DNA of 64,000 bases from contig MNZB01000002.1 in the NCBI GenBank assembly GCA_001873435.1, positions 65,620 to 129,619 of the forward strand, written 5' to 3'. The position numbers were made by a program, and so were the translations under genes. A model generated the notes under the pieces. The model ran no database searches and was not told where the DNA came from. It saw only the letters and a list, made by a program, of their open reading frames with translations. The DNA comes from Candidatus Pacebacteria bacterium CG2_30_36_39 (GTDB lineage: Bacteria; Patescibacteriota; Microgenomatia; UBA1400; PJMF01). Numbering within the stretch: position 1 is the first letter of the stretch; each line of letters begins with the position of its first letter. This document shows, in pieces, positions 1 to 64,000 of the stretch.

Positions 1-890
1 ATTGAATTGGTCCAGTTAAAGATGATAGGTATTGGGTCAAACTAAATTCTCTGGAATCATAGTTTTTTTCGAATTCAGCTAGCCATAGTCTAGTAGATCT
101 CCCCTCATCAACCATTTCATCTGTGTAAAACAAAACTGAATAAGGAAAAGGCACGGTGACTGGTGCCCAAAGAGTGGTTGGAATTGGTTGTTCTAATATT
201 TCCAAAGTTGTTAGAGCAATTTGTCCACCATTGCTATGAGCCCAAATTCCTATTTGTTCTGAATCTAAGGTAGCTTTGTAGTTTTTCTCAAGAGATTTAA
301 ATTCAACAGTTGATTGGGCGCGGATAGTGGTGAGTAGCTCAACTATTTGGATTGGCTTGATAAAACGAGCTTCCCAGGTATCTTTTGGTTCTGGATCACT
401 ACTACCATAACCAAGGAAATCAGGAGCAATAGTGATATAGCCATTTTCTGCAAATAAAGCAGCAGCATTTTTAGTGCCTATGCCAGTGGTGTAGTTTTCC
501 AAAGGCACATAACCTCTAATCATTACGATGACTGGATTTGGTTTATCAGGGTTTAAACTGGCTTTTTTGGGTAGGTTTAGTTGGCCAGTAATTTTTTGTT
601 GATTAGAAATATATGAAAAGAGAAAACTAATGTAGTCAGTTGTTTCGTTTATGGTTTTTTCTAAAGTAATTGTGCTTGGGGCATAGCGACGAGTTTTAAG
701 ATTTGGAATGGTGTATTGCAGGAGTGGCAAATCTTTTTTAATTAGGCCACGATCAACAAAGGGAGATAATAGTGGTGTATCTGGATTAAAAGGATAAATA
801 GTGGCAATAGCTAAGCCTGAAATGAAGATGGCTAGTCCAATAAAAGTTAAAGATATTATTTTTTTATATTTTTTAAGAAAAGTTTTCATT
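1..890 (-). CDS. alpha/beta-hydrolase fold protein (dienelactone hydrolase / S9 peptidase-like), partial - C-terminus lies beyond window start
   Basis: Open minus-strand frame from ATG (RC of cat at 888-890) running off the window. N-terminal signal/TM segment MKTFLKKYKKIISLTFIGLAIFISGLAIA. Nucleophile-elbow-like motif WAHSNGG (GxSxG). Confidence 0.55.
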
Positions 891-958
891 TAAATTAGTA
901 TAACGGAAGAAATGTTTTTCTTCTGTTGCACTAAATAATGTTTGTTTGAAAATGGAGT

Positions 959-983
959 CTCCCCTGCCATAAAGGCAGGGGAG
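959..983 (-). terminator. GC-rich hairpin (10-bp stem ctcccctgcc/ggcaggggag, loop ataaa) 16 nt downstream of the small minus-strand ORF 999..1103
   Basis: Perfect 10-bp stem read directly. On the minus strand it is followed by ACTCCATTTTCAAAC (short T-run). No T-run on the plus side. Confidence 0.4.
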
Positions 984-998
984 GGGTTGTGGAGGGTA

Positions 999-1103
999 TT
1001 ACTTAGTGCTGGTCTTCTTGGTGGTCGTCGGCTTGGGGTTGGTCTTGGTCTTTTTCTTGAACAGATCAGCCACAGGCGTAGGCCGTTTGGTTGACTTTGC
1101 CAT
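999..1103 (-). CDS. 34-aa basic Lys/Thr-rich micro-protein (MAKSTKRPTPVADLFKKKTKTNPKPTTTKKTSTK), unknown function
   Basis: ATG preceded by a strong SD (GGAAGGAGGAAGACTTT-ATG). Local GC is clearly above the surroundings. Hairpin downstream. Below the 60-aa cutoff of the ORF track. Confidence 0.35.
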   Translation of the reverse strand: MAKSTKRPTPVADLFKKKTKTNPKPTTTKKTSTK

Positions 1104-1403
1104 AAAGTCTTCCTCCTTCCATAAGAGACTCTTCTGAGTGAGGTTTCGCGATGAAACCCCTCAAAAGAGGGAGGTTAGAACCTCCTTGACTGGGTTTTAA
1201 GTATAAAGCCAAGACAAAGAAGTTCAACTTGTTTTAAAGAGCTGTTTTTCGTCAAAATATTAACCAGTTTTTTGACTGGTAAAAATTATTAAATAATCTA
1301 TCTTGAGAAAAACCAGTGATATTGTATCACAATAGATCAAAAACTAACAATCGTTATGCTCAAGGTCTGTTAAGAATGATAAAACCTGGCTATAATACCC
1401 TTT

Positions 1404-2816
1404 ATGACAAATCGTACTCTTATTTCTCAAACCCCAACTTTAGTTGGTCAAACAGTAGTTTTACAAGGATGGATCGCTAGTAAACGAGATCATGGTAAAG
1501 TCACTTTTATTGATCTTAGAGATCGTTCTGGTTTAGTTCAATGCGTCGGTTTTAAAATGATGGGAGAGTTGACAACAGAGTCAGTGGTTTCCTTGACAGG
1601 TTTGGTTAAGGCACGTCCGGAAAAGTTGGTTAATTTAGAAATTTTGACTGGTTCCATAGAAATTGAAGTTCAGTCTTATGAACTATTAAACAAAACTGCC
1701 GAATTACCAATTTCTATTGATACTGATGGTAAAGAAATTAGCGAAGAGCCTCGTTTAAAATATCGATATTTAGATTTGCGTCGTGCTAGATTACAAAAAA
1801 TTATGCGCATGAGATCTGAATTTATTCGAGCTATTAGAGACAGTCTTTATGGCAAAGATTTTGTTGAAATCGAAACTCCAATGCTGACTAAGTCAACTAA
1901 AGAAGGAGCTCGTGATTTTTTAGTTCCATCACGTTTTCAACCAGGAAAGTTTTATGCTCTTCCTCAGAGCCCACAACAATATAAGCAGCTTTTAATGACA
2001 GCTGGTTTTGAAAGATATTTTCAGGTAGCTCGCTGTATTCGTGATGAAGATTTGCGTGCAGATCGTGGTTTTGAATTTACCCAATTAGACTTGGAAATTA
2101 GTTTTGCTAGTCAGCAAGAAGTAATGGATTTAGTTGAGGAAACTGTTAAGACTGCGGTGAAAAAAGTAGGTGGTAAGCTTAAAACAGAGAGTTTCCCAGT
2201 AGTTAACTATCAGGATGCTATTAGCAAATATGGAGCTGATAGATTTGATTTGCGAACAGAAGAAGATAAGGCCAATGGAATTTTAGCTTTTGCTTGGGTA
2301 GTTAATTTTCCATTCTTTAAGAAAGTTGATAAAAAAGATATTGCTGAAGTTCGAGATGGTAAGAGTGGTTGGACTTTTACCCACAATCCTTTCAGTGCTC
2401 CTCTACCAGAGAATGAAGTTGATCATTTGGCTCATAAAAATATTGAAAATATTGTTACCGCTCAATATGACTTAGTTTGTAATGGCTATGAAGTGGGTGG
2501 TGGTAGTATCCGCGCTCATAAACCAGAGCTATTAAAAGCTACTTTTGAAATCATGGGTTATTCTGAAGAGCAAATAGAGGATGGTGTTGGCCACATGCTT
2601 AAAGCTTTCAAATTAGGCACCCCTCCACACGGTGGTATTGCTTTGGGCTTGGATCGTTTAATTATGTTGTTGGCTGGAGAAGAATCATTGAAAGAAACAA
2701 TTGCTTTTCCAATGACTTCATCTGGTAGAACAGCAGTTATGGATGGTCCTAGCGAAGCGGCCAAAGAACAATTAGATGAATTATCTTTAATGGTTAAACC
2801 ACAGGTGAAAGAGTAA
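1404..2816 (+). CDS. aspS: aspartyl-tRNA synthetase (short, archaeal/eukaryal-type class IIb without GAD insertion)
   Basis: 470 aa. N-terminal OB anticodon-binding fold. Class II motifs FQVARCIRDEDLRADRGFEFTQLDLE and GGIALGLDRLIM. The shorter length suggests the non-bacterial-type AspRS common in CPR. Confidence 0.93.
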   Translation: MTNRTLISQTPTLVGQTVVLQGWIASKRDHGKVTFIDLRDRSGLVQCVGFKMMGELTTESVVSLTGLVKARPEKLVNLEILTGSIEIEVQSYELLNKTAELPISIDTDGKEISEEPRLKYRYLDLRRARLQKIMRMRSEFIRAIRDSLYGKDFVEIETPMLTKSTKEGARDFLVPSRFQPGKFYALPQSPQQYKQLLMTAGFERYFQVARCIRDEDLRADRGFEFTQLDLEISFASQQEVMDLVEETVKTAVKKVGGKLKTESFPVVNYQDAISKYGADRFDLRTEEDKANGILAFAWVVNFPFFKKVDKKDIAEVRDGKSGWTFTHNPFSAPLPENEVDHLAHKNIENIVTAQYDLVCNGYEVGGGSIRAHKPELLKATFEIMGYSEEQIEDGVGHMLKAFKLGTPPHGGIALGLDRLIMLLAGEESLKETIAFPMTSSGRTAVMDGPSEAAKEQLDELSLMVKPQVKE

Positions 2817-2854
2817 GACTAGAGCAATTTGTTAAAAGTCCTTACAATGGTATC

Positions 2855-3823
2855 GTGAAATATTTTTGGAGTTGGTTTTATTTTGGCTTAATGGTTTTGT
2901 TGCTGTTTTTAACCAGTCTTTGGTTGATGTCAAAAAAAGGCTTTTTTTATCGTGAGCCACATTTTCCAGTTACTCTTTTTACTCAAGCAGAATTTCCATA
3001 TCTTGAAGCAAATAGTGATGCAGAATTAGCAGTTGGTTTTGAAGAATTGGGTAACTATATAGCGGCTGATGCTTATTTTGTTTTTGATAATTCAAGTAAA
3101 TCAGTTTTAGTAGAAAAAAATCCTCAATTACCTTTACCACCGGCTTCTACTACAAAATTAATGACTGTTTTTACAGCTTTACAACTTTATGATCTCAATG
3201 AAGTTGCTCAGGTTTCTACAACTGCTGCTTTAGAAAATGATGGTGGAGGTTTGTTTCCTTTGGAAAAAATTAAGGTAAAAGATCTGGCTGCTGCAGCTTT
3301 GGTGCGTTCTGCTAATGATGCAGCTTTAACTTTGGCAGAGCATCACAATCAGGGTGAAGTTGGCTTTGTTGCTGAAATGAATAGGAGAGCTCAAGAACTT
3401 TCTTTATTTAGCACACGCTTTGCTAATCCAGTTGGCTATGACGATCCAGATAATATTAGTACTGCTCATGATCTTGCAATTTTAACCATGAGAGTAATCC
3501 AAGAAAAGCCAATTGCAGAATGGATGAGTTTACGTAGTTATGTGGCAGAGAATGAAAATGGAACTATTAGACATTTTCTATTTACAACCAACGAACTGCT
3601 TGGCAAAGAAGATGGAGTAGTTGCTGGCAAAACAGGTACGACTCCACAAGCAAAAGAAGTATTAATTACTATTGCTAGAATTAATGATCATGATTTGATT
3701 ATTGTAGTTTTGGGTAGTTCTGATCGTTATCAGGATACAAAAACTCTTTTGCACTGGATAAGAGATAATATTAAATGGCGTACTCAAGAGTTTCCTCTCC
3801 AAATTCCAGTAGAAAATCGGTAG
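2855..3823 (+). CDS. D-alanyl-D-alanine carboxypeptidase (S11 / PBP5-6 family), membrane anchored
   Basis: SxxK (ASTTKLMT), SxN (RSANDAA) and KTG (GKTGTT) motifs in the canonical order. N-terminal TM helix. Confidence 0.85.
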   Translation: MKYFWSWFYFGLMVLLLFLTSLWLMSKKGFFYREPHFPVTLFTQAEFPYLEANSDAELAVGFEELGNYIAADAYFVFDNSSKSVLVEKNPQLPLPPASTTKLMTVFTALQLYDLNEVAQVSTTAALENDGGGLFPLEKIKVKDLAAAALVRSANDAALTLAEHHNQGEVGFVAEMNRRAQELSLFSTRFANPVGYDDPDNISTAHDLAILTMRVIQEKPIAEWMSLRSYVAENENGTIRHFLFTTNELLGKEDGVVAGKTGTTPQAKEVLITIARINDHDLIIVVLGSSDRYQDTKTLLHWIRDNIKWRTQEFPLQIPVENR

Positions 3824-3832
3824 AATGGAGTC

Positions 3833-4930
3833 ATGGCTTCGCGTTCAAATAGTTCCACTTTCAATTTAACTGCTGCTACCAGACTAGGTAGGTTATTTGT
3901 TAAGTACGGTTCAATTGTTTTGGTTACTCTAATGGTTGGACGTATGACTCTTAATGCTTTTGTAGCTTATTGGAAAGCTACTCATCCCGCTCCACCTCCT
4001 CCTCCAACAGTTGGTTTTGGTGTTTTGCCAAGTATTAAATTTCCAGCTCAAACCGAGTTTGATAGACCAAAGAGTTATAAGCTAGAAACTGGTTTGGGTA
4101 GCAATTTGCCAGAGTTTGATCTTGATAGAGCTAAAGTATTTTTAATGCCCAAGTCTGTACCTAGTTTGCTAGCAGATAAAGAGGTTAAGGCAATTGCTGC
4201 TACTTACGGTTTTATTTTTGAACCAGAAACTTTGAATAATAGGACATATCGTTGGACCAAGACTGGTCAATTAAATGCAAGTCTGGAGATTGATATCCAA
4301 AACAAGACTTTCCATTATCGAACAAACTATTTATCTAAACCAGAATTAATTGTAGGTACTGGTAAAGCTCCAGAGGAATATGAAGCAGTGCGTCGCCTAA
4401 AGTCTTTCTTGGATCGCACTGACTTGCTTCCAGAAGATTTAGCTACTAGTTCTGGTGAAATTCACTTTTTAAAATCATTGGGAGGTGAATTAGAAGAAGC
4501 TTTTTCTTTATCAGATGCTGATTTTATTCAAATCAACCTAGATCGTACTGTGATCGATGAAAAATATGAGATGTATAGCCCAGATCCTAAAAAGGGTGTG
4601 GTGACGGCAATCATGTCTGGGGTTTTATCTGGACAAGAGAGTATTGTTGATTTGGAGTATCATTATCGACCAGTTGATTACACTCAGGTAGAGACTTATC
4701 CAATTCGTTCTGCTAGATCTGCTTTTCAGGTCTTACAGTCTGGCAAGGGTTATGTTGCTAAAAAAGGAAAGACTGATGAGGCAGTAGTTCGTGAAGTAGC
4801 CTTTGGTTATTTTGAAGATTGGGCAACTGAGCAAGAATATTTGCAACCAATTTACATCTTTACTGGAGACAATGGTTTTGTAGGATATGCTCCAGCTGTT
4901 GATCCGAAATATTTAACTAATGAAAACTAG
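3833..4930 (+). CDS. hypothetical membrane-anchored protein with poly-Pro linker
   Basis: 365-aa ORF with N-terminal hydrophobic segment and PAPPPPPT linker. No recognisable catalytic motif. Confidence 0.5.
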   Translation: MASRSNSSTFNLTAATRLGRLFVKYGSIVLVTLMVGRMTLNAFVAYWKATHPAPPPPPTVGFGVLPSIKFPAQTEFDRPKSYKLETGLGSNLPEFDLDRAKVFLMPKSVPSLLADKEVKAIAATYGFIFEPETLNNRTYRWTKTGQLNASLEIDIQNKTFHYRTNYLSKPELIVGTGKAPEEYEAVRRLKSFLDRTDLLPEDLATSSGEIHFLKSLGGELEEAFSLSDADFIQINLDRTVIDEKYEMYSPDPKKGVVTAIMSGVLSGQESIVDLEYHYRPVDYTQVETYPIRSARSAFQVLQSGKGYVAKKGKTDEAVVREVAFGYFEDWATEQEYLQPIYIFTGDNGFVGYAPAVDPKYLTNEN

Positions 4931-4939
4931 AAAGTATTA

Positions 4940-6379
4940 ATGTCAAAAACAATTAGAACAAGAATGGCCCCAAGCCCTACTGGAGAACTCCATGTGGGTA
5001 GTATGGCTATGCTATTAAAAAACTATGCTTGGGCCAAGAGGAATAATGGCCAATTTATTTTACGTATTGAGGATACAGATAAAGAGCGTGAGGTTCCTGG
5101 TGCCATTGAAGAAATTAAAAAAGTTATTCGTGATTATGGCTTAGATTGGGACGAGGGTCCTGGCAAGGGTGGTCCTTATGGTTCATATATTCAATCAGAA
5201 CGTTTAAGCATTTATCAAGAAAAAGCTCAAGAATTAATCGATAATGGCAAAGCCTATTACTGTTTTTGTTCCAAGGAAAGACTTGAACAAGTAAGAGAAG
5301 AACAGCGGGCAAACAAACAAGCTCCTAAATACGATAAGCATTGTCGTATTTTGACAGCTGATGAAGCTTTGGCTCGCAAAGAAGCTGGGGAATCTTGGGT
5401 TATTAGATTGAAAGTACCAGAAGATCAACCTGTAGTGATTAACGATTTATTGCGTGGTGAAATCATTATTAATTCAAGCGAAGTTGATGATCAGGTTTTG
5501 CTCAAATCAGATGGTTATCCCACTTATCATTTGGGAGTAGTGGTTGATGATTATTTAATGCAGATTACCCATATCATGCGTGGTGAAGAGTGGATTAGTT
5601 CTGCTCCAAAACATGTTTTGCTTTATGAGGCTTTTGGTTGGGAAAAACCAGTTTTTGCTCATATCCCAGTTTTTTTGAATCCAGATGGCAAGGGTAAGAT
5701 GAGTAAGAGGAAAGGTACTGTTTCCTCAAGATCTTTTCTTGATCGAGGATATTTGCCAGAGGCAATGTTGAATTTTTTCATGATCTTGGGTTGGGCAAAA
5801 GCCGATCAACAAGAAGTCATTTCTTTGGCTGAATATATTGAAGCTTTTGATCCCAAAGATGTCAGTCCAAAATCAGTAGCCTTTGATTTACAAAAACTTA
5901 ATTGGATGAATGGTGTCTATATTAGGAAATTACCTTTGGCTGAGCTAAAAAAACGTTTGCAACCATTTATTCCAGAAACTTTTCCTATGAATAAGTTTGA
6001 TGCTATTTTGCCATTAGTTTTTGAACGCTTAGTTACTTTGGCAGATATTGATGAGTTAACAAGATTTTTTTATGTAGATGAACAACCAGATTATGAATTG
6101 CTTTTGAAAAAAGCTGATAATCAATTGGTTGCTAAACAACTCAATCAGACAATGGATTTTCTTTCTGGTTTGAGTGAGTGGACTACAGAAAAAATTGAGG
6201 TTGGCATGCGTGAGTTGCAGGAGAAAAATGATTGGCATCGTGGTCAGTTTTTTATGATGATTCGTTTGGCTGTTACTGGTCGTAAAGCCACCCCACCTTT
6301 ATTTGAAACGATGTCCGTTATTGGTAAAGACATTGTGCTGCGTAGATTAGAGATGGTTAAAGCAAAGTTGGAAAATTAG
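4940..6379 (+). CDS. gltX: glutamyl-tRNA synthetase
   Basis: Class I HIGH-region (PSPTGELHVGS) and KMSKS (GKMSKRKG). 479 aa. Confidence 0.93.
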   Translation: MSKTIRTRMAPSPTGELHVGSMAMLLKNYAWAKRNNGQFILRIEDTDKEREVPGAIEEIKKVIRDYGLDWDEGPGKGGPYGSYIQSERLSIYQEKAQELIDNGKAYYCFCSKERLEQVREEQRANKQAPKYDKHCRILTADEALARKEAGESWVIRLKVPEDQPVVINDLLRGEIIINSSEVDDQVLLKSDGYPTYHLGVVVDDYLMQITHIMRGEEWISSAPKHVLLYEAFGWEKPVFAHIPVFLNPDGKGKMSKRKGTVSSRSFLDRGYLPEAMLNFFMILGWAKADQQEVISLAEYIEAFDPKDVSPKSVAFDLQKLNWMNGVYIRKLPLAELKKRLQPFIPETFPMNKFDAILPLVFERLVTLADIDELTRFFYVDEQPDYELLLKKADNQLVAKQLNQTMDFLSGLSEWTTEKIEVGMRELQEKNDWHRGQFFMMIRLAVTGRKATPPLFETMSVIGKDIVLRRLEMVKAKLEN

Positions 6380-6382
6380 TTT

Positions 6383-7261
6383 ATGGTTAAAAAAACAACT
6401 ACTCCACTATCTCAACAAGATTTTTTGGAAAAAGTTAAACAACTTGATTTCAAAGTTACTTCTCAACAGCTTTTGGCAGCTATTTCCTTGGCCGGGCAAA
6501 TTGCTCTTAACCAACCAAATCCTGATGGTAAGTTTCCCCAAGCTTTTGCTATGGAAACTCAAACTCAAGATGATCAACTAGCTACTCAGGTAACTAAAGA
6601 AGAGCATGAAGAGATAATGGCAAAAATGGTGGGAATGGTTAATCGTCCACCAGGTCATTTAGCTAAAGATGAAGAATTATATTTAGAACAACAGCTTTCT
6701 GATACTTTGGGTTTTGATGTAACAGCGGAGCTTGATGGCCATAGGCTCAATCACAGTATTGGCGTAATGGGTGGTGAGCAACATATTTTACGTTTTGCCG
6801 GAGATACTCTTGCTCAACATGATGCTTATCAAGAGGCTGGTATTGCTCCAGCTCGTGGAGCTTTTGGTTGGTTTACAGAGAATGGTCAGTTATCTGAGAA
6901 AGCAATTCAACAAGAAAAATACTATTTTGCTGTTCAGACTCTTTATTTGCCAGATTGGAATTCTAATTATAGGGAACTCAAGCCTTGGTATAAGTTTCGC
7001 AAAATGATTGTAATTAACCCTGCTGAGTCTATGGCTGTAGTGGGAGTAGTTGGCGACGCTGGCCCTGCTCAATGGGTTAAAAAACAATTTGGTGGTTCTC
7101 CAGAAATTATTCGTGAGGGAAAGGTTTGGAGTCAGAAAAGCAGAGGAAAGATAATGTTGCTTTTTGTCGATGACCCAGAAGATAAGATTCCCTTGGGTCC
7201 AATAGATTTGCACTGGGAAGCTTTGCCACAGGCTGATTCTTCTCAGAGTCAAAATTCGTAG
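6383..7261 (+). CDS. hypothetical protein
   Basis: 292-aa ORF tightly packed after gltX. No motif recognised. Confidence 0.5.
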   Translation: MVKKTTTPLSQQDFLEKVKQLDFKVTSQQLLAAISLAGQIALNQPNPDGKFPQAFAMETQTQDDQLATQVTKEEHEEIMAKMVGMVNRPPGHLAKDEELYLEQQLSDTLGFDVTAELDGHRLNHSIGVMGGEQHILRFAGDTLAQHDAYQEAGIAPARGAFGWFTENGQLSEKAIQQEKYYFAVQTLYLPDWNSNYRELKPWYKFRKMIVINPAESMAVVGVVGDAGPAQWVKKQFGGSPEIIREGKVWSQKSRGKIMLLFVDDPEDKIPLGPIDLHWEALPQADSSQSQNS

Positions 7262-7279
7262 TATAAAGGTATAAAGTAT

Positions 7280-7669
7280 ATGATCTTAGTTAATTTTTAC
7301 ATTGGATCTAGATATCCAGTTTCTCGTAAGAGATTACGTCAAACAGTTGAGGATGTGTTAAAGAAAAATGGAGTGGAAAAAGCTCAAGTAGATGTTTCTA
7401 TAGTTGGGGTGCGTAAAATTCAGACTTTAAATGAAACCTTACTTCAACATGATGGTCCCACGGACGTTCTTTCATTTCCACATCATAATAAGAAACAGCT
7501 TGATGAAATTCCTTTGCCAACAGATGTTCCACCACATCTTGGTGATGTAGTTATTAGTTTTCCCGAATCAATTAAAATGGCTAAAAAATTTGGTAAAAGA
7601 GTAGATGATCAAATCTGTTTTTATCTTGAACATGGTTTGATGCATCTGTTAGGGTATCATCACGATTAA
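7280..7669 (+). CDS. ybeY: endoribonuclease YbeY (rRNA maturation factor)
   Basis: C-terminal zinc-binding motif HGLMHLLGYHH (H3xH5xH) and ~130-aa size. Confidence 0.88.
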   Translation: MILVNFYIGSRYPVSRKRLRQTVEDVLKKNGVEKAQVDVSIVGVRKIQTLNETLLQHDGPTDVLSFPHHNKKQLDEIPLPTDVPPHLGDVVISFPESIKMAKKFGKRVDDQICFYLEHGLMHLLGYHHD

Positions 7670-7671
7670 TT

Positions 7672-9267
7672 ATGGCTTGGCATAGAAAACACCGACCCCA
7701 GCTTGTCAGTGAGCTACATCTAGCTTCTGTTAGAACAGCTCTTGAAAAGTTGATGGCAAGTAAAAACTTTCCTCAGGTCTTTTTATTTGCAGGTCCCAAA
7801 GGAACTGGTAAGACTTCAACTTCAAGAATATTAGGAGCGATGCTTAACGATCCGCTTAATGCGGACGTAGTTGATGCTTTCTTTTTCAAAAAACCTTTAA
7901 AAAAAGCAAGGTCATTGCAAAATCCAGATATTAAATCTGATTTTTCTCGTCGTGTTTATGAAGGCAATTCTTTTGTAGTTCAGGAGATGGACGCTGCATC
8001 AAATCGTGGAATAGATGATATTAGAGCTCTCAAGGAACGGGTAATGTTGCCTCCACAGGAAGGTAAGGTCACTGTCTATATTCTAGATGAGGCTCACATG
8101 TTAACAACCGAAGCTTTTAATGCTCTTTTAAAGCTATTAGAGGAGCCTCCAGCTCATGCTGTGTTTATTCTTGCTACTACTGAATTGCATAAAATTCCAG
8201 AAACTATTATTTCTCGTAGTTATCAGATAAATTTCCACAAAGCTTCTAATGAAGAGCTCACTTTGGCTTTGGAATCAGTTTTGGCAAAAGAAAAAATTAA
8301 AGCAGAGCCTTTGGCTTTGCAGGCAATTGTGGCTAGAGCTGATGGTAGTTTTCGTGATGGAGTTAAGTTGCTTGAATCAGTGATTGATGGAGATAATTTG
8401 ACGTTGTTGCAAGTCGAAAATAATTTGGGTAAGAATATTAAGCCTTTGTTGTTAGATTTAATTCAGGCTGTTTTAGATAAAGACTCAGCTCAAGTTAGTC
8501 AGATTATTGCTTCATTTCGTACTAATAATGTTGCAGAAAAATATCTATATACTAGTCTATTTTCTCTTTTGCACAGCTCTTTAATGAAATCAATGGGGGT
8601 GGAAACTGGTGAACCAGTTTATGCACAAAAAATTACTAAGTTTTTACTTCAGGAATTACTTCAAGCTCAATTAGATTTATTTTCACCAATTCCATTTTTA
8701 CCATTGGAACTTAAGTTATTGGATTTAATTGATCGAGCTCAGCAGAAAGCTGGTAGTAATCAAGCAAGTGGTCCAGTGACCAAAAAAAAAATTCTTAAAA
8801 CAAATCCAGTAGCTATTGTTGAAGATCGTGTTGAGGAATTAGCTAAAGTTGATATTTCGACTGCAATCAATACAGCAATTGAAGAGGTTGCTGAGGTTGA
8901 AGAAGAAGAGGTGGTGCAGTTAACTGAAGAAATTAAAGGTTTAGGTCAGACCTTACTTTCGCAATGGGATCAGTTTTTAAAGATGGTACAGCTTAAAAAT
9001 GCTACGGTTGCAGCTTTACTGCGTTCTAGTAAGCCATCAATTAACGAGACTGGTATGCCAGAAGTAGCCGTATTTTATAAGTTTCATCAGGAGCAATTAC
9101 AGCAACAAAAATATATGGATTTATTACTGGATTGTGCTCGAGATTTAGTGGGAAGTAGTTTGCCTTTGAGAGTAGCTTTGCAAAAAGCTCCTGCGACGGC
9201 TACTTTAGTAGAAATTGAACAAGTACCTCCTCGATTGTCACAATTGGCAGAGGAAGCTTTGCTCTGA
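7672..9267 (+). CDS. dnaX: DNA polymerase III subunit gamma/tau
   Basis: AAA+ Walker A FAGPKGTGKTSTSRIL, Walker B ILDEAHMLT, sensor motifs. Followed by ybaB as in the conserved dnaX-ybaB(-recR) arrangement. Confidence 0.9.
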   Translation: MAWHRKHRPQLVSELHLASVRTALEKLMASKNFPQVFLFAGPKGTGKTSTSRILGAMLNDPLNADVVDAFFFKKPLKKARSLQNPDIKSDFSRRVYEGNSFVVQEMDAASNRGIDDIRALKERVMLPPQEGKVTVYILDEAHMLTTEAFNALLKLLEEPPAHAVFILATTELHKIPETIISRSYQINFHKASNEELTLALESVLAKEKIKAEPLALQAIVARADGSFRDGVKLLESVIDGDNLTLLQVENNLGKNIKPLLLDLIQAVLDKDSAQVSQIIASFRTNNVAEKYLYTSLFSLLHSSLMKSMGVETGEPVYAQKITKFLLQELLQAQLDLFSPIPFLPLELKLLDLIDRAQQKAGSNQASGPVTKKKILKTNPVAIVEDRVEELAKVDISTAINTAIEEVAEVEEEEVVQLTEEIKGLGQTLLSQWDQFLKMVQLKNATVAALLRSSKPSINETGMPEVAVFYKFHQEQLQQQKYMDLLLDCARDLVGSSLPLRVALQKAPATATLVEIEQVPPRLSQLAEEALL

Positions 9268-9314
9268 GAGAAAGATATAGTACAATCTAGGGACTTAATA
9301 GAAAGGTCAATATT

Positions 9315-9602
9315 ATGGCAAATCCATTTAAAGCTTTAGGAGATCTTAATCAACTCCGTCAACAAGCTAAGAAAATGCAAGAGGAATTAGCTGGTGAAGA
9401 AATTCGCATTGAAGAAGGTGATATCGTGGTAGTTATTTCTGGTGATCAGAAAATTAAACAATTTTCAGTTCAAGGAATTAGTAGCACTGAGGCTGTTGAA
9501 GTCTTAAATAAGGCTATTAAGAAATCTCAAGAAGTTGCTGCCAAGAAACTTCAGTCTATGACTGGTGGTTTGGGTGGAATGTTTGGTGGTGGTGGACAAT
9601 AA
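9315..9602 (+). CDS. ybaB: nucleoid-associated protein YbaB/EbfC
   Basis: 95 aa, N-terminal MANPFKALGDLNQLRQQAKKMQEEL and Gly-rich C-terminus typical of YbaB. Synteny with dnaX. Confidence 0.88.
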   Translation: MANPFKALGDLNQLRQQAKKMQEELAGEEIRIEEGDIVVVISGDQKIKQFSVQGISSTEAVEVLNKAIKKSQEVAAKKLQSMTGGLGGMFGGGGQ

Positions 9603-9631
9603 TTGTTATCAATTTTTAAAGTGAAAATTAA

Positions 9632-9658
9632 GGCCCCTGTATCAGGGGCCTTTTTGTT
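9632..9658 (+). terminator. rho-independent terminator after ybaB
   Basis: Stem ggcccct/aggggcc (7 bp), loop gtatc, followed by TTTTTGTT. Confidence 0.6.
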
Positions 9659-9661
9659 ACA

Positions 9662-10258
9662 ATGAGGCCTATGTCTCAACAATTTTTATTAGCTACTAAT
9701 AATCAACATAAAATCGAAGAGGTTAAAGCTATTTTGCCTGAGATAAATTGGGAGACTCCTAAAAATTTTCCAGAGCTAAATGATTTTTCTCCAGAAGAAA
9801 CTGGTAAGAATTTTGCAGAAAATGCTGAAATTAAAGCAAGAGCATTTGCAGCAAAAACTGGTTTGGTTACAGTGGCGGAAGACTCTGGTTTAGAGGTTAA
9901 AGCTTTAAATAATCGACCAGGAGTTTATTCTGCTAGATGGAGAGAAGGTAGTGATGATGATCGTAATCAAGCTATATTAAAGTTAATAGAAGAAAAACCA
10001 GATCGTACAGCCAGATATGTGGCTACTATTTGTGTTTATGACCCAAAAACAGATGAAGCTCATTTCTTTAAAGGTATGGTTGTTGGCCAAATTGCTATGG
10101 AAAGTAAGGGGATAGCTGGTTTTGGCTATGATCCCATCTTTATTCCAGATGGCTATCAACAAACCTTTGGTGAGTTGGGCAGTGAGATAAAGCACCAACT
10201 TAGTCACCGCAAAAAGGCTTTTGAGCAGTTTGCTGAGTGGTTAAATGAGAGAAGTTAG
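9662..10258 (+). CDS. rdgB: dITP/XTP pyrophosphatase (RdgB/HAM1 family)
   Basis: N-terminal LATNNQHKIEE (ATxNxxKxxE signature), ~198 aa. Confidence 0.82.
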   Translation: MRPMSQQFLLATNNQHKIEEVKAILPEINWETPKNFPELNDFSPEETGKNFAENAEIKARAFAAKTGLVTVAEDSGLEVKALNNRPGVYSARWREGSDDDRNQAILKLIEEKPDRTARYVATICVYDPKTDEAHFFKGMVVGQIAMESKGIAGFGYDPIFIPDGYQQTFGELGSEIKHQLSHRKKAFEQFAEWLNERS

Positions 10259-11577
10259 TCGCTCAAACCCTTAACGTCTTTGGTTGCAGTTTGTAGAGCA
10301 AAATCAGGAAGAGTTTTGTTTACTACTACTGGTTTAACAAATTTATTTACCATTTCTTGAGAATTGATAACATTGAGTTCTTTGAAGAAAAACTCAAAGC
10401 GATCCATCATGGTAGCTCTTAATTTAGTTCTATTTTCTACTGGCATATCCCAACATTTTTGTTTGAATGGTCCCCAGGCTTTTTTACGAAGTTTGTAATG
10501 AAATTGTTCTGGTGTTTCGGTTTCTTTCTTTTCATCTAAATGTTTAGCATCTAAATAATCATACATTTCTTGTAATAATTCTTGAGGAAATGCTGGGTCA
10601 TTCATGACTAAATTTTGAAAGCCAGTAGCTAGATGTACTTCTAGGGTTTTGGCTTGAGGAAATTGGTTGAAGTATTTATCTGGTAAGGTAGAAGCTCCAT
10701 GTTGGACAGAGCCACCAATTTGATATTTTTCTTGACCAATTTCAGTAATTGTTTTTAAGATAGAAAAGTCGACGTTGATATCGGCAAGCTTGCCATCAGC
10801 TAAGACAACACCGCCATGATGAGTTCCGGTTTGAATACTGATTTTGCTCATCCCAATCATACCTGTTGGTAGGCCTTGATTAAAACCTTCCATGTAGGCC
10901 GTGAAATCTGCTTCATTGCTATTTTTTCCTCCGATATGGCCAATTTCTCCACCCAAGGAAACATTGAGTTCTTTGGGTTGTAGTTTGCGGATGTATTTTG
11001 CTAGTTCTAGTGAATAGGTGTAGTTTGGTATTTGTTGTTCAGCTTCAGTTGGTTTGTCCAAAGCTACTAAAGTAGACATATCAATGTCGATGTTATAGAA
11101 ACCAGCTTTAAGAGCTTCTTCAATGAGTTTTTTAATAGTATCTATTTCACCATTTTTTGGTTCTCCTGGATTCGCTGCTTTGGCTTGGAAGTGATCACCT
11201 TGAACGAATAGTGGTCCAGACCAACCTTCTTTAATTGCAGCTGCAGTTAGGACAGTGACATATTCTTGTGGAGATTGATGGGTGTAGGCCATTTCTGAGC
11301 GGGCAATTTCGAAGATCATGGCTCCAACCTTAAGTTTTACTGCTGTGGCAAAAGCTGATCTAGCTGTGTCGTAGGTCATGCCACGAAGATTCATGGCTGG
11401 TACAGAAAAATTGTTGGGTAGTTGTTTTTTTCCACGAGCTGAATAAAATTCATGGATAGAACTGGGAATTACTCCAGCTTCAATGCCCATTTGCCAAATT
11501 TCAAAACGAGCTTGTTGTTTTTCTTGGTCAGAGCCAAAAACTGCTTGATAGACTAAGGTGTCAATATTTTTATTCAT
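10255..11577 (-). CDS. class II fructose-bisphosphate aldolase family protein (long form)
   Basis: 440 aa with His-rich metal-binding segments (VQGDHFQ, GGEIGHIGG, QTGTHHGG) resembling class II ketose-bisphosphate aldolases. Sits next to glpX and pgk in a glycolytic cluster. Family-level call only. Confidence 0.55.
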   Translation of the reverse strand: MNKNIDTLVYQAVFGSDQEKQQARFEIWQMGIEAGVIPSSIHEFYSARGKKQLPNNFSVPAMNLRGMTYDTARSAFATAVKLKVGAMIFEIARSEMAYTHQSPQEYVTVLTAAAIKEGWSGPLFVQGDHFQAKAANPGEPKNGEIDTIKKLIEEALKAGFYNIDIDMSTLVALDKPTEAEQQIPNYTYSLELAKYIRKLQPKELNVSLGGEIGHIGGKNSNEADFTAYMEGFNQGLPTGMIGMSKISIQTGTHHGGVVLADGKLADINVDFSILKTITEIGQEKYQIGGSVQHGASTLPDKYFNQFPQAKTLEVHLATGFQNLVMNDPAFPQELLQEMYDYLDAKHLDEKKETETPEQFHYKLRKKAWGPFKQKCWDMPVENRTKLRATMMDRFEFFFKELNVINSQEMVNKFVKPVVVNKTLPDFALQTATKDVKGLSD

Positions 11578-11588
11578 ATATTTCCTTG

Positions 11589-12560
11589 TTAATAACTATA
11601 CATACGATATTCCATGGTTTCTTTATTAAAAACATGAGTAGTGTCGATAAATCTGATTTTGTTTAGTTGATTGGTCATTACTAATGAGTGAGTGCGAGCC
11701 CCGTCTCCAAAAAATCTAACACCATTGAGTAATTCTCCAGAAGTAACGCCAGTGGCGCAGAAAACAATGTGTTTGCCACCAGCTAGTTCGTTTTGAGTAT
11801 AAATTTTCTTTAATTTACCACCCATTTTTACAAGTCTTGTTTCTTCTTCTTTGTTTTTCGGCCAGAATCTGGCTTGCATCTCGCCCTTAATACAGCGAAG
11901 GGCAGCTGCTGTCATTACGCCTTCAGGAGCAGCGCCGATGCCCATTACAGCATGGATGGCAGTACCTCTCATGCAGGCCGCAACACCCGGAATAAGATCT
12001 CCATCAGGAATTAAATTAACTCTGGCACCAGTTTCTCTGACATGAGCAATTAGTTCTTCATGTCTATCTCGATCGAGGATGGTGATTGTTAAATCATCAA
12101 TGTCTCTATCAAGTACTTTTGCTAAGGTTTTTAAGGTTGTTTTTACTGGGTCATCAAGATGAACTTTGCCAGCTGCTTCTGGTGGTACGATTAGTTTTTC
12201 CATGTACATATCTGGTGCATGAAAAAGACCACCTCTTTCACTGGCTGCTAGAACTGTTAAAGCTCTAGGTCCAAGGGTGGCTGTGGCATTAGTATTTTCC
12301 AAAGGATCAACGGCAATGTCTATTTCTTTACCTTCTCCAGTGCCTACTTTTTCACCAATATATAGCATTGGGGCTTCATCTCTTTCGCCTTCGCCAATTA
12401 CTATTTTGCCGTCAAATTCTACAGTGTTTAGGTGGGTGCGAATAGCAATGACAGCAGCATCATCTGCTCGTTCTTTATCTCCATATCCTGCTGCTCTAGC
12501 AGCGGCTATAGCGCCTAATTCGATCGCATGAGAAAGTTCTAGGGCTAAGGTTTGTTCCAT
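11589..12560 (-). CDS. glpX: fructose-1,6-bisphosphatase class II (GlpX)
   Basis: N-terminal LALELSHAIELGAIAAARAAGYGDKERADDAAV and DPLENT metal-binding segment typical of GlpX. 323 aa. Confidence 0.85.
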   Translation of the reverse strand: MEQTLALELSHAIELGAIAAARAAGYGDKERADDAAVIAIRTHLNTVEFDGKIVIGEGERDEAPMLYIGEKVGTGEGKEIDIAVDPLENTNATATLGPRALTVLAASERGGLFHAPDMYMEKLIVPPEAAGKVHLDDPVKTTLKTLAKVLDRDIDDLTITILDRDRHEELIAHVRETGARVNLIPDGDLIPGVAACMRGTAIHAVMGIGAAPEGVMTAAALRCIKGEMQARFWPKNKEEETRLVKMGGKLKKIYTQNELAGGKHIVFCATGVTSGELLNGVRFFGDGARTHSLVMTNQLNKIRFIDTTHVFNKETMEYRMYSY

Positions 12561-12569
12561 TGTTTTCCT

Positions 12570-13400
12570 TTAGATATTTGCTTCTAACTCGCTCCAACGG
12601 GCTCTAGCTTCTTTGAGGTTTTGTTCATTGGTTACTTCAAACCAGGGTCCTTGGAAGATTGAAGCACTTAGCTGTTGATGTTTGGCCAAAATTGGAAAGA
12701 CTTCTTTTTCTAGGTTGAAGATGTTTTTTTGAGGGAAGTAGTCAAAGATTTTGGTATCAAAAACATAGATGCCGGTATTAATAATGCTGATGCCAGCATT
12801 TTCGCTTGTAGTTAAGAATCTGGCAATTTTATTTCCTTGAATAAATACTTGGCCGTATTTTTTTTCTCCTAATCTTGGTTTGACAGCAATGGTTGCTAGA
12901 GATTTTTCTGAGAAATGAAAAGTACATAGTTCTGAAAGGTTGAGATTGGTTAGTACATCTCCGTGGATGACTAAGAATGGTAGTCCATGGAGTAGTTGTT
13001 CTGCTTTTTTCACTGCGCCGCCAGTGCCAAGTGGAGTGTCTTCGATTTGGTATTCAATTTTAAGGCCATGGTTTTCACCATTGCCAAAGATTCTCATGAT
13101 TTCAGTTTCATTTTGGTTGAGGCAAATAATGACTCTGTTGATGCGATGTTTTTTAAGGCTTGCTAGGGTGTGAGTTAATAAATAGCTGTTATTTATTTTT
13201 GTTAGGGCAGAGTTGGTTTGATTGTTTTGTTCTCCTCCAGCTAAAATTATGGCTGTTTGAATTGATGGTGAGAGAGATTGTTTGATTAGGGTTTCAATTG
13301 CATGAGAGCGATTACGAATGGTGACTCCGTTAACAAGGGCGTCTACAGAACTTAAGATCTCTTCAGATAAAGTGATGGTAAGTCTAGTTTTGGTGCGCAT
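12570..13400 (-). CDS. sugar-phosphate nucleotidyltransferase (RmlA/GlmU-N-like) with short N-terminal RHH-like extension
   Basis: AIILAGGEQ and GTGGAV segments resemble the NTP-transferase G-rich loop. 276 aa. Confidence 0.55.
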   Translation of the reverse strand: MRTKTRLTITLSEEILSSVDALVNGVTIRNRSHAIETLIKQSLSPSIQTAIILAGGEQNNQTNSALTKINNSYLLTHTLASLKKHRINRVIICLNQNETEIMRIFGNGENHGLKIEYQIEDTPLGTGGAVKKAEQLLHGLPFLVIHGDVLTNLNLSELCTFHFSEKSLATIAVKPRLGEKKYGQVFIQGNKIARFLTTSENAGISIINTGIYVFDTKIFDYFPQKNIFNLEKEVFPILAKHQQLSASIFQGPWFEVTNEQNLKEARARWSELEANI

Positions 13401-13412
13401 AAACCACTTTCT

Positions 13413-14678
13413 TTATTTTCTTAATAATGGTTCAAGGCCGGGGAGTACTTTGCCACCCAAGAATTCTAGAGCAGCGCCTCCTGCAGCAGAGATATAGTCA
13501 AAGCGATCTGCTAGTCCAAGGTGATGGACTGCGCTGATGGTGTCTCCGCCACCAATGATTGTTTGGGCACTGCTTTTTGCTATGGCCGTGGCAATGGCTT
13601 TGGTGCCAGAGGCAAAGTCTGGTTGTTCAAAAACACCCATTGGTCCATTCCAGAAAATGGTTTGGGCTTCGAGGATAATGTCTCGGAATAAGCGTTCTGT
13701 TTTGGGGCCAATATCTAGGTACATCCAGGTTTTGCGACGTTCATCATCAGTGCCATCACTAAGGTCAATAATCTTTTTTTCTTTTGGATGGTCCATGTCA
13801 TCTGCTGCTACCACATCTGATGGGTAAATGATTTTTGGTAAAGGAATATAGCCGTGAAGCATCATTTTTTCAGTTTTAGTATCTTTAATTAGTTCTTCAG
13901 CTACTGCAACAAAGGAGATATGTTCTTTTTTGGTATCTGCTGGTTTGTCTTCAAGATATGAGTGGAATACGTCTAAGCCTTCTGCTTTGAGGAAGTTGTT
14001 TGCAACACCGCCTCCTACGAGAACTACATCGGCTACTTTGCTGAGATTGCGGATGGCCTCAACTTTATCAGAGATTTTTGCTCCACCGACTATGGCGACA
14101 AAAGGGCGCTTTGGTTTTTGAGTTAGGTTGGTTAACATTTCTACTTCTTCAGCTAGGGCAAAGCCAGCATAGGCTGGTAGGTATTTGGTGATGCCAACTA
14201 CTGTTGAGTGGGCACGGTGTGCTGAGGAAAATGCGTCATTTACATAGATATCAGCTAGTTTTGCTAGGTCTTTGGCAAAGTTTAAATCGTTTTTCTTTTC
14301 TCCAGGGTGAAAGCGGCTGTTTTCTAACATGAGTATTTCTCCTGGTTGGAGTTGGGCTACTGCAGTTTCTGCTTCTGGTCCAGCTGGGACGTTTATTTTT
14401 TGAATTTTTTTGCCAAGAATTTTTTCTAATTGTTTGGCAATGGGGTCCATGCGCAGGGCTTCTACAATTTGGCCGCTTGGGCGACCGAAATGAGAAGTAA
14501 GGATGATTTTGGCTTTGTTTTTAATGAGAAATTCTAGGGTAGGGATAGTGACTCTTAGTCTTGTATCGTCCGTCACAACTTTGTTGTGGCGATCTGTTTT
14601 AGTGGGGATGTTGTAGTCAACTTTGAGTAATACTCTTTTGTTTGCAACTGCTTCAGTGGTTATTTTTTTAAGAGTCAT
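13413..14678 (-). CDS. pgk: phosphoglycerate kinase
   Basis: Canonical PGK N-terminus (RVLLKVDYNIP, ILTSHFGRP) and C-terminal GGGDT-like segment (IIGGGDTISA). 421 aa. Confidence 0.93.
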   Translation of the reverse strand: MTLKKITTEAVANKRVLLKVDYNIPTKTDRHNKVVTDDTRLRVTIPTLEFLIKNKAKIILTSHFGRPSGQIVEALRMDPIAKQLEKILGKKIQKINVPAGPEAETAVAQLQPGEILMLENSRFHPGEKKNDLNFAKDLAKLADIYVNDAFSSAHRAHSTVVGITKYLPAYAGFALAEEVEMLTNLTQKPKRPFVAIVGGAKISDKVEAIRNLSKVADVVLVGGGVANNFLKAEGLDVFHSYLEDKPADTKKEHISFVAVAEELIKDTKTEKMMLHGYIPLPKIIYPSDVVAADDMDHPKEKKIIDLSDGTDDERRKTWMYLDIGPKTERLFRDIILEAQTIFWNGPMGVFEQPDFASGTKAIATAIAKSSAQTIIGGGDTISAVHHLGLADRFDYISAAGGAALEFLGGKVLPGLEPLLRK

Positions 14679-14758
14679 AACTGAAATATTCCTTATGTCA
14701 TACTTTTGTCATACTCATTTATACTTGGAATTAATGAGCTTTGTCAAATCACGTTCAA

Positions 14759-15271
14759 CTATGATTTTTTCTTGATTGGGGAGGATTTTTTTGTTATTGT
14801 TTTTTCGTCAAAAACTCGTTCGAATTCAAAGATTAGATACCAGCCAATTAGGGTTAAGGTTAGGCTCCAGAAAACAGATGTTTGATGGAAAATTATGGCG
14901 TAGAGTCTGATTCCAGCCAATGCGACCGACGCTTGAAACCAGTTTTGCCAACCCTTTGTTTGAGTTTTCTTTTGAGCTAAGCCGGTGAAGGCTGAGAAGT
15001 ATAAGATTCCAACTAAGAGGTTGAAGATTCCGTCCCAAAAAAGGTAAATGGGGTTGATATCCAATAGATGGCTGAAGACTTTGGGTAGTGAACCAAATTG
15101 GAAGCTACCAGAAAGTGAGCGTAAGCCTTGAACTATTTTTACTAAACCACGCAAAAATAAATACCAAGGGATGAGCGGGATAAATGTTGAGAGGAGTTTT
15201 TTAGGAAAATGGGGGAAGGGAGCGAAAAATTTTTTAAAGTTACTGCTGAGATTGAAAAAGAACTCGGCCAT
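14759..15271 (-). CDS. hypothetical polytopic membrane protein
   Basis: 170 aa with several hydrophobic helices. Confidence 0.4.
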   Translation of the reverse strand: MAEFFFNLSSNFKKFFAPFPHFPKKLLSTFIPLIPWYLFLRGLVKIVQGLRSLSGSFQFGSLPKVFSHLLDINPIYLFWDGIFNLLVGILYFSAFTGLAQKKTQTKGWQNWFQASVALAGIRLYAIIFHQTSVFWSLTLTLIGWYLIFEFERVFDEKTITKKSSPIKKKS

Positions 15272-15338
15272 ATGGTTATTATAGAAACAAAATGATGGCT
15301 AGGCAAAGAGTAAAATGAGGTACAATACTTGAAGTAAA

Positions 15339-15794
15339 ATGCCACAACCTCGTTACGCCAAATCTTTACAACCTCATTCTGGAGCCGTGATTATGGCTCT
15401 ATATCATTTTCTTAAGCATCCTGATAAGTTGAATTTTGATATTAGGATGACAGAGCCGTTTTCTAGGGTTTATAGAATTATTTTAGAGGGTAGGACTCGT
15501 GATGAGTTGATTTTTAGGACTGGTAAGGATTGGCCTTGTTATTCCAGGATATATTTTCACTCTAATAACACTGAGTTTCGTATTCAACATGATCATTCCC
15601 CTGTTAAAGAGGAGTTTCGGATAGAGGGTAGAAAGTTGTATATGGGTGATTTGCGCACTGAATCTGGGATGAGGGTGGAGTTTGAGGGTGAGTTTTTTCA
15701 GCCTACTACGTTGGAGCTGAAGGAAGATTTTCGTTTGCCAGATGGTCGTTTAATTAATGATCGTCGTTATTATCAAGTAGATTCTGCCTGGTAA
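15339..15794 (+). CDS. hypothetical protein (atypical codon usage)
   Basis: 151-aa ORF. Strong G/T-ending codon bias (AGG, GAG, TTG) unlike the flanking housekeeping genes. Confidence 0.4.
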   Translation: MPQPRYAKSLQPHSGAVIMALYHFLKHPDKLNFDIRMTEPFSRVYRIILEGRTRDELIFRTGKDWPCYSRIYFHSNNTEFRIQHDHSPVKEEFRIEGRKLYMGDLRTESGMRVEFEGEFFQPTTLELKEDFRLPDGRLINDRRYYQVDSAW

Positions 15795-16276
15795 TGTCTG
15801 AAGATTTGGTTTTTCAAACTAAGAATTTTACTGTTGGTAGGCATCCTCAGCCTTTTGTTAGTCGTGCTGATGGTGGTCATTTAAGAATTTTTCCTAAAAA
15901 TAATGAGGTTAGTTGTATTAATGATTTGTCGGTTGAGGAGTCAATTGAGTTGATTAGGTTGCAGCGAGTGGTGAGAGAGGCTTTGATGACTGCGATGAAT
16001 AAGCGAGGTGTTGCTGTGGTGTGGGTTAATTTGGAGGATTTGGGTAATTGGGCTTTTAAGAGAGGTGAAAGGCCTGTCTTACATATTCATGTTTTTGGAA
16101 GGGCTAGAGATGCGGTTAAGCAGCCTTTTCCTGAAGCAGTTAATTTGCCAGATAGGTCAACTGGTTTTTATGATGGTTTTGAGGCCTTAAATCAAGGGGA
16201 TATGAAGGCTATTGCCGAGGAGATGGCTATGGTTTTTGCTCGGCCAGAATATCAAGATGATCAGTGGGGTTTATAG
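15794..16276 (+). CDS. HIT-superfamily-like protein (degenerate histidine triad HIHVF)
   Basis: GGHLRIFPK...LHIHVFGRA resembles the HIT fold but the third His is Phe. Start overlaps the upstream stop (ATGA). Same atypical codon usage. Confidence 0.4.
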   Translation: MSEDLVFQTKNFTVGRHPQPFVSRADGGHLRIFPKNNEVSCINDLSVEESIELIRLQRVVREALMTAMNKRGVAVVWVNLEDLGNWAFKRGERPVLHIHVFGRARDAVKQPFPEAVNLPDRSTGFYDGFEALNQGDMKAIAEEMAMVFARPEYQDDQWGL

Positions 16277-17016
16277 GGGTTAAAGATTTTTCTTAGTCCT
16301 CTTTGGAAGTTTTGCCAGAAGCCGCCGTTGTTTCTTTTCTCATTTTTTCTAAGGGTTTTGTCTTCAGGTCTTTCATAGTTCCAGGCTAGTAAATTTTTTT
16401 TCTTTTTTAGTTCACCTAAATAATGTTGAGCTACGTCCAGGATATATACAACTCCGGCACTATTAGTATAACGAGCCCAAGCATGTCCGCCTCTGCCTAG
16501 GATTTGGTTTCTATCAACTGAAACAGTGCCTCTTACGTAGCCGTTTGTTTTTAGTTTTTCAAGTAAGTAGGCCGCGAGTAGTCCTTGGTGTCTGCAAACT
16601 CCACCGCCAATGAATTCGCCTAAATATACTTTGTGGTTGTCTCCAACGCGTTGATGAACTCTGTCACCAGCTCCGGTGTCGTATGGCATGAGTCTGGCTA
16701 CAGTTTCATAGACGATGTTTAGGATTTGGCCTTTAGGGTCTATCCCAGTTCTTCTGATTTGTTCAATTTTTTGGATGACAGAGCCATAGATGGGCATTAG
16801 TCTTTTGTCTGCTTGGTCGTCAACTACTACTGCTTCGTCTTGGTTGTAGAAATATACGCCGCCGTTGATTGGGGTGTCTCTACCGATGATGGCTCTGCCT
16901 TGGTAGAGGTTTTCTCTACGGCCATCAGGTTTGATGTTTTGTTGAAATTTATTGATTTGTTTGGCGTGTTGGTGGGCGATGTTTGTGTATTCCCACAAGG
17001 CTGATTGTTCGTTCAT
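16261..17016 (-). CDS. transglutaminase-like / papain-fold cysteine peptidase family protein
   Basis: Cys-His-Asp arrangement GGGVCRHQGLLAAY ... GGHAWARY ... ILDV as in transglutaminase-like cores. Confidence 0.5.
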   Translation of the reverse strand: MNEQSALWEYTNIAHQHAKQINKFQQNIKPDGRRENLYQGRAIIGRDTPINGGVYFYNQDEAVVVDDQADKRLMPIYGSVIQKIEQIRRTGIDPKGQILNIVYETVARLMPYDTGAGDRVHQRVGDNHKVYLGEFIGGGVCRHQGLLAAYLLEKLKTNGYVRGTVSVDRNQILGRGGHAWARYTNSAGVVYILDVAQHYLGELKKKKNLLAWNYERPEDKTLRKNEKRNNGGFWQNFQRGLRKIFNPYKPH

Positions 17017-17028
17017 ATATTTAGTTAA

Positions 17029-17328
17029 TTAGTTTTTTCTTAGGCCCATGATTAGCATGAATAATATAAGTGCTTTGATGGGTAAATTGTCAGTTGGTTC
17101 AAGGATTATTTTGGTGAGTGTGGTTTCCTGGCCAATTAGGAGGTGAACTATGATGCTGATGGGGAACATGAGCCATAACCAGTTGCTTCTGTTGGTGTTG
17201 ATGTTGATGATTCTAAATAGTTTGATGAGGAGCGGAGAGAGAAGGTAAATAGCTAAGTATGAGATTGCAACGTCGAAGATGGCTATTTGATAGATTCTGA
17301 AGCTGCGAAGGTGTTCTATGGAAAACAT
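17029..17328 (-). CDS. small hypothetical membrane protein
   Basis: 99 aa, 2-3 hydrophobic helices. Confidence 0.3.
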   Translation of the reverse strand: MFSIEHLRSFRIYQIAIFDVAISYLAIYLLSPLLIKLFRIININTNRSNWLWLMFPISIIVHLLIGQETTLTKIILEPTDNLPIKALILFMLIMGLRKN

Positions 17329-17389
17329 TTTTTCTTTCTAAGAATTAAGTATACTTATTAAGTTTTATAAATGTGGTAGCATTTTAGTT

Positions 17390-18307
17390 GTGTTAGAAGA
17401 AGATCAGGTGGGTGTTAAGGAAGAGGTTGCTAGGCCTGAGATAAGGTCTTGGCAGGGTGATGCAGAGAAGAGGGCTGCTATTGCTGAGGCTTTGGGTAGG
17501 GAAACTTCTAGTTCAATGAGGCAGAGGCTTTATAATTATTTGTTTGATGAGGTTGGTCGTGAGGCTAAGGTTGCTGTTGCTAGTGAGGATAGGAAAGGGA
17601 GAAAGGTTCGTTATTATCGGATTATGGGTCAGGAGGATTTTAATTTATGGATTGAGCATGCCAAGCTTAATGCTGAGGTTTTGACTGATCCATTGACGGA
17701 TAAGATTTCTTCTAAGGATATTGCTCATTATCTGTATTATTTAGTTGGTTCTGGTTTATTTTTTAATTTTAGTGAGGATATTTCTCCTGAAAATGTTTTT
17801 GAGTATTTGCCTCAGTTGTTTCCGGCTGCAAGTGCAGAGGAGGTGGCTATGGTTTCTACTACTGATAGTGCTGCTGTGGTGCGAGGTTTTTTGTTTAAGT
17901 ATGCGAATAGAGAGGCTTTGAAGTTTATGCATCGCGGTTCTTCTTCGAGGCTTAATCCATATTTTTCTTGTAGTGTAGGTGGTCCTTCTTATCTTTATCA
18001 GGATCCTTTGGTTTGTGTGGAGCTGGTGATTCCAGATGATAAGGTTGAGGTGGAGAGTGGTGCTTTTGAGGAGGAGAAGGAGGTTTATTTGACTAATTTA
18101 GATTTGGCTTGGGTTACTAGGGTTTATGCTGGCGGTTCTACTGGTAATGAGCAGTGGATCGAGGAGGTAATTTATAATCCGGAGATTCCCATTGGTGAGC
18201 ATACGGTGAATAGATATAAGAGTTCTGATTCTAGTTATAGTGAGGTTGGTGCTTGGACTAGGGATGAGGAGTTGGTTGATTGTTTGCCAGTTGGTTTATT
18301 GGATTAA
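17390..18307 (+). CDS. hypothetical protein (GTG start, atypical codon usage)
   Basis: 305-aa ORF beginning GTG at 17390. No domain recognised. Confidence 0.4.
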   Translation: MLEEDQVGVKEEVARPEIRSWQGDAEKRAAIAEALGRETSSSMRQRLYNYLFDEVGREAKVAVASEDRKGRKVRYYRIMGQEDFNLWIEHAKLNAEVLTDPLTDKISSKDIAHYLYYLVGSGLFFNFSEDISPENVFEYLPQLFPAASAEEVAMVSTTDSAAVVRGFLFKYANREALKFMHRGSSSRLNPYFSCSVGGPSYLYQDPLVCVELVIPDDKVEVESGAFEEEKEVYLTNLDLAWVTRVYAGGSTGNEQWIEEVIYNPEIPIGEHTVNRYKSSDSSYSEVGAWTRDEELVDCLPVGLLD

Positions 18308-18464
18308 TCAAGCTATTTTTCATTATATTGCTATTTATTTTTTCTTTTTTTGGTTTAGAATGGTTGTAGCAGTTGTTTGTCTTTTGATAGCATCTGTCTG
18401 ATATATAACGATTTATTTCTGCCTGGTTATATTCTTTAAATAGTAATTAAAAGAAGGTTTAAAG

Positions 18465-21400
18465 GTGAAGAGTTTATTTCGCAAGTTTAATCAAAAGTTT
18501 TTTTCTATTTTCTATATTTTTCTCATTTTTGTTCAAAATCTTTTTCCTCTTTCTATTCTTTTTGCTTCTCCCGCTTATGCTCAGGAGAGTCAGGTAAATA
18601 TTGATGTTTCTAGTGTGAAGTTGTTTTTTAATAGTAATACTAATAAGCTTTCTTTTTCTGTTAAGGCTGACCAAAATCTTGATTATGTTATTGAGTATTC
18701 TAATGGAGATATAAATCAGGCTGTACAGAGTATGGCTCAGGTTGCTGATGGTGTTGTTAAGGCTGATGTTTATCTTGGTTCTTGCTCTACTACTGAGTGT
18801 TCTCCCGATGAGTTTTCAAGTGGGAAAATTAGTTTTCCGAGTGTTGGTTATGAGGCAGATTTTTCTTACAAGAATAATCAGCTTTGGTTAATTCATAATG
18901 GTTTAGCTTCTATTGCTAAGGTTTCTGCAGGCGTTACTTATGTTGCTCCTCAAAATGAACAGGTCAAGGTTACATTTATAAAGCTTCCAGCCGAAGCAGG
19001 TTCTTTGTCTATTAGAGAAGTAGAGCTTAGTGAAGAACAGGTTAGTGCTATTGGTGCGGTGAGCAATGTTGCTTATGACATTTCTTCTTCTATGGAGAAT
19101 GGTAGTTTTGCTTATGATCTTAAGTTGCCTGTTCCTGAGGGTGCAAATGATAATGCTCAAGTTGTTTATACAGAGGATTTAAATGATCTTAATGTGTCTA
19201 GTGTTGAGGAGTCTGTTGTGGATAATGAGGTTAGTGTGGATGGGTTGGATCATTTTACGGTTTTTGTTGTTGTTTATAACTCTACTCCAAGCGTTACTCC
19301 TGAGACTAGTTATCCAAGTCTTGGTTTTCAAGCAACTCAAACAAGTGAATTTGGTGATTATGTTCATTTGGCTGGAACTGCACGTTTATTACAAAAGATA
19401 ACTGTGACTATGGTTACTTGGGCAAAATTTTCAGATTATACTAGCGATCCTAGGTACAATAGCAGTAATTGGATTCATCCAATTACTGTAAATGTTTATA
19501 GTTCTCATTTGGATGAAAATGGTATTCCTGATGAACTTTTAGTCACAACTACGAAATCAGTTACAATTCCATGGAGACCGGCTGCTGACCCATTTTGTTC
19601 TGACAGTAGATGGAAAGATTCAAATGGTGTTTGTAACAATGGTTTTGCATTCAATGCAGAGTTTGATTTGAGTGGATTAAATGTAATCTTGCCTGATGAT
19701 GTAATAGTTGGAATTGCATATGATACACAAAGCTATGGTGTTTCTCCAATTGGAGTTGATGGGCCTTACAACTCTCTTAATGTAGCTGTTCCTAATAATC
19801 AATCTGTTAATGTCGGAAGTGATGATAATGTGAATGAATTATTTTGGAATACTTCTACAAAATCTTGGTATACAGACGGTGGAGCTGCAGGATATAAAGT
19901 TTTTCGTAAAGATGATAATTGGAGTCCAAACGGAACAGTTTCTTTTAAAATTGAAACATTAGGTGATAATACTGCGCCAAAAATAGTTGTTACATCCCCA
20001 ATAGATGAATCTTATGCAGGTGTTCCTACTACTATTAGCGGTACTGTTAGTGATTTAGAAACAGGTGTTGCTTCTGTGTCAATGCATTTATATAACAAAA
20101 ATACAAATACATTGATTCCTGGGTGTACTAGCTTATCAGCAACAATTGATGGTGGAAATTGGTCCTTAAATATTAATAATGGTGGAACATGTAATGTTTC
20201 AGATGGTTACTATGAAGTTGCTGCTTGGGCTTATGATAATGCAGGTAATCCAGGATGGGCATCACGCACACAATTTAAAATTGATAGTACTGCTCCATCT
20301 AAACCAACTGGATTAAAATTTTTAAATTCAGATGGCAAATATTATCAATGTGGAGATATTTCAAAAAGACAAGTTTCTGTTCCAATGTGGGATGATAATA
20401 CAGAGAGTGATTTTGACCACTACGAGTATTCGTCTTTTCATCCAACCGGAGCACAAGGTTTAAATGAAACTATTTTATATGTTCCAAAATTACAAAATTC
20501 TTGGATGCCGCCAACTGACGGAGCTTATGGTTTTTCAGTTAGGTCAGTTGATAAAGCTGGAAATAAATCAGATTGGTCATTAACTGGAGAAACTTTAGAT
20601 GGAAGTTGTAAAATAATTTATGATTCCACTTCTCCAGAAATTTCCATAGACTTAATTAAATATCCCAATGGCACTACAAAAACGGTATTTGTAACAAACT
20701 ACAACACACCAGTCATATTAGGTAGTCTAATAAGTCCTGACATTGACTCCGTAGTACTAAATGTAAATGGACATGATTACGCCGCAAACATTAGTAGTGG
20801 CTGGGAAGCTACTATTAGTGATGTATTAGCAGATGGTGAATACACCATGACAGTTATTGCAACTGACAAAGCTGGGAATAGTAAGTCATTTGAACAAAAA
20901 ATCTTAATCGATACAAAAGCACCAACTGCAAAACACACCTACTACAAAGACACTAAAGAAATCACTGATCCAATAGCCTATGGCCAGTTTGTAAATCAAT
21001 TCAGCTTTACTGGTAACTATGAAGATAGTGATCCATCATCAGGTCTTTATTGGGATTCATTTGTAATCTTCCAAGCACAGGATAACGGCACCTTTGCCTT
21101 TAGCAATAATGGTAAAAAATCCTATTGTGGCTGGAGAAAAAATCCCAACCTAGTAAATCTATCTGGAACAAATTTTGTTCTTGAAACACCAAGATCTTTT
21201 TCTGAATGTACCTCAGAATTACCAGATGGTGAATACTACCTGGCACATCATATTTATGACAGTGCCACTAGAAAAGATATCCCATCTATAAACCAATTTA
21301 GAGATGTCTTGGGATTACACTTTGTAATAGACACCGTTAAGCCAACTAGTGCCATAACCTCATATGAACTTGAAGATGGCGGATCAGTAGAAACAACCAC

Positions 21401-22154
21401 TTTCAACGGCCTCATAGAAGGTACTGCAGCAGATACAGGATCTGGAATAGACCATGTCTTATTATCTATAAAACATGAACCATTCAATGATCCTGCCAGC
21501 ACCATGTATTGGAATGGCAGTAATTGGGTAGGTACATTGGTAACCTTCAAAGCTGAAGGCACAAATACTTGGAACTATCAGCTTCCAGAGACTCCAGAGG
21601 GTATTTATACAATCTCCTCTCATGCAGTAGACAAAGCAGGTAACACTGAAGACACCTATACCATCAAAGTAGTCTTTGATAAAACAATCCCCGAAGTTAC
21701 CGTGAACATAGATCCCAATCCTGCTGACGGAGATAACGGTTGGTATAGAACATTGCCAACTCTAAAATTATCTGCAACAGACAACTATGAACTGGGCAAA
21801 ATCGAATATCGTTGGAACAACAACTCATGGTCCACATATTCAGCTGCCATTGCACCTCCAACAGAAGGACAAAACATCCTTTACTACAGAGGCACCGATA
21901 AAGTTGGCAATGTCACCGAAACAGGAATTAAAGAAGTTAAGTATGACAAAACATCTCCAATAGACAGCGCTCTAAACATTAAGGTTGAAAATATCACTCT
22001 AGACTCAGCTATTGGCAAATGGGAAAAACCAACCAATAACTCTGATATTACCAGATATGTTCTCTCATGGAGACATGAATCAGGTGATAGCAGCGGAGTT
22101 GAAGTAGGTGCAGACGTCTTTAAACAAGAAATGAAAAATCTTTATAACGGATAA
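18465..22154 (+). CDS. giant secreted surface protein with tandem bacterial Ig-like domains (N-terminal 1229-aa part, ends at in-frame TAA)
   Basis: GTG start. Signal peptide (FLIFVQNLFPLSILFASPAYAQE). Recurrent domain-terminal DxAGN motifs (YDNAGNPGW, VDKAGNKSD, TDKAGNSKS, VDKAGNTED, TDKVGNVTE). Confidence 0.7.
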   Translation: MKSLFRKFNQKFFSIFYIFLIFVQNLFPLSILFASPAYAQESQVNIDVSSVKLFFNSNTNKLSFSVKADQNLDYVIEYSNGDINQAVQSMAQVADGVVKADVYLGSCSTTECSPDEFSSGKISFPSVGYEADFSYKNNQLWLIHNGLASIAKVSAGVTYVAPQNEQVKVTFIKLPAEAGSLSIREVELSEEQVSAIGAVSNVAYDISSSMENGSFAYDLKLPVPEGANDNAQVVYTEDLNDLNVSSVEESVVDNEVSVDGLDHFTVFVVVYNSTPSVTPETSYPSLGFQATQTSEFGDYVHLAGTARLLQKITVTMVTWAKFSDYTSDPRYNSSNWIHPITVNVYSSHLDENGIPDELLVTTTKSVTIPWRPAADPFCSDSRWKDSNGVCNNGFAFNAEFDLSGLNVILPDDVIVGIAYDTQSYGVSPIGVDGPYNSLNVAVPNNQSVNVGSDDNVNELFWNTSTKSWYTDGGAAGYKVFRKDDNWSPNGTVSFKIETLGDNTAPKIVVTSPIDESYAGVPTTISGTVSDLETGVASVSMHLYNKNTNTLIPGCTSLSATIDGGNWSLNINNGGTCNVSDGYYEVAAWAYDNAGNPGWASRTQFKIDSTAPSKPTGLKFLNSDGKYYQCGDISKRQVSVPMWDDNTESDFDHYEYSSFHPTGAQGLNETILYVPKLQNSWMPPTDGAYGFSVRSVDKAGNKSDWSLTGETLDGSCKIIYDSTSPEISIDLIKYPNGTTKTVFVTNYNTPVILGSLISPDIDSVVLNVNGHDYAANISSGWEATISDVLADGEYTMTVIATDKAGNSKSFEQKILIDTKAPTAKHTYYKDTKEITDPIAYGQFVNQFSFTGNYEDSDPSSGLYWDSFVIFQAQDNGTFAFSNNGKKSYCGWRKNPNLVNLSGTNFVLETPRSFSECTSELPDGEYYLAHHIYDSATRKDIPSINQFRDVLGLHFVIDTVKPTSAITSYELEDGGSVETTTFNGLIEGTAADTGSGIDHVLLSIKHEPFNDPASTMYWNGSNWVGTLVTFKAEGTNTWNYQLPETPEGIYTISSHAVDKAGNTEDTYTIKVVFDKTIPEVTVNIDPNPADGDNGWYRTLPTLKLSATDNYELGKIEYRWNNNSWSTYSAAIAPPTEGQNILYYRGTDKVGNVTETGIKEVKYDKTSPIDSALNIKVENITLDSAIGKWEKPTNNSDITRYVLSWRHESGDSSGVEVGADVFKQEMKNLYNG

Positions 22155-22175
22155 TGGACATTTGTTGTTAAAGCA

Positions 22176-22685
22176 ATGGATGCTGCTGGAAACTTCAAGG
22201 AGTCTTCTGTTAAATTCATCATTGACCCAGTAGCTAGTACTTCTACTACTACAGAAGGTCAGGTATTAGGTGAAACAACCGGAGGTGGTTCAGTAATAGC
22301 CTCATTACCAAGAGTGCCAGTCCAAGAGGAACTAGTAGTAAACGAAAAAGAAACTATTGAAGAAGAACAAAATCCAGCAGGACAAGTTCTTGGCGCAGAA
22401 GATGTTAATTGTAAATCTACTAACACCAACCTACCTTGGATATTACTTGGCTTACAATTTGTAGGCCTATTAATAGCAGAAGTAGTTCTCAAGGGACGCA
22501 AAGATAATCTTAGAAACATAGTAATAACTGGAATTTCTTTATTGCTAATCGGAACATTCTATGTTTTAAGAGATGCAGACTGTATAAAATCAGGCTTTAT
22601 TTTCAATTGGTTTGCTTTGCCAGTCGTAGCAACATCAATTGTTACTAGAATGCTAGGATATTTCTTTATTGAAGAAATTGAATAA
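22176..22685 (+). pseudogene. C-terminal continuation of the giant Ig-like surface protein (in frame with 18465..22154, separated by a single TAA at 22152-22154); contains the C-terminal 3-helix membrane anchor
   Basis: Same reading frame as the upstream ORF. The sequence right after the stop reads WTFVVKAMDAAGNFKE, i.e. another DxAGN domain end. Three hydrophobic helices at 22440-22680. Confidence 0.5.
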
Positions 22686-22689
22686 GTAA

Positions 22690-22731
22690 AAAAACCCGTG
22701 ATCTTTTAGTTAAGACCACGGGTTTTTTATT
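22690..22731. terminator. bidirectional intrinsic terminator between convergent genes
   Basis: Stem aacccgtgatctt / aagaccacgggtt (13 bp with 1 mismatch), loop ttagtt, flanked by an A-run on one side and a T-run on the other. Confidence 0.55.
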
Positions 22732-22751
22732 GCTTATTTCAATTATTTTTT

Positions 22752-23456
22752 TTACTTTACAGTATCTGGAATAGTACCAACCAAATGGACGCCACCTGGC
22801 TCAAGAGTTAGTTCTTGTACATCCAAATTAGTTACTTTACTCATTCTTCTTTCAATAACATCTGCAACAGCACTTGAAACTGGAGCTACCAATGACTCTG
22901 GTAGGGCAACTCTACCAATCTCTACAGTAGTTGGACTAAGAGTAACTTGATTGTTTTTAACATTGGCAACGCCAGTCATATAGAAAGGCAAATCTCCGGC
23001 AACATACTTAACATATGACTTGCCTTTTTCAATATCCTCATCACTATAATCGAGTTGTTTAGCTAGCATAATGGCGGTAGAAAGCTCTAAAATACCAGAA
23101 ACCTCCCCAGTACCATCATCATTTATTCTGACTTGAACATCTCTAATAGGGCTTTTGCTATATTGATTTTTCCAGTAGGCCAAAATAGAAGTAATTTCAG
23201 CACTACTAACTTTAATATCTAGCTTCTTACTACCCTCATATTCTGGTTCTCTATCAGCTGGAATTTTTCCATCAGGCAATTCATTTTTCATTTCATGGGC
23301 AATGTCAAATGCTGCAACTAAAGCTGGATCAGCTTTAATACCAAGATCTTTGGGTTTAGTAATCAAAGGAGAAATAAAGGGAACTACACCTATATATGAT
23401 AGGAAACCAATGATTAACACAAAAATTAATAACAAACTAAATAAAATTTTTTTCAT
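22752..23456 (-). CDS. hypothetical secreted/membrane-anchored protein
   Basis: 234 aa with N-terminal signal anchor MKKILFSLLLIFVLIIGFLSYIGVV. Confidence 0.45.
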   Translation of the reverse strand: MKKILFSLLLIFVLIIGFLSYIGVVPFISPLITKPKDLGIKADPALVAAFDIAHEMKNELPDGKIPADREPEYEGSKKLDIKVSSAEITSILAYWKNQYSKSPIRDVQVRINDDGTGEVSGILELSTAIMLAKQLDYSDEDIEKGKSYVKYVAGDLPFYMTGVANVKNNQVTLSPTTVEIGRVALPESLVAPVSSAVADVIERRMSKVTNLDVQELTLEPGGVHLVGTIPDTVK

Positions 23457-23579
23457 ATATTCTTTTATTAATACTAAATCCAGTATACAAGATTAATATT
23501 AAAAATATGTTTTTATAGTTATCTATTAATAAGACTCTCTTCATAGACAGCGAGAGAAGATGAGTTGTATTATTGATAT

Positions 23580-24278
23580 ATGGACAATTTACGTTCCCTA
23601 ATAGATTTTTTTGTAATCTCCCCTATATATGAAATACTTGGTTTTTTAGGACTAAGTTTTTTAGCAATTACACTAACAATTGCTGTTTTATTTAATAAGA
23701 AAAATAAAAATAAAAAGAAAAAGAATTTATTAGCCTTTGCTATTGTTTTTATAGCAGTCTTAATCGAGCTTTTTGCCATAGAACTAGTGATGCCTATTTT
23801 TGAGGCAATTAAATCATTAATTTTATTTGGTGAAATAAAGGTTGAAGCTGGAACATGGATTACTCAGTACCCAAGGCTATTTTCAACTAATTTACTTTAT
23901 CTTATTGTAGGCATTTGTTTATTAGCTGCAATTAAAATCGCCTTTAAAAAAGAAAAGAAAATATTTTTAAAATATTTTGTGCCACTGGCTCTCATTGTTT
24001 TTAGCCTTACCTTTATTTTCTTGGGTATCAAAGGGTTTATGGGAATGTACAAATCTAGTTATATAACTCAATCTAGTTTGTTATTGGAAAAATATGTTTC
24101 AGCCAATCGCAGTTCTGCGGCTAAATATCATTTGGTTTTGGATAATGCTGGAGCAAAAGAATATGTCTCTGTTGATTGGTTTACATACGTAGTTGTTGAG
24201 CCTGGAGAAAAGCTAGAGATAACAAGAAATGAAATGAGTAGGCAAATTAGTAAAGTAAGGGTCAAGCCAATTCAATGA
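23580..24278 (+). CDS. hypothetical polytopic membrane protein
   Basis: 232 aa, multiple TM helices, Lys-rich loop. Confidence 0.45.
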   Translation: MDNLRSLIDFFVISPIYEILGFLGLSFLAITLTIAVLFNKKNKNKKKKNLLAFAIVFIAVLIELFAIELVMPIFEAIKSLILFGEIKVEAGTWITQYPRLFSTNLLYLIVGICLLAAIKIAFKKEKKIFLKYFVPLALIVFSLTFIFLGIKGFMGMYKSSYITQSSLLLEKYVSANRSSAAKYHLVLDNAGAKEYVSVDWFTYVVVEPGEKLEITRNEMSRQISKVRVKPIQ

Positions 24279-24928
24279 AAAAGAAAAGTATTTTAAAAAA
24301 ACAAAACAACCTATTAATGGTTTTTGTTCTATTCTTAATTCTTATTTCTCCTTTGTTTTTGTTCCCTAAAAATCCTAAGATTATTTCTTTAAAGAAAGAT
24401 CTTGAGTTGCGCTATCTACTAGCTATCGGGAAGTATGAGACATGTGAAATAGAGCAATTGAATCTTGAGTTTTCATGTCCCAGCTATGTTTCAATTGAAT
24501 ATTGGCCAGATCTATATTCTTCTGAGTGGGTTACGGTGAGAAACAAGTCTATTGGCACAGATAAGCTTGCTGAAAAAGATCTTTATGCAACTGGCTTCTT
24601 TTTTTCTCGTCGAGAACTACCCAGTTATGTTCCGAGCGGAACAGAAACAGCAGAATATTTTTCTCTTGAAGAGAAAGAGGAGGCTAGGAAGGTTAAGGCC
24701 GGTTCTTTGCCAACCACTGGGCTTGGTATTCCCAAAGTAGTGACTTCTGAGCCAGCTGAGTTCCCAGCTTGGACAGGAGAGGTTAGTACTAGGATTATTG
24801 ACTTTCCATTGGCCTATTACAATGTTAAAGACAACTATTTGTATGGTTTAGAGATTAATGAGGAGTCTGGTTTTACTGCTAAGGAGTTGGAGATTATGTT
24901 TTCAACTTTGAGGTGGGCTAATGAATAG
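24275..24928 (+). CDS. hypothetical secreted protein
   Basis: 217 aa. Start overlaps the upstream stop. N-terminal hydrophobic segment. Confidence 0.45.
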   Translation: MKKKSILKKQNNLLMVFVLFLILISPLFLFPKNPKIISLKKDLELRYLLAIGKYETCEIEQLNLEFSCPSYVSIEYWPDLYSSEWVTVRNKSIGTDKLAEKDLYATGFFFSRRELPSYVPSGTETAEYFSLEEKEEARKVKAGSLPTTGLGIPKVVTSEPAEFPAWTGEVSTRIIDFPLAYYNVKDNYLYGLEINEESGFTAKELEIMFSTLRWANE

Positions 24929-25089
24929 ACTATATATCCTATAACATTGACTATATTGATATATTTTGTTATACTAACTGCCGTTTTAATCACTCTATAA
25001 ATGCTTTTGCAGTGTTTGTTTAGAGTTTTTAAAATATTTTTTTATAGTTCGTTAACATGAGAATTGCTTTTGTTGTCATTTATTGAAAT

Positions 25090-25139
25090 TTGGATGGTCA
25101 AAATTTGGAGAAAACTTTCTTTAGATTTTGACCATCCAA
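25090..25139. promoter_or_regulatory. perfect 15-bp inverted repeat (ttggatggtcaaaat / attttgaccatccaa, 20-nt spacer) ~40 bp upstream of ORF 25179..25466
   Basis: Read directly. Candidate operator or stem-loop. Confidence 0.3.
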
Positions 25140-25178
25140 CATCTCCTTTATGGAGAAATATATTTCACGAGGTGAATC

Positions 25179-25466
25179 ATGCAAGGCAAATACCACAATG
25201 ATCCAAATGCTGTTCATTTGGCAGATTTCTACCATCAATTGATTGCTAGCGTAAATTCTGTGAGTGCTTTAGTGGCTAAGGTCACTGAGATGCTCAATAA
25301 TCCTGACTCGACAGACTATGTCGAGCCTGGTACACATACAAAGTGTGCTTGTGATGAAGATCTACGAGATCATCTTCAGGATATTCTTGATAATCCAGAA
25401 TTTGCAAAAGATGTTTTCAATGGTGATGTCGTTGATTTCTGCCCAAGAATGCAGAACTTTTGGTAA
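25179..25466 (+). CDS. hypothetical protein
   Basis: 95-aa ORF. Confidence 0.4.
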   Translation: MQGKYHNDPNAVHLADFYHQLIASVNSVSALVAKVTEMLNNPDSTDYVEPGTHTKCACDEDLRDHLQDILDNPEFAKDVFNGDVVDFCPRMQNFW

Positions 25467-25482
25467 ATCAATAACGCTATAT

Positions 25483-25516
25483 ATGTTTGGCGCATTAAAA
25501 ATGCGCCAAACATTAT
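25483..25516. terminator. bidirectional terminator hairpin between convergent ORFs
   Basis: Stem tgtttggcgca / tgcgccaaaca (11 bp), loop ttaaaaa, followed by T-rich tract. Confidence 0.5.
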
Positions 25517-25568
25517 TAGCAATAACTTCTCATGTTAACGATTTCTTAATTTAAAAATTGATTCTGAA

Positions 25569-25796
25569 CTAATCCTTTTTTTTGGCTGCTTCTTCAGCTG
25601 CTTCTCTGGCTATTCTGACAAGGTTTAGGCCATTTTTTAGGGCTTGAGCAATAAAAGAGTCAGTATTTAGATCATCGATTAATTCATCTTTTTGATATGT
25701 TTTTCTTCTTGAAAATTTTGCAGCCCAATTTTGTCTTTTTCTTATGTCTGCAGCTTGAGATTCATCTCTTTTTCTATCTGTTTCGTTCATATTCAT
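25569..25796 (-). CDS. small hypothetical basic protein
   Basis: 75-aa ORF. Confidence 0.35.
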   Translation of the reverse strand: MNMNETDRKRDESQAADIRKRQNWAAKFSRRKTYQKDELIDDLNTDSFIAQALKNGLNLVRIAREAAEEAAKKKD

Positions 25797-25855
25797 ATTT
25801 TAACATTTTGTTGAAAATAGGGTATTTATTTTAATGTTAGCTAGTAAAATCATGA

Positions 25856-26131
25856 TTGTTTGAATGTATAATTTTAATAATGAAAAAAAGAGTTTTATCT
25901 TTAGATTTGGCTAGAGTTTTATCTATTTTAGGTGTAGTTGCGATTCATGCTGAAAATATTACTTCTTCAAAAACAAATTATTTAGGTGGAATTTCTTGGT
26001 GGTTTGTCAATACAGTTCATTCTTTGGTTGCTGTAAGTGTTCCTTTATTTGTCATGATTTCTGGAACACTATTGTTAAATAAGAAAGATTTATCTAATAA
26101 TTATGTTTTTAGCAAAATAAAAAATATTTAA
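25856..26131 (+). pseudogene. acyltransferase-3 family N-terminal fragment (truncated remnant)
   Basis: LSLDLARVLSILGVVAIHA... matches the first two TM helices of OatA-like acyltransferase_3 proteins. At 91 aa the ORF is far shorter than that family. Confidence 0.45.
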
Positions 26132-26185
26132 TGTTTTATTTGGAATAAGAAAAGAATAATTTTTTTTATTTGTTAACTTAGTGTG

Positions 26186-27001
26186 TCATATACACTGTAA
26201 GTATTCGAGAGCTCCATCTGTATATTTTTTTGAAGTTGTAAAAACTGGGTAAAGCGCATTCAAATAATGTTTGCTCTCACCAACAAAAACAAATTCAGTC
26301 ATTAGACCTTTTTCTGAAAAAAAATCGCTCATCTGCATGTCAGAAACAGAATCTCCAAAACAAATTATTTTTAATTGGTTTTTTAAAATGAAATGATGCT
26401 CATTAAGCCACTTATAAATTTTGAATGCTCCAAGCTTTTTATCAAAGTTTTGCGGTTTAATATCGATAGCAATGGTAGACGATGAGGGTCTTATGTGAAT
26501 AGATGGATAATAATTCTTTAAGATGATATCTATCGTTGCCTTTAGTTTGCTTTGCTCCAACCTATATTTTTCCAAAGGAAACCCCTTCATCATTTCTATG
26601 GTAAGAATAGCTTTCTTACTCTGATCGACAAACATTGAGTCATGGTAAATGCAATCAACAATACTTTGAACAGTATTTTTTAATTGTATTGGAATAATAT
26701 TATTTTCTGTGATTTTTGAGGTATAGTTGCCATCTTGATCTGTTTTTAATATAACAGCTCCCATTTCACAGACACAAAAAAACATTTTTTTTGATAGTTT
26801 CTTATCAATATATTTGCAGATGTTTTTAATAACCCAATCTGATGATCTGCCTGTATTCAACAAAACTGGAATATTATTACTAAGTCTCTTATTAAGAAAG
26901 GAGAAAATTGCTGGATTATCTACTTTTTTGGAGATAGGATCAGTTAATACTCCATCTATGTCGAATACCCAAAGATTGTTTTTCTGTGTTGATCTAATCA
27001 T
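26186..27001 (-). CDS. HAD-superfamily hydrolase (Cof/IIB-like phosphatase)
   Basis: Motif I FDIDGVLTD, motif II LNTGRS, motif IV GDSVSD. Confidence 0.7.
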   Translation of the reverse strand: MIRSTQKNNLWVFDIDGVLTDPISKKVDNPAIFSFLNKRLSNNIPVLLNTGRSSDWVIKNICKYIDKKLSKKMFFCVCEMGAVILKTDQDGNYTSKITENNIIPIQLKNTVQSIVDCIYHDSMFVDQSKKAILTIEMMKGFPLEKYRLEQSKLKATIDIILKNYYPSIHIRPSSSTIAIDIKPQNFDKKLGAFKIYKWLNEHHFILKNQLKIICFGDSVSDMQMSDFFSEKGLMTEFVFVGESKHYLNALYPVFTTSKKYTDGALEYLQCI

Positions 27002-27005
27002 TTTA

Positions 27006-27114
27006 CTTGTGACCTTAGGCCTTCCACATCAGAACCAGGTTATTTTAGACCTGGTAAAGCTATTCAATACATTCCTACCAGATATAAAACAATTGGGCTT
27101 ATTACTCAGTAAGG
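27006..27114 (+). repeat. structured ~110-bp repeat, copy A (conserved 24-bp core attactcagtaaggggatttgaac at 27091..27114; internal hairpin ccaggt/acctgg)
   Basis: Aligns ~75% with copy B over its whole length. The two copies share blocks tgtgacc, ttccacat, taccagatat and the identical 24-bp core. The hairpin arms differ between copies but stay complementary. Confidence 0.5.
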
Positions 27115-27138
27115 GGATTTGAACTATCAAACTAGATT

Positions 27139-27366
27139 TTATTCTGTTTTCTCTGATTTTCTGTAAGCTGCAAGAGAGTCATTTTCTTTTGCTCTATCTA
27201 AAAGCATTCCAATGGTGTCTTTAATTTGAGCTAGTATTTCTTCATCTGAATAACCTTGTAGATTTTCATTTCTAGCTAATGATGCTAAAAGATCACTCAT
27301 GGGTTTTAATGCTTCTCCTCCAATCAACATTCTTAATTTTCTTTCTCTATCGCTCATTATTTCCAT
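27139..27366 (-). CDS. small hypothetical protein flanked by the repeat copies
   Basis: 75-aa ORF. Confidence 0.35.
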   Translation of the reverse strand: MEIMSDRERKLRMLIGGEALKPMSDLLASLARNENLQGYSDEEILAQIKDTIGMLLDRAKENDSLAAYRKSEKTE

Positions 27367-27495
27367 GATGGCTTATGTCCTTTATTTTATTTGTACATAT
27401 TAAATGTATCATAAATTGTTTTTTTTATGAACATTATTAGTAATTTGAGGGGAGTATATTTTTATCTATTTAATAATAGATGTCTATATTTATAT

Positions 27496-27623
27496 ATGGG
27501 TAAATTGTGACCCTTCGTGTTCCACATACGAACGAGATCATTGGTGATCTAGTGGACTTATTTAATACCTTTATACCAGATATGAGACAACTCGGTTTAA
27601 TTACTCAGTAAGGGGATTTGAAC
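27496..27623 (+). repeat. structured repeat, copy B (core at 27600..27623; hairpin gatca/tgatc)
   Basis: See copy A. Lies immediately 3' of minus-strand ORF 27640..28173. Confidence 0.5.
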
Positions 27624-27639
27624 GGTGTGGAGTTGTTAA

Positions 27640-28173
27640 TTATTTGTTTTTTCCAATCACTACTTTTGGAGAGAATGTTATTTTTTGTCTTATTTGACCC
27701 TCATGAGTTTCTTTTGGACAAATTTTTATATCAAAGGATTTTTTAAAAACAAGATTGCATATTTCAAAATGATCTCTTAATTCTGAACAAACATTTTCGT
27801 ATTCTATTACTCCATTGATGAAATTATGTAAAACTTCATTTCTTTTATTCCAATAGTTTTTTATTTTTCTTGATTCACTTGTGGTGAATATTTCAACTTG
27901 CCTTGTATAGTTAGCTAGTTCTATAACATCCTTTTCTTTTTTTAGAATTTTTCTTATTTTATTTTTCTTAGTTTTTTGTTGCTCAAGATACATTTCAATG
28001 GTTATTGATAAATAGTATTTAAGAATATTAATAGATAGAGATAGTGCTTCTATGCAGTAACCATTTTTACGTGCTTTATTAAATTTTTCTACAGTCTCCC
28101 AAGCTTTAGGAAATCTTGAGTTTGAAATTTCTAATCCTTTTACTTCAGTTGGTACAGGTAAGACTTTTATCAT
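27640..28173 (-). CDS. hypothetical protein (very AT-rich)
   Basis: 177-aa ORF. Confidence 0.35.
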   Translation of the reverse strand: MIKVLPVPTEVKGLEISNSRFPKAWETVEKFNKARKNGYCIEALSLSINILKYYLSITIEMYLEQQKTKKNKIRKILKKEKDVIELANYTRQVEIFTTSESRKIKNYWNKRNEVLHNFINGVIEYENVCSELRDHFEICNLVFKKSFDIKICPKETHEGQIRQKITFSPKVVIGKNK

Positions 28174-28280
28174 TAATTTACTATATCAGTCTTAATAACT
28201 TGTACTCAAATCTAGTTATTGTGAACATTTAACTAGTATATAATTTATTTTTAGATATTTTTTAAAATTAAAGGAAAAAT

Positions 28281-28511
28281 ATGTTTATCCCTGGATGGAT
28301 TTTGGTCGTTTTTATTTTTATTTTAATAGATTATTTTCTTCAAAAAAGAAATGTTTCAATTCTTGAAAAAGAAAGAGATTCTTTAATGATGAAGCTATCT
28401 CCATACTTGATAAAAGAAGAGAGAGAGAAAGCAGATAAAGAACTGTTTGCTATGGAAGAAGAAATGTTTAAAGATGTTAAAAATAGTAAAACTAAAAAAA
28501 AGAAAAAATGA
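28281..28511 (+). CDS. small hypothetical membrane protein
   Basis: 76 aa, N-terminal TM helix. Very AT-rich. Confidence 0.3.
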   Translation: MFIPGWILVVFIFILIDYFLQKRNVSILEKERDSLMMKLSPYLIKEEREKADKELFAMEEEMFKDVKNSKTKKKKK

Positions 28512-28891
28512 TTGCTAATTTTTTAAGACAAGTTAAAAATAAAATATTATTATTATTTTATAATTTATTGGAGTTTTTTGATAAGTCTCCTTTACAGAAA
28601 AATAACGAAGATATTGAAAAATATCTTTTTAGGATAGATAAAAAATATGCACTTAGATATTTAAATTTTTGGATTTCACTTATGCCTGATTATAATTCAT
28701 CTATTCTATCTGATTTAATTGAGAAAGAAAAAAACGAAGATAAAAAAGAATTATTTAATATGATGTTGGATGCTGAAGCAAAAAAAATAAAACTAATTAT
28801 TCTTAAAAAGAAAATCTTAGAAAAAAAACTTACATCTGTGGAAAAAAAAGCCCTAATAACAATTAAAAAAAGATTCGAAACAAGAAACTAA
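28508..28891 (+). CDS. hypothetical Lys/Glu-rich protein
   Basis: 127-aa ORF overlapping the previous stop. Confidence 0.3.
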   Translation: MIANFLRQVKNKILLLFYNLLEFFDKSPLQKNNEDIEKYLFRIDKKYALRYLNFWISLMPDYNSSILSDLIEKEKNEDKKELFNMMLDAEAKKIKLIILKKKILEKKLTSVEKKALITIKKRFETRN

Positions 28892-29012
28892 TTCAATCAT
28901 TGGAAGAAGAAAATGGCAATATTGTGACCCTAGTGACGCGTGGTTTGAACCGCTTTTAGCTCATTTTGAGCAACTCCGCCAGATGTACGAGACATCAGAA
29001 CAGGAGGAAAGC

Positions 29013-29454
29013 GATGTTTAAGTCTACCTTATTTGACGAGTCAACTTTCTACAAGCAGTTTACCACGGATTTACTCAAGGCCAAACAAGAAGTAGTGATC
29101 GAGAGTCCATTTATCACTACTAAAAGAATGAATCAGCTAGCACCTATCTTTAGTAAGCTGGTTAGACGTGGAGTTAGAGTCTACGTCATCACCAGAGACC
29201 CTAGAGAACATCGAGAGCCTTACAAAGAGCAGTCGGAGCATGAGATACAGCACTTTGAACAAATTGGGGTGCAGGCGCTAATCTGCCAGGGCAATCATCA
29301 TCGCAAGTTAGCGATAATTGACAGAAAGATTCTTTGGGAAGGCAGTCTTAATATACTATCTCAGATTAAAAGCAGGGAAATTATGCGCCGCTTTGATGGC
29401 GGCGGCTTCGCCGTGGAGATGTTTAATTTTTTGAAACTCGAGAGATTTATATAA
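29013..29454 (+). CDS. PLD-superfamily single-HKD nuclease (Nuc/NucT-like); ORF opens at 28966 but SD-supported start is 29013
   Basis: HKD motif HHRKLAIIDRKILWEGSLN (HxKx4Dx6GSxN). AGGAGGAAAGCG-ATG at 29013. GC clearly higher than surrounding DNA. Confidence 0.7.
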
Positions 29455-29489
29455 ATTATGGTAGACTACCACTATCAATAAAGGAAAAT

Positions 29490-29699
29490 ATGACAAAACA
29501 ACCAATAGAAGCAGAAATCCAAAAAGTACTTAAGATGCTTGAGGAATCAGATCCAGCTAATGCTACTCGTGAGAATGCTATCAAAGTTATTGAAGGTATG
29601 AAAACAATGGCAAGTGGAGTGATCGACAAGATTGATGATGATCTAAAAACAGGTAAAGTAAAAGTTTCTGATGATGGCAAAGTTACTCGAAAAGGTTAG
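29490..29699 (+). CDS. small hypothetical acidic protein
   Basis: 69-aa ORF with SD AAAGGAAAATATG. Confidence 0.3.
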   Translation: MTKQPIEAEIQKVLKMLEESDPANATRENAIKVIEGMKTMASGVIDKIDDDLKTGKVKVSDDGKVTRKG

Positions 29700-29906
29700 T
29701 TAAAAAGGTAAGACTTCAGACGATTTAATTCCAAGAGCTTTGACTATTTTCTCTAGTGCTTCGTAAGAAGGATTTTCTCCACCACGCTCAATACGAGCAT
29801 AGTAGTTAACATGCATCTTGGCTTTATCAGCTATCTGTTGCTGGGTTAGTCCAGTCTTGTTACGAGCTGACTTAATGTTTTGGCCGAATTGTTGTTGTGA
29901 TCCCAT
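29700..29906 (-). CDS. XRE-family helix-turn-helix transcriptional regulator
   Basis: 68 aa. GQNIKSARNKTGLTQQQIADKAKMHVNYYARIERG is a classic Cro/CI HTH. Start 6 nt after the TIR gene stop. Confidence 0.8.
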   Translation of the reverse strand: MGSQQQFGQNIKSARNKTGLTQQQIADKAKMHVNYYARIERGGENPSYEALEKIVKALGIKSSEVLPF

Positions 29907-29912
29907 ATTTAT

Positions 29913-30401
29913 TTACCTGCCTGCATTAGCTGCAGCTATTTCTATCCAGTTTCCCATGTTATTGTATCCATCATCATTTACCCAATCATAAGTTTTGTAT
30001 AGTTCTGCAAAATATATCTTTTTGCCATCTCTAGTTATATACCAGTCTGAAAAAGGATTTCTTCCTTTACTAGTAGTGTTTCCTTCTCGATCTTTTTTAT
30101 TATGTATGTAGATTCCGAGTAAACCATTTTTTTTGCCATGACTGCTTTTTATCTCATAATCAATCCACTTTCTCCCTGATGTATTTTCTCCAATTAATAC
30201 TACAGTTACTGAGGTGCCAGATAATTGGCCATCAATCCATTTCTTTATATCAGCATCATCTTTCTTTTTAACCTCTTCCCATTCAGCTGAATCAAAAAAG
30301 CCGGCAGCTTTCCTATCTTGAGTAACCCAGCTATTTCTTACTTGTGAAGCTCTCCAGTTATCCTGCTTGTAATGAAAGCTGAAAAATGTTTTTCTTGTCA
30401 T
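29913..30401 (-). CDS. TIR-like domain protein (DUF1863 / Thoeris ThsB-like)
   Basis: 162 aa. N-terminal FFSFHYKQD...VRNSWVT, central TSVTVVLIGENTSGRKWIDYEI, C-terminal YKTYDWVNDDGY. This pattern closely resembles MTH538/ThsB-type TIR proteins. Confidence 0.68.
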   Translation of the reverse strand: MTRKTFFSFHYKQDNWRASQVRNSWVTQDRKAAGFFDSAEWEEVKKKDDADIKKWIDGQLSGTSVTVVLIGENTSGRKWIDYEIKSSHGKKNGLLGIYIHNKKDREGNTTSKGRNPFSDWYITRDGKKIYFAELYKTYDWVNDDGYNNMGNWIEIAAANAGR

Positions 30402-30405
30402 CTGC

Positions 30406-30882
30406 TTACTCCTTAATTATATCAATAATATTGTTTGAATTTTGCTCGTCACAATCTATATAAAACTGAATTTTCGTGGTATTAATTTTGAGAGTCAGTG
30501 TCACAAATAACATCATTATTAGCAATGATCCATAAAAAGGAGTGAGAGTTTTTGAAAATATCGAGCGAATCCATGTATTTTTTCCTTTTTTATGTTTTCT
30601 GTAGTCCATTGAAAAATCAATATCTTTATCCTTCTGTTTTCTAACAAAGTTGTATAAATCACGATAACATCGTTCAATTGAAAGGAAAAACCCATCTAGT
30701 AGCCAAAAAACTAAAATTAAGAAAAAAGAAAACAATATGTAAATACCCTCTTCATTATTAGAAGCAACTGTCAATAATCCTATTATGAGAGTGATAGTCC
30801 AACCTTTTAAAATAAACAAGTTACCACTCATTCGTGTAATGATGGTTTGGATCATTTTGAGATGTTCAACTTTTTTATCCAT
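30406..30882 (-). CDS. small 3-TM membrane protein translationally coupled to the TIR gene (candidate membrane effector)
   Basis: 158 aa. Hydrophobic helices at ~27-40, 47-62 and 115-130. Its last codons contain the GGAG for the TIR gene (AAGGAGTAAgcagATG). Confidence 0.5.
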   Translation of the reverse strand: MDKKVEHLKMIQTIITRMSGNLFILKGWTITLIIGLLTVASNNEEGIYILFSFFLILVFWLLDGFFLSIERCYRDLYNFVRKQKDKDIDFSMDYRKHKKGKNTWIRSIFSKTLTPFYGSLLIMMLFVTLTLKINTTKIQFYIDCDEQNSNNIIDIIKE

Positions 30883-30911
30883 ATGCTTATTATATCAACT
30901 AATTTTTCCTT

Positions 30912-31514
30912 TTATTTTCCAAGAAATGTCCTTGGATTCACTGGTATCCCATATACTCTGGCTTCAAGGTGTAGATGTGGCCCTGTTGACCAGCCAGTAG
31001 AGCCCATCTTGCCGATTTCATCCTCGACCTTTACCTCTTGCCCTTCAAAGACATAGATCTTATCTAAATGGCCATAAAGTGAGGTGATTTTATCCCCGTG
31101 GTCAATGATGATGTGCTTGCCATATCCCCAGAAGATCTCACCAGCATAGACTACCTTGCCCTGCATCAAAGGAGAGATGGGAGTCCCTAAGTTGTTGGCA
31201 ATATCAATTCCAGTATGAAAAACTTGATAACCACTTGATTGAGCAAATTCTAATGTAATGACCCCTAGTACTGGCCAGGCAATCGTGTGATCTACCTCGC
31301 TCACTACTTCTCCTGTGGTGGGGTCTAGGATCTGGATATTCTTAGTTTCACTATCTACTCCCACGAGTGCATCTGACACAACATTAATACCGGTGTGAGC
31401 CAGGATAAACACAGCAATCACTGGCAACATGATGACTACGAGAAAGGCGATTAAAACGAATTTAAACTCTTTCCTAAAAGAAAATATTGCTGCTACTTGG
31501 GCATAGATGTTCAT
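30912..31514 (-). CDS. M23 family metallopeptidase (LytM-like cell-wall hydrolase), membrane anchored
   Basis: HTGIDIA (HxxxD) and GSTGWSTGPHLHLE (HxH) motifs. N-terminal TM helix. Position distal in the T4SS operon. Confidence 0.85.
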   Translation of the reverse strand: MNIYAQVAAIFSFRKEFKFVLIAFLVVIMLPVIAVFILAHTGINVVSDALVGVDSETKNIQILDPTTGEVVSEVDHTIAWPVLGVITLEFAQSSGYQVFHTGIDIANNLGTPISPLMQGKVVYAGEIFWGYGKHIIIDHGDKITSLYGHLDKIYVFEGQEVKVEDEIGKMGSTGWSTGPHLHLEARVYGIPVNPRTFLGK

Positions 31515-31516
31515 GG

Positions 31517-33328
31517 CTATTGGTAGATCTCTCTTGGATCAGTGGTCAAGAGAGGGTGCTCTTTTTCACTCGCTACCACCTTAAGTGCTACATGATTTTG
31601 ATCAGCAATAATTAAGCCTTCACCTTTGTCGCAAGTCAGTAAGTAGCGTTGTTCGTACTCACTCAAGTTAAACTCTTGAGCCACCTTTTTGATCGTGGTG
31701 GTGTCTTGTCTCATTAGGATACGAAGTGATGATTGTGAAGCAATTGCTCGACCATATTCTTGATTAAGAAAGTCATTTGCTTGTTGTGAGATGAGAGTGA
31801 CTCCTAGATAGTGCTTACGGGCTCGCCTAGTTAGTCCTGCTAGAAACCTAGCACTCTCTTCATGTTGGAGGAGAATCCAAGCCTCATCAATCACTAGAAT
31901 ACGCTTCTGTGGGTCAGCCTTGACTTGTGAATGAACAAAGTTAGCAGTCGCTAGAATCATAATCTGGCGGAGTGACTCGTCCAGATCCTTGATATCAAAT
32001 ACCACTAGTCGGTTATCCAGGTTCACATTAGTCTGTCCGTCAAATACCGTTGAGAGTGAGCCAGAGACAAATCTCTCCAATCTGTCACACAAGTCTTTTT
32101 GCTTCATCTTCTTGAGAGTTTTGTAGAGATCTTTTAGGAGTGGGAACTTTTGTTTGTCTTTGAACCTCTTCATTCGCATCGAGAAGCCAAAGTTTTTGTA
32201 AGTAGCAATCAGTGCTTTATCAATCACCGCTCGCTCCTCAGAGTTAAGCGATCCAACTAGTAAGGAGACTATCTCGGTTAGATCTTGGATGTGTTCGGCT
32301 AGATTATTATTGCCGTTATATGACTTGAGAGAGAAATCAAAAGGATTAATCTTTTCCTTGCTTGTTGAAGAGAGTCTAATGTATGTTCCCTTAACTGATT
32401 TAGTCAGTTGTTTGTACTCCCGCTCTGGGTCAATCACGATGACTCGGGTGCCTTGCATCAGTTGTCTTAAGATCTCGACTTTGGCGGTGTAGCTTTTACC
32501 ACTCCCAGATTGGGCAAATATTATGGCGTTAGCATTATTGAGTGAAAACCTATCCACGATTACCAAAGAGTTATTGGATTTGTTAATTCCGTACAATATC
32601 CCAGACTCTTGCACTAACTCAGACGAGACAAAGGGGAAAGTTAGCGCCGCACTAGAGCTATCTAGGTTGCGATTCTGTCCTAGTTTGTTCTCTCCTCGGG
32701 GTAGGGCGGTTTGCAGGCCCTCAAGTTGTTGGAAGGTGGCAGTCTTGATGTAAAAGAGTCTAGTAGACATGACTGTTTCTAGGATTGTGGTGATCTTGTT
32801 AAGATCGCACACGCTCTCAGCCGTGATCGTCATGTAAATACTGATCTGAAAGAGCTTTTCTTGCCCACGCTGGATCTTATCCTTAAGTTCAATTGCCGAC
32901 TCCAGTGGATCAGTAATCTCAGAACCAATTACCTTACCTTGTTTGAGCATAGTACGTTTGGTGGATTCAAGCTCAGTGATCTTTCGATTAAGTTTGGGCA
33001 GAGCTAGAAGTGGATTAATCTGCTCAATGTGATGTGAGATATCAATGTTGTGGTTAAAGTTAATGAGCATATTTAGCCAGCCCACGCTTGCAACATATGG
33101 ATAGCCGGAGATGAATAATGTGCGCACAAACTTATCACCCATTTGTAAGTAAGTAGATTCCTCCGCCAGTCCTGAATATGAGATGAGGTCAAGCTGATCT
33201 TGCCCGCCAAAATTAAACTGGACGGCCTTTTTCTCAAGTAGCTTTTGGACTTTTCTCTTTTTACTCCGCCTGACTCGCTTAGCATGTTCTTTTTTGATAG
33301 CATTTATTTTATTTTTAAAGTTAAACAT
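31517..33328 (-). CDS. type IV secretion ATPase VirB4/TrsE family, C-terminal ATPase part
   Basis: Walker A FAQSGSGKSYTAK, Walker B LVIDEAW. 603 aa. Confidence 0.85.
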   Translation of the reverse strand: MFNFKNKINAIKKEHAKRVRRSKKRKVQKLLEKKAVQFNFGGQDQLDLISYSGLAEESTYLQMGDKFVRTLFISGYPYVASVGWLNMLINFNHNIDISHHIEQINPLLALPKLNRKITELESTKRTMLKQGKVIGSEITDPLESAIELKDKIQRGQEKLFQISIYMTITAESVCDLNKITTILETVMSTRLFYIKTATFQQLEGLQTALPRGENKLGQNRNLDSSSAALTFPFVSSELVQESGILYGINKSNNSLVIVDRFSLNNANAIIFAQSGSGKSYTAKVEILRQLMQGTRVIVIDPEREYKQLTKSVKGTYIRLSSTSKEKINPFDFSLKSYNGNNNLAEHIQDLTEIVSLLVGSLNSEERAVIDKALIATYKNFGFSMRMKRFKDKQKFPLLKDLYKTLKKMKQKDLCDRLERFVSGSLSTVFDGQTNVNLDNRLVVFDIKDLDESLRQIMILATANFVHSQVKADPQKRILVIDEAWILLQHEESARFLAGLTRRARKHYLGVTLISQQANDFLNQEYGRAIASQSSLRILMRQDTTTIKKVAQEFNLSEYEQRYLLTCDKGEGLIIADQNHVALKVVASEKEHPLLTTDPREIYQ

Positions 33329-33941
33329 AGTTATTCCTTAATAAGGCTTCAATGGTTTCGCTTTTTAATTCTTGGGTCTTAATTTGAGAAGGGTTATAGA
33401 AGCTATAGAACAAATCTAGTATTTCCAAGCTATCTAGTGCCTTGGTTTTGATCCCCATCTTCTCTAGAGACTTCATAATTAGATCGCGGGTGATATGGAG
33501 CTGTTCTTTGACTAGTTCAAAATCACGCTTTTTGCCCTCATGTCGATATGGCACCACGATATAGAAGTGGCGAGAGAGAATTTTATTGCCAGACACCAGA
33601 TTCTTGATAAATTGGCAGTAGTTAGTGATCTGATTTTTGTAGACTGTTTGCTTTTCCATATCTTTTGATCTCATCATCTGCTCTAAGTATTGATCAATAT
33701 CAACTTCTCGAACTCTCACCAAAATTTGGAGGTTGCAAGGCAGTGAATTAAGAAAGTTTTGATAACTATCAATAATCACGTCCTGCTCTTCTTCGCTCTT
33801 GAGTTCAAAATTAATAGAGGAGGTCTTGATCACCAGCCGATACTCATGGTTGGGTAGTATCAGGATTCCATTTCTCACCTCTTTGATCTCAATTTGTTTC
33901 CTGGAGTTAGTCTTACTTTTTGATTTGTTCAAAAGCCACAT
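33321..33941 (-). CDS. VirB4-family N-terminal domain encoded as a separate ORF (split or frameshifted VirB4)
   Basis: 206-aa ORF overlapping the downstream ATPase ORF by 8 nt in a different frame. Combined length ~809 aa fits full-length Gram-positive VirB4 homologues. Confidence 0.5.
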   Translation of the reverse strand: MWLLNKSKSKTNSRKQIEIKEVRNGILILPNHEYRLVIKTSSINFELKSEEEQDVIIDSYQNFLNSLPCNLQILVRVREVDIDQYLEQMMRSKDMEKQTVYKNQITNYCQFIKNLVSGNKILSRHFYIVVPYRHEGKKRDFELVKEQLHITRDLIMKSLEKMGIKTKALDSLEILDLFYSFYNPSQIKTQELKSETIEALLRNNYV

Positions 33942-34431
33942 TCAAACCTCCTTTCCTACTTACCTTGTAGCGAAAATCCATGTCTTTACTACCAATCAGA
34001 CTCTCCCAACTAACCAGATTCTTGACTTGATAAGCTTGAGGAGAGATCTTTTTCTTAACTTTAAGTTTGACCTGTTTTTGTTTGAGTACTTGCTCTTGTT
34101 CAAAGCTAGGCAAATACATGGTTCTTAAGTGAGTCTCGTTTTTGTTGTAGACATAATATTTTGCTCGCAGGTTGTAGCGAAGTAAGATTGCTAGCCAATC
34201 TACAACCACTTTGCCTTTAATTCTCAGAGATAGTAGCAGGCAGGTCACAAATACTACTGCCGAGACGATGAGTTTGTAGACTACAAAACTCATGGTAGGT
34301 GGGAGAATTGAGTAGATTAGAGTGGTAAAAAACACTGGTGCCATTAGAATCAGCATCTGCAAGAGGTTTAGACTTCCCACGATCTTGTCTTCTACAGTTG
34401 TAATTTGAGCTGGGATTACTCTAGTTCTCAT
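33913..34431 (-). CDS. small 2-TM membrane protein, VirB3-like position
   Basis: 172 aa. Two adjacent TM helices near the N-terminus. Immediately upstream of VirB4. Confidence 0.35.
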   Translation of the reverse strand: MRTRVIPAQITTVEDKIVGSLNLLQMLILMAPVFFTTLIYSILPPTMSFVVYKLIVSAVVFVTCLLLSLRIKGKVVVDWLAILLRYNLRAKYYVYNKNETHLRTMYLPSFEQEQVLKQKQVKLKVKKKISPQAYQVKNLVSWESLIGSKDMDFRYKVSRKGGLNVAFEQIKK

Positions 34432-35720
34432 CCGTCAATGACCTTTCTAGGTAGTTTTACTTTGCTAGCGGCTGCTCTAGTTGTTGAAGCTGAGTTGTCC
34501 GCGCTAATTACATTAACCACTTGATTGCTCATTTTCTTAAGAGCCGAGCTCTTGGCGGTGTAAAAAACCATTTGCATCATCAGTGATGGGGTTTTAAGGA
34601 GCGTAAAAAACAAACCAATTGCTACAGCTACTGAGATCAGTGAGTTCTCAGTGTGATCAGGTAGAGCCAGGAATGCTCCTGCAAGTTGTATTATCACTAC
34701 ATGGACAAACACCATAAAAACATTCACAAAGTAGGTTTTAACTGCGATAGTGGCAAAATCAGAGAATCTGGGTAATGCCCACATCATAAAGACAAATGGA
34801 GCGAGGACTGCACCCAGGGCAATCATGATTAGTCGGCTGATATATATGAGAAGCAAAACTATCGAGACTATCAGAAATAGCACTAGGAAGATGAGAATAA
34901 TTAGTGGAGCGGTACCAGTAATCAGAGTAGTAGGGTTAATTGCATCCACTACCCAGGCGTGGTTGAGTCCACCAGTTGAGTCAAGTATGGCTTGTACTAG
35001 GGCGTTGCTAGTTATGATGAGATAGTTTGCTAAAAATAACGAGACATTAGCTCCCAGGAAAGCTAAGCCAATTCTAGGTAATAGTTGCCCAAGTTCCATT
35101 TCCTCAAAGCCAAAGGTGCTGGCGCTCATAAACTGGAGGCCTAGTAGTGCCACCACTACGACAAACAAGGCGTCTACTATCCCCACACTCACTAACCAAT
35201 ACTCACGAATCACAGAGTTATCAAGTAAGTTTGGAGTAGTAGTCAGATATCCTAAGACTCCATTGACGATTGGCTCAGTCGAGCTCTCCACAATGTTTTG
35301 GATAAAGCCTGAAACCGCGTCGATCAGGACTTGAGTAAGGCCGTCACTTGGCTCCACAGTCTCGATTGCCACCATATCGATATTACTGCCTCCGCTAGTG
35401 TTACTTGGCGCATTCAGTGAGCTATTAAAGATCGAGACCAAAACATTGGCAGACAATACCATTACCAGGCCAATCACAGTATTTTTGATGGTGCGCTTAG
35501 CTGATTCCAAGGCTTGCGGTTTGCCAGTGGAGGTAATGTAGGTGTAGCCACCTTTGATTAAAAAAAAGACCGCGGCTGCGGTCGAGATTATAGTTAACAT
35601 TTCCAATGTGCTATTGGTATAGTCGATTATTCCTGGGCTAGCAGACTGAGCGAAAACGGGACGAGTGAAAATAGATAAGAGTGTGAGAGTTGTAAAAATG
35701 TAGTTAACTAATTTCTTCAT
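34428..35720 (-). CDS. VirB6/TrbL-like polytopic membrane protein with N-terminal pilin-like module
   Basis: 430 aa. Signal peptide. N-terminal segment IKGGYTYITSTGKPQALESAKRTIKNTVIGLVMVL is paralogous to the upstream 129-aa pilin-like ORF, followed by >=6 TM helices. Confidence 0.55.
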   Translation of the reverse strand: MKKLVNYIFTTLTLLSIFTRPVFAQSASPGIIDYTNSTLEMLTIISTAAAVFFLIKGGYTYITSTGKPQALESAKRTIKNTVIGLVMVLSANVLVSIFNSSLNAPSNTSGGSNIDMVAIETVEPSDGLTQVLIDAVSGFIQNIVESSTEPIVNGVLGYLTTTPNLLDNSVIREYWLVSVGIVDALFVVVVALLGLQFMSASTFGFEEMELGQLLPRIGLAFLGANVSLFLANYLIITSNALVQAILDSTGGLNHAWVVDAINPTTLITGTAPLIILIFLVLFLIVSIVLLLIYISRLIMIALGAVLAPFVFMMWALPRFSDFATIAVKTYFVNVFMVFVHVVIIQLAGAFLALPDHTENSLISVAVAIGLFFTLLKTPSLMMQMVFYTAKSSALKKMSNQVVNVISADNSASTTRAAASKVKLPRKVIDG

Positions 35721-35755
35721 TTAGTACTTTTGTTTACGGGCAGGAAGTAATGATC

Positions 35756-36145
35756 TTACTGACCAGAGCCAAAGGCAGTGCCAGCCAAGTCACCAATTAC
35801 ATTGGAGAGAACAAATGCCCCCAAGACTAGAGTAAGGCCGATAGCAGAGTACAAAATTGTTTTCTTGGATTTTTCTAGGGCTTCTGGGTTGCCAGAACTG
35901 GTGATATATCCCACTCCACCCCAGACGATAAATCCTGCAGCAACAAGACCAGAAAGGGTGACTAATACTTGGATCACACTTTGAATGAAGGTTTGGATCT
36001 TGCCCACGTCATTTGCTTGAGCCATTACGGGAGCGGCTGTCATCAACCATGTCATCACAACTGCTGGGATGATAATTTTTTTCTTCATACATACCCCTTT
36101 CTTGATCAGCGGGCAGTACTGAAAAATTGTTAATAAAAAAGCCAC
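35756..36145 (-). CDS. VirB2/TrbC-like conjugative pilin candidate
   Basis: Signal peptide MKKKIIIPAVVMTWLMTAAPVMAQA (likely true start at the internal Met). Two hydrophobic segments separated by GYITSSGNPEALEKSKKT. Confidence 0.5.
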   Translation of the reverse strand: MAFLLTIFQYCPLIKKGVCMKKKIIIPAVVMTWLMTAAPVMAQANDVGKIQTFIQSVIQVLVTLSGLVAAGFIVWGGVGYITSSGNPEALEKSKKTILYSAIGLTLVLGAFVLSNVIGDLAGTAFGSGQ

Positions 36146-36278
36146 CTCATCGTTGGGCAGCTATTTACCTGTTCAATTACTTTAATTAATTGAATCTGGA
36201 TCAAATTATATCAAGGGACTTGAGAAAGTCAAATTTTAGTATGTTGGCGCCTTAACTTTAGGTAGCATTCAGAATTCA

Positions 36279-38249
36279 CTACTCATATCTTAGAGCATTA
36301 AGTGCCGAGATCTTGGTAGCTCGTTTAGCTGGGAAGTAACCAGTGGCAATACCCACTAGCATTGATAGAAATAACACTGCGATCACGAAAATTGGTGGAA
36401 CGTAAGAAATATCTACAAACCCGACTCCCTTTACAATCGATAAGGCGGATAAGACGACGCTGAGTACCTTACCCACCAAAAGCCCCAAAACTAGTCCTAA
36501 AATCCCACCGTACAACCCCATTATCATGGATTCTGTGAGAAACAATGACTTAACTTCATCAGATTTCATGCCCATCGCTTTCATTAAGCCCACTTCACGT
36601 GTTCTCTCAAGTAGTGAGACAGTTAGAGTGTTAAACATCCCCAGTGCCGCTACCGATAAAGCCACCATTCCTAGAATAGAAAGTATTAATCTAAAATTAG
36701 CAAATAAGCTGTCAATTTGAGCTACTGTATCGGCAACGGATACAGTACCATAGCCTGCCGATTCGATTGTGCTTCTAACTTTGATCAAGTTGCTTTTGTC
36801 ATCCACAATCACTTTGGTTTGAGAAAACTTGTTAACTCCCATGGATCTAACGTCAATAAATGGCACGTAGATAATTGGCGTACCCTCATCTGCTATCACT
36901 CCCACAATGGTGTACTTAAGTGGGGCTGACTCAACTCGTTTACTTGGATCATCCAGGAGTTCTCCTACCACAACCATGGCTAGGTCTAGCTCACGACCAA
37001 TTGCCTCATTCTCCGAGATGTTAAGTAGTTGCAAGACTGATCGGTTAACTACTATTTGCTTTTTTGCCTCACTATTTATATCTACTTTTTCGATGTCTTG
37101 CTCATTTGCACTAGCTGATTCACTGGCAATCTCTACGACCGGCAAGCTCCCGTCAGTCTCATCAGTACTTACTCCCAACACTTGGCTCACAATTTCCCTG
37201 GGAGTAGCGGTCATGGATATTTCTGCTACAAACCCCTCTGCTTGAGTCTGAGTGTTGTCTTCCTCTCTTACAACCATGTACTCACCATCCTCGCAGTCGC
37301 CACTTTCTTCTATGTTGCAGGGAGTCTTATCCCACAGCAAATATGTTGACTTGACCCACTTGCCTAGTGGGACACCGCCCGCAGTTTCTCCAGCTTGACC
37401 TGCCTCACCATTGGACTCAAAATTCTCTCCCCAAACTTCAACTCCATCAGTATTACCTTCAATTCGCTTGGTATAGCCAATAATTGGGGAATCTGTACTT
37501 GGCTCTTCTCTCACCTTGAGAAACACTCCTTGTGTAATCGAGATTTCAACATCTCCAATTTCCTCACCCACCTCACGCGTCACAGAAGAAACACCCAAAA
37601 CCGGTGGCATATTAGTAGTATCAAAGGCGGTAGTATTGCTCTCAAATAAGTTGCCCTTAACAGGTTGTAAGGCAGAATACTTGAGGTAATCAGCGGTAGC
37701 ACCATAGACGGCAATATCGGAGACAGAGTTTTGATAAGACACTCTCCCTACAACTGCAATCAGGGGTAGGACGTCGGTAACATTGGTAATTTGTTTAAAC
37801 TTGGCAAGAGTGGCATCAGTCAAACTCAAGTCTGCTGACAGTCCAGGTACTACCTCGGCCTGCTTGAGCTCATCTAGTCTTGCCACACGTGAGATTACTA
37901 GCTGTTGCAAGCCATACCCAATCGACACTAAAAACACGATGAATGATATTCCAATTGCCATTCCTCCAATGGTAACAATTGTGCGAGTTTTCTTGGCCGC
38001 CATGTTTTTAAATGAAATCTCAATCAAGTACAAGCGAGAAACACCGCTCTTATCAGCCTTATCAAGCGACTTTACCCAGCTGTCAAATTTCTCTGAGACA
38101 GATCTTAACACGCGATTTTTTTGACCAAGCCTGTTTAGCAGTAAGGTAAACGAATACAAAATAGTCAATATAACAAAACTACTGATCTCATAAGTAGATC
38201 GCCAGAGGGTTTTTAGAATTGGTTTTTTGTTTCTTTTAAGTGTTTTCAT
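36279..38249 (-). CDS. ABC transporter permease, FtsX/MacB family with large extracytoplasmic domain
   Basis: 656 aa. N-terminal TM, ~400-aa periplasmic domain, C-terminal FtsX-type 3-TM bundle (LERTREVGLMKAMGMKSDEV). Confidence 0.75.
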   Translation of the reverse strand: MKTLKRNKKPILKTLWRSTYEISSFVILTILYSFTLLLNRLGQKNRVLRSVSEKFDSWVKSLDKADKSGVSRLYLIEISFKNMAAKKTRTIVTIGGMAIGISFIVFLVSIGYGLQQLVISRVARLDELKQAEVVPGLSADLSLTDATLAKFKQITNVTDVLPLIAVVGRVSYQNSVSDIAVYGATADYLKYSALQPVKGNLFESNTTAFDTTNMPPVLGVSSVTREVGEEIGDVEISITQGVFLKVREEPSTDSPIIGYTKRIEGNTDGVEVWGENFESNGEAGQAGETAGGVPLGKWVKSTYLLWDKTPCNIEESGDCEDGEYMVVREEDNTQTQAEGFVAEISMTATPREIVSQVLGVSTDETDGSLPVVEIASESASANEQDIEKVDINSEAKKQIVVNRSVLQLLNISENEAIGRELDLAMVVVGELLDDPSKRVESAPLKYTIVGVIADEGTPIIYVPFIDVRSMGVNKFSQTKVIVDDKSNLIKVRSTIESAGYGTVSVADTVAQIDSLFANFRLILSILGMVALSVAALGMFNTLTVSLLERTREVGLMKAMGMKSDEVKSLFLTESMIMGLYGGILGLVLGLLVGKVLSVVLSALSIVKGVGFVDISYVPPIFVIAVLFLSMLVGIATGYFPAKRATKISALNALRYE

Positions 38250-39031
38250 GATTTTTCTGTCTCGCTATTGGTAGGATTGATTGAGGACATAAGTTTTTTA
38301 AACCCACCGATTTTCCCTGCTAACTCATGACTCTTTGCTTGTCCCACAATTTTACCGTCAAACATAATTAGAGAGCGAGAGGCAAATGTCATGTACTCCA
38401 AGTCATGCGTAACCATGATAATAGTTCTACCCTCGTGATTGAGTCTCTGGAGTAACTCCATTAGCTCTTGGCCGGATTTGAAGTCTAGGTTGCCGGTTGG
38501 TTCATCAGCAATGATAATCTTGGGGCTAGTGACTACCGCGCGAGCCAAGGCTATTTTTTGTTGTTGACCACTTGATAGCTCGGTAGGGATGTAGTCCTGC
38601 CAGTTATCCATGCCTACCATTTTTAACACCTCAGACGCTTTCTTTTTGGCCTCATCATGGAGCTCACCATTGATTCGCAGGGCAAACATAATGTTTTCCA
38701 ACACAGTCAGAGCTTTGATCCAGTTGGGTTGCTGGTAAACCATCCCGACATCGTTTTTGCGAATCTCGGTTCGCTCATCCTCATTTAACCCTTGATAGAG
38801 TTGCTGTCCCAAAAACTCCACACTGCCAGTGGTTGGAGGCTCTAGTCCGAGTAAGATATGCAGTAGGGTTGACTTGCCACAACCTGATGGGCCCGTGATA
38901 ATGATAAACTCTCCGCTTGCGACTTGCAGATTGATCTCTTTGAGTACTGGTACTTTGGTAGATCTAACCTCGAAGGTCTTATTCAGATCTTTGACTGTGA
39001 TGACAGTTTGGGAGGAGTTTGCTTGATTCAT
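38246..39031 (-). CDS. ABC transporter ATP-binding protein (MacB/LolD-like)
   Basis: Walker A GPSGCGKST, signature LSGGQQQKIALARA, Walker B IIIADEPTGNLD. Start overlaps the target-gene stop. Confidence 0.9.
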   Translation of the reverse strand: MNQANSSQTVITVKDLNKTFEVRSTKVPVLKEINLQVASGEFIIITGPSGCGKSTLLHILLGLEPPTTGSVEFLGQQLYQGLNEDERTEIRKNDVGMVYQQPNWIKALTVLENIMFALRINGELHDEAKKKASEVLKMVGMDNWQDYIPTELSSGQQQKIALARAVVTSPKIIIADEPTGNLDFKSGQELMELLQRLNHEGRTIIMVTHDLEYMTFASRSLIMFDGKIVGQAKSHELAGKIGGFKKLMSSINPTNSETEKS

Positions 39032-39033
39032 AG

Positions 39034-42000
39034 TTATTTTGGTATGACTCCTGTCACAAAGCCAAATGCTTCGGACAAATTCTTAATGACCAGATCAAGG
39101 GCAGAACGAGTAGCCTTAGGGGCGATGGTGACCAAATCAATGCTTTGTGTATTATTACCGGTGCCGTCCTGAGAGATCGCTCGTAAGTGATAAACTTGGC
39201 TTGGCACGAGGCCTGACAAAATAACCGTGTGATTGTTGGTGAGATTGCCGTCATATTGGGACTTTTGAGAATAGGTATTGCCTGATCCCTGACCAAATTC
39301 AACTTGACTACTAGCTGGCTCATCTGTATCCCAGGTGACAATTAGTTGTGCCTTAACATCCCCGGCAGCAAACCAAACCGGCGGGATAGTGCCACCAATA
39401 ACTTTGAGATTAAGAATTTGAGGCGGTCTGGTATCGGTGGCAGTGGTGAAGCGCTGAATATCACTGGTTGCCTCGTTACCTAGTTTATCCCTACCCTTGA
39501 CCACCAAGAAGTACTTGGTTTGAGCCGCAAGGTTACGAATTATCATTGAATGAGCACCTTTTTCTAAGAGTACCTTGACTTCGTCCCGTGCTTCTCCAGC
39601 ATTGTTTTCTGGGTAGTAGGTCACAATCGAAGAGACCTCTGTATTGGTGCTCCAGGTCACGCGGATGGTAGTTTGAGCTGCATTAGCCACAGTTTCCAGG
39701 CGAACTCCCGAGATTTTGGGTCGGGGCAGGGTGGTGAAGTCGTTAATCTGATTATCGTATTCATAGTTATCGCTATCAAAAGTATTGATCTTATAGTAGT
39801 ACTTAGTCCCATCATCCAACTCTGCTAGCTGAGTAGTGTAGGTCGTCTCACTGGTTGAGGTAGAGACTTCTTTGACTGCCCCAAAATTAGTGGTCTTGCC
39901 GTAATAAATCTTGACTTTGGAGGCTCCCTTGACTGTGTATTGGATGATTCCTGAGGTGAGTCCCACGTTTTCGGCTGAGACATCAAATACAGTTGGGGCA
40001 GCCTGAGTGGTAAAACTGTTCTCGTCTGATTCTCCAGTGTTTCCATCTTCATCCGTCCACTTAGCCTTGTAATAGTAAGTAGTGCCAGCAGTTAGGCCAG
40101 TCAGATTGATCTCGTGGTCGGTAACTTGGCTAGAGCTACTTGGCTCCTCAGTGTTATACGAACCACTACTTGTGCCGTAAGCTACTTTGGAGTCAGCACT
40201 CCTGCTTGTACTCCAACTAATCTTGGCTTTTTTGGTGGTAATGCCTGACTCCGAAGGCTCAGAGGATAGAGTTGGAGCAGTGGTGTAGCGTCCGGTAGGA
40301 GTAATGGTGACGGCATTGGTGCCACTACTGGTCGCATTGGCGCCGTCTTTGGTGTAGATCTTGTAATAGTACTGGGCAGATTCAGGAGTGTTGTCTACAT
40401 ATGACAGGCCGCTAGTTGTCCCCACTTGAGAGAAAGTGGTGCCATCAGCTGAGCGATATACCAGATAGGTCAAGTTGCCTGCCCCTTGGTAGCTAGGTGC
40501 AGTCCAGGTCAGAGTGGCATACCACTTGGACTCAGATTTGATTGATGAGTCGGAGGCCACCAAATTACTGACATTATCAGGGTCAGTCGAGTTGAGGGTA
40601 AAAGTACCCGAGATATAGTTACTGGGGCTATAGTTATCCGCATCATCGACCGCTACCACGTAGACCGTATTACTCCCCTTATTTACCCCTGGTAGAGCCG
40701 TAGCATCCACGGTGATTGCCGTCCCGTTATCAATATATGTAGCGGCATTGCCAGTTATGGTTGAGAGTGTCGAGGGAGGAGCGACGTTGACCATGTAGTA
40801 GTAATTAGTTACACTCTGGCCTAATGTTGCAGTGGCCTCAGGCCAGCTCAGAGCAAAAGAGTTGGCCGTCGAAGAACTAGGAGCAACAGTAATAGTATCA
40901 CTCCCGCCAAAGGTTGGTGCAGCCCCGCCATACTCCAAACTACAGGTGCGAATACTAGCATCAGCGCTGACGTTTCCGGCTGCATCAACGCTACGAAAAT
41001 AGACAATGTTACTGCCGGTGGCGATACCGCTTCCGTCTTGCGCGTCAGTCAGGGTGCGGGATGTTTCTGAAGTGGGAATATAGTTATTAATTCCCAACAC
41101 TGACTCAGTTGTAGTTCCAAGCCAAGTGCCACCCGTGGTATTGATCTGATACTGCCAGCCCAAAGTCCCGGCGTTATCATCAACTGTCGCGGTTGCGCCA
41201 CTAGTAGGCCAGGAGAAGTTCATGTCCGCCACATTGGCAAAGCTCCCACCCGGACAAGAGACGTAGGAAACATTGGTAGGTGGGGTATTATCAAATCTAA
41301 ATTGGAATTGTTCACTTGCTCCAGTGAACACGTTTTCAGCGTTATCAATTGCTTTAATATTAAGATAATACGGATCACTGCCAGTAGTTAACCAAGTGCT
41401 ACCTCGATAGCTAGTGGTGGCAAAATCAATGCTGGTACCAGCCACGATAAACTGACAAGTCGAGCCGGCGGTAGATACCGGCGAGGTACCAAGCAAGCCT
41501 TTACTAGTGGCCGGATCTCCGTCAGGGTCAGTCCCCAAATATAAACAGTAGCCTTTGAGTCCCACCCCACCTGCATTATCAGCGCCAGCCGTCCAGCTAT
41601 AATACGGGGCAATATTATTTGTCCAGTCGTTACTGCTCATGCTAGTACCACCATTAGTTCTAGTCATCGCGATGGCCGAGGCATTAGTGTCAGGTGCCGC
41701 AGTATCAGTAGTGAGCCCAATACTCAGGTTGGTTATTGAAGGCGTATCCGCCCCACCAAAGCCCATAATGGCTTTAATTGAGATTTTTTGGGAAGTTACA
41801 GACAAGGCTTGCATAGCAGATTGAGTCAGCTCGGCGGCTGTGTTGACATGGGTAGTAGTGTTACTAGCTGTTGCCCATGCTCCACCATCCCAATAATTCC
41901 AACTCCCACCTGACTCACAAGTGGAGCCGTCATCTAGGCAGAGCTGGTAGACCACACTGGCGTTGCCGCTAGCCGTCACTCCGTCATCGCTACAGGTACT

Positions 42001-43614
42001 CCCCGTGAGAGTGCCCTCACAAAAGCTGTCCCATGAGGAAACGGAAGAATTGGAATAAGCCAGAGTCGTGTAGACACTGTAGGTGCCGTTTTGGGACAAG
42101 GTAAAGTCGTCTAAAATAACAGTCTTGCCTGACTTTACTAACACACCATAATTGCGGGATTCAGCAGCTCCCGTGACTTGACCCGCAAGTTTCCACCAGC
42201 CAGATCCCTGATCAGTGTAGGTAGTGGTGACAGTTGAGCCGTTGTAATAAAGCTGGGCAATCGAGGATGAGACAGTTCCTCCCTCACTCCCACTGGTGTT
42301 GTCATAGACATAAGCCGAAAGATCGTAAGTTGAGGTGTCACCGACGTTGACTGATTGGGTAACTTTAGCGTCAGAAATAGACCCCACCAAAATTTGGTCG
42401 CCGCCGGTCGCTTCGCGACCAAGAGAAGAGGAGAAAGAGGAAGAGAGGTCTACGGGATCACTGGCGCAGCGAAAGCCAAGAGCGCTGTACTGACCGCCTG
42501 GCGCATTACCCAGATTCAAAGCGAATGCCCCGGCGCTGGCCGTAAGACTCCAATTACCGCCGCGGCGGAAGGCATTGTTCAATGCCCCACCATAAACTTG
42601 ACCCATGCCGTGAGCTGATAGATAGCCACTAGCTGGCCCATATAGGTCAATAGCGCCCGCTGCTATATTGGCATGGTTCCAGTCTAACCAGCCGACAGTA
42701 GTATTAATTGCTTCTGTTTGCACATCACTATTCCAGTCCCAGACGTTGCCAGACATATCCCAAATCTCGGTGCCGTTACTAAGGGTTAGCTTGGCTTTAG
42801 TGTCTCGGCCTGTACCGTATTCTGGATCAGCGCCGTTGTAACCAACACTCGTGGTTTCACCCACATTACCTCGGAACATTCCACCACCCGCAGCTACAGT
42901 GGAGCCTACTGTGCCGTCTGCCCAGTTAGAGGCTTGGGACTCGGCATTTCTAGCAATGGTCATCCACTCAGTGTTAGAGATGAGATGATAGCCAGATGGA
43001 CAAGCTGAGAGTGCCTGGGTTTGAGTGATGTGCACAATTGGCGCACCGTTTGCTGAAGAGACCACCTTGGCAGTATCAAAGCTAGCAATGTCACGATAGT
43101 CTAGTCCAGAGCCTGAGTCAGCAGGAGCGCTACAGGTGGCAGCCGTATCACCGTCTCCGTCTGCTGTACAGTCATACTTGGCTTCATAGGCCATCGCTAA
43201 GAAGGCTTTGTCATCTCCACCCGTCATAAAGGTGCTGTTACCTGGTACGGGGATATATCCAGCAGGGGTAGTCGAGCCGGCAATAGGGGTGATCGACCAA
43301 GAGGAGTTGTCGGCAGAAAAATCAGGGTTAGTGAACTTGTTAACTCCAGAGACTGGATGAGCTCCAGAACCATCTACTGCCACCAGATTACTATCATAAG
43401 TGTAGTTAGCCGCCTCCCCGGTACTAAACGTCCAGTTTTTGCTAGTGTCATTGAGGGCAAATACATTGGGGAAGACCTCGAATAGTGCTAAATAGATACC
43501 AGTTACAAGACCAATAGAAGAAATCAGGACAGTAAACGCATTAAGCTGAAAGCGGGACAAATGCCATCTTGGGGAGAAGAAGTAGAGCTTGAGTTTGTGT
43601 AGTAAAGTCTTCAT
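39034..43614 (-). CDS. DGR target (variable) protein: N-terminal signal/anchor, FGE-sulfatase-type C-type-lectin fold carrying the VR, then Ser-rich linker and >1100 aa of FN3/Ig-like repeats
   Basis: 1526 aa. FGE-type motifs GYHLISNTEW, GNVWDW, RGGNW, GFRCASD. The VR at 42466..42562 matches the TR near the reverse transcriptase. FN3-like repeats (ISWSTSRSADSKVAYGTS...YYYKAKWTDEDGN). Confidence 0.8.
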   Translation of the reverse strand: MKTLLHKLKLYFFSPRWHLSRFQLNAFTVLISSIGLVTGIYLALFEVFPNVFALNDTSKNWTFSTGEAANYTYDSNLVAVDGSGAHPVSGVNKFTNPDFSADNSSWSITPIAGSTTPAGYIPVPGNSTFMTGGDDKAFLAMAYEAKYDCTADGDGDTAATCSAPADSGSGLDYRDIASFDTAKVVSSANGAPIVHITQTQALSACPSGYHLISNTEWMTIARNAESQASNWADGTVGSTVAAGGGMFRGNVGETTSVGYNGADPEYGTGRDTKAKLTLSNGTEIWDMSGNVWDWNSDVQTEAINTTVGWLDWNHANIAAGAIDLYGPASGYLSAHGMGQVYGGALNNAFRRGGNWSLTASAGAFALNLGNAPGGQYSALGFRCASDPVDLSSSFSSSLGREATGGDQILVGSISDAKVTQSVNVGDTSTYDLSAYVYDNTSGSEGGTVSSSIAQLYYNGSTVTTTYTDQGSGWWKLAGQVTGAAESRNYGVLVKSGKTVILDDFTLSQNGTYSVYTTLAYSNSSVSSWDSFCEGTLTGSTCSDDGVTASGNASVVYQLCLDDGSTCESGGSWNYWDGGAWATASNTTTHVNTAAELTQSAMQALSVTSQKISIKAIMGFGGADTPSITNLSIGLTTDTAAPDTNASAIAMTRTNGGTSMSSNDWTNNIAPYYSWTAGADNAGGVGLKGYCLYLGTDPDGDPATSKGLLGTSPVSTAGSTCQFIVAGTSIDFATTSYRGSTWLTTGSDPYYLNIKAIDNAENVFTGASEQFQFRFDNTPPTNVSYVSCPGGSFANVADMNFSWPTSGATATVDDNAGTLGWQYQINTTGGTWLGTTTESVLGINNYIPTSETSRTLTDAQDGSGIATGSNIVYFRSVDAAGNVSADASIRTCSLEYGGAAPTFGGSDTITVAPSSSTANSFALSWPEATATLGQSVTNYYYMVNVAPPSTLSTITGNAATYIDNGTAITVDATALPGVNKGSNTVYVVAVDDADNYSPSNYISGTFTLNSTDPDNVSNLVASDSSIKSESKWYATLTWTAPSYQGAGNLTYLVYRSADGTTFSQVGTTSGLSYVDNTPESAQYYYKIYTKDGANATSSGTNAVTITPTGRYTTAPTLSSEPSESGITTKKAKISWSTSRSADSKVAYGTSSGSYNTEEPSSSSQVTDHEINLTGLTAGTTYYYKAKWTDEDGNTGESDENSFTTQAAPTVFDVSAENVGLTSGIIQYTVKGASKVKIYYGKTTNFGAVKEVSTSTSETTYTTQLAELDDGTKYYYKINTFDSDNYEYDNQINDFTTLPRPKISGVRLETVANAAQTTIRVTWSTNTEVSSIVTYYPENNAGEARDEVKVLLEKGAHSMIIRNLAAQTKYFLVVKGRDKLGNEATSDIQRFTTATDTRPPQILNLKVIGGTIPPVWFAAGDVKAQLIVTWDTDEPASSQVEFGQGSGNTYSQKSQYDGNLTNNHTVILSGLVPSQVYHLRAISQDGTGNNTQSIDLVTIAPKATRSALDLVIKNLSEAFGFVTGVIPK
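42466..42562 (-). repeat. DGR variable repeat (VR) core; homology to TR extends 42456..42574
   Basis: 119-bp match to 45888..46006. 13 of 14 core mismatches have T in TR versus G/C/A in VR on the plus strand, i.e. A on the coding minus strand. Confidence 0.72.
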
Positions 43615-44462
43615 GTTAGTTGTTTCTTTTTTGAGGGAGGCAAGTAATTAGCTTTAGTTGACACTTTCTTACCACTTTTCTCTTCAAGCTCTTGTTTGGC
43701 GTTCCCAGCAATCTTACCACCTTCTTTGGCGGCTTGTTTGTTTTGGGAAAACCCTCGAGCATCTTTATTTTTAGCAATTTCGGTAGTAGAGGCCTCCCCC
43801 AGCATGGAGAAGATTAACTCCAGATCATTCATATGATCTCGCAAGTTCTCACGCTCAAGTCCTTTGAATTTTTTGTATTCTGAGGGAGTCATCCCAAAGG
43901 TAGCCTTGGAGATTTCTGCTGTTAGGATTGCATACTCGCGGTCTTGACCAACATTTCTCTTTTTCCATTCGTCTGTCAGAGTCTCGCGGATTTCTATTCC
44001 GCGCATGCGTTTCTCAATCCAAGAATCAGGATATCCTTTAGCCTTATATATGGCTCTAGTGCGTTTTGTGGCTAACTCTGGGTCTTCTATCTCTTGTACT
44101 CGTTCATAACCGACTTTGGCTAGCCAACGCTTGAAAGGTTCTGCTTTGGGAGAAGGGATAGACTGGATAAGTCTAAATATTCCCTCTGTATTCCAACAAT
44201 AAGCCTTTTGCCTACCACCTGGAGTTTCGATTTCTAGCATAAGGGGTGGTACAAATTGTACCCCCCCCTCATCGGTCAACTTAGCTAACTCCACATCTCT
44301 TGTTTTAAGTCTTTTGAAGTATTGGGATGGGTCTCTTGAATCTGTCAAAGATTGGATAACGTCGTTTATCACAAACCACCACTCATTATTGTGAATGGTT
44401 TTCCTTACTTTTTTGCCCTTAAATATGGCAATTTTAGTAGTAATTGTTTCTGGTTTTTTCAT
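43611..44462 (-). CDS. Bro-N domain protein (phage antirepressor-like)
   Basis: N-terminal IAIFKGKKVRKTIHNNEWWFVINDVIQSL resembles the Bro-N DNA-binding domain. 283 aa. Stop overlaps the target-gene start (ATGA). Confidence 0.55.
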   Translation of the reverse strand: MKKPETITTKIAIFKGKKVRKTIHNNEWWFVINDVIQSLTDSRDPSQYFKRLKTRDVELAKLTDEGGVQFVPPLMLEIETPGGRQKAYCWNTEGIFRLIQSIPSPKAEPFKRWLAKVGYERVQEIEDPELATKRTRAIYKAKGYPDSWIEKRMRGIEIRETLTDEWKKRNVGQDREYAILTAEISKATFGMTPSEYKKFKGLERENLRDHMNDLELIFSMLGEASTTEIAKNKDARGFSQNKQAAKEGGKIAGNAKQELEEKSGKKVSTKANYLPPSKKKQLT

Positions 44463-44565
44463 AGTTAATAAGCTCTATTCATCAATGACAAAATTAGCCA
44501 CCAATTTGCCTAATATTAATACTAGATTAGTGGTGAGTGTTTTGCAAGATGAGAGAAGACAATCG

Positions 44566-45663
44566 TTACTCAAATAAGCTCTTCATTAGTCCACGAGAGT
44601 CAGCGTGAGTTAAATGACCGATGATTGCGGCTTTGCTTGCCTCAAGTTCTTGAGTAGAGATAGTTTCATTTTTAAGTTGTTTCTTTTTCTTTCGCCAATT
44701 TCTCTCCATTCTAAGTAGAGTATTTCCACGAATCAAAATGTGATCATAAAAAACCCGGTAACCCACAAAGGGCACACCATTTTTGACGTCTTTGATATTA
44801 AGCTTCTTAGGGTGAAGGGACAAAGCCAAATTGTCTTTTAGATAAACATCTATCGTAGTTATTAGTTCTTTGAGGTACTCCTTGTCAGGATGAATGACGT
44901 AAAAATCATCCATATATCTGCCGTACCACTTGAGTTTTAACCTGTCCTTCATAAAATGATCAAGCTCATTAAGATAGATATTAGCAAATAACTGACTAGT
45001 TAAGTTGCCAATTGGTAATCCCACTCTTTTTTGAGTATTTATGCCAGGCGGTTGATAAGTACTGTTATTTGTAAAAAGAGTAAGTTGTTCTTTTGGGACT
45101 GAAGAGTTGCGATGATTGCTGGTGTGAGTAACAATAATTTTTTTAATCAAGGATCTTGTCTCTTCGCACTTGATAGTACGATTGATAATCGCGAGCAATT
45201 TATCCCAAGAAATACTCTGAAAAAACTTACTAATATCGCACTGCAGAGCATAAATCGGCGTATCTTTGCCATAAACACATCTAGCTGCCATGAGAAACTT
45301 TTTGAGTCTTTTAGCACCAAGGTGTGTTCCTTTTTCAATTCGACAAGCGTAAGCGTCATAAATGAACTGTTTTTCAAATAATGGCTGGATCTGTGCAACT
45401 AGCGAGTGTTGAACTACTCTGTCTCGAAAAGCAGGAGCAGCGATATTTCTTGCCTTTGGCTCATGCACTACGAAGTATGTATAAGCCTGGGGAGTGTATC
45501 GGTGGCGTGATAGCTCCCAACTGAGTCTATTGACATTTTCTTCCAAAAAGAAAGAAAAGACACACACTTTTCTCTTGTAGTGATTATCTAGTTGAGCTTT
45601 TTTGAAAGCATTATGTAAGTTTTGTAAGTTATATATTTTGTTAAACATGCTAATAAACGACAA
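44566..45663 (-). CDS. DGR-type reverse transcriptase
   Basis: 365 aa. RT motifs incl. LPIGNLTSQLFANIYLNELD and YGRYMDDFYV (YMDD). Compact size without maturase/endonuclease domains. TR immediately upstream. Confidence 0.85.
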   Translation of the reverse strand: MSFISMFNKIYNLQNLHNAFKKAQLDNHYKRKVCVFSFFLEENVNRLSWELSRHRYTPQAYTYFVVHEPKARNIAAPAFRDRVVQHSLVAQIQPLFEKQFIYDAYACRIEKGTHLGAKRLKKFLMAARCVYGKDTPIYALQCDISKFFQSISWDKLLAIINRTIKCEETRSLIKKIIVTHTSNHRNSSVPKEQLTLFTNNSTYQPPGINTQKRVGLPIGNLTSQLFANIYLNELDHFMKDRLKLKWYGRYMDDFYVIHPDKEYLKELITTIDVYLKDNLALSLHPKKLNIKDVKNGVPFVGYRVFYDHILIRGNTLLRMERNWRKKKKQLKNETISTQELEASKAAIIGHLTHADSRGLMKSLFE

Positions 45664-45887
45664 ACCCAGCTTTCGCAGGGCTTGTCTCTCGTACCCTTTG
45701 TTTTTTAGTGCCTATTTGCTTTACCATTCGCGCTTTGAGAATGGTAAAAATACGGGCATTATTTTTGTCTAACATAACATCAGACTGGAAAAAATCACTG
45801 TGATCCTAAAAACCCTGGATATATGTCCGTGAACACATACCACTCGTTCTGGCTACCACTTTGGGTACCTAAGTGGTAATAGCAGTA

Positions 45888-46006
45888 ATCGCTGGCACAG
45901 CGAAAGCCAATATTGTTGTTCTGATTGCCTGGCGCATTATTCAGATTCAAAGCGAATGCCCCGGCGTTGGACGTATTATTCCAATTACCGCCGCAGAGGA
46001 AGGCAT
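45888..46006 (-). repeat. DGR template repeat (TR); the overlapping 78-aa ORF 45795..46031 is not a real gene
   Basis: Encodes GGNWNNTSNAGAFALNLNNAPGNQNNNIGFRCAS, rich in AAY Asn codons. It corresponds to RGGNWSLTASAGAFALNLGNAPGGQYSALGFRCAS in the target. Confidence 0.72.
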
Positions 46007-46045
46007 GCTGCGTTTTGTTAATTTTCCCCACGTTTAATCATACAT

Positions 46046-46384
46046 TTATTTACCTTTTCTCATCCAGCAATTTAACATTCTGCCAATCTCATTCAACTTT
46101 TCTGATCCCAGTAAATATTGCTTAACACTCATCAGGTGTAAGTCTTTAGTGAGGCGCAACAAAATTCTTAATAAATCTAACTCGTTTGAACTTAGTTTCT
46201 GAAAAGAATCTCTCTCAGCTCCTCTAGCGTTGTTGGCGTTTATCAAGCTTACCAGTAGTGACAAGCCCTCTTCTTCTAGTTTTGTACCTAAAATTTGTCG
46301 ATGGTTTTTGGGCAGGCGATTAATAATTGGGTATAGCCATAGTACAAAGTCATATGTTTTTTGGTGCAAGATAAATTTTTCCAT
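46046..46384 (-). CDS. Avd-like accessory variability determinant (small four-helix protein)
   Basis: 112 aa, basic/helical, immediately upstream of the TR-RT pair in the same orientation. Confidence 0.55.
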   Translation of the reverse strand: MEKFILHQKTYDFVLWLYPIINRLPKNHRQILGTKLEEEGLSLLVSLINANNARGAERDSFQKLSSNELDLLRILLRLTKDLHLMSVKQYLLGSEKLNEIGRMLNCWMRKGK

Positions 46385-46591
46385 TAGTTCATTATGACAA
46401 TTAAAACTTATTTCGTCAGTTAGTTAAGGGGCCTTGCCCTTCATTTTGCAAGGGCTACGTAAATTGTTCCCTTTGGTCACAACCATTGCAAAACTCACCC
46501 CGCTTCTGGTTGCACCAGGTAAGGGAAGCATGGGCATGCTTCCCAAATATTAATTACTAGGGAAGCGCTACAAGAAAGGAAGGGTAGATAT

Positions 46592-46906
46592 ATGAAACTA
46601 CTCACAAAAACATTATTAAACAGGTTTGGAGCAGTCGGCAGACAAGAGGAGTCGGCCGATCCCTTGGTAATTGCCAAGTTCTTCAATCCCACAGGTGCGG
46701 GCACTTGGTACGCCACAGAATTTGATCCAGACTCCAAAGAGTTCTTTGGGTTCGTTTCGATTTTTGGTGATCACAATGACGAGTGGGGATACTTCTCCCT
46801 GGCAGAGCTTGAAAGCTATCAAGGCAAGTTCGGTCTTGGGATTGAGCGGGATCTGTATTTTGACGAGCAGAGAATCAGTGAAGTTGTACCCGGAGCAAAA
46901 TTATAA
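46592..46906 (+). CDS. DUF2958-like protein (family common on conjugative elements)
   Basis: AKFFNPTGAGTWYATEFDPDSKEFFGFVSIFGDHNDEWGYFSLAELES pattern, recalled from memory of the DUF2958 family. Confidence 0.45.
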   Translation: MKLLTKTLLNRFGAVGRQEESADPLVIAKFFNPTGAGTWYATEFDPDSKEFFGFVSIFGDHNDEWGYFSLAELESYQGKFGLGIERDLYFDEQRISEVVPGAKL

Positions 46907-47021
46907 ATGATTAACTGCCGCGGGGCTAACCACCCCGCAGATAGAATTAGAAAATATGATTAGAGGTTAAAATATCATGTGATATTATTGATATGTAGTA
47001 TTAAAACTAAGCAATAAAATT

Positions 47022-47255
47022 ATGACACTTGTCTTTCTTAAGCCTAATTGGCTAACAATTGTCCTTTTTAGCATATTACTGATGCTACCGGTTATAGATG
47101 GCTATCCCGCATTAGTTTTAATTTTTTCTTACTTATGGCTTGGTGAGTTATACGGACTTTTATTGATACTAGGTTTTACGATACTTGCTTATATTGTTGC
47201 ATCAGGCATATCAAGATTAACAATATTTATTACAAATAAATTGTTAAATAAATAA
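47022..47255 (+). CDS. small hypothetical membrane protein
   Basis: 77 aa, two TM helices. Confidence 0.3.
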   Translation: MTLVFLKPNWLTIVLFSILLMLPVIDGYPALVLIFSYLWLGELYGLLLILGFTILAYIVASGISRLTIFITNKLLNK

Positions 47256-47270
47256 TACAGACGCAGTCAC

Positions 47271-47768
47271 ATGATTAAGAGATTAACCCCAATCATACTC
47301 ATAGTCATGGCAATTAGTGCTGGATATTTTTATTTAATTAAACCCACCGAAGAAAGTTTAGAAGCTCCAGGGAAGGACTGGGAATCAGCCAAGAAAGTAG
47401 AAGATTATTTTATTGAACGCCTCCACATGACTGTTCCTGAAGCCGAGCAGATCAGATCCAAGCCAGGAGTTGATGGAACAGTTGACTTGCGAATCAGTAC
47501 AGAAGTTACACTTGATGCTCTTATAGGCAATCTATATCACTATGGATTTATCAGGGATGAAAAAGCTTTTAGGTACGCTCTTGAGCACACCAAAGACACA
47601 ACCCCAAGCGATAAAGCTCTTAAGGTAGGAAATAACGGAACAATCGATACAAACGCAGAATATAGAATCTCTGAGAACATGAGTGCTTGGGAACTGGCTG
47701 ATTTACTGCTCAACAAACCCGCTGGACATTACTCATATGATAAATATAATTATTTTTTCATGCCTTAG
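47271..47768 (+). CDS. hypothetical secreted protein
   Basis: 165 aa with signal anchor. Confidence 0.4.
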   Translation: MIKRLTPIILIVMAISAGYFYLIKPTEESLEAPGKDWESAKKVEDYFIERLHMTVPEAEQIRSKPGVDGTVDLRISTEVTLDALIGNLYHYGFIRDEKAFRYALEHTKDTTPSDKALKVGNNGTIDTNAEYRISENMSAWELADLLLNKPAGHYSYDKYNYFFMP

Positions 47769-48542
47769 TTACTCGTCATCTGAATCGACCTTTTCCCAGT
47801 TACCAGCAAAAGCCTGCTCGTGAGTAGCTAAATAGACCTCTGTTTCATCTAGCGATGTCTCGTCATAAATTCTCCCTAAGTGTTTTTTGAGATAGATCAA
47901 GCTAGCAAACCCTGGACAGATAAATAGAATGGTTGGGAAAGGGTGTCCCGTTTTCTCCTCAAATTTGCCATCTTCCAGATAATCGTTATATTGCTCGATT
48001 CTTCGCCTGAGAGCAAAGCGTGGCGACGCGTCGTCGATTAGTTCGACAAAATAACGCTTAGTTTCATTCTTCTTATCAACTCTGGCAAAATACGCATCCG
48101 GCAGGGGGTGAAGTAGATAAGGATGAGCCAATAGATCAGTTTTGGTAAAAAAGTGAAGAGTATGAGCTGATTTCTGGGAGTCAGTTATTAGGTGAAGATA
48201 ATACTCAGCAATAAATGAAGACCTAGCGATAAACTGTTGAGAGCGCATTTTCTCTCGATAGACTCGCTTGAGAGCTCGCTTGTCTATACCGTCTCTACCT
48301 TCCAATATCTTAATACTGCCTGAGGCTAGGTAATATACGGCTGGTTGATTGGCTTGACCTAGTGAGCGAGTGTAGTGTTTGCCGATGTAGTTGTGAGTAG
48401 TGAGAATTTGTAGGTGATAGTTCGTTAGACGGATATTTTTGTGACTCAGAAGTTTAGAGATTTGACGACTAGTTAAGAAACGAAAACGATAAAGATAGTG
48501 AAGTATTGTAAGTTGGGATGCTGGTAATTGTTGACTGGCCAT
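47769..48542 (-). CDS. Replic_Relax family protein (replication-relaxation, winged helix)
   Basis: N-terminal LTILHYLYRFRFLTSRQISKLL wHTH typical of this family. 257 aa. Adjacent to the coupling protein. Confidence 0.55.
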   Translation of the reverse strand: MASQQLPASQLTILHYLYRFRFLTSRQISKLLSHKNIRLTNYHLQILTTHNYIGKHYTRSLGQANQPAVYYLASGSIKILEGRDGIDKRALKRVYREKMRSQQFIARSSFIAEYYLHLITDSQKSAHTLHFFTKTDLLAHPYLLHPLPDAYFARVDKKNETKRYFVELIDDASPRFALRRRIEQYNDYLEDGKFEEKTGHPFPTILFICPGFASLIYLKKHLGRIYDETSLDETEVYLATHEQAFAGNWEKVDSDDE

Positions 48543-48677
48543 AGTATATGGTGGGCAGTGTGGAATGATTGTATCATTCCTCTCCCTTATTTATAAGGAA
48601 TAAGAGGTAAAAGTAAAAATAAAAAAGGTTAATAGATCGGTCTAATCTCAAAAATACCATTTCCTACCGGTAGGTAA

Positions 48678-51275
48678 TCACGGCAACAAAGAATTGACCT
48701 TATTAGATCTCCTTACGATCTCCTTTTTAACTGATACTTTCTCACTCTCTACAAACTTTCGGGCATACAATCTACGAGAGGACTCAACTACTGTATCTGC
48801 CACTTTCTGATTAGACTCCAATTCTACTGGCACCGTTATCCCAGAGAATGGCGCCTCTGGATTAATTGCTCCTAATCTCATGTAAAAGCGATAAGAGGGT
48901 AAACTAGCAATCTCACCTGGCTCAATATATGGCCGGAATTGAGGCAAGATGACTCGCTCGTCCTCAGGGTTGGCTGTTCGAAAGCAAATCACTGTCCCAG
49001 TATTAGCCAAAGTAATATTAACCAGTGAGCCATCTTCTAGTTGAGAGGTGGTTTGATGAGCCAAAATTGCATTTAGTTTGTATTTTCTAGCCTCAGATAA
49101 AATTTGCGCAAAAGCAGGAGTCGCAAAGTTCTGAAACTCATCCACATATAAGTAGAAGTCACGGCGCTCGTCTTGGGTCATCCGAGCCCGTTTGAGGGCT
49201 GCTAACTGAATCTTGGCCATGATCAATACTCCAAAGACACTCGAGTTATCCTCACCAATCTTACCTTTTGAAAGATTGCATAGCAGAATTTTGTCATCAT
49301 TCAAGATCGAGTCAAAGTTAACAGTGGACTTGCTCTGCTCTAGGATTCTCTTAGCAGTGGGAGAAAATAAAAACCTTCCAATCTTGTTAGTAATCGGCGA
49401 GATCATCTTCACTTTTTGATAGTCTCCCGCCTTGGCAAACTCATACTTCCAGAAGTCCAAAAGATTCTCATCCGTCAGCCCTTTCACTACTGACTTACGA
49501 TACTTTGTGTTGATCAGGAGCTTGTAGACGGTAAAGAGGGTTGCACCAGGGACGGTAAAAGCGGTATGGATAGTGTTTCTTAAGATATATTCCATCCTGG
49601 GGCCAGAGTATTTGTCGGTATAGATCTTGTGGAATACCGAGATAATACTCTCAGCAACAAACTCTTTTTCTCGGATGGCTTCCTCAGCTGATAAGTTAGG
49701 AGTTAACTCAAGTAAGTTAATACCTATCGGATAGCCAATGTCATCAGGATTAAAGTAAACCACATCTTTGATTCTCTTCTTAGGAATAACTGTCAAAATC
49801 TGCTCAATCAAGTCTCCATGAGGATCAACGATTGCTAGACCTTTGTTGTGATCAATATCTTGTTTAATCATCGATAGGAGCATGGTTGACTTACCAGTTC
49901 CGGTTGCCCCCAGCACATAAACATGGCGTCTGCGCTCATCCAGACTCAAGCCAATCTCAGTTTTTACCCCGCCATAAGTATTTCTGCCAAAGTAGAGATC
50001 ACACACAGCTTTTTGTTTGAGCGAGAGTGGTGCCGGAAGTTCTTTGCTGTGAGACTTCACAAGATCCTCAGTCTTGGCAGTGCTGGTAAATGGGAAATGA
50101 TAGATATCACCAATCTCTGAAGCAGAGAGAATTGACTTGTTAAGCAGTCGGGGCAAGCGGTTAGTGAATAAGTGTCTTTTGAAACGACTAATTAACTTTA
50201 GTTTCCAAGCTAGAGACTTGACTAACATTTGATAGCTTGAGTTATTGAATGAAGACAAGGTAGAGACAAATCCTTTTTCATGATTTCCTAGGCTGCCTTT
50301 ATTGCTACTCACCACCAACAGTCGTAGTGAGGTGCTAAATAGTTGTTGATCTAGTTTGTGCTTTACCAACCCTTCCATTTCTTCCTGATAGGGGTTATTA
50401 GTTTTTTGTTGTTGATCTTTGGCGTGGATTGACAGGAGTGGCCCTTCTTTGCCGTCGGTTAATAAGAACACTAGTAAGCCAATCGGGAACAGGAGAATTT
50501 GTAGAGCTACATATAGTAGTTGCTGAAAGATGGCGAGGTAGGGGTGCTCTTGCAAGCGATCATTGATGTTAACCACCAAGTCATTACCAGAATATATCAA
50601 TTTGGAGATTCTCTTAATATCCGCCACCATACTTTTGTTTATTGGTGCCACAATGATTTGAAAGGCAATCAACTCATTCTCTTTGAGCTTTGTCATGCTC
50701 CCAGTCATGTAAGCAATTGGGTCGTGCTTATCTAGTGACTCTTGCTTCTTAAGAGGTAGGGCAAAGTGATTGGAGAGCTTGAATTCAGTGATTTTGTGAG
50801 GCTTTGTCTCTAGGTCTTGTGGTAAGTAATCAGCAACTTTTTTGATAGCAATCCCAGGTAAATAAGAAAAAAGGCTTTTCTCTACCAGTTCTACATCATT
50901 TTTATCAACTCTAATCAGGTATCTAATCCCAGCTTCCTTAGTAGAGACTATTTCAAAAGCATAGTTCTTGGAGATATTAAAGAATCGCTCCAATCTCGAG
51001 GCTTGTCTTGCTAGCCCATGAAGCATGTTAAAGAGTTGTTCAGTGGTAAAGGGGTTTTGCTCGGTAATCCTCAGGGGTTTGGCCTCAATTATAATTTGTG
51101 GTCTGTTTTGGAGCTTGTGGGTCAGTAAATATCTAGTCAAATGATACGCGAGAAACAAAAGAGCCCAAACAGCGATTAGTGCAATTGAAGAGTTTAACCA
51201 AAAAGAAAGATCAATATCAGATAAATATCGAGCAGGAGTTTGAAGTTTTAAGAATATCTCACTAAGTGTATACAT
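48678..51275 (-). CDS. type IV coupling protein (VirD4/TraG/TraD family)
   Basis: 865 aa. N-terminal TM helices. Walker A VLGATGTGKST, Walker B YLYVDEFQNFA. Confidence 0.85.
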   Translation of the reverse strand: MYTLSEIFLKLQTPARYLSDIDLSFWLNSSIALIAVWALLFLAYHLTRYLLTHKLQNRPQIIIEAKPLRITEQNPFTTEQLFNMLHGLARQASRLERFFNISKNYAFEIVSTKEAGIRYLIRVDKNDVELVEKSLFSYLPGIAIKKVADYLPQDLETKPHKITEFKLSNHFALPLKKQESLDKHDPIAYMTGSMTKLKENELIAFQIIVAPINKSMVADIKRISKLIYSGNDLVVNINDRLQEHPYLAIFQQLLYVALQILLFPIGLLVFLLTDGKEGPLLSIHAKDQQQKTNNPYQEEMEGLVKHKLDQQLFSTSLRLLVVSSNKGSLGNHEKGFVSTLSSFNNSSYQMLVKSLAWKLKLISRFKRHLFTNRLPRLLNKSILSASEIGDIYHFPFTSTAKTEDLVKSHSKELPAPLSLKQKAVCDLYFGRNTYGGVKTEIGLSLDERRRHVYVLGATGTGKSTMLLSMIKQDIDHNKGLAIVDPHGDLIEQILTVIPKKRIKDVVYFNPDDIGYPIGINLLELTPNLSAEEAIREKEFVAESIISVFHKIYTDKYSGPRMEYILRNTIHTAFTVPGATLFTVYKLLINTKYRKSVVKGLTDENLLDFWKYEFAKAGDYQKVKMISPITNKIGRFLFSPTAKRILEQSKSTVNFDSILNDDKILLCNLSKGKIGEDNSSVFGVLIMAKIQLAALKRARMTQDERRDFYLYVDEFQNFATPAFAQILSEARKYKLNAILAHQTTSQLEDGSLVNITLANTGTVICFRTANPEDERVILPQFRPYIEPGEIASLPSYRFYMRLGAINPEAPFSGITVPVELESNQKVADTVVESSRRLYARKFVESEKVSVKKEIVRRSNKVNSLLP

Positions 51276-51367
51276 AACCTACCTTTAGTTGGGCAGGTGT
51301 TTGACAGAAGTATATCTTAGAGAGTTAATAAACGCCAGTACTTGACTAAAATTAGTCTAAAAAAGAC

Positions 51368-51397
51368 TTGACAACTATCCGTATTAGTATATATACT
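51368..51397 (+). promoter_or_regulatory. sigma70-like promoter candidate upstream of the recombinase operon
   Basis: TTGACA at 51368 and TATACT at 51392 with 18-nt spacing. Confidence 0.3.
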
Positions 51398-51432
51398 AAC
51401 CATATAGGGATAGTTACAAACAAGCTTTGAAT

Positions 51433-51606
51433 ATGAGTAAAGATAGCCTAAAACCAGAAGTAGATCAGAAGTTCCCAGTGCAAGATCTCCAAGATGCAAA
51501 AGTAGAAATCAAGTATCTAGCTCGCACTTGGTTAGATGACTTTGAGAAGCAAGTATTTCACGGCAAAACAGTAGAGGAGTTACTAGGTAGGGGTAACTAT
51601 GACTAG
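51433..51606 (+). CDS. 57-aa acidic small ORF overlapping the recombinase start (ATGACTAG); candidate recombination directionality factor
   Basis: ATG..TAG frame read manually. Below the ORF-track cutoff. Confidence 0.25.
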   Translation: MSKDSLKPEVDQKFPVQDLQDAKVEIKYLARTWLDDFEKQVFHGKTVEELLGRGNYD

Positions 51607-53158
51607 GGATGAGAAAAATACCAAAACTGATGCGATCCTATATCTCAGAGTCTCCACTGAGGAGCAAGTAGATAACTTCTCCCTTGGTACCCAAGAAGAA
51701 ATCTGTCGCAAAGAAGCGACTCGCATGGGCATGAAAATCGTCAAAATCTTTCGGGAAGAGGGCAAATCAGCCAAAACCATTGTCGGTAGACCTCAACTAG
51801 TTGAGCTCCTCAAGTATTGTAGGCAAAACAAAAAGACTCTAGGGGCAGTGTTTGTTTATCGCCTAGATAGACTCTCCAGAAAGACTGCTGACTACCTTAG
51901 CATTAGAAAAAGTCTGATTAACTATCAGATTCAGCTTATCTCAGCGTCAGAGCCTACAGGCACCTCACCAACAGACACACTTCTTGAGACTATTCTTGCT
52001 AGCTTTGCCCAGCACGACAACGACGTAAGGAGTGAGCGCACCAGAAACGGAATGCACGCTAGATTTATGTCGGGCCTTATTACTCGTAAGCCTCCTCTGG
52101 GTTACTTGATGAATCCTCAAAAGATCCCAGTCAAAGATCCTGAAACCTGGGATTTGGTCAAACAAGCTTGGGACTTAATGGCTACCGGCACCAAGAGCTT
52201 GCGAGAAATGGCAATAATCATGAATAAACTAGGTCTACGTACCAAGTCACACGGCAAACCATATGAACTAAGAACCCAGACTGCTCACCGCATCTTCAAA
52301 AACAAATTCTATGCTGGCATCCTTACCTCAGATACCTACAAAGAAGAGGTGAAGGGTCAACACACGCCCATGATTACTCTTGAGCAGTATTATCGAGTGC
52401 AAAACATCCTAGAAGGTAGATGTGTTAATAAAAAAGCTCTCAACATTAAAAAAACTCGACTCAATCAAAAGTTCCCTCTCAGAAGAATTATTAAATGTGC
52501 TGAGTGTGGGACTGGACTCACTGCTGGCTGGAGTAAGGGTAGAACCAAGAGATATCCTTACTATAGATGTGCTAATGGCTGTAAACAGACCTCGGTTAGA
52601 GCCGAAGTATTAGATGAGACAGTAGTAGAGCTACTTCGCTCAATTACACCCAAGAAAGAATGCCTAGAGCTCTTTACTCAGTATGTAGTCGAAGAATACG
52701 AGTCTAGACTCGAGAACATTAAGAAAGCCAAAAACGTTGCTGACGGCGAGATCCAGAGGCTCAAAGACATGCGAAAAATACTGGTCGAAAAGAACATGAT
52801 GGGCATCTATACCGATGAAATCTTTATGGAACAAAACGCCCTTATCGAGAAGAAAATGACTGTCGTCGAAGTAGCCAAATCCGACTCCACTCTAGAGAAA
52901 TATGACATCCACAAACTGTCTGATTTTATCAAGGCAACTCTTAGTGATCTGGGGAGTACTTATAAGCGGTCAACTGTTTCCCAGGCTAAAGCATTAATTG
53001 GTTCAATCTTCCCTTTGGGAATCAGTTACAACATTGACGGTACATTGAACCATGAAATTAACCCAATGTATCAAGCTATTCTCAACTATGATACTCAGGG
53101 CATCTCGTATGGTGACCCCATGGGGAATCGAACCCCAGTTACCAGGATGAGAACCTAG
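51599..53158 (+). CDS. large serine recombinase (integrase)
   Basis: Resolvase-type N-terminus AILYLRVSTEEQ with catalytic Ser, VYRLDRLSR, recombinase domain, and Cys-rich zinc ribbon (CAECGTGL...YYRCANGC). 519 aa. Its last ~49 nt overlap the tRNA-Glu gene. Confidence 0.85.
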   Translation: MTRDEKNTKTDAILYLRVSTEEQVDNFSLGTQEEICRKEATRMGMKIVKIFREEGKSAKTIVGRPQLVELLKYCRQNKKTLGAVFVYRLDRLSRKTADYLSIRKSLINYQIQLISASEPTGTSPTDTLLETILASFAQHDNDVRSERTRNGMHARFMSGLITRKPPLGYLMNPQKIPVKDPETWDLVKQAWDLMATGTKSLREMAIIMNKLGLRTKSHGKPYELRTQTAHRIFKNKFYAGILTSDTYKEEVKGQHTPMITLEQYYRVQNILEGRCVNKKALNIKKTRLNQKFPLRRIIKCAECGTGLTAGWSKGRTKRYPYYRCANGCKQTSVRAEVLDETVVELLRSITPKKECLELFTQYVVEEYESRLENIKKAKNVADGEIQRLKDMRKILVEKNMMGIYTDEIFMEQNALIEKKMTVVEVAKSDSTLEKYDIHKLSDFIKATLSDLGSTYKRSTVSQAKALIGSIFPLGISYNIDGTLNHEINPMYQAILNYDTQGISYGDPMGNRTPVTRMRT

Positions 53159-53185
53159 TGTCCTAAACCACTAGACGATGGGGCC
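53110..53185 (-). tRNA. tRNA-Glu (anticodon CUC), CCA encoded
   Basis: Manual cloverleaf: acceptor GGCCCCA/TGGGGTC, D-arm GTCT-AGTGGTTTA-GGAC, anticodon arm CTAGG-TTCTCAT-CCTGG, T-arm TGGGG-TTCGATT-CCCCA, ACCA. The D-arm TCGTCTAGTGG...GGACA is typical of tRNA-Glu. Confidence 0.85.
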
Positions 53186-53265
53186 AGTGGTATAACGAAC
53201 CGTTATTATACGATTTATATGGTTTTAAGACAATTACTGTCATAGACATTTGTCATGATGAATTA

Positions 53266-54162
53266 ATGGCAAAAACAATCCTCTTTTTTATTATCTTCTT
53301 TTTCTCATTCACAGAAACAATTGCTCAGGAATTCACTCCAACAACAAACTTATTCAACTCAAACCTAGATGGAATATGGGAAATACCTGCTTTAGAAAAC
53401 ATACTAATTGAAAAAGATTTTAATGAAAAAAATTGGCAAGAAATAACAACAACCAAAGAAACATTTGGCTCCATTAAACTAAACAACAACACCTATCAAC
53501 TTAATGAAACCATCACCGACTATTTAACCAAAAACAAAATAAAAATAAAATATCTGGCACCAGAAAACAAATACCTCAAACTACAATTTAAATATCGTTG
53601 TCAAACATCAGAACAAGACAACAACTTCGACTCGCCATTCCTACTATTATTCCTTAAAACTAAACTAGTCATTAGAAAAGACCAATTAGACATTTGCTCT
53701 AAAGACACCAACCAGTGGGGAGAATGGCAAAACATAGAACACACATACCTCAATAATGCTAATGAAATATTCATCTTCGCTGGAGACTTTGGTGATCTAG
53801 AACTTCCAACGAAAATAGAAATAAAAGAAATCAAATTATTCATCTATCAAGAAGAAATACCTCAATCAACACCAACCATACATATAACTCCAATACCAAA
53901 AATTTCTAAAACCAACCCCCAGCCAACAACTCAAAAAAACCAAGTTCAACCAACTCCCAAATACCATAGCTCAAACACACAGCCCCAAAATGGAGAAATA
54001 TTGGGAGATATCATGGACAAAAACATAGCACCAGAAAAAAGAAATTTCTTTTGGGAAAAAATCCTACTAATATCAATTATTGCCATGACATTCATTTTCT
54101 CTTTCACCTCAATCTTTGTTTTACTCCTAATCATTCTAAAAAACAGAAAAAAACCCTATTAA
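53266..54162 (+). CDS. hypothetical secreted protein with C-terminal membrane anchor
   Basis: 298 aa. Signal peptide. Pro/Gln-rich linker. C-terminal TM helix followed by NRKKPY. Confidence 0.45.
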   Translation: MAKTILFFIIFFFSFTETIAQEFTPTTNLFNSNLDGIWEIPALENILIEKDFNEKNWQEITTTKETFGSIKLNNNTYQLNETITDYLTKNKIKIKYLAPENKYLKLQFKYRCQTSEQDNNFDSPFLLLFLKTKLVIRKDQLDICSKDTNQWGEWQNIEHTYLNNANEIFIFAGDFGDLELPTKIEIKEIKLFIYQEEIPQSTPTIHITPIPKISKTNPQPTTQKNQVQPTPKYHSSNTQPQNGEILGDIMDKNIAPEKRNFFWEKILLISIIAMTFIFSFTSIFVLLLIILKNRKKPY

Positions 54163-54212
54163 AAACATCTCTTTTAGCAAAAAACTCCTTTCTCTTGTAG
54201 GAATAGAGTATT

Positions 54213-55214
54213 TTGTTGCATAATGGAACTATACGTATGTCACGAAACAAACAGCGACGTCGAGCAACAGGCGGTATTAGAGGAACCCTAATGCATCTCT
54301 TCCATCCTTCATATCACAATGAACATAAGCCAAAACTACTTCATCCTGAATCACTACTATATTTCTCTCTCATAGTCTTAGCCTCATTTTCATTACTCAA
54401 AGCAATCCGTTTTTTTCCAGGAATAGAACATAGCATCTTAGGCTATGCCTCAAACATCACCCCAGAAGATGTAATCATCCAGACAAACAAAGAAAGAACA
54501 ACCAACGGCATGGGAGGATTAATCCTTAACGAAGAACTCTCTCAAGCAGCCCTAGCCAAGGGCCAAGACATGTTTGCCGACCAATATTGGTCACACACAG
54601 CTCCAGACGGAACAGAACCATGGTATTTCATTGAAAAATCAGGCTACAGCTACAAAGTAGCTGGAGAAAACCTAGCCCGCGACTTCATGAACACCTCAGA
54701 CATGATGCAAGCATGGCTAGCATCTCCAACTCACCGAGCCAACCTCCTCAACCCCCGCTTTCAAGAAATCGGCATTGCAGTTATCGACGGTAGACTAAAC
54801 GGCTTTGAAACCACCTTAGTAGTCCAAATGTTTGGTACACCAGAAAAAACGGCAAACATTGCAACCAAACCAACAGAAAAGAAAACACCACAACTACTAA
54901 CCGACGCAGCAGAAACAAATACCACCCAAGAAAAAACAGGCACAGAAGCAGTCCTAGCAGACTCAACCATGCTAGTCGGCCAAGCAGTATCCCCAATGGA
55001 ATTTAGAGATGCAGTCCTACTAACGCCGTTGCAACTAACCAAAGCCTTTTTCCTAGCAGTAATCCTCTTAGTAGTCATGACCCTAACCTATGACACCTTT
55101 ATTGCGAGTAACACTAAAACAGCCCATTTAATTGGCAAAAACATCGGCCATCTAATGATCTTCAGCGCCGTAGCCTTTATGCTAATTTTCTTTAAGGGAG
55201 GAATGGTAAATTAA
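54213..55214 (+). CDS. CAP/SCP (YkwD-like) domain protein with membrane anchors
   Basis: GENLARDF...WLASPTHRANLLNPRFQEIGIAV matches the CAP domain signature. Confidence 0.7.
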   Translation: MLHNGTIRMSRNKQRRRATGGIRGTLMHLFHPSYHNEHKPKLLHPESLLYFSLIVLASFSLLKAIRFFPGIEHSILGYASNITPEDVIIQTNKERTTNGMGGLILNEELSQAALAKGQDMFADQYWSHTAPDGTEPWYFIEKSGYSYKVAGENLARDFMNTSDMMQAWLASPTHRANLLNPRFQEIGIAVIDGRLNGFETTLVVQMFGTPEKTANIATKPTEKKTPQLLTDAAETNTTQEKTGTEAVLADSTMLVGQAVSPMEFRDAVLLTPLQLTKAFFLAVILLVVMTLTYDTFIASNTKTAHLIGKNIGHLMIFSAVAFMLIFFKGGMVN

Positions 55215-55215
55215 T

Positions 55216-55473
55216 ATGGTTGCAGAAATCTTAAAACACAAACTAGCCTACGCCTTTCTACTAATTGCGCTCATAACCTTTACCTTTGGCTTCTTTGCTG
55301 TTTGGCCCAACAGACAACTACAAAGAATCTTAGTAATAGGCTTAGCAATTTTCTATTTTACCTGGGGACTAGTAACTCACGTCAAAAGCAGAAAACTAAC
55401 AAAACTAGTAGTACTAGAATATTTAACTACCTCACTTTTAGCAGGAATCTTGCTATTATTAGTAACGCTCTAA
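55216..55473 (+). CDS. small 3-TM membrane protein
   Basis: 85 aa, hydrophobic. Confidence 0.35.
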   Translation: MVAEILKHKLAYAFLLIALITFTFGFFAVWPNRQLQRILVIGLAIFYFTWGLVTHVKSRKLTKLVVLEYLTTSLLAGILLLLVTL

Positions 55474-55475
55474 AC

Positions 55476-56309
55476 ATGAAAAAATTAAAATATTTCTTCC
55501 TATCCACTCTAATTACTGGCGTTTTGCTAATACCATCTATGGCCTTAGCCCAGCAACTACCAGAACCAGTCAAAAACGAAGAAGTTGTAGCCAGACAAGG
55601 ACTAGAAAAAGAAATCGCTAAACTCAAAGAAATATATCGAGGACAACTAGCTGAATATCGTGATGCTGACAAACAATTTAACATCGCCAAAGACCAATAC
55701 AATGAACTAGAAACCTTGGCCTCAATCAATGACGTTGTCAAAGCCGCAAGAGACGTTTTAATGCTTCGCGACCTAGTAATGATCACTCACTTCGAACTAC
55801 TAAGAAACAACATTGTAGCTGCAGACGGCATTGAACTATCACTAAAACAAAAAGTAATAGAAAGAATGCAAGACAGAGTAAAGTGGCTAGAAGAACACCG
55901 TGGCAAGCTAGAAAAAGCTCAAGACAGACCACAATTTAATGTTTTATCTGATGAATTTACTGATAAAGAAGATGATTTTATGGAAATCTCAAATCAAGCA
56001 ACTACAATCTTGGCTGTTGGCTCAATGCAAGACGTTTATGACAGACTAGTCTTAGTCCGTAAAGACATCTTAGCCTTAGAAGCCAAATCAAGCACTGCTG
56101 ATCGCTCTAGAGCATCTATAGAGACCGACCGCATGATCTCTGCTGTCAAGGGAACATTGGATAGTAATTGGGTAGAGCTAGGAGAAGAAGTCCTGGATGG
56201 CAATGTCACCAGTTATTCTAGTAACTTAGTTAAAACTCTAAGCCCCATTTACACTGGACTAAATAAGACAGTGTCATTCTTAAGAGAACTATTGAGAGAA
56301 ATAAAATGA
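55476..56309 (+). CDS. secreted coiled-coil protein (ORF track start 55302 is probably an upstream extension)
   Basis: Met at 55476 begins a signal peptide MKKLKYFFLSTLITGVLLIPSMALAQQ. The earlier ORF portion overlaps the 85-aa membrane ORF in another frame. Confidence 0.5.
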   Translation: MKKLKYFFLSTLITGVLLIPSMALAQQLPEPVKNEEVVARQGLEKEIAKLKEIYRGQLAEYRDADKQFNIAKDQYNELETLASINDVVKAARDVLMLRDLVMITHFELLRNNIVAADGIELSLKQKVIERMQDRVKWLEEHRGKLEKAQDRPQFNVLSDEFTDKEDDFMEISNQATTILAVGSMQDVYDRLVLVRKDILALEAKSSTADRSRASIETDRMISAVKGTLDSNWVELGEEVLDGNVTSYSSNLVKTLSPIYTGLNKTVSFLRELLREIK

Positions 56310-56677
56310 TAGAAGAAAATTACAATCCAAACCAAACACAGTTTGCTGGTGAACAACCCATCTTTGAAACACCACCAATTGAACCATTAGATCCTATTGC
56401 TCCACCCAAAAAAAAGATTCCTCCTCTTTATTTTATTATTAGTGGAGCCTTAATTATTTTAATTGCAGTCTTAACCTATGCTGCAATCAACCGCAAACCA
56501 GTAGTAGAAGAAGTTCCAGAGGTTACACCAACCCCAACTATAGCTTCAGAACTAAGCCCCATTGAACAGAAACTAAATACTGCTGTAGACCTTTTAAAAC
56601 AAGCTAATCCAGAAACAGAAAAATATCCTTTTCCACCAATAGACATGGAACTAAGGATAGATGAAACTAAATTTTAG
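56306..56677 (+). CDS. hypothetical single-TM protein
   Basis: 123 aa. Confidence 0.4.
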   Translation: MIEENYNPNQTQFAGEQPIFETPPIEPLDPIAPPKKKIPPLYFIISGALIILIAVLTYAAINRKPVVEEVPEVTPTPTIASELSPIEQKLNTAVDLLKQANPETEKYPFPPIDMELRIDETKF

Positions 56678-57566
56678 ACTTTGTCTCTCCACTTAAAAAA
56701 TCTGGAAACTTCCAACTCAAAAGAATAAAACCAGAAATTGCCCAGAAACCAAGCTCTCTGATGGCAATTGGATTATTTTGATAAACTTGTTGCATCACCA
56801 ACTCTAAAATATTTAAGGTTACAAGCACTGCTAAACTAAGCCTCCAACCTTGTTTCCAAGTTTTAAGCAAGCCAGCCATCTTAGCAAACAACCAAAGAAT
56901 AGTGCCATAAAAAAGACTAAAAAACAGTTCCATTAAAATGGTAATCAAACCAAAGAAAATTGGTAACAAATATTTAATACGATTTTGCCAAACAACCAGA
57001 TTTTCATTAAAAACTTTTTGTAAATAAGGCAAATCACTTGCTTGAACATCAAATTCCTCTTGAGGAAGAACAGAATTCAACTGTTTAGTTAAAGACTTGT
57101 TTTCTTCATCCAAAACTGAATACTGACTTTTTTCAATAACCACCAAAGTCTCTTCATCATTCAATAATTCATTTCTTAATTCTGGATTCAATTCCGATGA
57201 TCGATAACGAATATTCAATGGCTTTACAAATTCATTAGTTAGAAAACTTAATTTAGTTATATCAACATCTAAATCTTGATATTTGCCAGTAGGGAAAAGA
57301 GTCAATTCCTTCGTATCCCAAGCAACAACTAGGTCTTCAGGATATTGAGCTACTACCTCTTCAGTGGCTTGACTGATAGAAGAAACTAATTTGGGCAATT
57401 GAAAATATGAAAAAAGACCACCCCTAATAAGACCAATAATAAAAAGACTGATAGCAAAAAAACGAAAAACATGTTTGGTAGGCAAAATCACCCAACGCAT
57501 ATAACTCTGAGGATTAGTAAAACCCAAAACAATAGTTACAAAATATTTTTTAAACTGATTTTTCAT
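56667..57566 (-). CDS. hypothetical polytopic membrane protein
   Basis: 299 aa. Confidence 0.45.
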   Translation of the reverse strand: MKNQFKKYFVTIVLGFTNPQSYMRWVILPTKHVFRFFAISLFIIGLIRGGLFSYFQLPKLVSSISQATEEVVAQYPEDLVVAWDTKELTLFPTGKYQDLDVDITKLSFLTNEFVKPLNIRYRSSELNPELRNELLNDEETLVVIEKSQYSVLDEENKSLTKQLNSVLPQEEFDVQASDLPYLQKVFNENLVVWQNRIKYLLPIFFGLITILMELFFSLFYGTILWLFAKMAGLLKTWKQGWRLSLAVLVTLNILELVMQQVYQNNPIAIRELGFWAISGFILLSWKFPDFLSGETKSKI

Positions 57567-57640
57567 GTGTACTAGTATACCAGGCTCATAAACTCAAGTT
57601 CCCTCCACATCTTATTATCTTTGCGGTAAAATGAAGGGAT

Positions 57641-58192
57641 ATGATCCAAAAAAAAGATTATGTTCAACAATTTACTCAAGCAATAAATCACACCGAAAAA
57701 GAAGTTTCTACTCTTAGAACCGGTAGGGCATCTGTACAAATGCTTGACGATGTAATGGTAGAAGCCTATGGCTCAATGATGCATCTTAACGAAGTGGGTA
57801 ACATTAGTGCTCCAGATCCAACCTTATTAGTTATTTCTCCCTGGGATAAAAGCTTGGTTGGTCCAATTGAGAAGGGTGTTTTAGCAGCCAATCTCAATTT
57901 AGCTGCTATCGTAGATGGCGCCACTGTTAAAGTTCCAGTTCCTCCACTAACTCAAGAACGACGTCAAGAAATGGTAAAAATATTACATCAAAAAGCAGAA
58001 AGTGGTAAAGTCATGCTTCGTTCAGTGCGATCTGATGTAAAAGATATGATTGAGAGCCAAGAAGGCGAAGCTGGAGTAAGTGAAGATGACACCAAACTTT
58101 CTCTTAAAGAATTAGAAGAAGTCACCAAAGAATATATTGAGAAGATAGATCTTTTAGTTAAAAACAAGGAAAAAGAACTACTTTCTTTGTAA
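57641..58192 (+). CDS. frr: ribosome recycling factor
   Basis: 183 aa. RRF-like pattern (LRTGRAS..., VRSVRSDVKDMIE). Confidence 0.88.
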   Translation: MIQKKDYVQQFTQAINHTEKEVSTLRTGRASVQMLDDVMVEAYGSMMHLNEVGNISAPDPTLLVISPWDKSLVGPIEKGVLAANLNLAAIVDGATVKVPVPPLTQERRQEMVKILHQKAESGKVMLRSVRSDVKDMIESQEGEAGVSEDDTKLSLKELEEVTKEYIEKIDLLVKNKEKELLSL

Positions 58193-58198
58193 TTCAAA

Positions 58199-59320
58199 AT
58201 GACTACTTTTGTTTTCATTCTCATTCTATCTTTTCTAGTCATAATCCATGAACTAGGTCATTTTTTCCTTGCTAAGAAAAATAATGTTAAAGTCCATGAA
58301 TTTGGCTTCGGCTATCCTCCTAAATTTTTGCGTTTATTCACTTGGAAAAAAACTGATTTCACCTTAAACCTAATTCCATTCGGTGGTTTTGTTAGATTAG
58401 AAGGAGAGGAATACGATGAAAATGCTAGTGAAAAAGAAAAGAAAAACCAAACTGCTTTTTATAATAAATCAGCCAAGGCTCGTTTAGCCATTGCTGCTGC
58501 TGGTCCTTTGGTCAACATTATTTATGCTCTATTTATTTTTTCTATTGTCTTTAGTGTTATGGGCGTTCCAACTGATTTACAAAATAGACCAAGAATTGGT
58601 GAAATTTCTCCAGAATCGCCAGCTGCGGTGGCTGAATTAAAACCTGATTACGAAATTGTTGGCTTCCGTCTTTATGATGAAGAAATCAAAATTAACAAAA
58701 TAGAAGAAGTAATTAATTTTATTAAATTAAATCAGGGACAGACAGTTGAAGTTTCTTTGGTTGGCCCATGCCAACAGCTAACCTGTGCAGAAAAAATTAT
58801 TACTAAAGAAATTTATCTAAGAACAGAGGCAGAAATTCCAGCAGGACAAGGATCGATGGGCGTTGCTTTTAGTGACTTCTATTTTGCCAAAGGACCTTGG
58901 TATTTAAGACCTTTTCAAGGAATGATTTATGGTTTTCAAGAAGCCTATCAGATGGTAGTAATGATTTTAATGTCACTCTGGATTTTGATAAGCGATATCA
59001 TCGCTGGTAATGGAGTACCAGATGGCATAGCTGGTCCAATTGGTATTGTTGACCAAGCATCAAACGCTGGACTATTTGAACAGGGCTGGTTAACTATATT
59101 AGGATTTTCTGGCATGTTATCTCTCAATCTTGGTATTATGAATTTATTACCTATTCCAGCTCTAGATGGAGGTAGAATCTTCTTTATTTTCTTGGAAAAA
59201 TTTTTAGGTAAAGAAAAAGTAAGACGTTTTGAAGGCACTGCCCACTTGACTGGTTTTATTATTTTGCTAGGCTTAATCATTCTGATTTCAATTCGTGATG
59301 TGTTTAGAATCTTTCAATAA
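58199..59320 (+). CDS. rseP: RIP zinc metalloprotease RseP (site-2 protease, M50)
   Basis: HELGHFFLAKK (HExxH) in TM1. PDZ region. C-terminal NLLPIPALDGG. Confidence 0.9.
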   Translation: MTTFVFILILSFLVIIHELGHFFLAKKNNVKVHEFGFGYPPKFLRLFTWKKTDFTLNLIPFGGFVRLEGEEYDENASEKEKKNQTAFYNKSAKARLAIAAAGPLVNIIYALFIFSIVFSVMGVPTDLQNRPRIGEISPESPAAVAELKPDYEIVGFRLYDEEIKINKIEEVINFIKLNQGQTVEVSLVGPCQQLTCAEKIITKEIYLRTEAEIPAGQGSMGVAFSDFYFAKGPWYLRPFQGMIYGFQEAYQMVVMILMSLWILISDIIAGNGVPDGIAGPIGIVDQASNAGLFEQGWLTILGFSGMLSLNLGIMNLLPIPALDGGRIFFIFLEKFLGKEKVRRFEGTAHLTGFIILLGLIILISIRDVFRIFQ

Positions 59321-59329
59321 AAAGGAAAA

Positions 59330-59599
59330 ATGGCTAAAAAACGAACTAAAGCACAAAAAAAACATGCAAAAATAACCTTAACACAAGGTGGTATGGGTTA
59401 TGCTTATGGCCAAGAATCAGCTGTTTCTTCAAATCAAAAAAAACAAGAAAATAGTAAGATAAAAAAAGAGTCTGACAATGGTTTTTCCAAACAAGAACAA
59501 AGCTTTATTATTAAAGATTTAATTAAAACAATTATTTTTACCTTGATAATAACAGCTGCATTATTATTAATTTTTGTTTATACTAAGACATCTTATTGA
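59330..59599 (+). CDS. small basic protein with C-terminal TM helix
   Basis: 89 aa. Confidence 0.35.
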   Translation: MAKKRTKAQKKHAKITLTQGGMGYAYGQESAVSSNQKKQENSKIKKESDNGFSKQEQSFIIKDLIKTIIFTLIITAALLLIFVYTKTSY

Positions 59600-59620
59600 G
59601 AAAAAGGAGTATTTTAAAAC

Positions 59621-60817
59621 ATGCAAAAAAAGCATCTTATCCTAGCCCTGGTTCTTTATGCAGTTTCTGCCATTGGATCATTTAGCGTCTTTTCATATGT
59701 AGATAAATCAAAAGTAGTTTTACCAGGTGGTAAAAACTCCAATACTGGTACTGATGGCACAACCCTACTTGGCGCTTTATTAGAAATTGATCCTCAAGCC
59801 CCTAGAGACCAAGTTTGTCCTCTCAATGGCACAATGTACACTCAGTTAGAAAAAGATACTTGGGAAACTCGCAGACCTCTATTTGTCATGATCGAAAATC
59901 ACCCTGAAGCTAGACCTCAATCTGGTCTTTCTAGGGCTGATTTAGTTTTTGAAGCAGTAGCTGAGGGTGGAGTAACCCGTTTTGGAGCCATGTTCTATTG
60001 TGCAGCTCAAATTCAAGATATAACTTTGGCTCCTATTAGATCTGCTCGTACCTATTTTGTTGATTTAGCCTCTGGTTTTAACCTGCCAATGTATGTTCAT
60101 GTTGGTGGAGCAAACGTTCCAGGTCCAACCGATGCCTTGGGCCAAATTGTTGATTATGGTTGGAATTTACAAAATGATATCAATCAGTTTTCAGTAGGCT
60201 ATCCAACTTTTGTCCGTGATTATAATCGTGTGCCAGGTAAAGAATTAGCTACAGAACACACGATGGTTACTACCACTGAAAAACTTTGGGCCGTTGCCTT
60301 GGATCGCGATTGGACAAACATGTCTCCAGATCGAAAAGTTGGTAGAAAAGTAGTTGAAGGCTCTGACTGGAAAGCTGGCTATGAAGGTTGGACTTTTGAA
60401 AAAGAAGCTCCTGCCGCTGGTTCAGTTAATAAGATTAGTTATGATTTTTGGAGTGGTTATGGTGATTATTCAGTTAGCTGGGAATTTGATTCTGCCAAGG
60501 ATGCTTATGCTCGGTCAATGGGCGGAGAAAAGCATATGGATATTAATAATGATGAACAAATTATGGCAAAGAACGTAGTTGTATTGTTTATGACCGAAAA
60601 AGGTCCTATTAATGAAAAGAAACATATGCTTTATGGCACTATCGGTACTGGTAAGGCATTAGTGTTTAAACACGGCATTGCCACCGAAGTTACTTGGAGT
60701 AAGAAGACTCGTACTTCTGAATTAGAACTACTAGATTCTAAAGGCAAAACAATCGAACTTGCCAGAGGTCTAACTTGGTTCTCAATTTTAGCAACTGGTA
60801 GCGATGTTAATTATTAG
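59621..60817 (+). CDS. DUF3048 (YerB-like) secreted/lipoprotein family
   Basis: IENHPEARPQSGLSRADLVFEAVAEGGVTRF matches the conserved DUF3048 core as recalled. Confidence 0.6.
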   Translation: MQKKHLILALVLYAVSAIGSFSVFSYVDKSKVVLPGGKNSNTGTDGTTLLGALLEIDPQAPRDQVCPLNGTMYTQLEKDTWETRRPLFVMIENHPEARPQSGLSRADLVFEAVAEGGVTRFGAMFYCAAQIQDITLAPIRSARTYFVDLASGFNLPMYVHVGGANVPGPTDALGQIVDYGWNLQNDINQFSVGYPTFVRDYNRVPGKELATEHTMVTTTEKLWAVALDRDWTNMSPDRKVGRKVVEGSDWKAGYEGWTFEKEAPAAGSVNKISYDFWSGYGDYSVSWEFDSAKDAYARSMGGEKHMDINNDEQIMAKNVVVLFMTEKGPINEKKHMLYGTIGTGKALVFKHGIATEVTWSKKTRTSELELLDSKGKTIELARGLTWFSILATGSDVNY

Positions 60818-60884
60818 TAAAAACTTTTAAAAAAGTGATATACTTTTTTGAGTACAAAAATAACTCAAAAATATTTAAGAACAT

Positions 60885-61484
60885 ATGGCAGATTTACAAG
60901 ACCTGATTGTTTCCAGAGTAAGAGTGAAGATGCTAGAACTATTCTTCACCAATCCTGAGGAAATGTACTATGTACGAGAAATTACTAGGGCTATAAAAGA
61001 AGAAATTAACGCTGTTAGACGCGAGTTGGATCGCTTGCTTGGATCCGGACTTTTAAAAAGTGAGCAACGAGGCAATCGTTTATATTACTCACTCAACAAC
61101 CACTATTTATATTTTCAAGAATTCCAACAAATGATTGCTAAAAGCATTGGTCTTGGCAAAAAAATTCGTCGTTTACGACGTAAATTAGGGCAACTAGATT
61201 TTGTTATGTTCTCTGGAAAATTTGTTCGTGGCATTAAGCCTACTCAAAATGAAGTAGAAGTTCTTGTAATTGGCGATGTAGTATTGCCAGAACTACAAGC
61301 CTTAATGAAAGAAGAAGAAAAAGAACGAGGTCGAGAATTGAATTATGCTGTTTTTGATTCTCAAGAATTCGAGTTCCGTAAAACCCGTCGTGATCCATTT
61401 ATTATGGATATTCTATATAGCACTCGGGTGATGGTAATTGGTAATGAAGATGAGTTTGCCCATCGTCAAGTTCAGGGTATATAA
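60885..61484 (+). CDS. putative winged-helix transcriptional regulator
   Basis: N-terminal ELFFTNPEEMYYVREITRAIKEEINAVRRELDRLLGSGLL resembles ArsR/MarR-type wHTH. Confidence 0.4.
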   Translation: MADLQDLIVSRVRVKMLELFFTNPEEMYYVREITRAIKEEINAVRRELDRLLGSGLLKSEQRGNRLYYSLNNHYLYFQEFQQMIAKSIGLGKKIRRLRRKLGQLDFVMFSGKFVRGIKPTQNEVEVLVIGDVVLPELQALMKEEEKERGRELNYAVFDSQEFEFRKTRRDPFIMDILYSTRVMVIGNEDEFAHRQVQGI

Positions 61485-61490
61485 GGACAC

Positions 61491-62879
61491 ATGAATAATT
61501 TAGGCAGACGTCTTACTTTTATTATTTTTTTAGCTTTGTTTTCACTCTATATTGCTTTACCAACCTCTATTTCATTAGATTTTTCTATGGCTGGTCGTCA
61601 AATTAAAGCCGATATAGATATTCCAAAAATCTCTCTCAATCTTTTTGGCAAAAATTTTTCATCTGATTTACCCCTCAAACAAGGACTAGATCTTCAAGGT
61701 GGAATGCAGGTAATTTTATTGGCTGATATGAATGGTATTGATTTACCAGACAGAGAAGATGCTTTGACTTCAGCTCAAGAAATCATTCGTCGCAGAGTTG
61801 ATTTGTATGGTGTTAGTGAACCCTTGATTCAAACTGCTAAAAGTGGCGACCAATATCGTTTAATTATTGAGCTTCCTGGAGTTGATGATCCTGCTCAAGC
61901 TTTGGCTTTGGTAGGCACCACTGCACAACTTGATTTTAGAGTGGAAACTGAATTACCAGCCTTAGATGAAAATGGCGAACAAACAGATACTCAAATTGGT
62001 TTTTTACCAACAGAACTGACTGGTAAAGAATTAAAAAAAGCAGCCACTCAATTTGATCCAAATACTGGAGAACCAGTGATTTCTTTACAATTTGATGATA
62101 AAGGTACTGAATTATTTGCTGCTATGACTACAGACTATGTTGGTAAAAGAATTGGAATTTTTATTGATGGTTATCCAGTAGTTGCTCCAGTAGTTTCTAC
62201 TCCAATCTTAACTGGTCAAGCAATAATGACTGGAAACTTTACTGTTGATGATGCCAAACAACTCGCTATTCAGTTAAATGCTGGGGCATTGCCAGTTCCT
62301 ATTCAAATTCTTGAGCAAAGAACTATCGGAGCTAATCTAGGCGAGGCTTCAGTTAAACAGAGTGTTTTTGCGGGCCTAGTAGGCTTAGGTTTGGTGGTTG
62401 TGTTTATGATCTTAAATTATGGTTTTCATGGAGCAGTTGCTGCTCTAGCTTTGGCAATTTATGCAGCATTAACCGTAGCGATATATAAGATTATGGGTGT
62501 AACTTTAACATTACCAGGAATAGCTGGTCTTTTATTATCTATTGGCATGGCTGTTGATGCTAATATCTTAATTTTTGAGCGTTTTAAAGAAGAATTCAGA
62601 GTTGGTCATAGTTATCTTAATGCTTTGGAACTTGGTTTCGGTCGAGCTTGGGAAAGTATTAAGGATGCAAATTTGGTTACTATTGTTACAGCTTTAGTTT
62701 TAATTAATCCTTTAAACTTAGAATTTTTAAATAGAAGCGGTATGGTGCGTGGTTTTGGTGTTACTTTACTAATAGGTGTATTACTTAGTTTATTCACTGG
62801 TGTTGTAGTTAGCCGAACTTTGTTAAGAGCTTTCGCTCCAATTTTACAAAAGTTTTATCATCAGAAGGATCAATCATGA
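61491..62879 (+). CDS. secD: protein translocase subunit SecD
   Basis: N-terminal TM, GLDLQGGMQVIL, C-terminal 6-TM SSD-like bundle. Followed by secF with 4-nt overlap. Confidence 0.9.
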   Translation: MNNLGRRLTFIIFLALFSLYIALPTSISLDFSMAGRQIKADIDIPKISLNLFGKNFSSDLPLKQGLDLQGGMQVILLADMNGIDLPDREDALTSAQEIIRRRVDLYGVSEPLIQTAKSGDQYRLIIELPGVDDPAQALALVGTTAQLDFRVETELPALDENGEQTDTQIGFLPTELTGKELKKAATQFDPNTGEPVISLQFDDKGTELFAAMTTDYVGKRIGIFIDGYPVVAPVVSTPILTGQAIMTGNFTVDDAKQLAIQLNAGALPVPIQILEQRTIGANLGEASVKQSVFAGLVGLGLVVVFMILNYGFHGAVAALALAIYAALTVAIYKIMGVTLTLPGIAGLLLSIGMAVDANILIFERFKEEFRVGHSYLNALELGFGRAWESIKDANLVTIVTALVLINPLNLEFLNRSGMVRGFGVTLLIGVLLSLFTGVVVSRTLLRAFAPILQKFYHQKDQS

Positions 62880-63739
62880 AATTCATGAAGTGGCGTTGGC
62901 TCTATTTCTTAATTTCTGCCATCGTGATTATTCCTGGAGTTTATTCATTATTTGTTAATGGTTTACGACCAGCTATTGATTTTACTGGTGGCGCTTTACT
63001 TGAGATAAAGATGGCGCAACAAAATATTACTGAAGAACAATGGATTAGTCTAGCTGGTGAAGAGTTGGCTTTACAATCTGTGCAAAAATCTGGTAACGAT
63101 GGCTATATTTTAAGAGGCAAGCCAGTTACTGAAGAAATAAAAGAGGTTTTTGTACAAAAAGCATTTCAAGAGTTTGGTACTGGAGAAGTAGTTAGATTTG
63201 AAACTGTTGGACCTATTTTGGGCCAAGAGTTAATTCAAAAAATGTTTGCTGCTGGAGTAATTGTAATTATTTTTATTCTTTTCTATGTAGCTCGTCAGTT
63301 TTCAGATATTTCTTTTGGTGTTTCGGCCATTTTGGCAATGTTCCACGATTCTTTGGTTGTAGTTGGTGGTTTCAGTCTATTAGGTTTCTTCTATGGTGTA
63401 GAAGTAGATGTTTTGTTTGTAACTGCCTTACTAACTACTCTCTCTTTTTCTGTTCATGACACAATCGTGGTTTTTGATCGCATCCGCGAATTACATCGCA
63501 AGTATCCAAGATATGATTTTGAAGATATGGCAAATCGTGCTGTTAGTGAGACTCTAGTTAGATCTTTAAATAATTCAATTACTATTGTTATGATGTTATT
63601 AGCTTTGGTTCTTTTAGGCGGAGGGTCAATTAAATGGTTTTCAGTAGCTTTATTAATAGGCGCTGTTACTGGTACTTATTCTAGTACTTTTACAGCAGTG
63701 CCTCTTCTAGTAGAGTGGAATAAACGTCGTAAAAAATAG
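62876..63739 (+). CDS. secF: protein translocase subunit SecF
   Basis: 287 aa. IDFTGGALLEI and C-terminal TM bundle typical of SecF. Confidence 0.9.
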   Translation: MKFMKWRWLYFLISAIVIIPGVYSLFVNGLRPAIDFTGGALLEIKMAQQNITEEQWISLAGEELALQSVQKSGNDGYILRGKPVTEEIKEVFVQKAFQEFGTGEVVRFETVGPILGQELIQKMFAAGVIVIIFILFYVARQFSDISFGVSAILAMFHDSLVVVGGFSLLGFFYGVEVDVLFVTALLTTLSFSVHDTIVVFDRIRELHRKYPRYDFEDMANRAVSETLVRSLNNSITIVMMLLALVLLGGGSIKWFSVALLIGAVTGTYSSTFTAVPLLVEWNKRRKK

Positions 63740-63740
63740 G

Positions 63741-64000
63741 TATGTATAACCTTACTAATTACCAACAGCATCAGCTTGAAGTAATTGGTCAAATTGAAGA
63801 ATCATTAGCAAAAAATCAAGCAAAATTTACTATGGTTGAACCAGTAGCTGATTTTGTTAATGACGATAGAATTTGTTTGACTAGCGTTCATTTTCCAGAT
63901 CCAAAATTAATTAACAAGGTTTATAAAGAAATTATTGAACCACTTAAAAAAATTTCTCCGGAACATTTTTATTATCCATCTAGTTCAATCCATGCGACAA
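63741..64000 (+). CDS. hypothetical protein, partial (runs off window end)
   Basis: ATG at 63741, open to the window end. Confidence 0.35.

Follow-up and report, generated by a model that had tools for sequence, protein, structure and literature searches.

The window analyzed here, the whole stretch of 64,000 nucleotides, comes from an ultra-small groundwater bacterium, Candidatus Pacebacteria, and contains a complete diversity-generating retroelement (DGR) at 39034-46384. Its parts follow one another in the order avd, template repeat (TR), structured spacer, reverse transcriptase (RT), and target gene with the variable repeat (VR). These features and their neighbors are listed in Table 1.

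Table 1. Features of the DGR locus and its surroundings (window positions).
Feature	Position	Strand	Basis or remark
T4SS mating-pair genes	30912..36145	-	Pfam: VirB2-like pilin, PrgI/VirB3, split VirB4, M23 hydrolase
MacB/FtsX-type permease, large extracytoplasmic domain	36279..38249	-	Pfam FtsX, MacB_PCD
ABC ATPase, LolD/FtsE/MacB type	38246..39031	-	Pfam ABC_tran; NCBIfam best LolD, DevA, FtsE
Target gene, 1526-aa surface protein (OIP74397.1 / PIR64960.1)	39034..43614	-	exact match, Candidatus Pacebacteria CG2_30_36_39 protein
String of FN3/Ig-like beta-sandwiches	39037..42084	-	Pfam Pur_ac_phosph_N, fn3; AlphaFold pLDDT 87
Beta-sandwich domain, residues 388-510, CBM-like	42085..42453	-	AlphaFold; Foldseek: CBM16, CBM61, CBM22, phage tailspike C-terminal domain
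GC-rich hairpin GGTCGC-GAA-GCGACC	42406..42420	-	36 nt past VR, inside coding sequence (LGREATGG, residues 398-405)
3' end of TR/VR homology, IMH-like boundary	42457..42465	-	GCCAGTGAT in VR, GCCAGCGAT in TR
VR	42457..42575	-	residues 348-386 of 1526; last 39 residues of CLec fold
CLec / FGE-sulfatase-type fold, residues about 130-386	42457..43227	-	Pfam FGE-sulfatase at 186-384; pLDDT 81
N-terminal hydrophobic helix, residues 21-53	43456..43554	-	hydropathy; AlphaFold helix 21-51; ends at conserved VFA/LND
Bro-N gene, facultative cargo in RT-target gap	43611..44462	-	Pfam Bro-N E = 4e-13
DGR RT, 360 aa from ATG	44566..45648	-	Pfam RVT_1; ORF runs on to TTG 45663
Structured spacer of DGR RNA	45649..45887	-	between TR and RT
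TR	45888..46006	-	119 nt, 30 adenines on coding strand, 85% ungapped identity to VR
avd, DGR accessory variability determinant, 112 aa	46046..46384	-	Pfam bAvd E = 7.7e-20
Replic_Relax protein (PF13814)	47769-48542	-	Pfam; no NCBIfam match
T4SS coupling protein (T4CP)	48678-51275	-	Pfam
Large serine recombinase	51599-53158	+	Pfam; abuts tRNA-Glu
tRNA-Glu(CTC)	53110-53185	-	ARAGORN + Rfam

Our strand-aware alignment of TR and VR bore out the adenine bias claimed in a preliminary description of this DNA: the TR base was an adenine on the coding (minus) strand at 13 of the 18 mismatches (binomial P = 3.8e-5, given 30 adenines in 119 nt). The length of the near-repeat and the TR coordinates given there were correct, whereas the VR had been placed one base too low (42457-42575; offset, 3431), and adenines account for 13 of 15 mismatches in the core at 42466-42562 rather than 13 of 14. 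The five non-adenine mismatches (42566 T>G, 42564 T>C, 42540 T>G, 42466 T>C, and 42460 C>T) include a single interior one in the window allele, at 42540. The TR and VR peptides agreed with the earlier reading, with the variation carried by 12 AAY codons, and no TR codon is able to mutate to a stop. When mismatches were pooled by TR base over 20 loci (the window and 19 relatives), adenine accounted for 234 of 270, followed by T (15), C (14), and G (7).

The RT carries IGNLTSQ, in agreement with the DGR pattern (I/L/V)GxxxSQ in motif 4, together with YMDD. Its open reading frame (ORF) at 44566-45663 was as first described, but the protein probably starts at the ATG at 45648, as called on sister contigs, and thus has 360 rather than 365 residues. 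The best sequence match among solved structures was 8ub7_A, a 328-aa RT (E = 1.9e-42) that we take to be bRT of Bordetella phage BPP-1, while retron-type and group II intron RTs matched at 5.6e-19 and weaker in the same search of PDB sequences. The RT also aligned over its full length with the RTs of Vibrio phage VP585 and others (34-38% identity among the matches listed), and Bordetella, Bacteroides, and Faecalibacterium phages were among the 160 matching records; the phages concerned presumably include groups that carry DGRs. On these sequence matches, the RT is assigned to the DGR clade. The Avd-like gene of 112 aa noted ahead of TR was supported by both Pfam bAvd and the NCBIfam equivalog DivGenRetAVD (88.1 bits; cut-off, 80), and avd precedes the RT in the 23 related loci as well. 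The spacer between TR and RT contains hairpins at about 45818-45841 (loop, TTCACGGA) and at 45710-45757, with an invariant ATCAC at 45800-45804. RNAalifold on 20 loci gave 33 spacer pairs, 22 of them with compensatory changes (covariation term, -6.44 kcal/mol), and a search of the spacer RNA against Rfam returned no family at threshold.

The target has 155 homologues at 50-92% identity, and its domain order was taken from AlphaFold models. The N-terminal hydrophobic helix, whose last residue, A53, is invariant in a 19-sequence alignment (D56, just beyond it, is nearly so), is predicted to act as a signal peptide or else to anchor the protein in the membrane; the 1526-residue protein would accordingly be secreted or anchored, and no LPXTG anchor is visible in its sequence. 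The proposal that the VR sits at the end of an FGE-sulfatase-type C-type lectin (CLec) fold was corroborated by Pfam (186-384), by the AlphaFold model, and by Foldseek against the PDB, in which the CLec model matched TaqVP first (5vf4; E = 6.5e-6; probability, 1.00) and also Mtd (1yu4). Beyond the CBM-like domain, about nine further beta-sandwiches make up the FN3/Ig-like string, for which Foldseek returned multi-FN3/Ig chains (thick-filament proteins, gp130, fibronectin, GhpA base), and the protein ends in a short conserved helix, ALDLVIKNLSEAFGF. Residues about 550-1520 constitute the family-defining module, common to all 79 loci of our comparison set (23 DGR-bearing and 56 without a linked DGR of the same type). 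We infer that the protein is a surface fibre that attaches to host or partner cells, with the CLec domain as its ligand-binding head.

The internal position of the VR, with more than 1100 aa of FN3-like sequence behind it, stood in the main: 1,140 residues follow, although the VR spans residues 348-386 rather than about 351-383. A VR at the target C-terminus is a typical, though not strictly defining, DGR trait that is missing here, and the internal VR recurs in 23 related Patescibacteria loci (species-representative genomes). At the IMH-like boundary, the T (VR) versus C (TR) difference recurs in L001, L002, L005, L012, L014, L015, L019, and L077. The L082/83 allele agrees with the TR at 42466 and differs from it at 42460, which places the information-transfer boundary between these positions. 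A long GC-only IMH at the VR 3' end was not found in the window sequence. At the site of the GC-rich hairpin, relatives carry GGCCGC-NNN-GCGGCC, CCGGC-CGC-GCCGG, or CCGGA-CGA-TCCGG, with the stem changed on both sides. Within the 80 nt that follow the VR, 19 of the 23 distinct loci have a hairpin of 5 bp or more, compared with a background of 22% in the same genes, a degree of support overstated by the relatedness of the loci. L013, L015, and L077 lack the hairpin or differ in it, and its palindrome is partly a by-product of Gly-Arg-x-Ala-Ala coding. We regard the hairpin at 42406-42420 as a candidate cis element for target recognition.

The ATPase and permease downstream of the target correspond to a MacB/FtsX-type (type VII) ABC system, with an FtsX-type permease containing a core domain and a separate LolD/FtsE-like ATPase. 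The best NCBIfam matches of the permease were MacB, LolC/E, and FtsX, and the scores of both proteins were all under the equivalog cut-offs. Between the hydrophobic segments of the permease (residues 20-38, 88-120, and 512-641) lie roughly 390 residues, which are read as an extracytoplasmic domain.

The T4SS block beyond the permease also encodes a polytopic membrane protein that begins with a pilin domain, and its VirB4 is split into a TraC N-terminal part and a P-loop part. Its gene order is the same in L001, L002, L014, L017, and L019 and inverted in L003, and the host is presumably monoderm because the T4SS is of the monoderm type. On the other side of the cassette, the window shows features expected of an ICE, namely a recombinase at a tRNA border and, with the T4SS channel genes, a coupling protein. 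The recombinase adjoins the T4CP gene in L001, L002, L003, L032, and L077, and T4CP or Replic_Relax lies upstream (downstream in the inverted L003) in 13 loci, 12 of them DGR-bearing. Among the window genes, Pfam and NCBIfam revealed no canonical relaxase, only the Replic_Relax protein; no convincing att direct repeats were found between the two ends. None of the 23 contigs with the flanking gene (two distinct places plus 20 similar) showed an empty site; all showed the element. The placement of the cassette among T4SS genes of an ICE is thus real in the window but partial across the family (13 of 23 DGR-bearing loci), and, on gene content, the cassette rides an ICE-like block in about half of the DGR-bearing loci. 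The further claim of one long minus-strand transcription unit shared with the T4SS had to be given up, since three plus-strand genes (46592-47768) lie between avd and T4CP/Replic_Relax.

Contigs of the same population assembled from other samples (sister contigs) differed from the window at 6 and 17 positions in 11,581 nt, all of them within 42466-42555 and at TR adenines in 6 of 6 and 15 of 17 cases. At the two non-adenine positions (42540 and 42466), the sister allele has the TR base, and this recovery of TR bases indicates a fresh copying event. Proteins P0131 and P0133 differ from the window protein (1526 aa) by 4 and 10 substitutions, all in residues 349-385. Judged from these assembled contigs of different samples, the DGR is active, with ongoing mutagenic retrohoming. 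By analogy with BPP-1, an RNA spanning TR and the structured spacer would be transcribed, the RT-Avd complex would make cDNA from the TR RNA with misincorporation opposite adenines, and the cDNA would replace the VR of the target gene; the short IMH-like end GCCAGTGAT, probably together with the GC-rich hairpin 36 nt downstream, would give the transfer its direction. A decayed remnant, in which the TR/VR similarity is historical and retrohoming no longer takes place, could account for the five non-adenine mismatches of the window allele and for the interruption of the target ORF at the VR in several related loci from metagenome assemblies (L010, L012, L014, L019, L033, and L038). Those breaks, however, lie at the very site where a heterogeneous population is prone to spoil an assembly, and such decay is barely credible in view of sister contigs whose only differences over 11.6 kb are in the VR and in nearly every case at TR adenines, of an allele that regained TR bases, and of intact RT, Avd, and target ORFs (window ORFs and Pfam). 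Collectively, RT, Avd, the adenine-specific TR/VR pair, and the CLec fold each passed an independent test, in line with the DGR originally claimed from the sequence, and we put the probability at roughly 0.88 that the locus is an active, canonical DGR of a Patescibacteria lineage that diversifies the CLec head of the 1526-residue protein. Its mechanism is canonical, while the target architecture is unusual and conserved.

The genes packed around the active DGR allow further readings of what belongs to it. The Bro-N gene and the ABC/MacB pair might be dedicated DGR parts, the former an extra accessory factor and the latter an exporter specific to the variable protein, and the ATGA overlaps at the Bro-N/target and ABC/MacB junctions, together with the 2-nt gap between target and ABC, do suggest translational coupling. 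The position of Bro-N between RT and target and its overlap with the target were correctly described, but the gene occurs in only 4 of the 79 loci and is missing from L002, even though the L002 target is 86% identical; elsewhere the RT-target gap holds unrelated genes (KilA-N, AbiEii, Fic, NYN, PIN, or MNT/HepT, toxin-antitoxin genes among them), or nothing. Likewise, the adjacency of target and MacB/FtsX exporter is real but not specific to the DGR, as the ATPase directly follows the giant protein in 73 and the permease occurs in 71 of the 79 loci, including the 56 without a linked DGR of the same type. This distribution makes dedicated parts very improbable: Bro-N is best read as facultative cargo, one of many alternatives and not a DGR component, and the ABC/MacB pair as tied to the fibre family, DGR or no DGR. 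Whether the diversified fibre in turn serves the co-resident T4SS as an adhesin for recognizing recipient or host, giving the ICE its own programmable mating or attachment specificity, is a related question. Its functional counterparts would be PilV as varied by the R64 shufflon, or PrgB of pCF10. In the window, as in L001, L002, L014, L017, and L019, the cassette is flanked by T4CP/Replic_Relax on one side and T4SS channel genes on the other; T4SS/ICE genes (VirB4 counted too) accompany 13 of 23 DGR-bearing but 1 of 56 DGR-less loci (Fisher P = 5e-8); and a 2025 survey of Patescibacteria T4SS clusters was without a PrgB-like adhesin (PMC12102498). Against this, most fibre and ABC modules are chromosomal and have no T4SS closer than 10 kb, 10 of the 23 DGR-bearing loci are without T4SS genes over the sequence available for them (though 3-4 of the ten are truncated), a promoter-like site (11 of 12 positions matched) parts MacB from the pilin gene, and an ICE-borne DGR adhesin of Bacteroides is dispensable for transfer (bioRxiv 10.1101/2024.11.15.621889). 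A Pfam scan of the 1526-aa protein showed FGE-sulfatase and FN3-like families only and no PrgB-type adhesin domains, and its resemblance to PrgB-type adhesins is one of position and function only. We consider a role as T4SS adhesin unlikely.

As an active, canonical DGR, the locus shares with that of BPP-1 (avd-TR-brt; target, mtd) the avd-TR-RT order, the adenine-specific TR-to-VR transfer, the AAY codons, a CLec fold accepting variation, a spacer RNA that follows TR, and, as a candidate cis element, a hairpin rich in GC past the VR. However, BPP-1 is a phage element, whereas the window DGR resides in a bacterial chromosome or ICE; the VR of Mtd is C-terminal, not at 348-386 of 1526; and the window target lies downstream of the RT rather than upstream of avd. 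The hairpin of the present family also differs in having a 3-nt loop and a 5-8 bp stem and in lying about 36 nt past the VR, within coding sequence. TaqVP of Thermus aquaticus (PDB 5vf4), the best structural match to residues about 130-386, has the same FGE-type CLec fold but shares 14% sequence identity, comprises 381 aa, and has a terminal VR with no downstream domains. Legionella pneumophila DGR/LdtA and the ICE-borne Bacteroides DGRs (type V pilus tip adhesins) are likewise cellular and ICE-carried with a surface CLec target. Those targets are small lipoproteins or pilins with a C-terminal VR in diderm hosts with different T4SS classes, whereas the window locus combines a presumably monoderm host, a 1526-aa fibre, an internal VR, and an attached MacB-type ABC pair. 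FtsEX/MacB/LolCDE-type (type VII) systems share with this pair the separate LolD/FtsE-like ATPase and a permease with FtsX transmembrane and MacB periplasmic core regions; the extracytoplasmic domain of the window permease is unusually large for them (roughly 390 aa), and its conserved partner is a giant FN3 fibre instead of a hydrolase, lipoprotein, or small-molecule substrate.

DGRs of Patescibacteria (CPR) were reportedly first surveyed by Paul et al. in 2017. The window genome has been public since about 2016 and was in all likelihood included both in that survey and in the later one by Roux et al. 2021. Clade 2 of the latter (PMC8144416) comprises DGRs of the same phylum, also cellular and aquatic, whose accessory gene is of the Avd type and whose target is a CLec protein. 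The same study describes the VR as near-universally C-terminal and puts this down to cis elements needing an intergenic position (PMC8144416); across surveys, the share of C-terminal VRs ranges from 87% to near-universal (PMC8144416, PMC11661182). The present family breaks this rule in 23 species-level loci and so represents a conserved, active counter-example to its explanation by cis signals outside the coding sequence (PMC8144416), while the hairpin encoded in a loop-coding stretch offers a natural test of the real cis requirements of DGRs. No published description of the fibre and MacB module, or of its T4SS linkage, was found in the literature searched.

The conserved C-terminal module may work with the co-transcribed MacB/FtsX-type ABC pair in export, extraction, anchoring, or mechanical actuation. 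With this module tied to the ABC pair, a new head would have to be added at the N-terminus, which would explain why the VR is internal. More broadly, one can picture a Patescibacteria surface apparatus made of an FN3-like rod, an exchangeable N-terminal lectin head, and a MacB-type ABC motor, of which one lineage has a DGR-programmable CLec head fused to the rod and rides T4SS-bearing mobile elements; this would give the element or host a rapidly re-targetable attachment or DNA-transfer specificity, with the retrohoming cis signals moved into coding sequence to allow it. We offer this picture tentatively and regard it as doubtful. The locus supplies concrete candidate genes for partner-cell recognition by Patescibacteria episymbionts, be the partner a host or a recipient. 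A fibre with exchangeable lectin heads, an ABC pair, and a hypermutation device of one lineage here adjoin a T4SS on a mobile element, a setting for accelerated protein evolution able to spread horizontally within the phylum. DGR-less members of the family carry other heads, such as Laminin_G_3 or DUF2341. In L021, L032, and L076, the DGR target next to a headless fibre gene is a small protein of its own, with the VR at its C-terminus, and in L024 a headless fibre gene at a contig end has only a truncated, divergent RT beside it.

Judged from its sequence, the window element is a real, complete and active diversity-generating retroelement (DGR) with the canonical mechanism; the DGR itself has probably already been counted in bulk surveys. 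Its target is a 1526-aa surface protein exactly matching OIP74397.1/PIR64960.1 (Candidatus Pacebacteria bacterium CG2_30_36_39). Pairwise alignment confirmed the 119-nt repeat, ungapped and 85% identical; the template repeat (TR) lay where the preliminary description had put it, whereas the variable repeat (VR) had been placed one base too low and occupies 42457-42575. The proposed adenine bias also held, as the TR base was A in 13 of the 18 coding-strand mismatches with only 30 A in the 119-nt TR (binomial P = 3.8e-5); within the core, the count of 13 A-type mismatches was correct, with a total of 15 rather than 14. The five non-adenine mismatches were at 42566, 42564, 42540, 42466 and 42460. 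The TR does carry AAY codons, twelve in number, contains no codon convertible to a stop via adenine substitution, and could encode at most ~10^16 protein variants, which is an upper bound. The putative Avd scored above the NCBIfam equivalog cut-off for DGR Avd, and the reverse transcriptase (RT) has the IGNLTSQ and YMDD motifs. The nearest solved-structure sequence to the RT was a 328-aa RT (8ub7 series; E = 1.9e-42), probably BPP-1 bRT, which is also 328 aa long; retron-type and group II intron RTs gave E values of 5.6e-19 at best. The 160 records matching the RT include Bordetella, Bacteroides, Faecalibacterium and crAss-like phages, and phage RTs aligned end to end with 34-38% identity among the listed matches (e.g., Vibrio phage VP585). 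A group II intron or retron RT was rejected on these score ratios together with the Avd and the TR/VR pair.

Features of the window locus (window coordinates), separate-target architecture in related loci (L numbers), and content of the gap between RT and target
Feature	Location	Strand
avd	46046-46384	-
TR	45888-46006	-
Spacer TR-RT	45649-45887	-
RT	44566-45648	-
Bro-N	43611-44462	-
1526-aa target	39034-43614	-
ABC ATPase	38246-39031	-
MacB/FtsX permease	36279-38249	-
Separate-target architecture	L032:5585-12691, L076:6505-12574, L021:19901-26196, L024:55-4440	
Gap: Bro-N	window, L001, L010, L014	
Gap: KilA-N	L002; similar ORF by eye in L014, L019	
Gap: AbiEii	L003, L017; similar ORF by eye in L015, L045	
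Gap: Fic	L005	
Gap: NYN	L006	
Gap: PIN	L038	
Gap: MNT plus HepT	L077	
Gap: nothing, RT and target abutting	rest of examined loci	

At 90% identity, the target belongs to a cluster of 48 sequences. Over all 1526 residues, two cluster members from sister contigs of the same population (P0131 and P0133) differed from the window protein by only 4 and 10 substitutions, every one within residues 349-385. At the DNA level, these contigs, which come from other samples, showed 6 and 17 differences from the window over 11,581 nt (window 35534-47114), all inside 42466-42555; TR adenines accounted for 6/6 and 15/17 of them, and the two exceptions, 42540 and 42466, have the TR base in the sister allele. 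Differences confined to the VR and falling at TR adenines or restoring TR bases are the prediction of fresh mutagenic retrohoming. The pattern also sets the 3′ boundary of the transferred information between 42466 and 42460, within GCCAGTGAT. In six DGR-bearing, metagenome-assembled loci (L010, L012, L014, L019, L033 and L038), the target frame was broken at the VR or no more than a few tens of residues away (query ~324-383), and L019, L033 and L038 had small indels compared with the TR. These breaks are probably an assembly artefact of VR heterogeneity in the population; real inactivation is possible.

A scan of species-representative genomes yielded 79 related loci, to which the window proteins were then compared by tblastn. 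The informative record titles covered many Patescibacteria lineages. Several loci (L001, L002, L005, L009 and others) bore titles of Pseudomonadales, Gammaproteobacteria, Anaerolineae, Omnitrophota or Bdellovibrionales, with fibre, DGR and type IV secretion system (T4SS) genes 50-86% identical; these titles most likely reflect wrong taxonomic labels or errors in contig binning, not transfer beyond the phylum. The giant protein was accompanied by the ABC ATPase and the MacB permease in 71-73 of the 79 loci, the exceptions being mainly truncated contigs. Avd and RT lay directly upstream in 23 loci, all of which (23/23) encoded a C-type lectin (CLec) head. A CLec head without a detected RT was found in L044, which is truncated upstream, and in L050 (L050:9962-14584, Shapirobacteria), whose counterpart of the VR has diverged (…GIYSLSLSSSSSYLYPGIGFRCAI) and which has neither Avd nor RT within 10 kb upstream; L050 has apparently lost its DGR or is acted on by one in trans. 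The other 56 loci had only the C-terminal ~900 residues in common, and their complete genes ranged from about 940 to 3,224 aa, with heads including Laminin_G_3/ConA-like and DUF2341 domains. The internal position of the VR, initially noted for the window alone, was general: TR/VR pairs, found through TR homology, were present in all DGR-bearing loci, with the VR at ~nt 1020-1300 of the 4.6-kb gene. Pooled by TR base, mismatches in the window and 19 relatives numbered 234 at A, 15 at T, 14 at C and 7 at G.

Structural modeling of residues 1-520 (AlphaFold; pLDDT, 81) predicted a helix (21-51), a CLec-type domain and a beta-sandwich (388-510) resembling carbohydrate-binding modules in a structure search. 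The modeled domain stops exactly at the VR, with the DGR variable protein TaqVP as its top PDB match and Mtd also retrieved, which supports the previously suggested FGE/CLec fold with the VR at its end. Residues 500-1526 were modeled (pLDDT, 87) as a row of FN3/Ig-like domains with a short helix at the C-terminus; searches with the full-length target against solved structures and NCBIfam gave no match in either. In three loci (L021, L032 and L076), the target of a canonical DGR is a small protein of its own (252-352 aa) whose VR is C-terminal, with 16 to 18 mismatches each at TR adenines; the small target of L032, the sole one scanned, was a Lcl_C/DUF1566-type CLec. Their DGRs are transcribed divergently from a "headless" fibre gene of ~1,030-1,090 aa, and an ABC/MacB pair follows the headless gene in L024, L032 and L076. 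L024 shows a truncated divergent RT alone, at the contig end, and L032 shares the recombinase-T4CP surroundings of the window. This arrangement looks like the unfused counterpart of the window gene, and the occurrence of the lectin beside the rod in one lineage and fused to the rod N-terminus in another points to a functional pairing. It would also imply that the conserved C-terminal end of the rod had to stay free, which would have forced the VR into the interior of the gene. C-terminal VRs have been described as near-universal, which has been explained by cis elements needing an intergenic position (Roux et al. 2021, PMC8144416), and a 2024 survey placed 87% of VRs at the gene end (PMC11661182). 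The former study also defined a Patescibacteria-restricted DGR clade (PMC8144416). A literature search, whose reach did not include Paul et al. 2017, found no published description of the fibre/MacB module. What is new here is the conserved internal-VR architecture with signals embedded in coding sequence, and the attachment of a DGR to a phylum-wide fibre and MacB-type ABC module.

One such signal may be the inverted repeat GGTCGC-GAA-GCGACC (42406-42420), 36 nt beyond the end of TR/VR homology, which encodes part of LGREATGG, in a loop where the beta-sandwich begins. Relatives carried GGCCGC-NNN-GCGGCC, CCGGC-CGC-GCCGG, CCGGC-GTA-GCCGG or CCGGA-CGA-TCCGG at this site, and in the window, a C-to-T change in one arm is balanced by G-to-A in its partner, even though this turns an Ala into Thr. 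Of 23 distinct loci, 19 had a perfect stem of 5 bp or more no further than 80 nt past the VR; at other places in these genes, 22% of windows did. The site is a good candidate for a BPP-1-like target hairpin, but the support is not conclusive because the loci are related and coding constraint contributes. The TR-RT spacer was a conserved structured RNA with 33 predicted pairs, 22 of them showing compensatory changes across 20 loci, and comprised three hairpins, a conserved loop TTTACGGA and an invariant ATCAC, which could pair with the GTGAT end of the TR. In an Rfam scan, only tRNA exceeded the threshold, and the spacer RNA had no family match.

The junctions were as first described: Bro-N/target and ABC/MacB each overlap by ATGA, and 2 nt separate the target from ABC. 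The idea of one long minus-strand transcription unit fails because three plus-strand genes (46592-47768), one encoding DUF2958, split the DNA-processing genes from avd, and a strong promoter-like site sits between MacB and the pilin gene. Between avd and the DUF2958 gene, which are 207 nt apart and divergently oriented, a perfect 10-bp inverted repeat, GGGAAGCATG-CC-CATGCTTCCC (46523-46544), is a candidate operator or bidirectional terminator. Bro-N does lie between RT and target, but the view of it as a DGR part did not hold: the gap is a permissive slot whose content varies widely among loci, and Bro-N is one of several cargo genes that can occupy it. This gap (window 43611-44565; L001-L077) appears as a hot spot for small mobile cargo, including addiction/defence-type modules such as the AbiEii toxin-antitoxin and PIN/VapC. 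Bro-N and KilA-N had prompted a prophage reading, which was rejected: the element has T4SS genes but no virion genes, and the Bro/KilA genes alternate with other cargo among loci.

Upstream, the DGR is flanked by Replic_Relax, a T4SS coupling protein (T4CP) and a large serine recombinase abutting tRNA-Glu; downstream of the DGR/MacB block are two T4SS pilin-domain proteins, PrgI, a split VirB4, an M23 hydrolase and a ThsB-like TIR protein. The proposed T4SS/ICE setting was partly borne out: T4CP, Replic_Relax or VirB4 accompanied 13 of 23 DGR-bearing loci, compared with 1 of 56 others (Fisher P = 5e-8), but none was seen in the available sequence of the other ten DGR-bearing loci, 3-4 of which are truncated, and ICE hallmarks were incomplete. 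The full gene order was common to six loci, and the serine recombinase adjoins T4CP in five relatives. A direct-repeat search over 22-56 kb yielded no convincing att sites or element ends, no canonical relaxase was found in the window element, and every examined contig with the flanking gene also carried the element, leaving no empty integration site; "ICE-like" is therefore the defensible term. A 24-nt perfect direct repeat, ATTACTCAGTAAGGGGATTTGAAC (27075-27124/27573-27623; 27101/27600), with weaker similarity upstream, brackets a 0.5-kb low-GC segment; it was rejected as an att site, having no match to the tRNA-Glu end. ICE-borne DGRs are known in Legionella and Bacteroides, and in Bacteroides, the DGR-diversified adhesin was dispensable for transfer (bioRxiv 10.1101/2024.11.15.621889). 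A 2025 survey of Patescibacteria T4SSs did not mention DGRs and found no adhesin (PMC12102498); the frequent carriage of a DGR on T4SS-bearing mobile elements is likewise new.

Past the M23 hydrolase, a low-GC region (29-34%; 22000-30900) encodes a PLD-like protein, a weak match to ScaI-type restriction enzymes and the ThsB-like TIR protein. Of its genes, the two searched for in related loci, encoding the TIR protein and a neighbouring 158-aa product, had no counterpart there, and the region probably represents variable defence cargo located at the element's far end. Another large surface protein (1229 aa; 18465-22154, plus strand) with Big_13, Big_3 and FN3 Ig-like domains is unrelated to the DGR target and has no adjoining ABC pair. 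The split VirB4 (31517-33941) consists of two proteins encoded by overlapping ORFs, one TraC-N-like (206 aa) and one with a P-loop (603 aa), in keeping with the TrsD-like N-terminal fragment that is reported to be common among T4SS clusters of Patescibacteria (PMC12102498).
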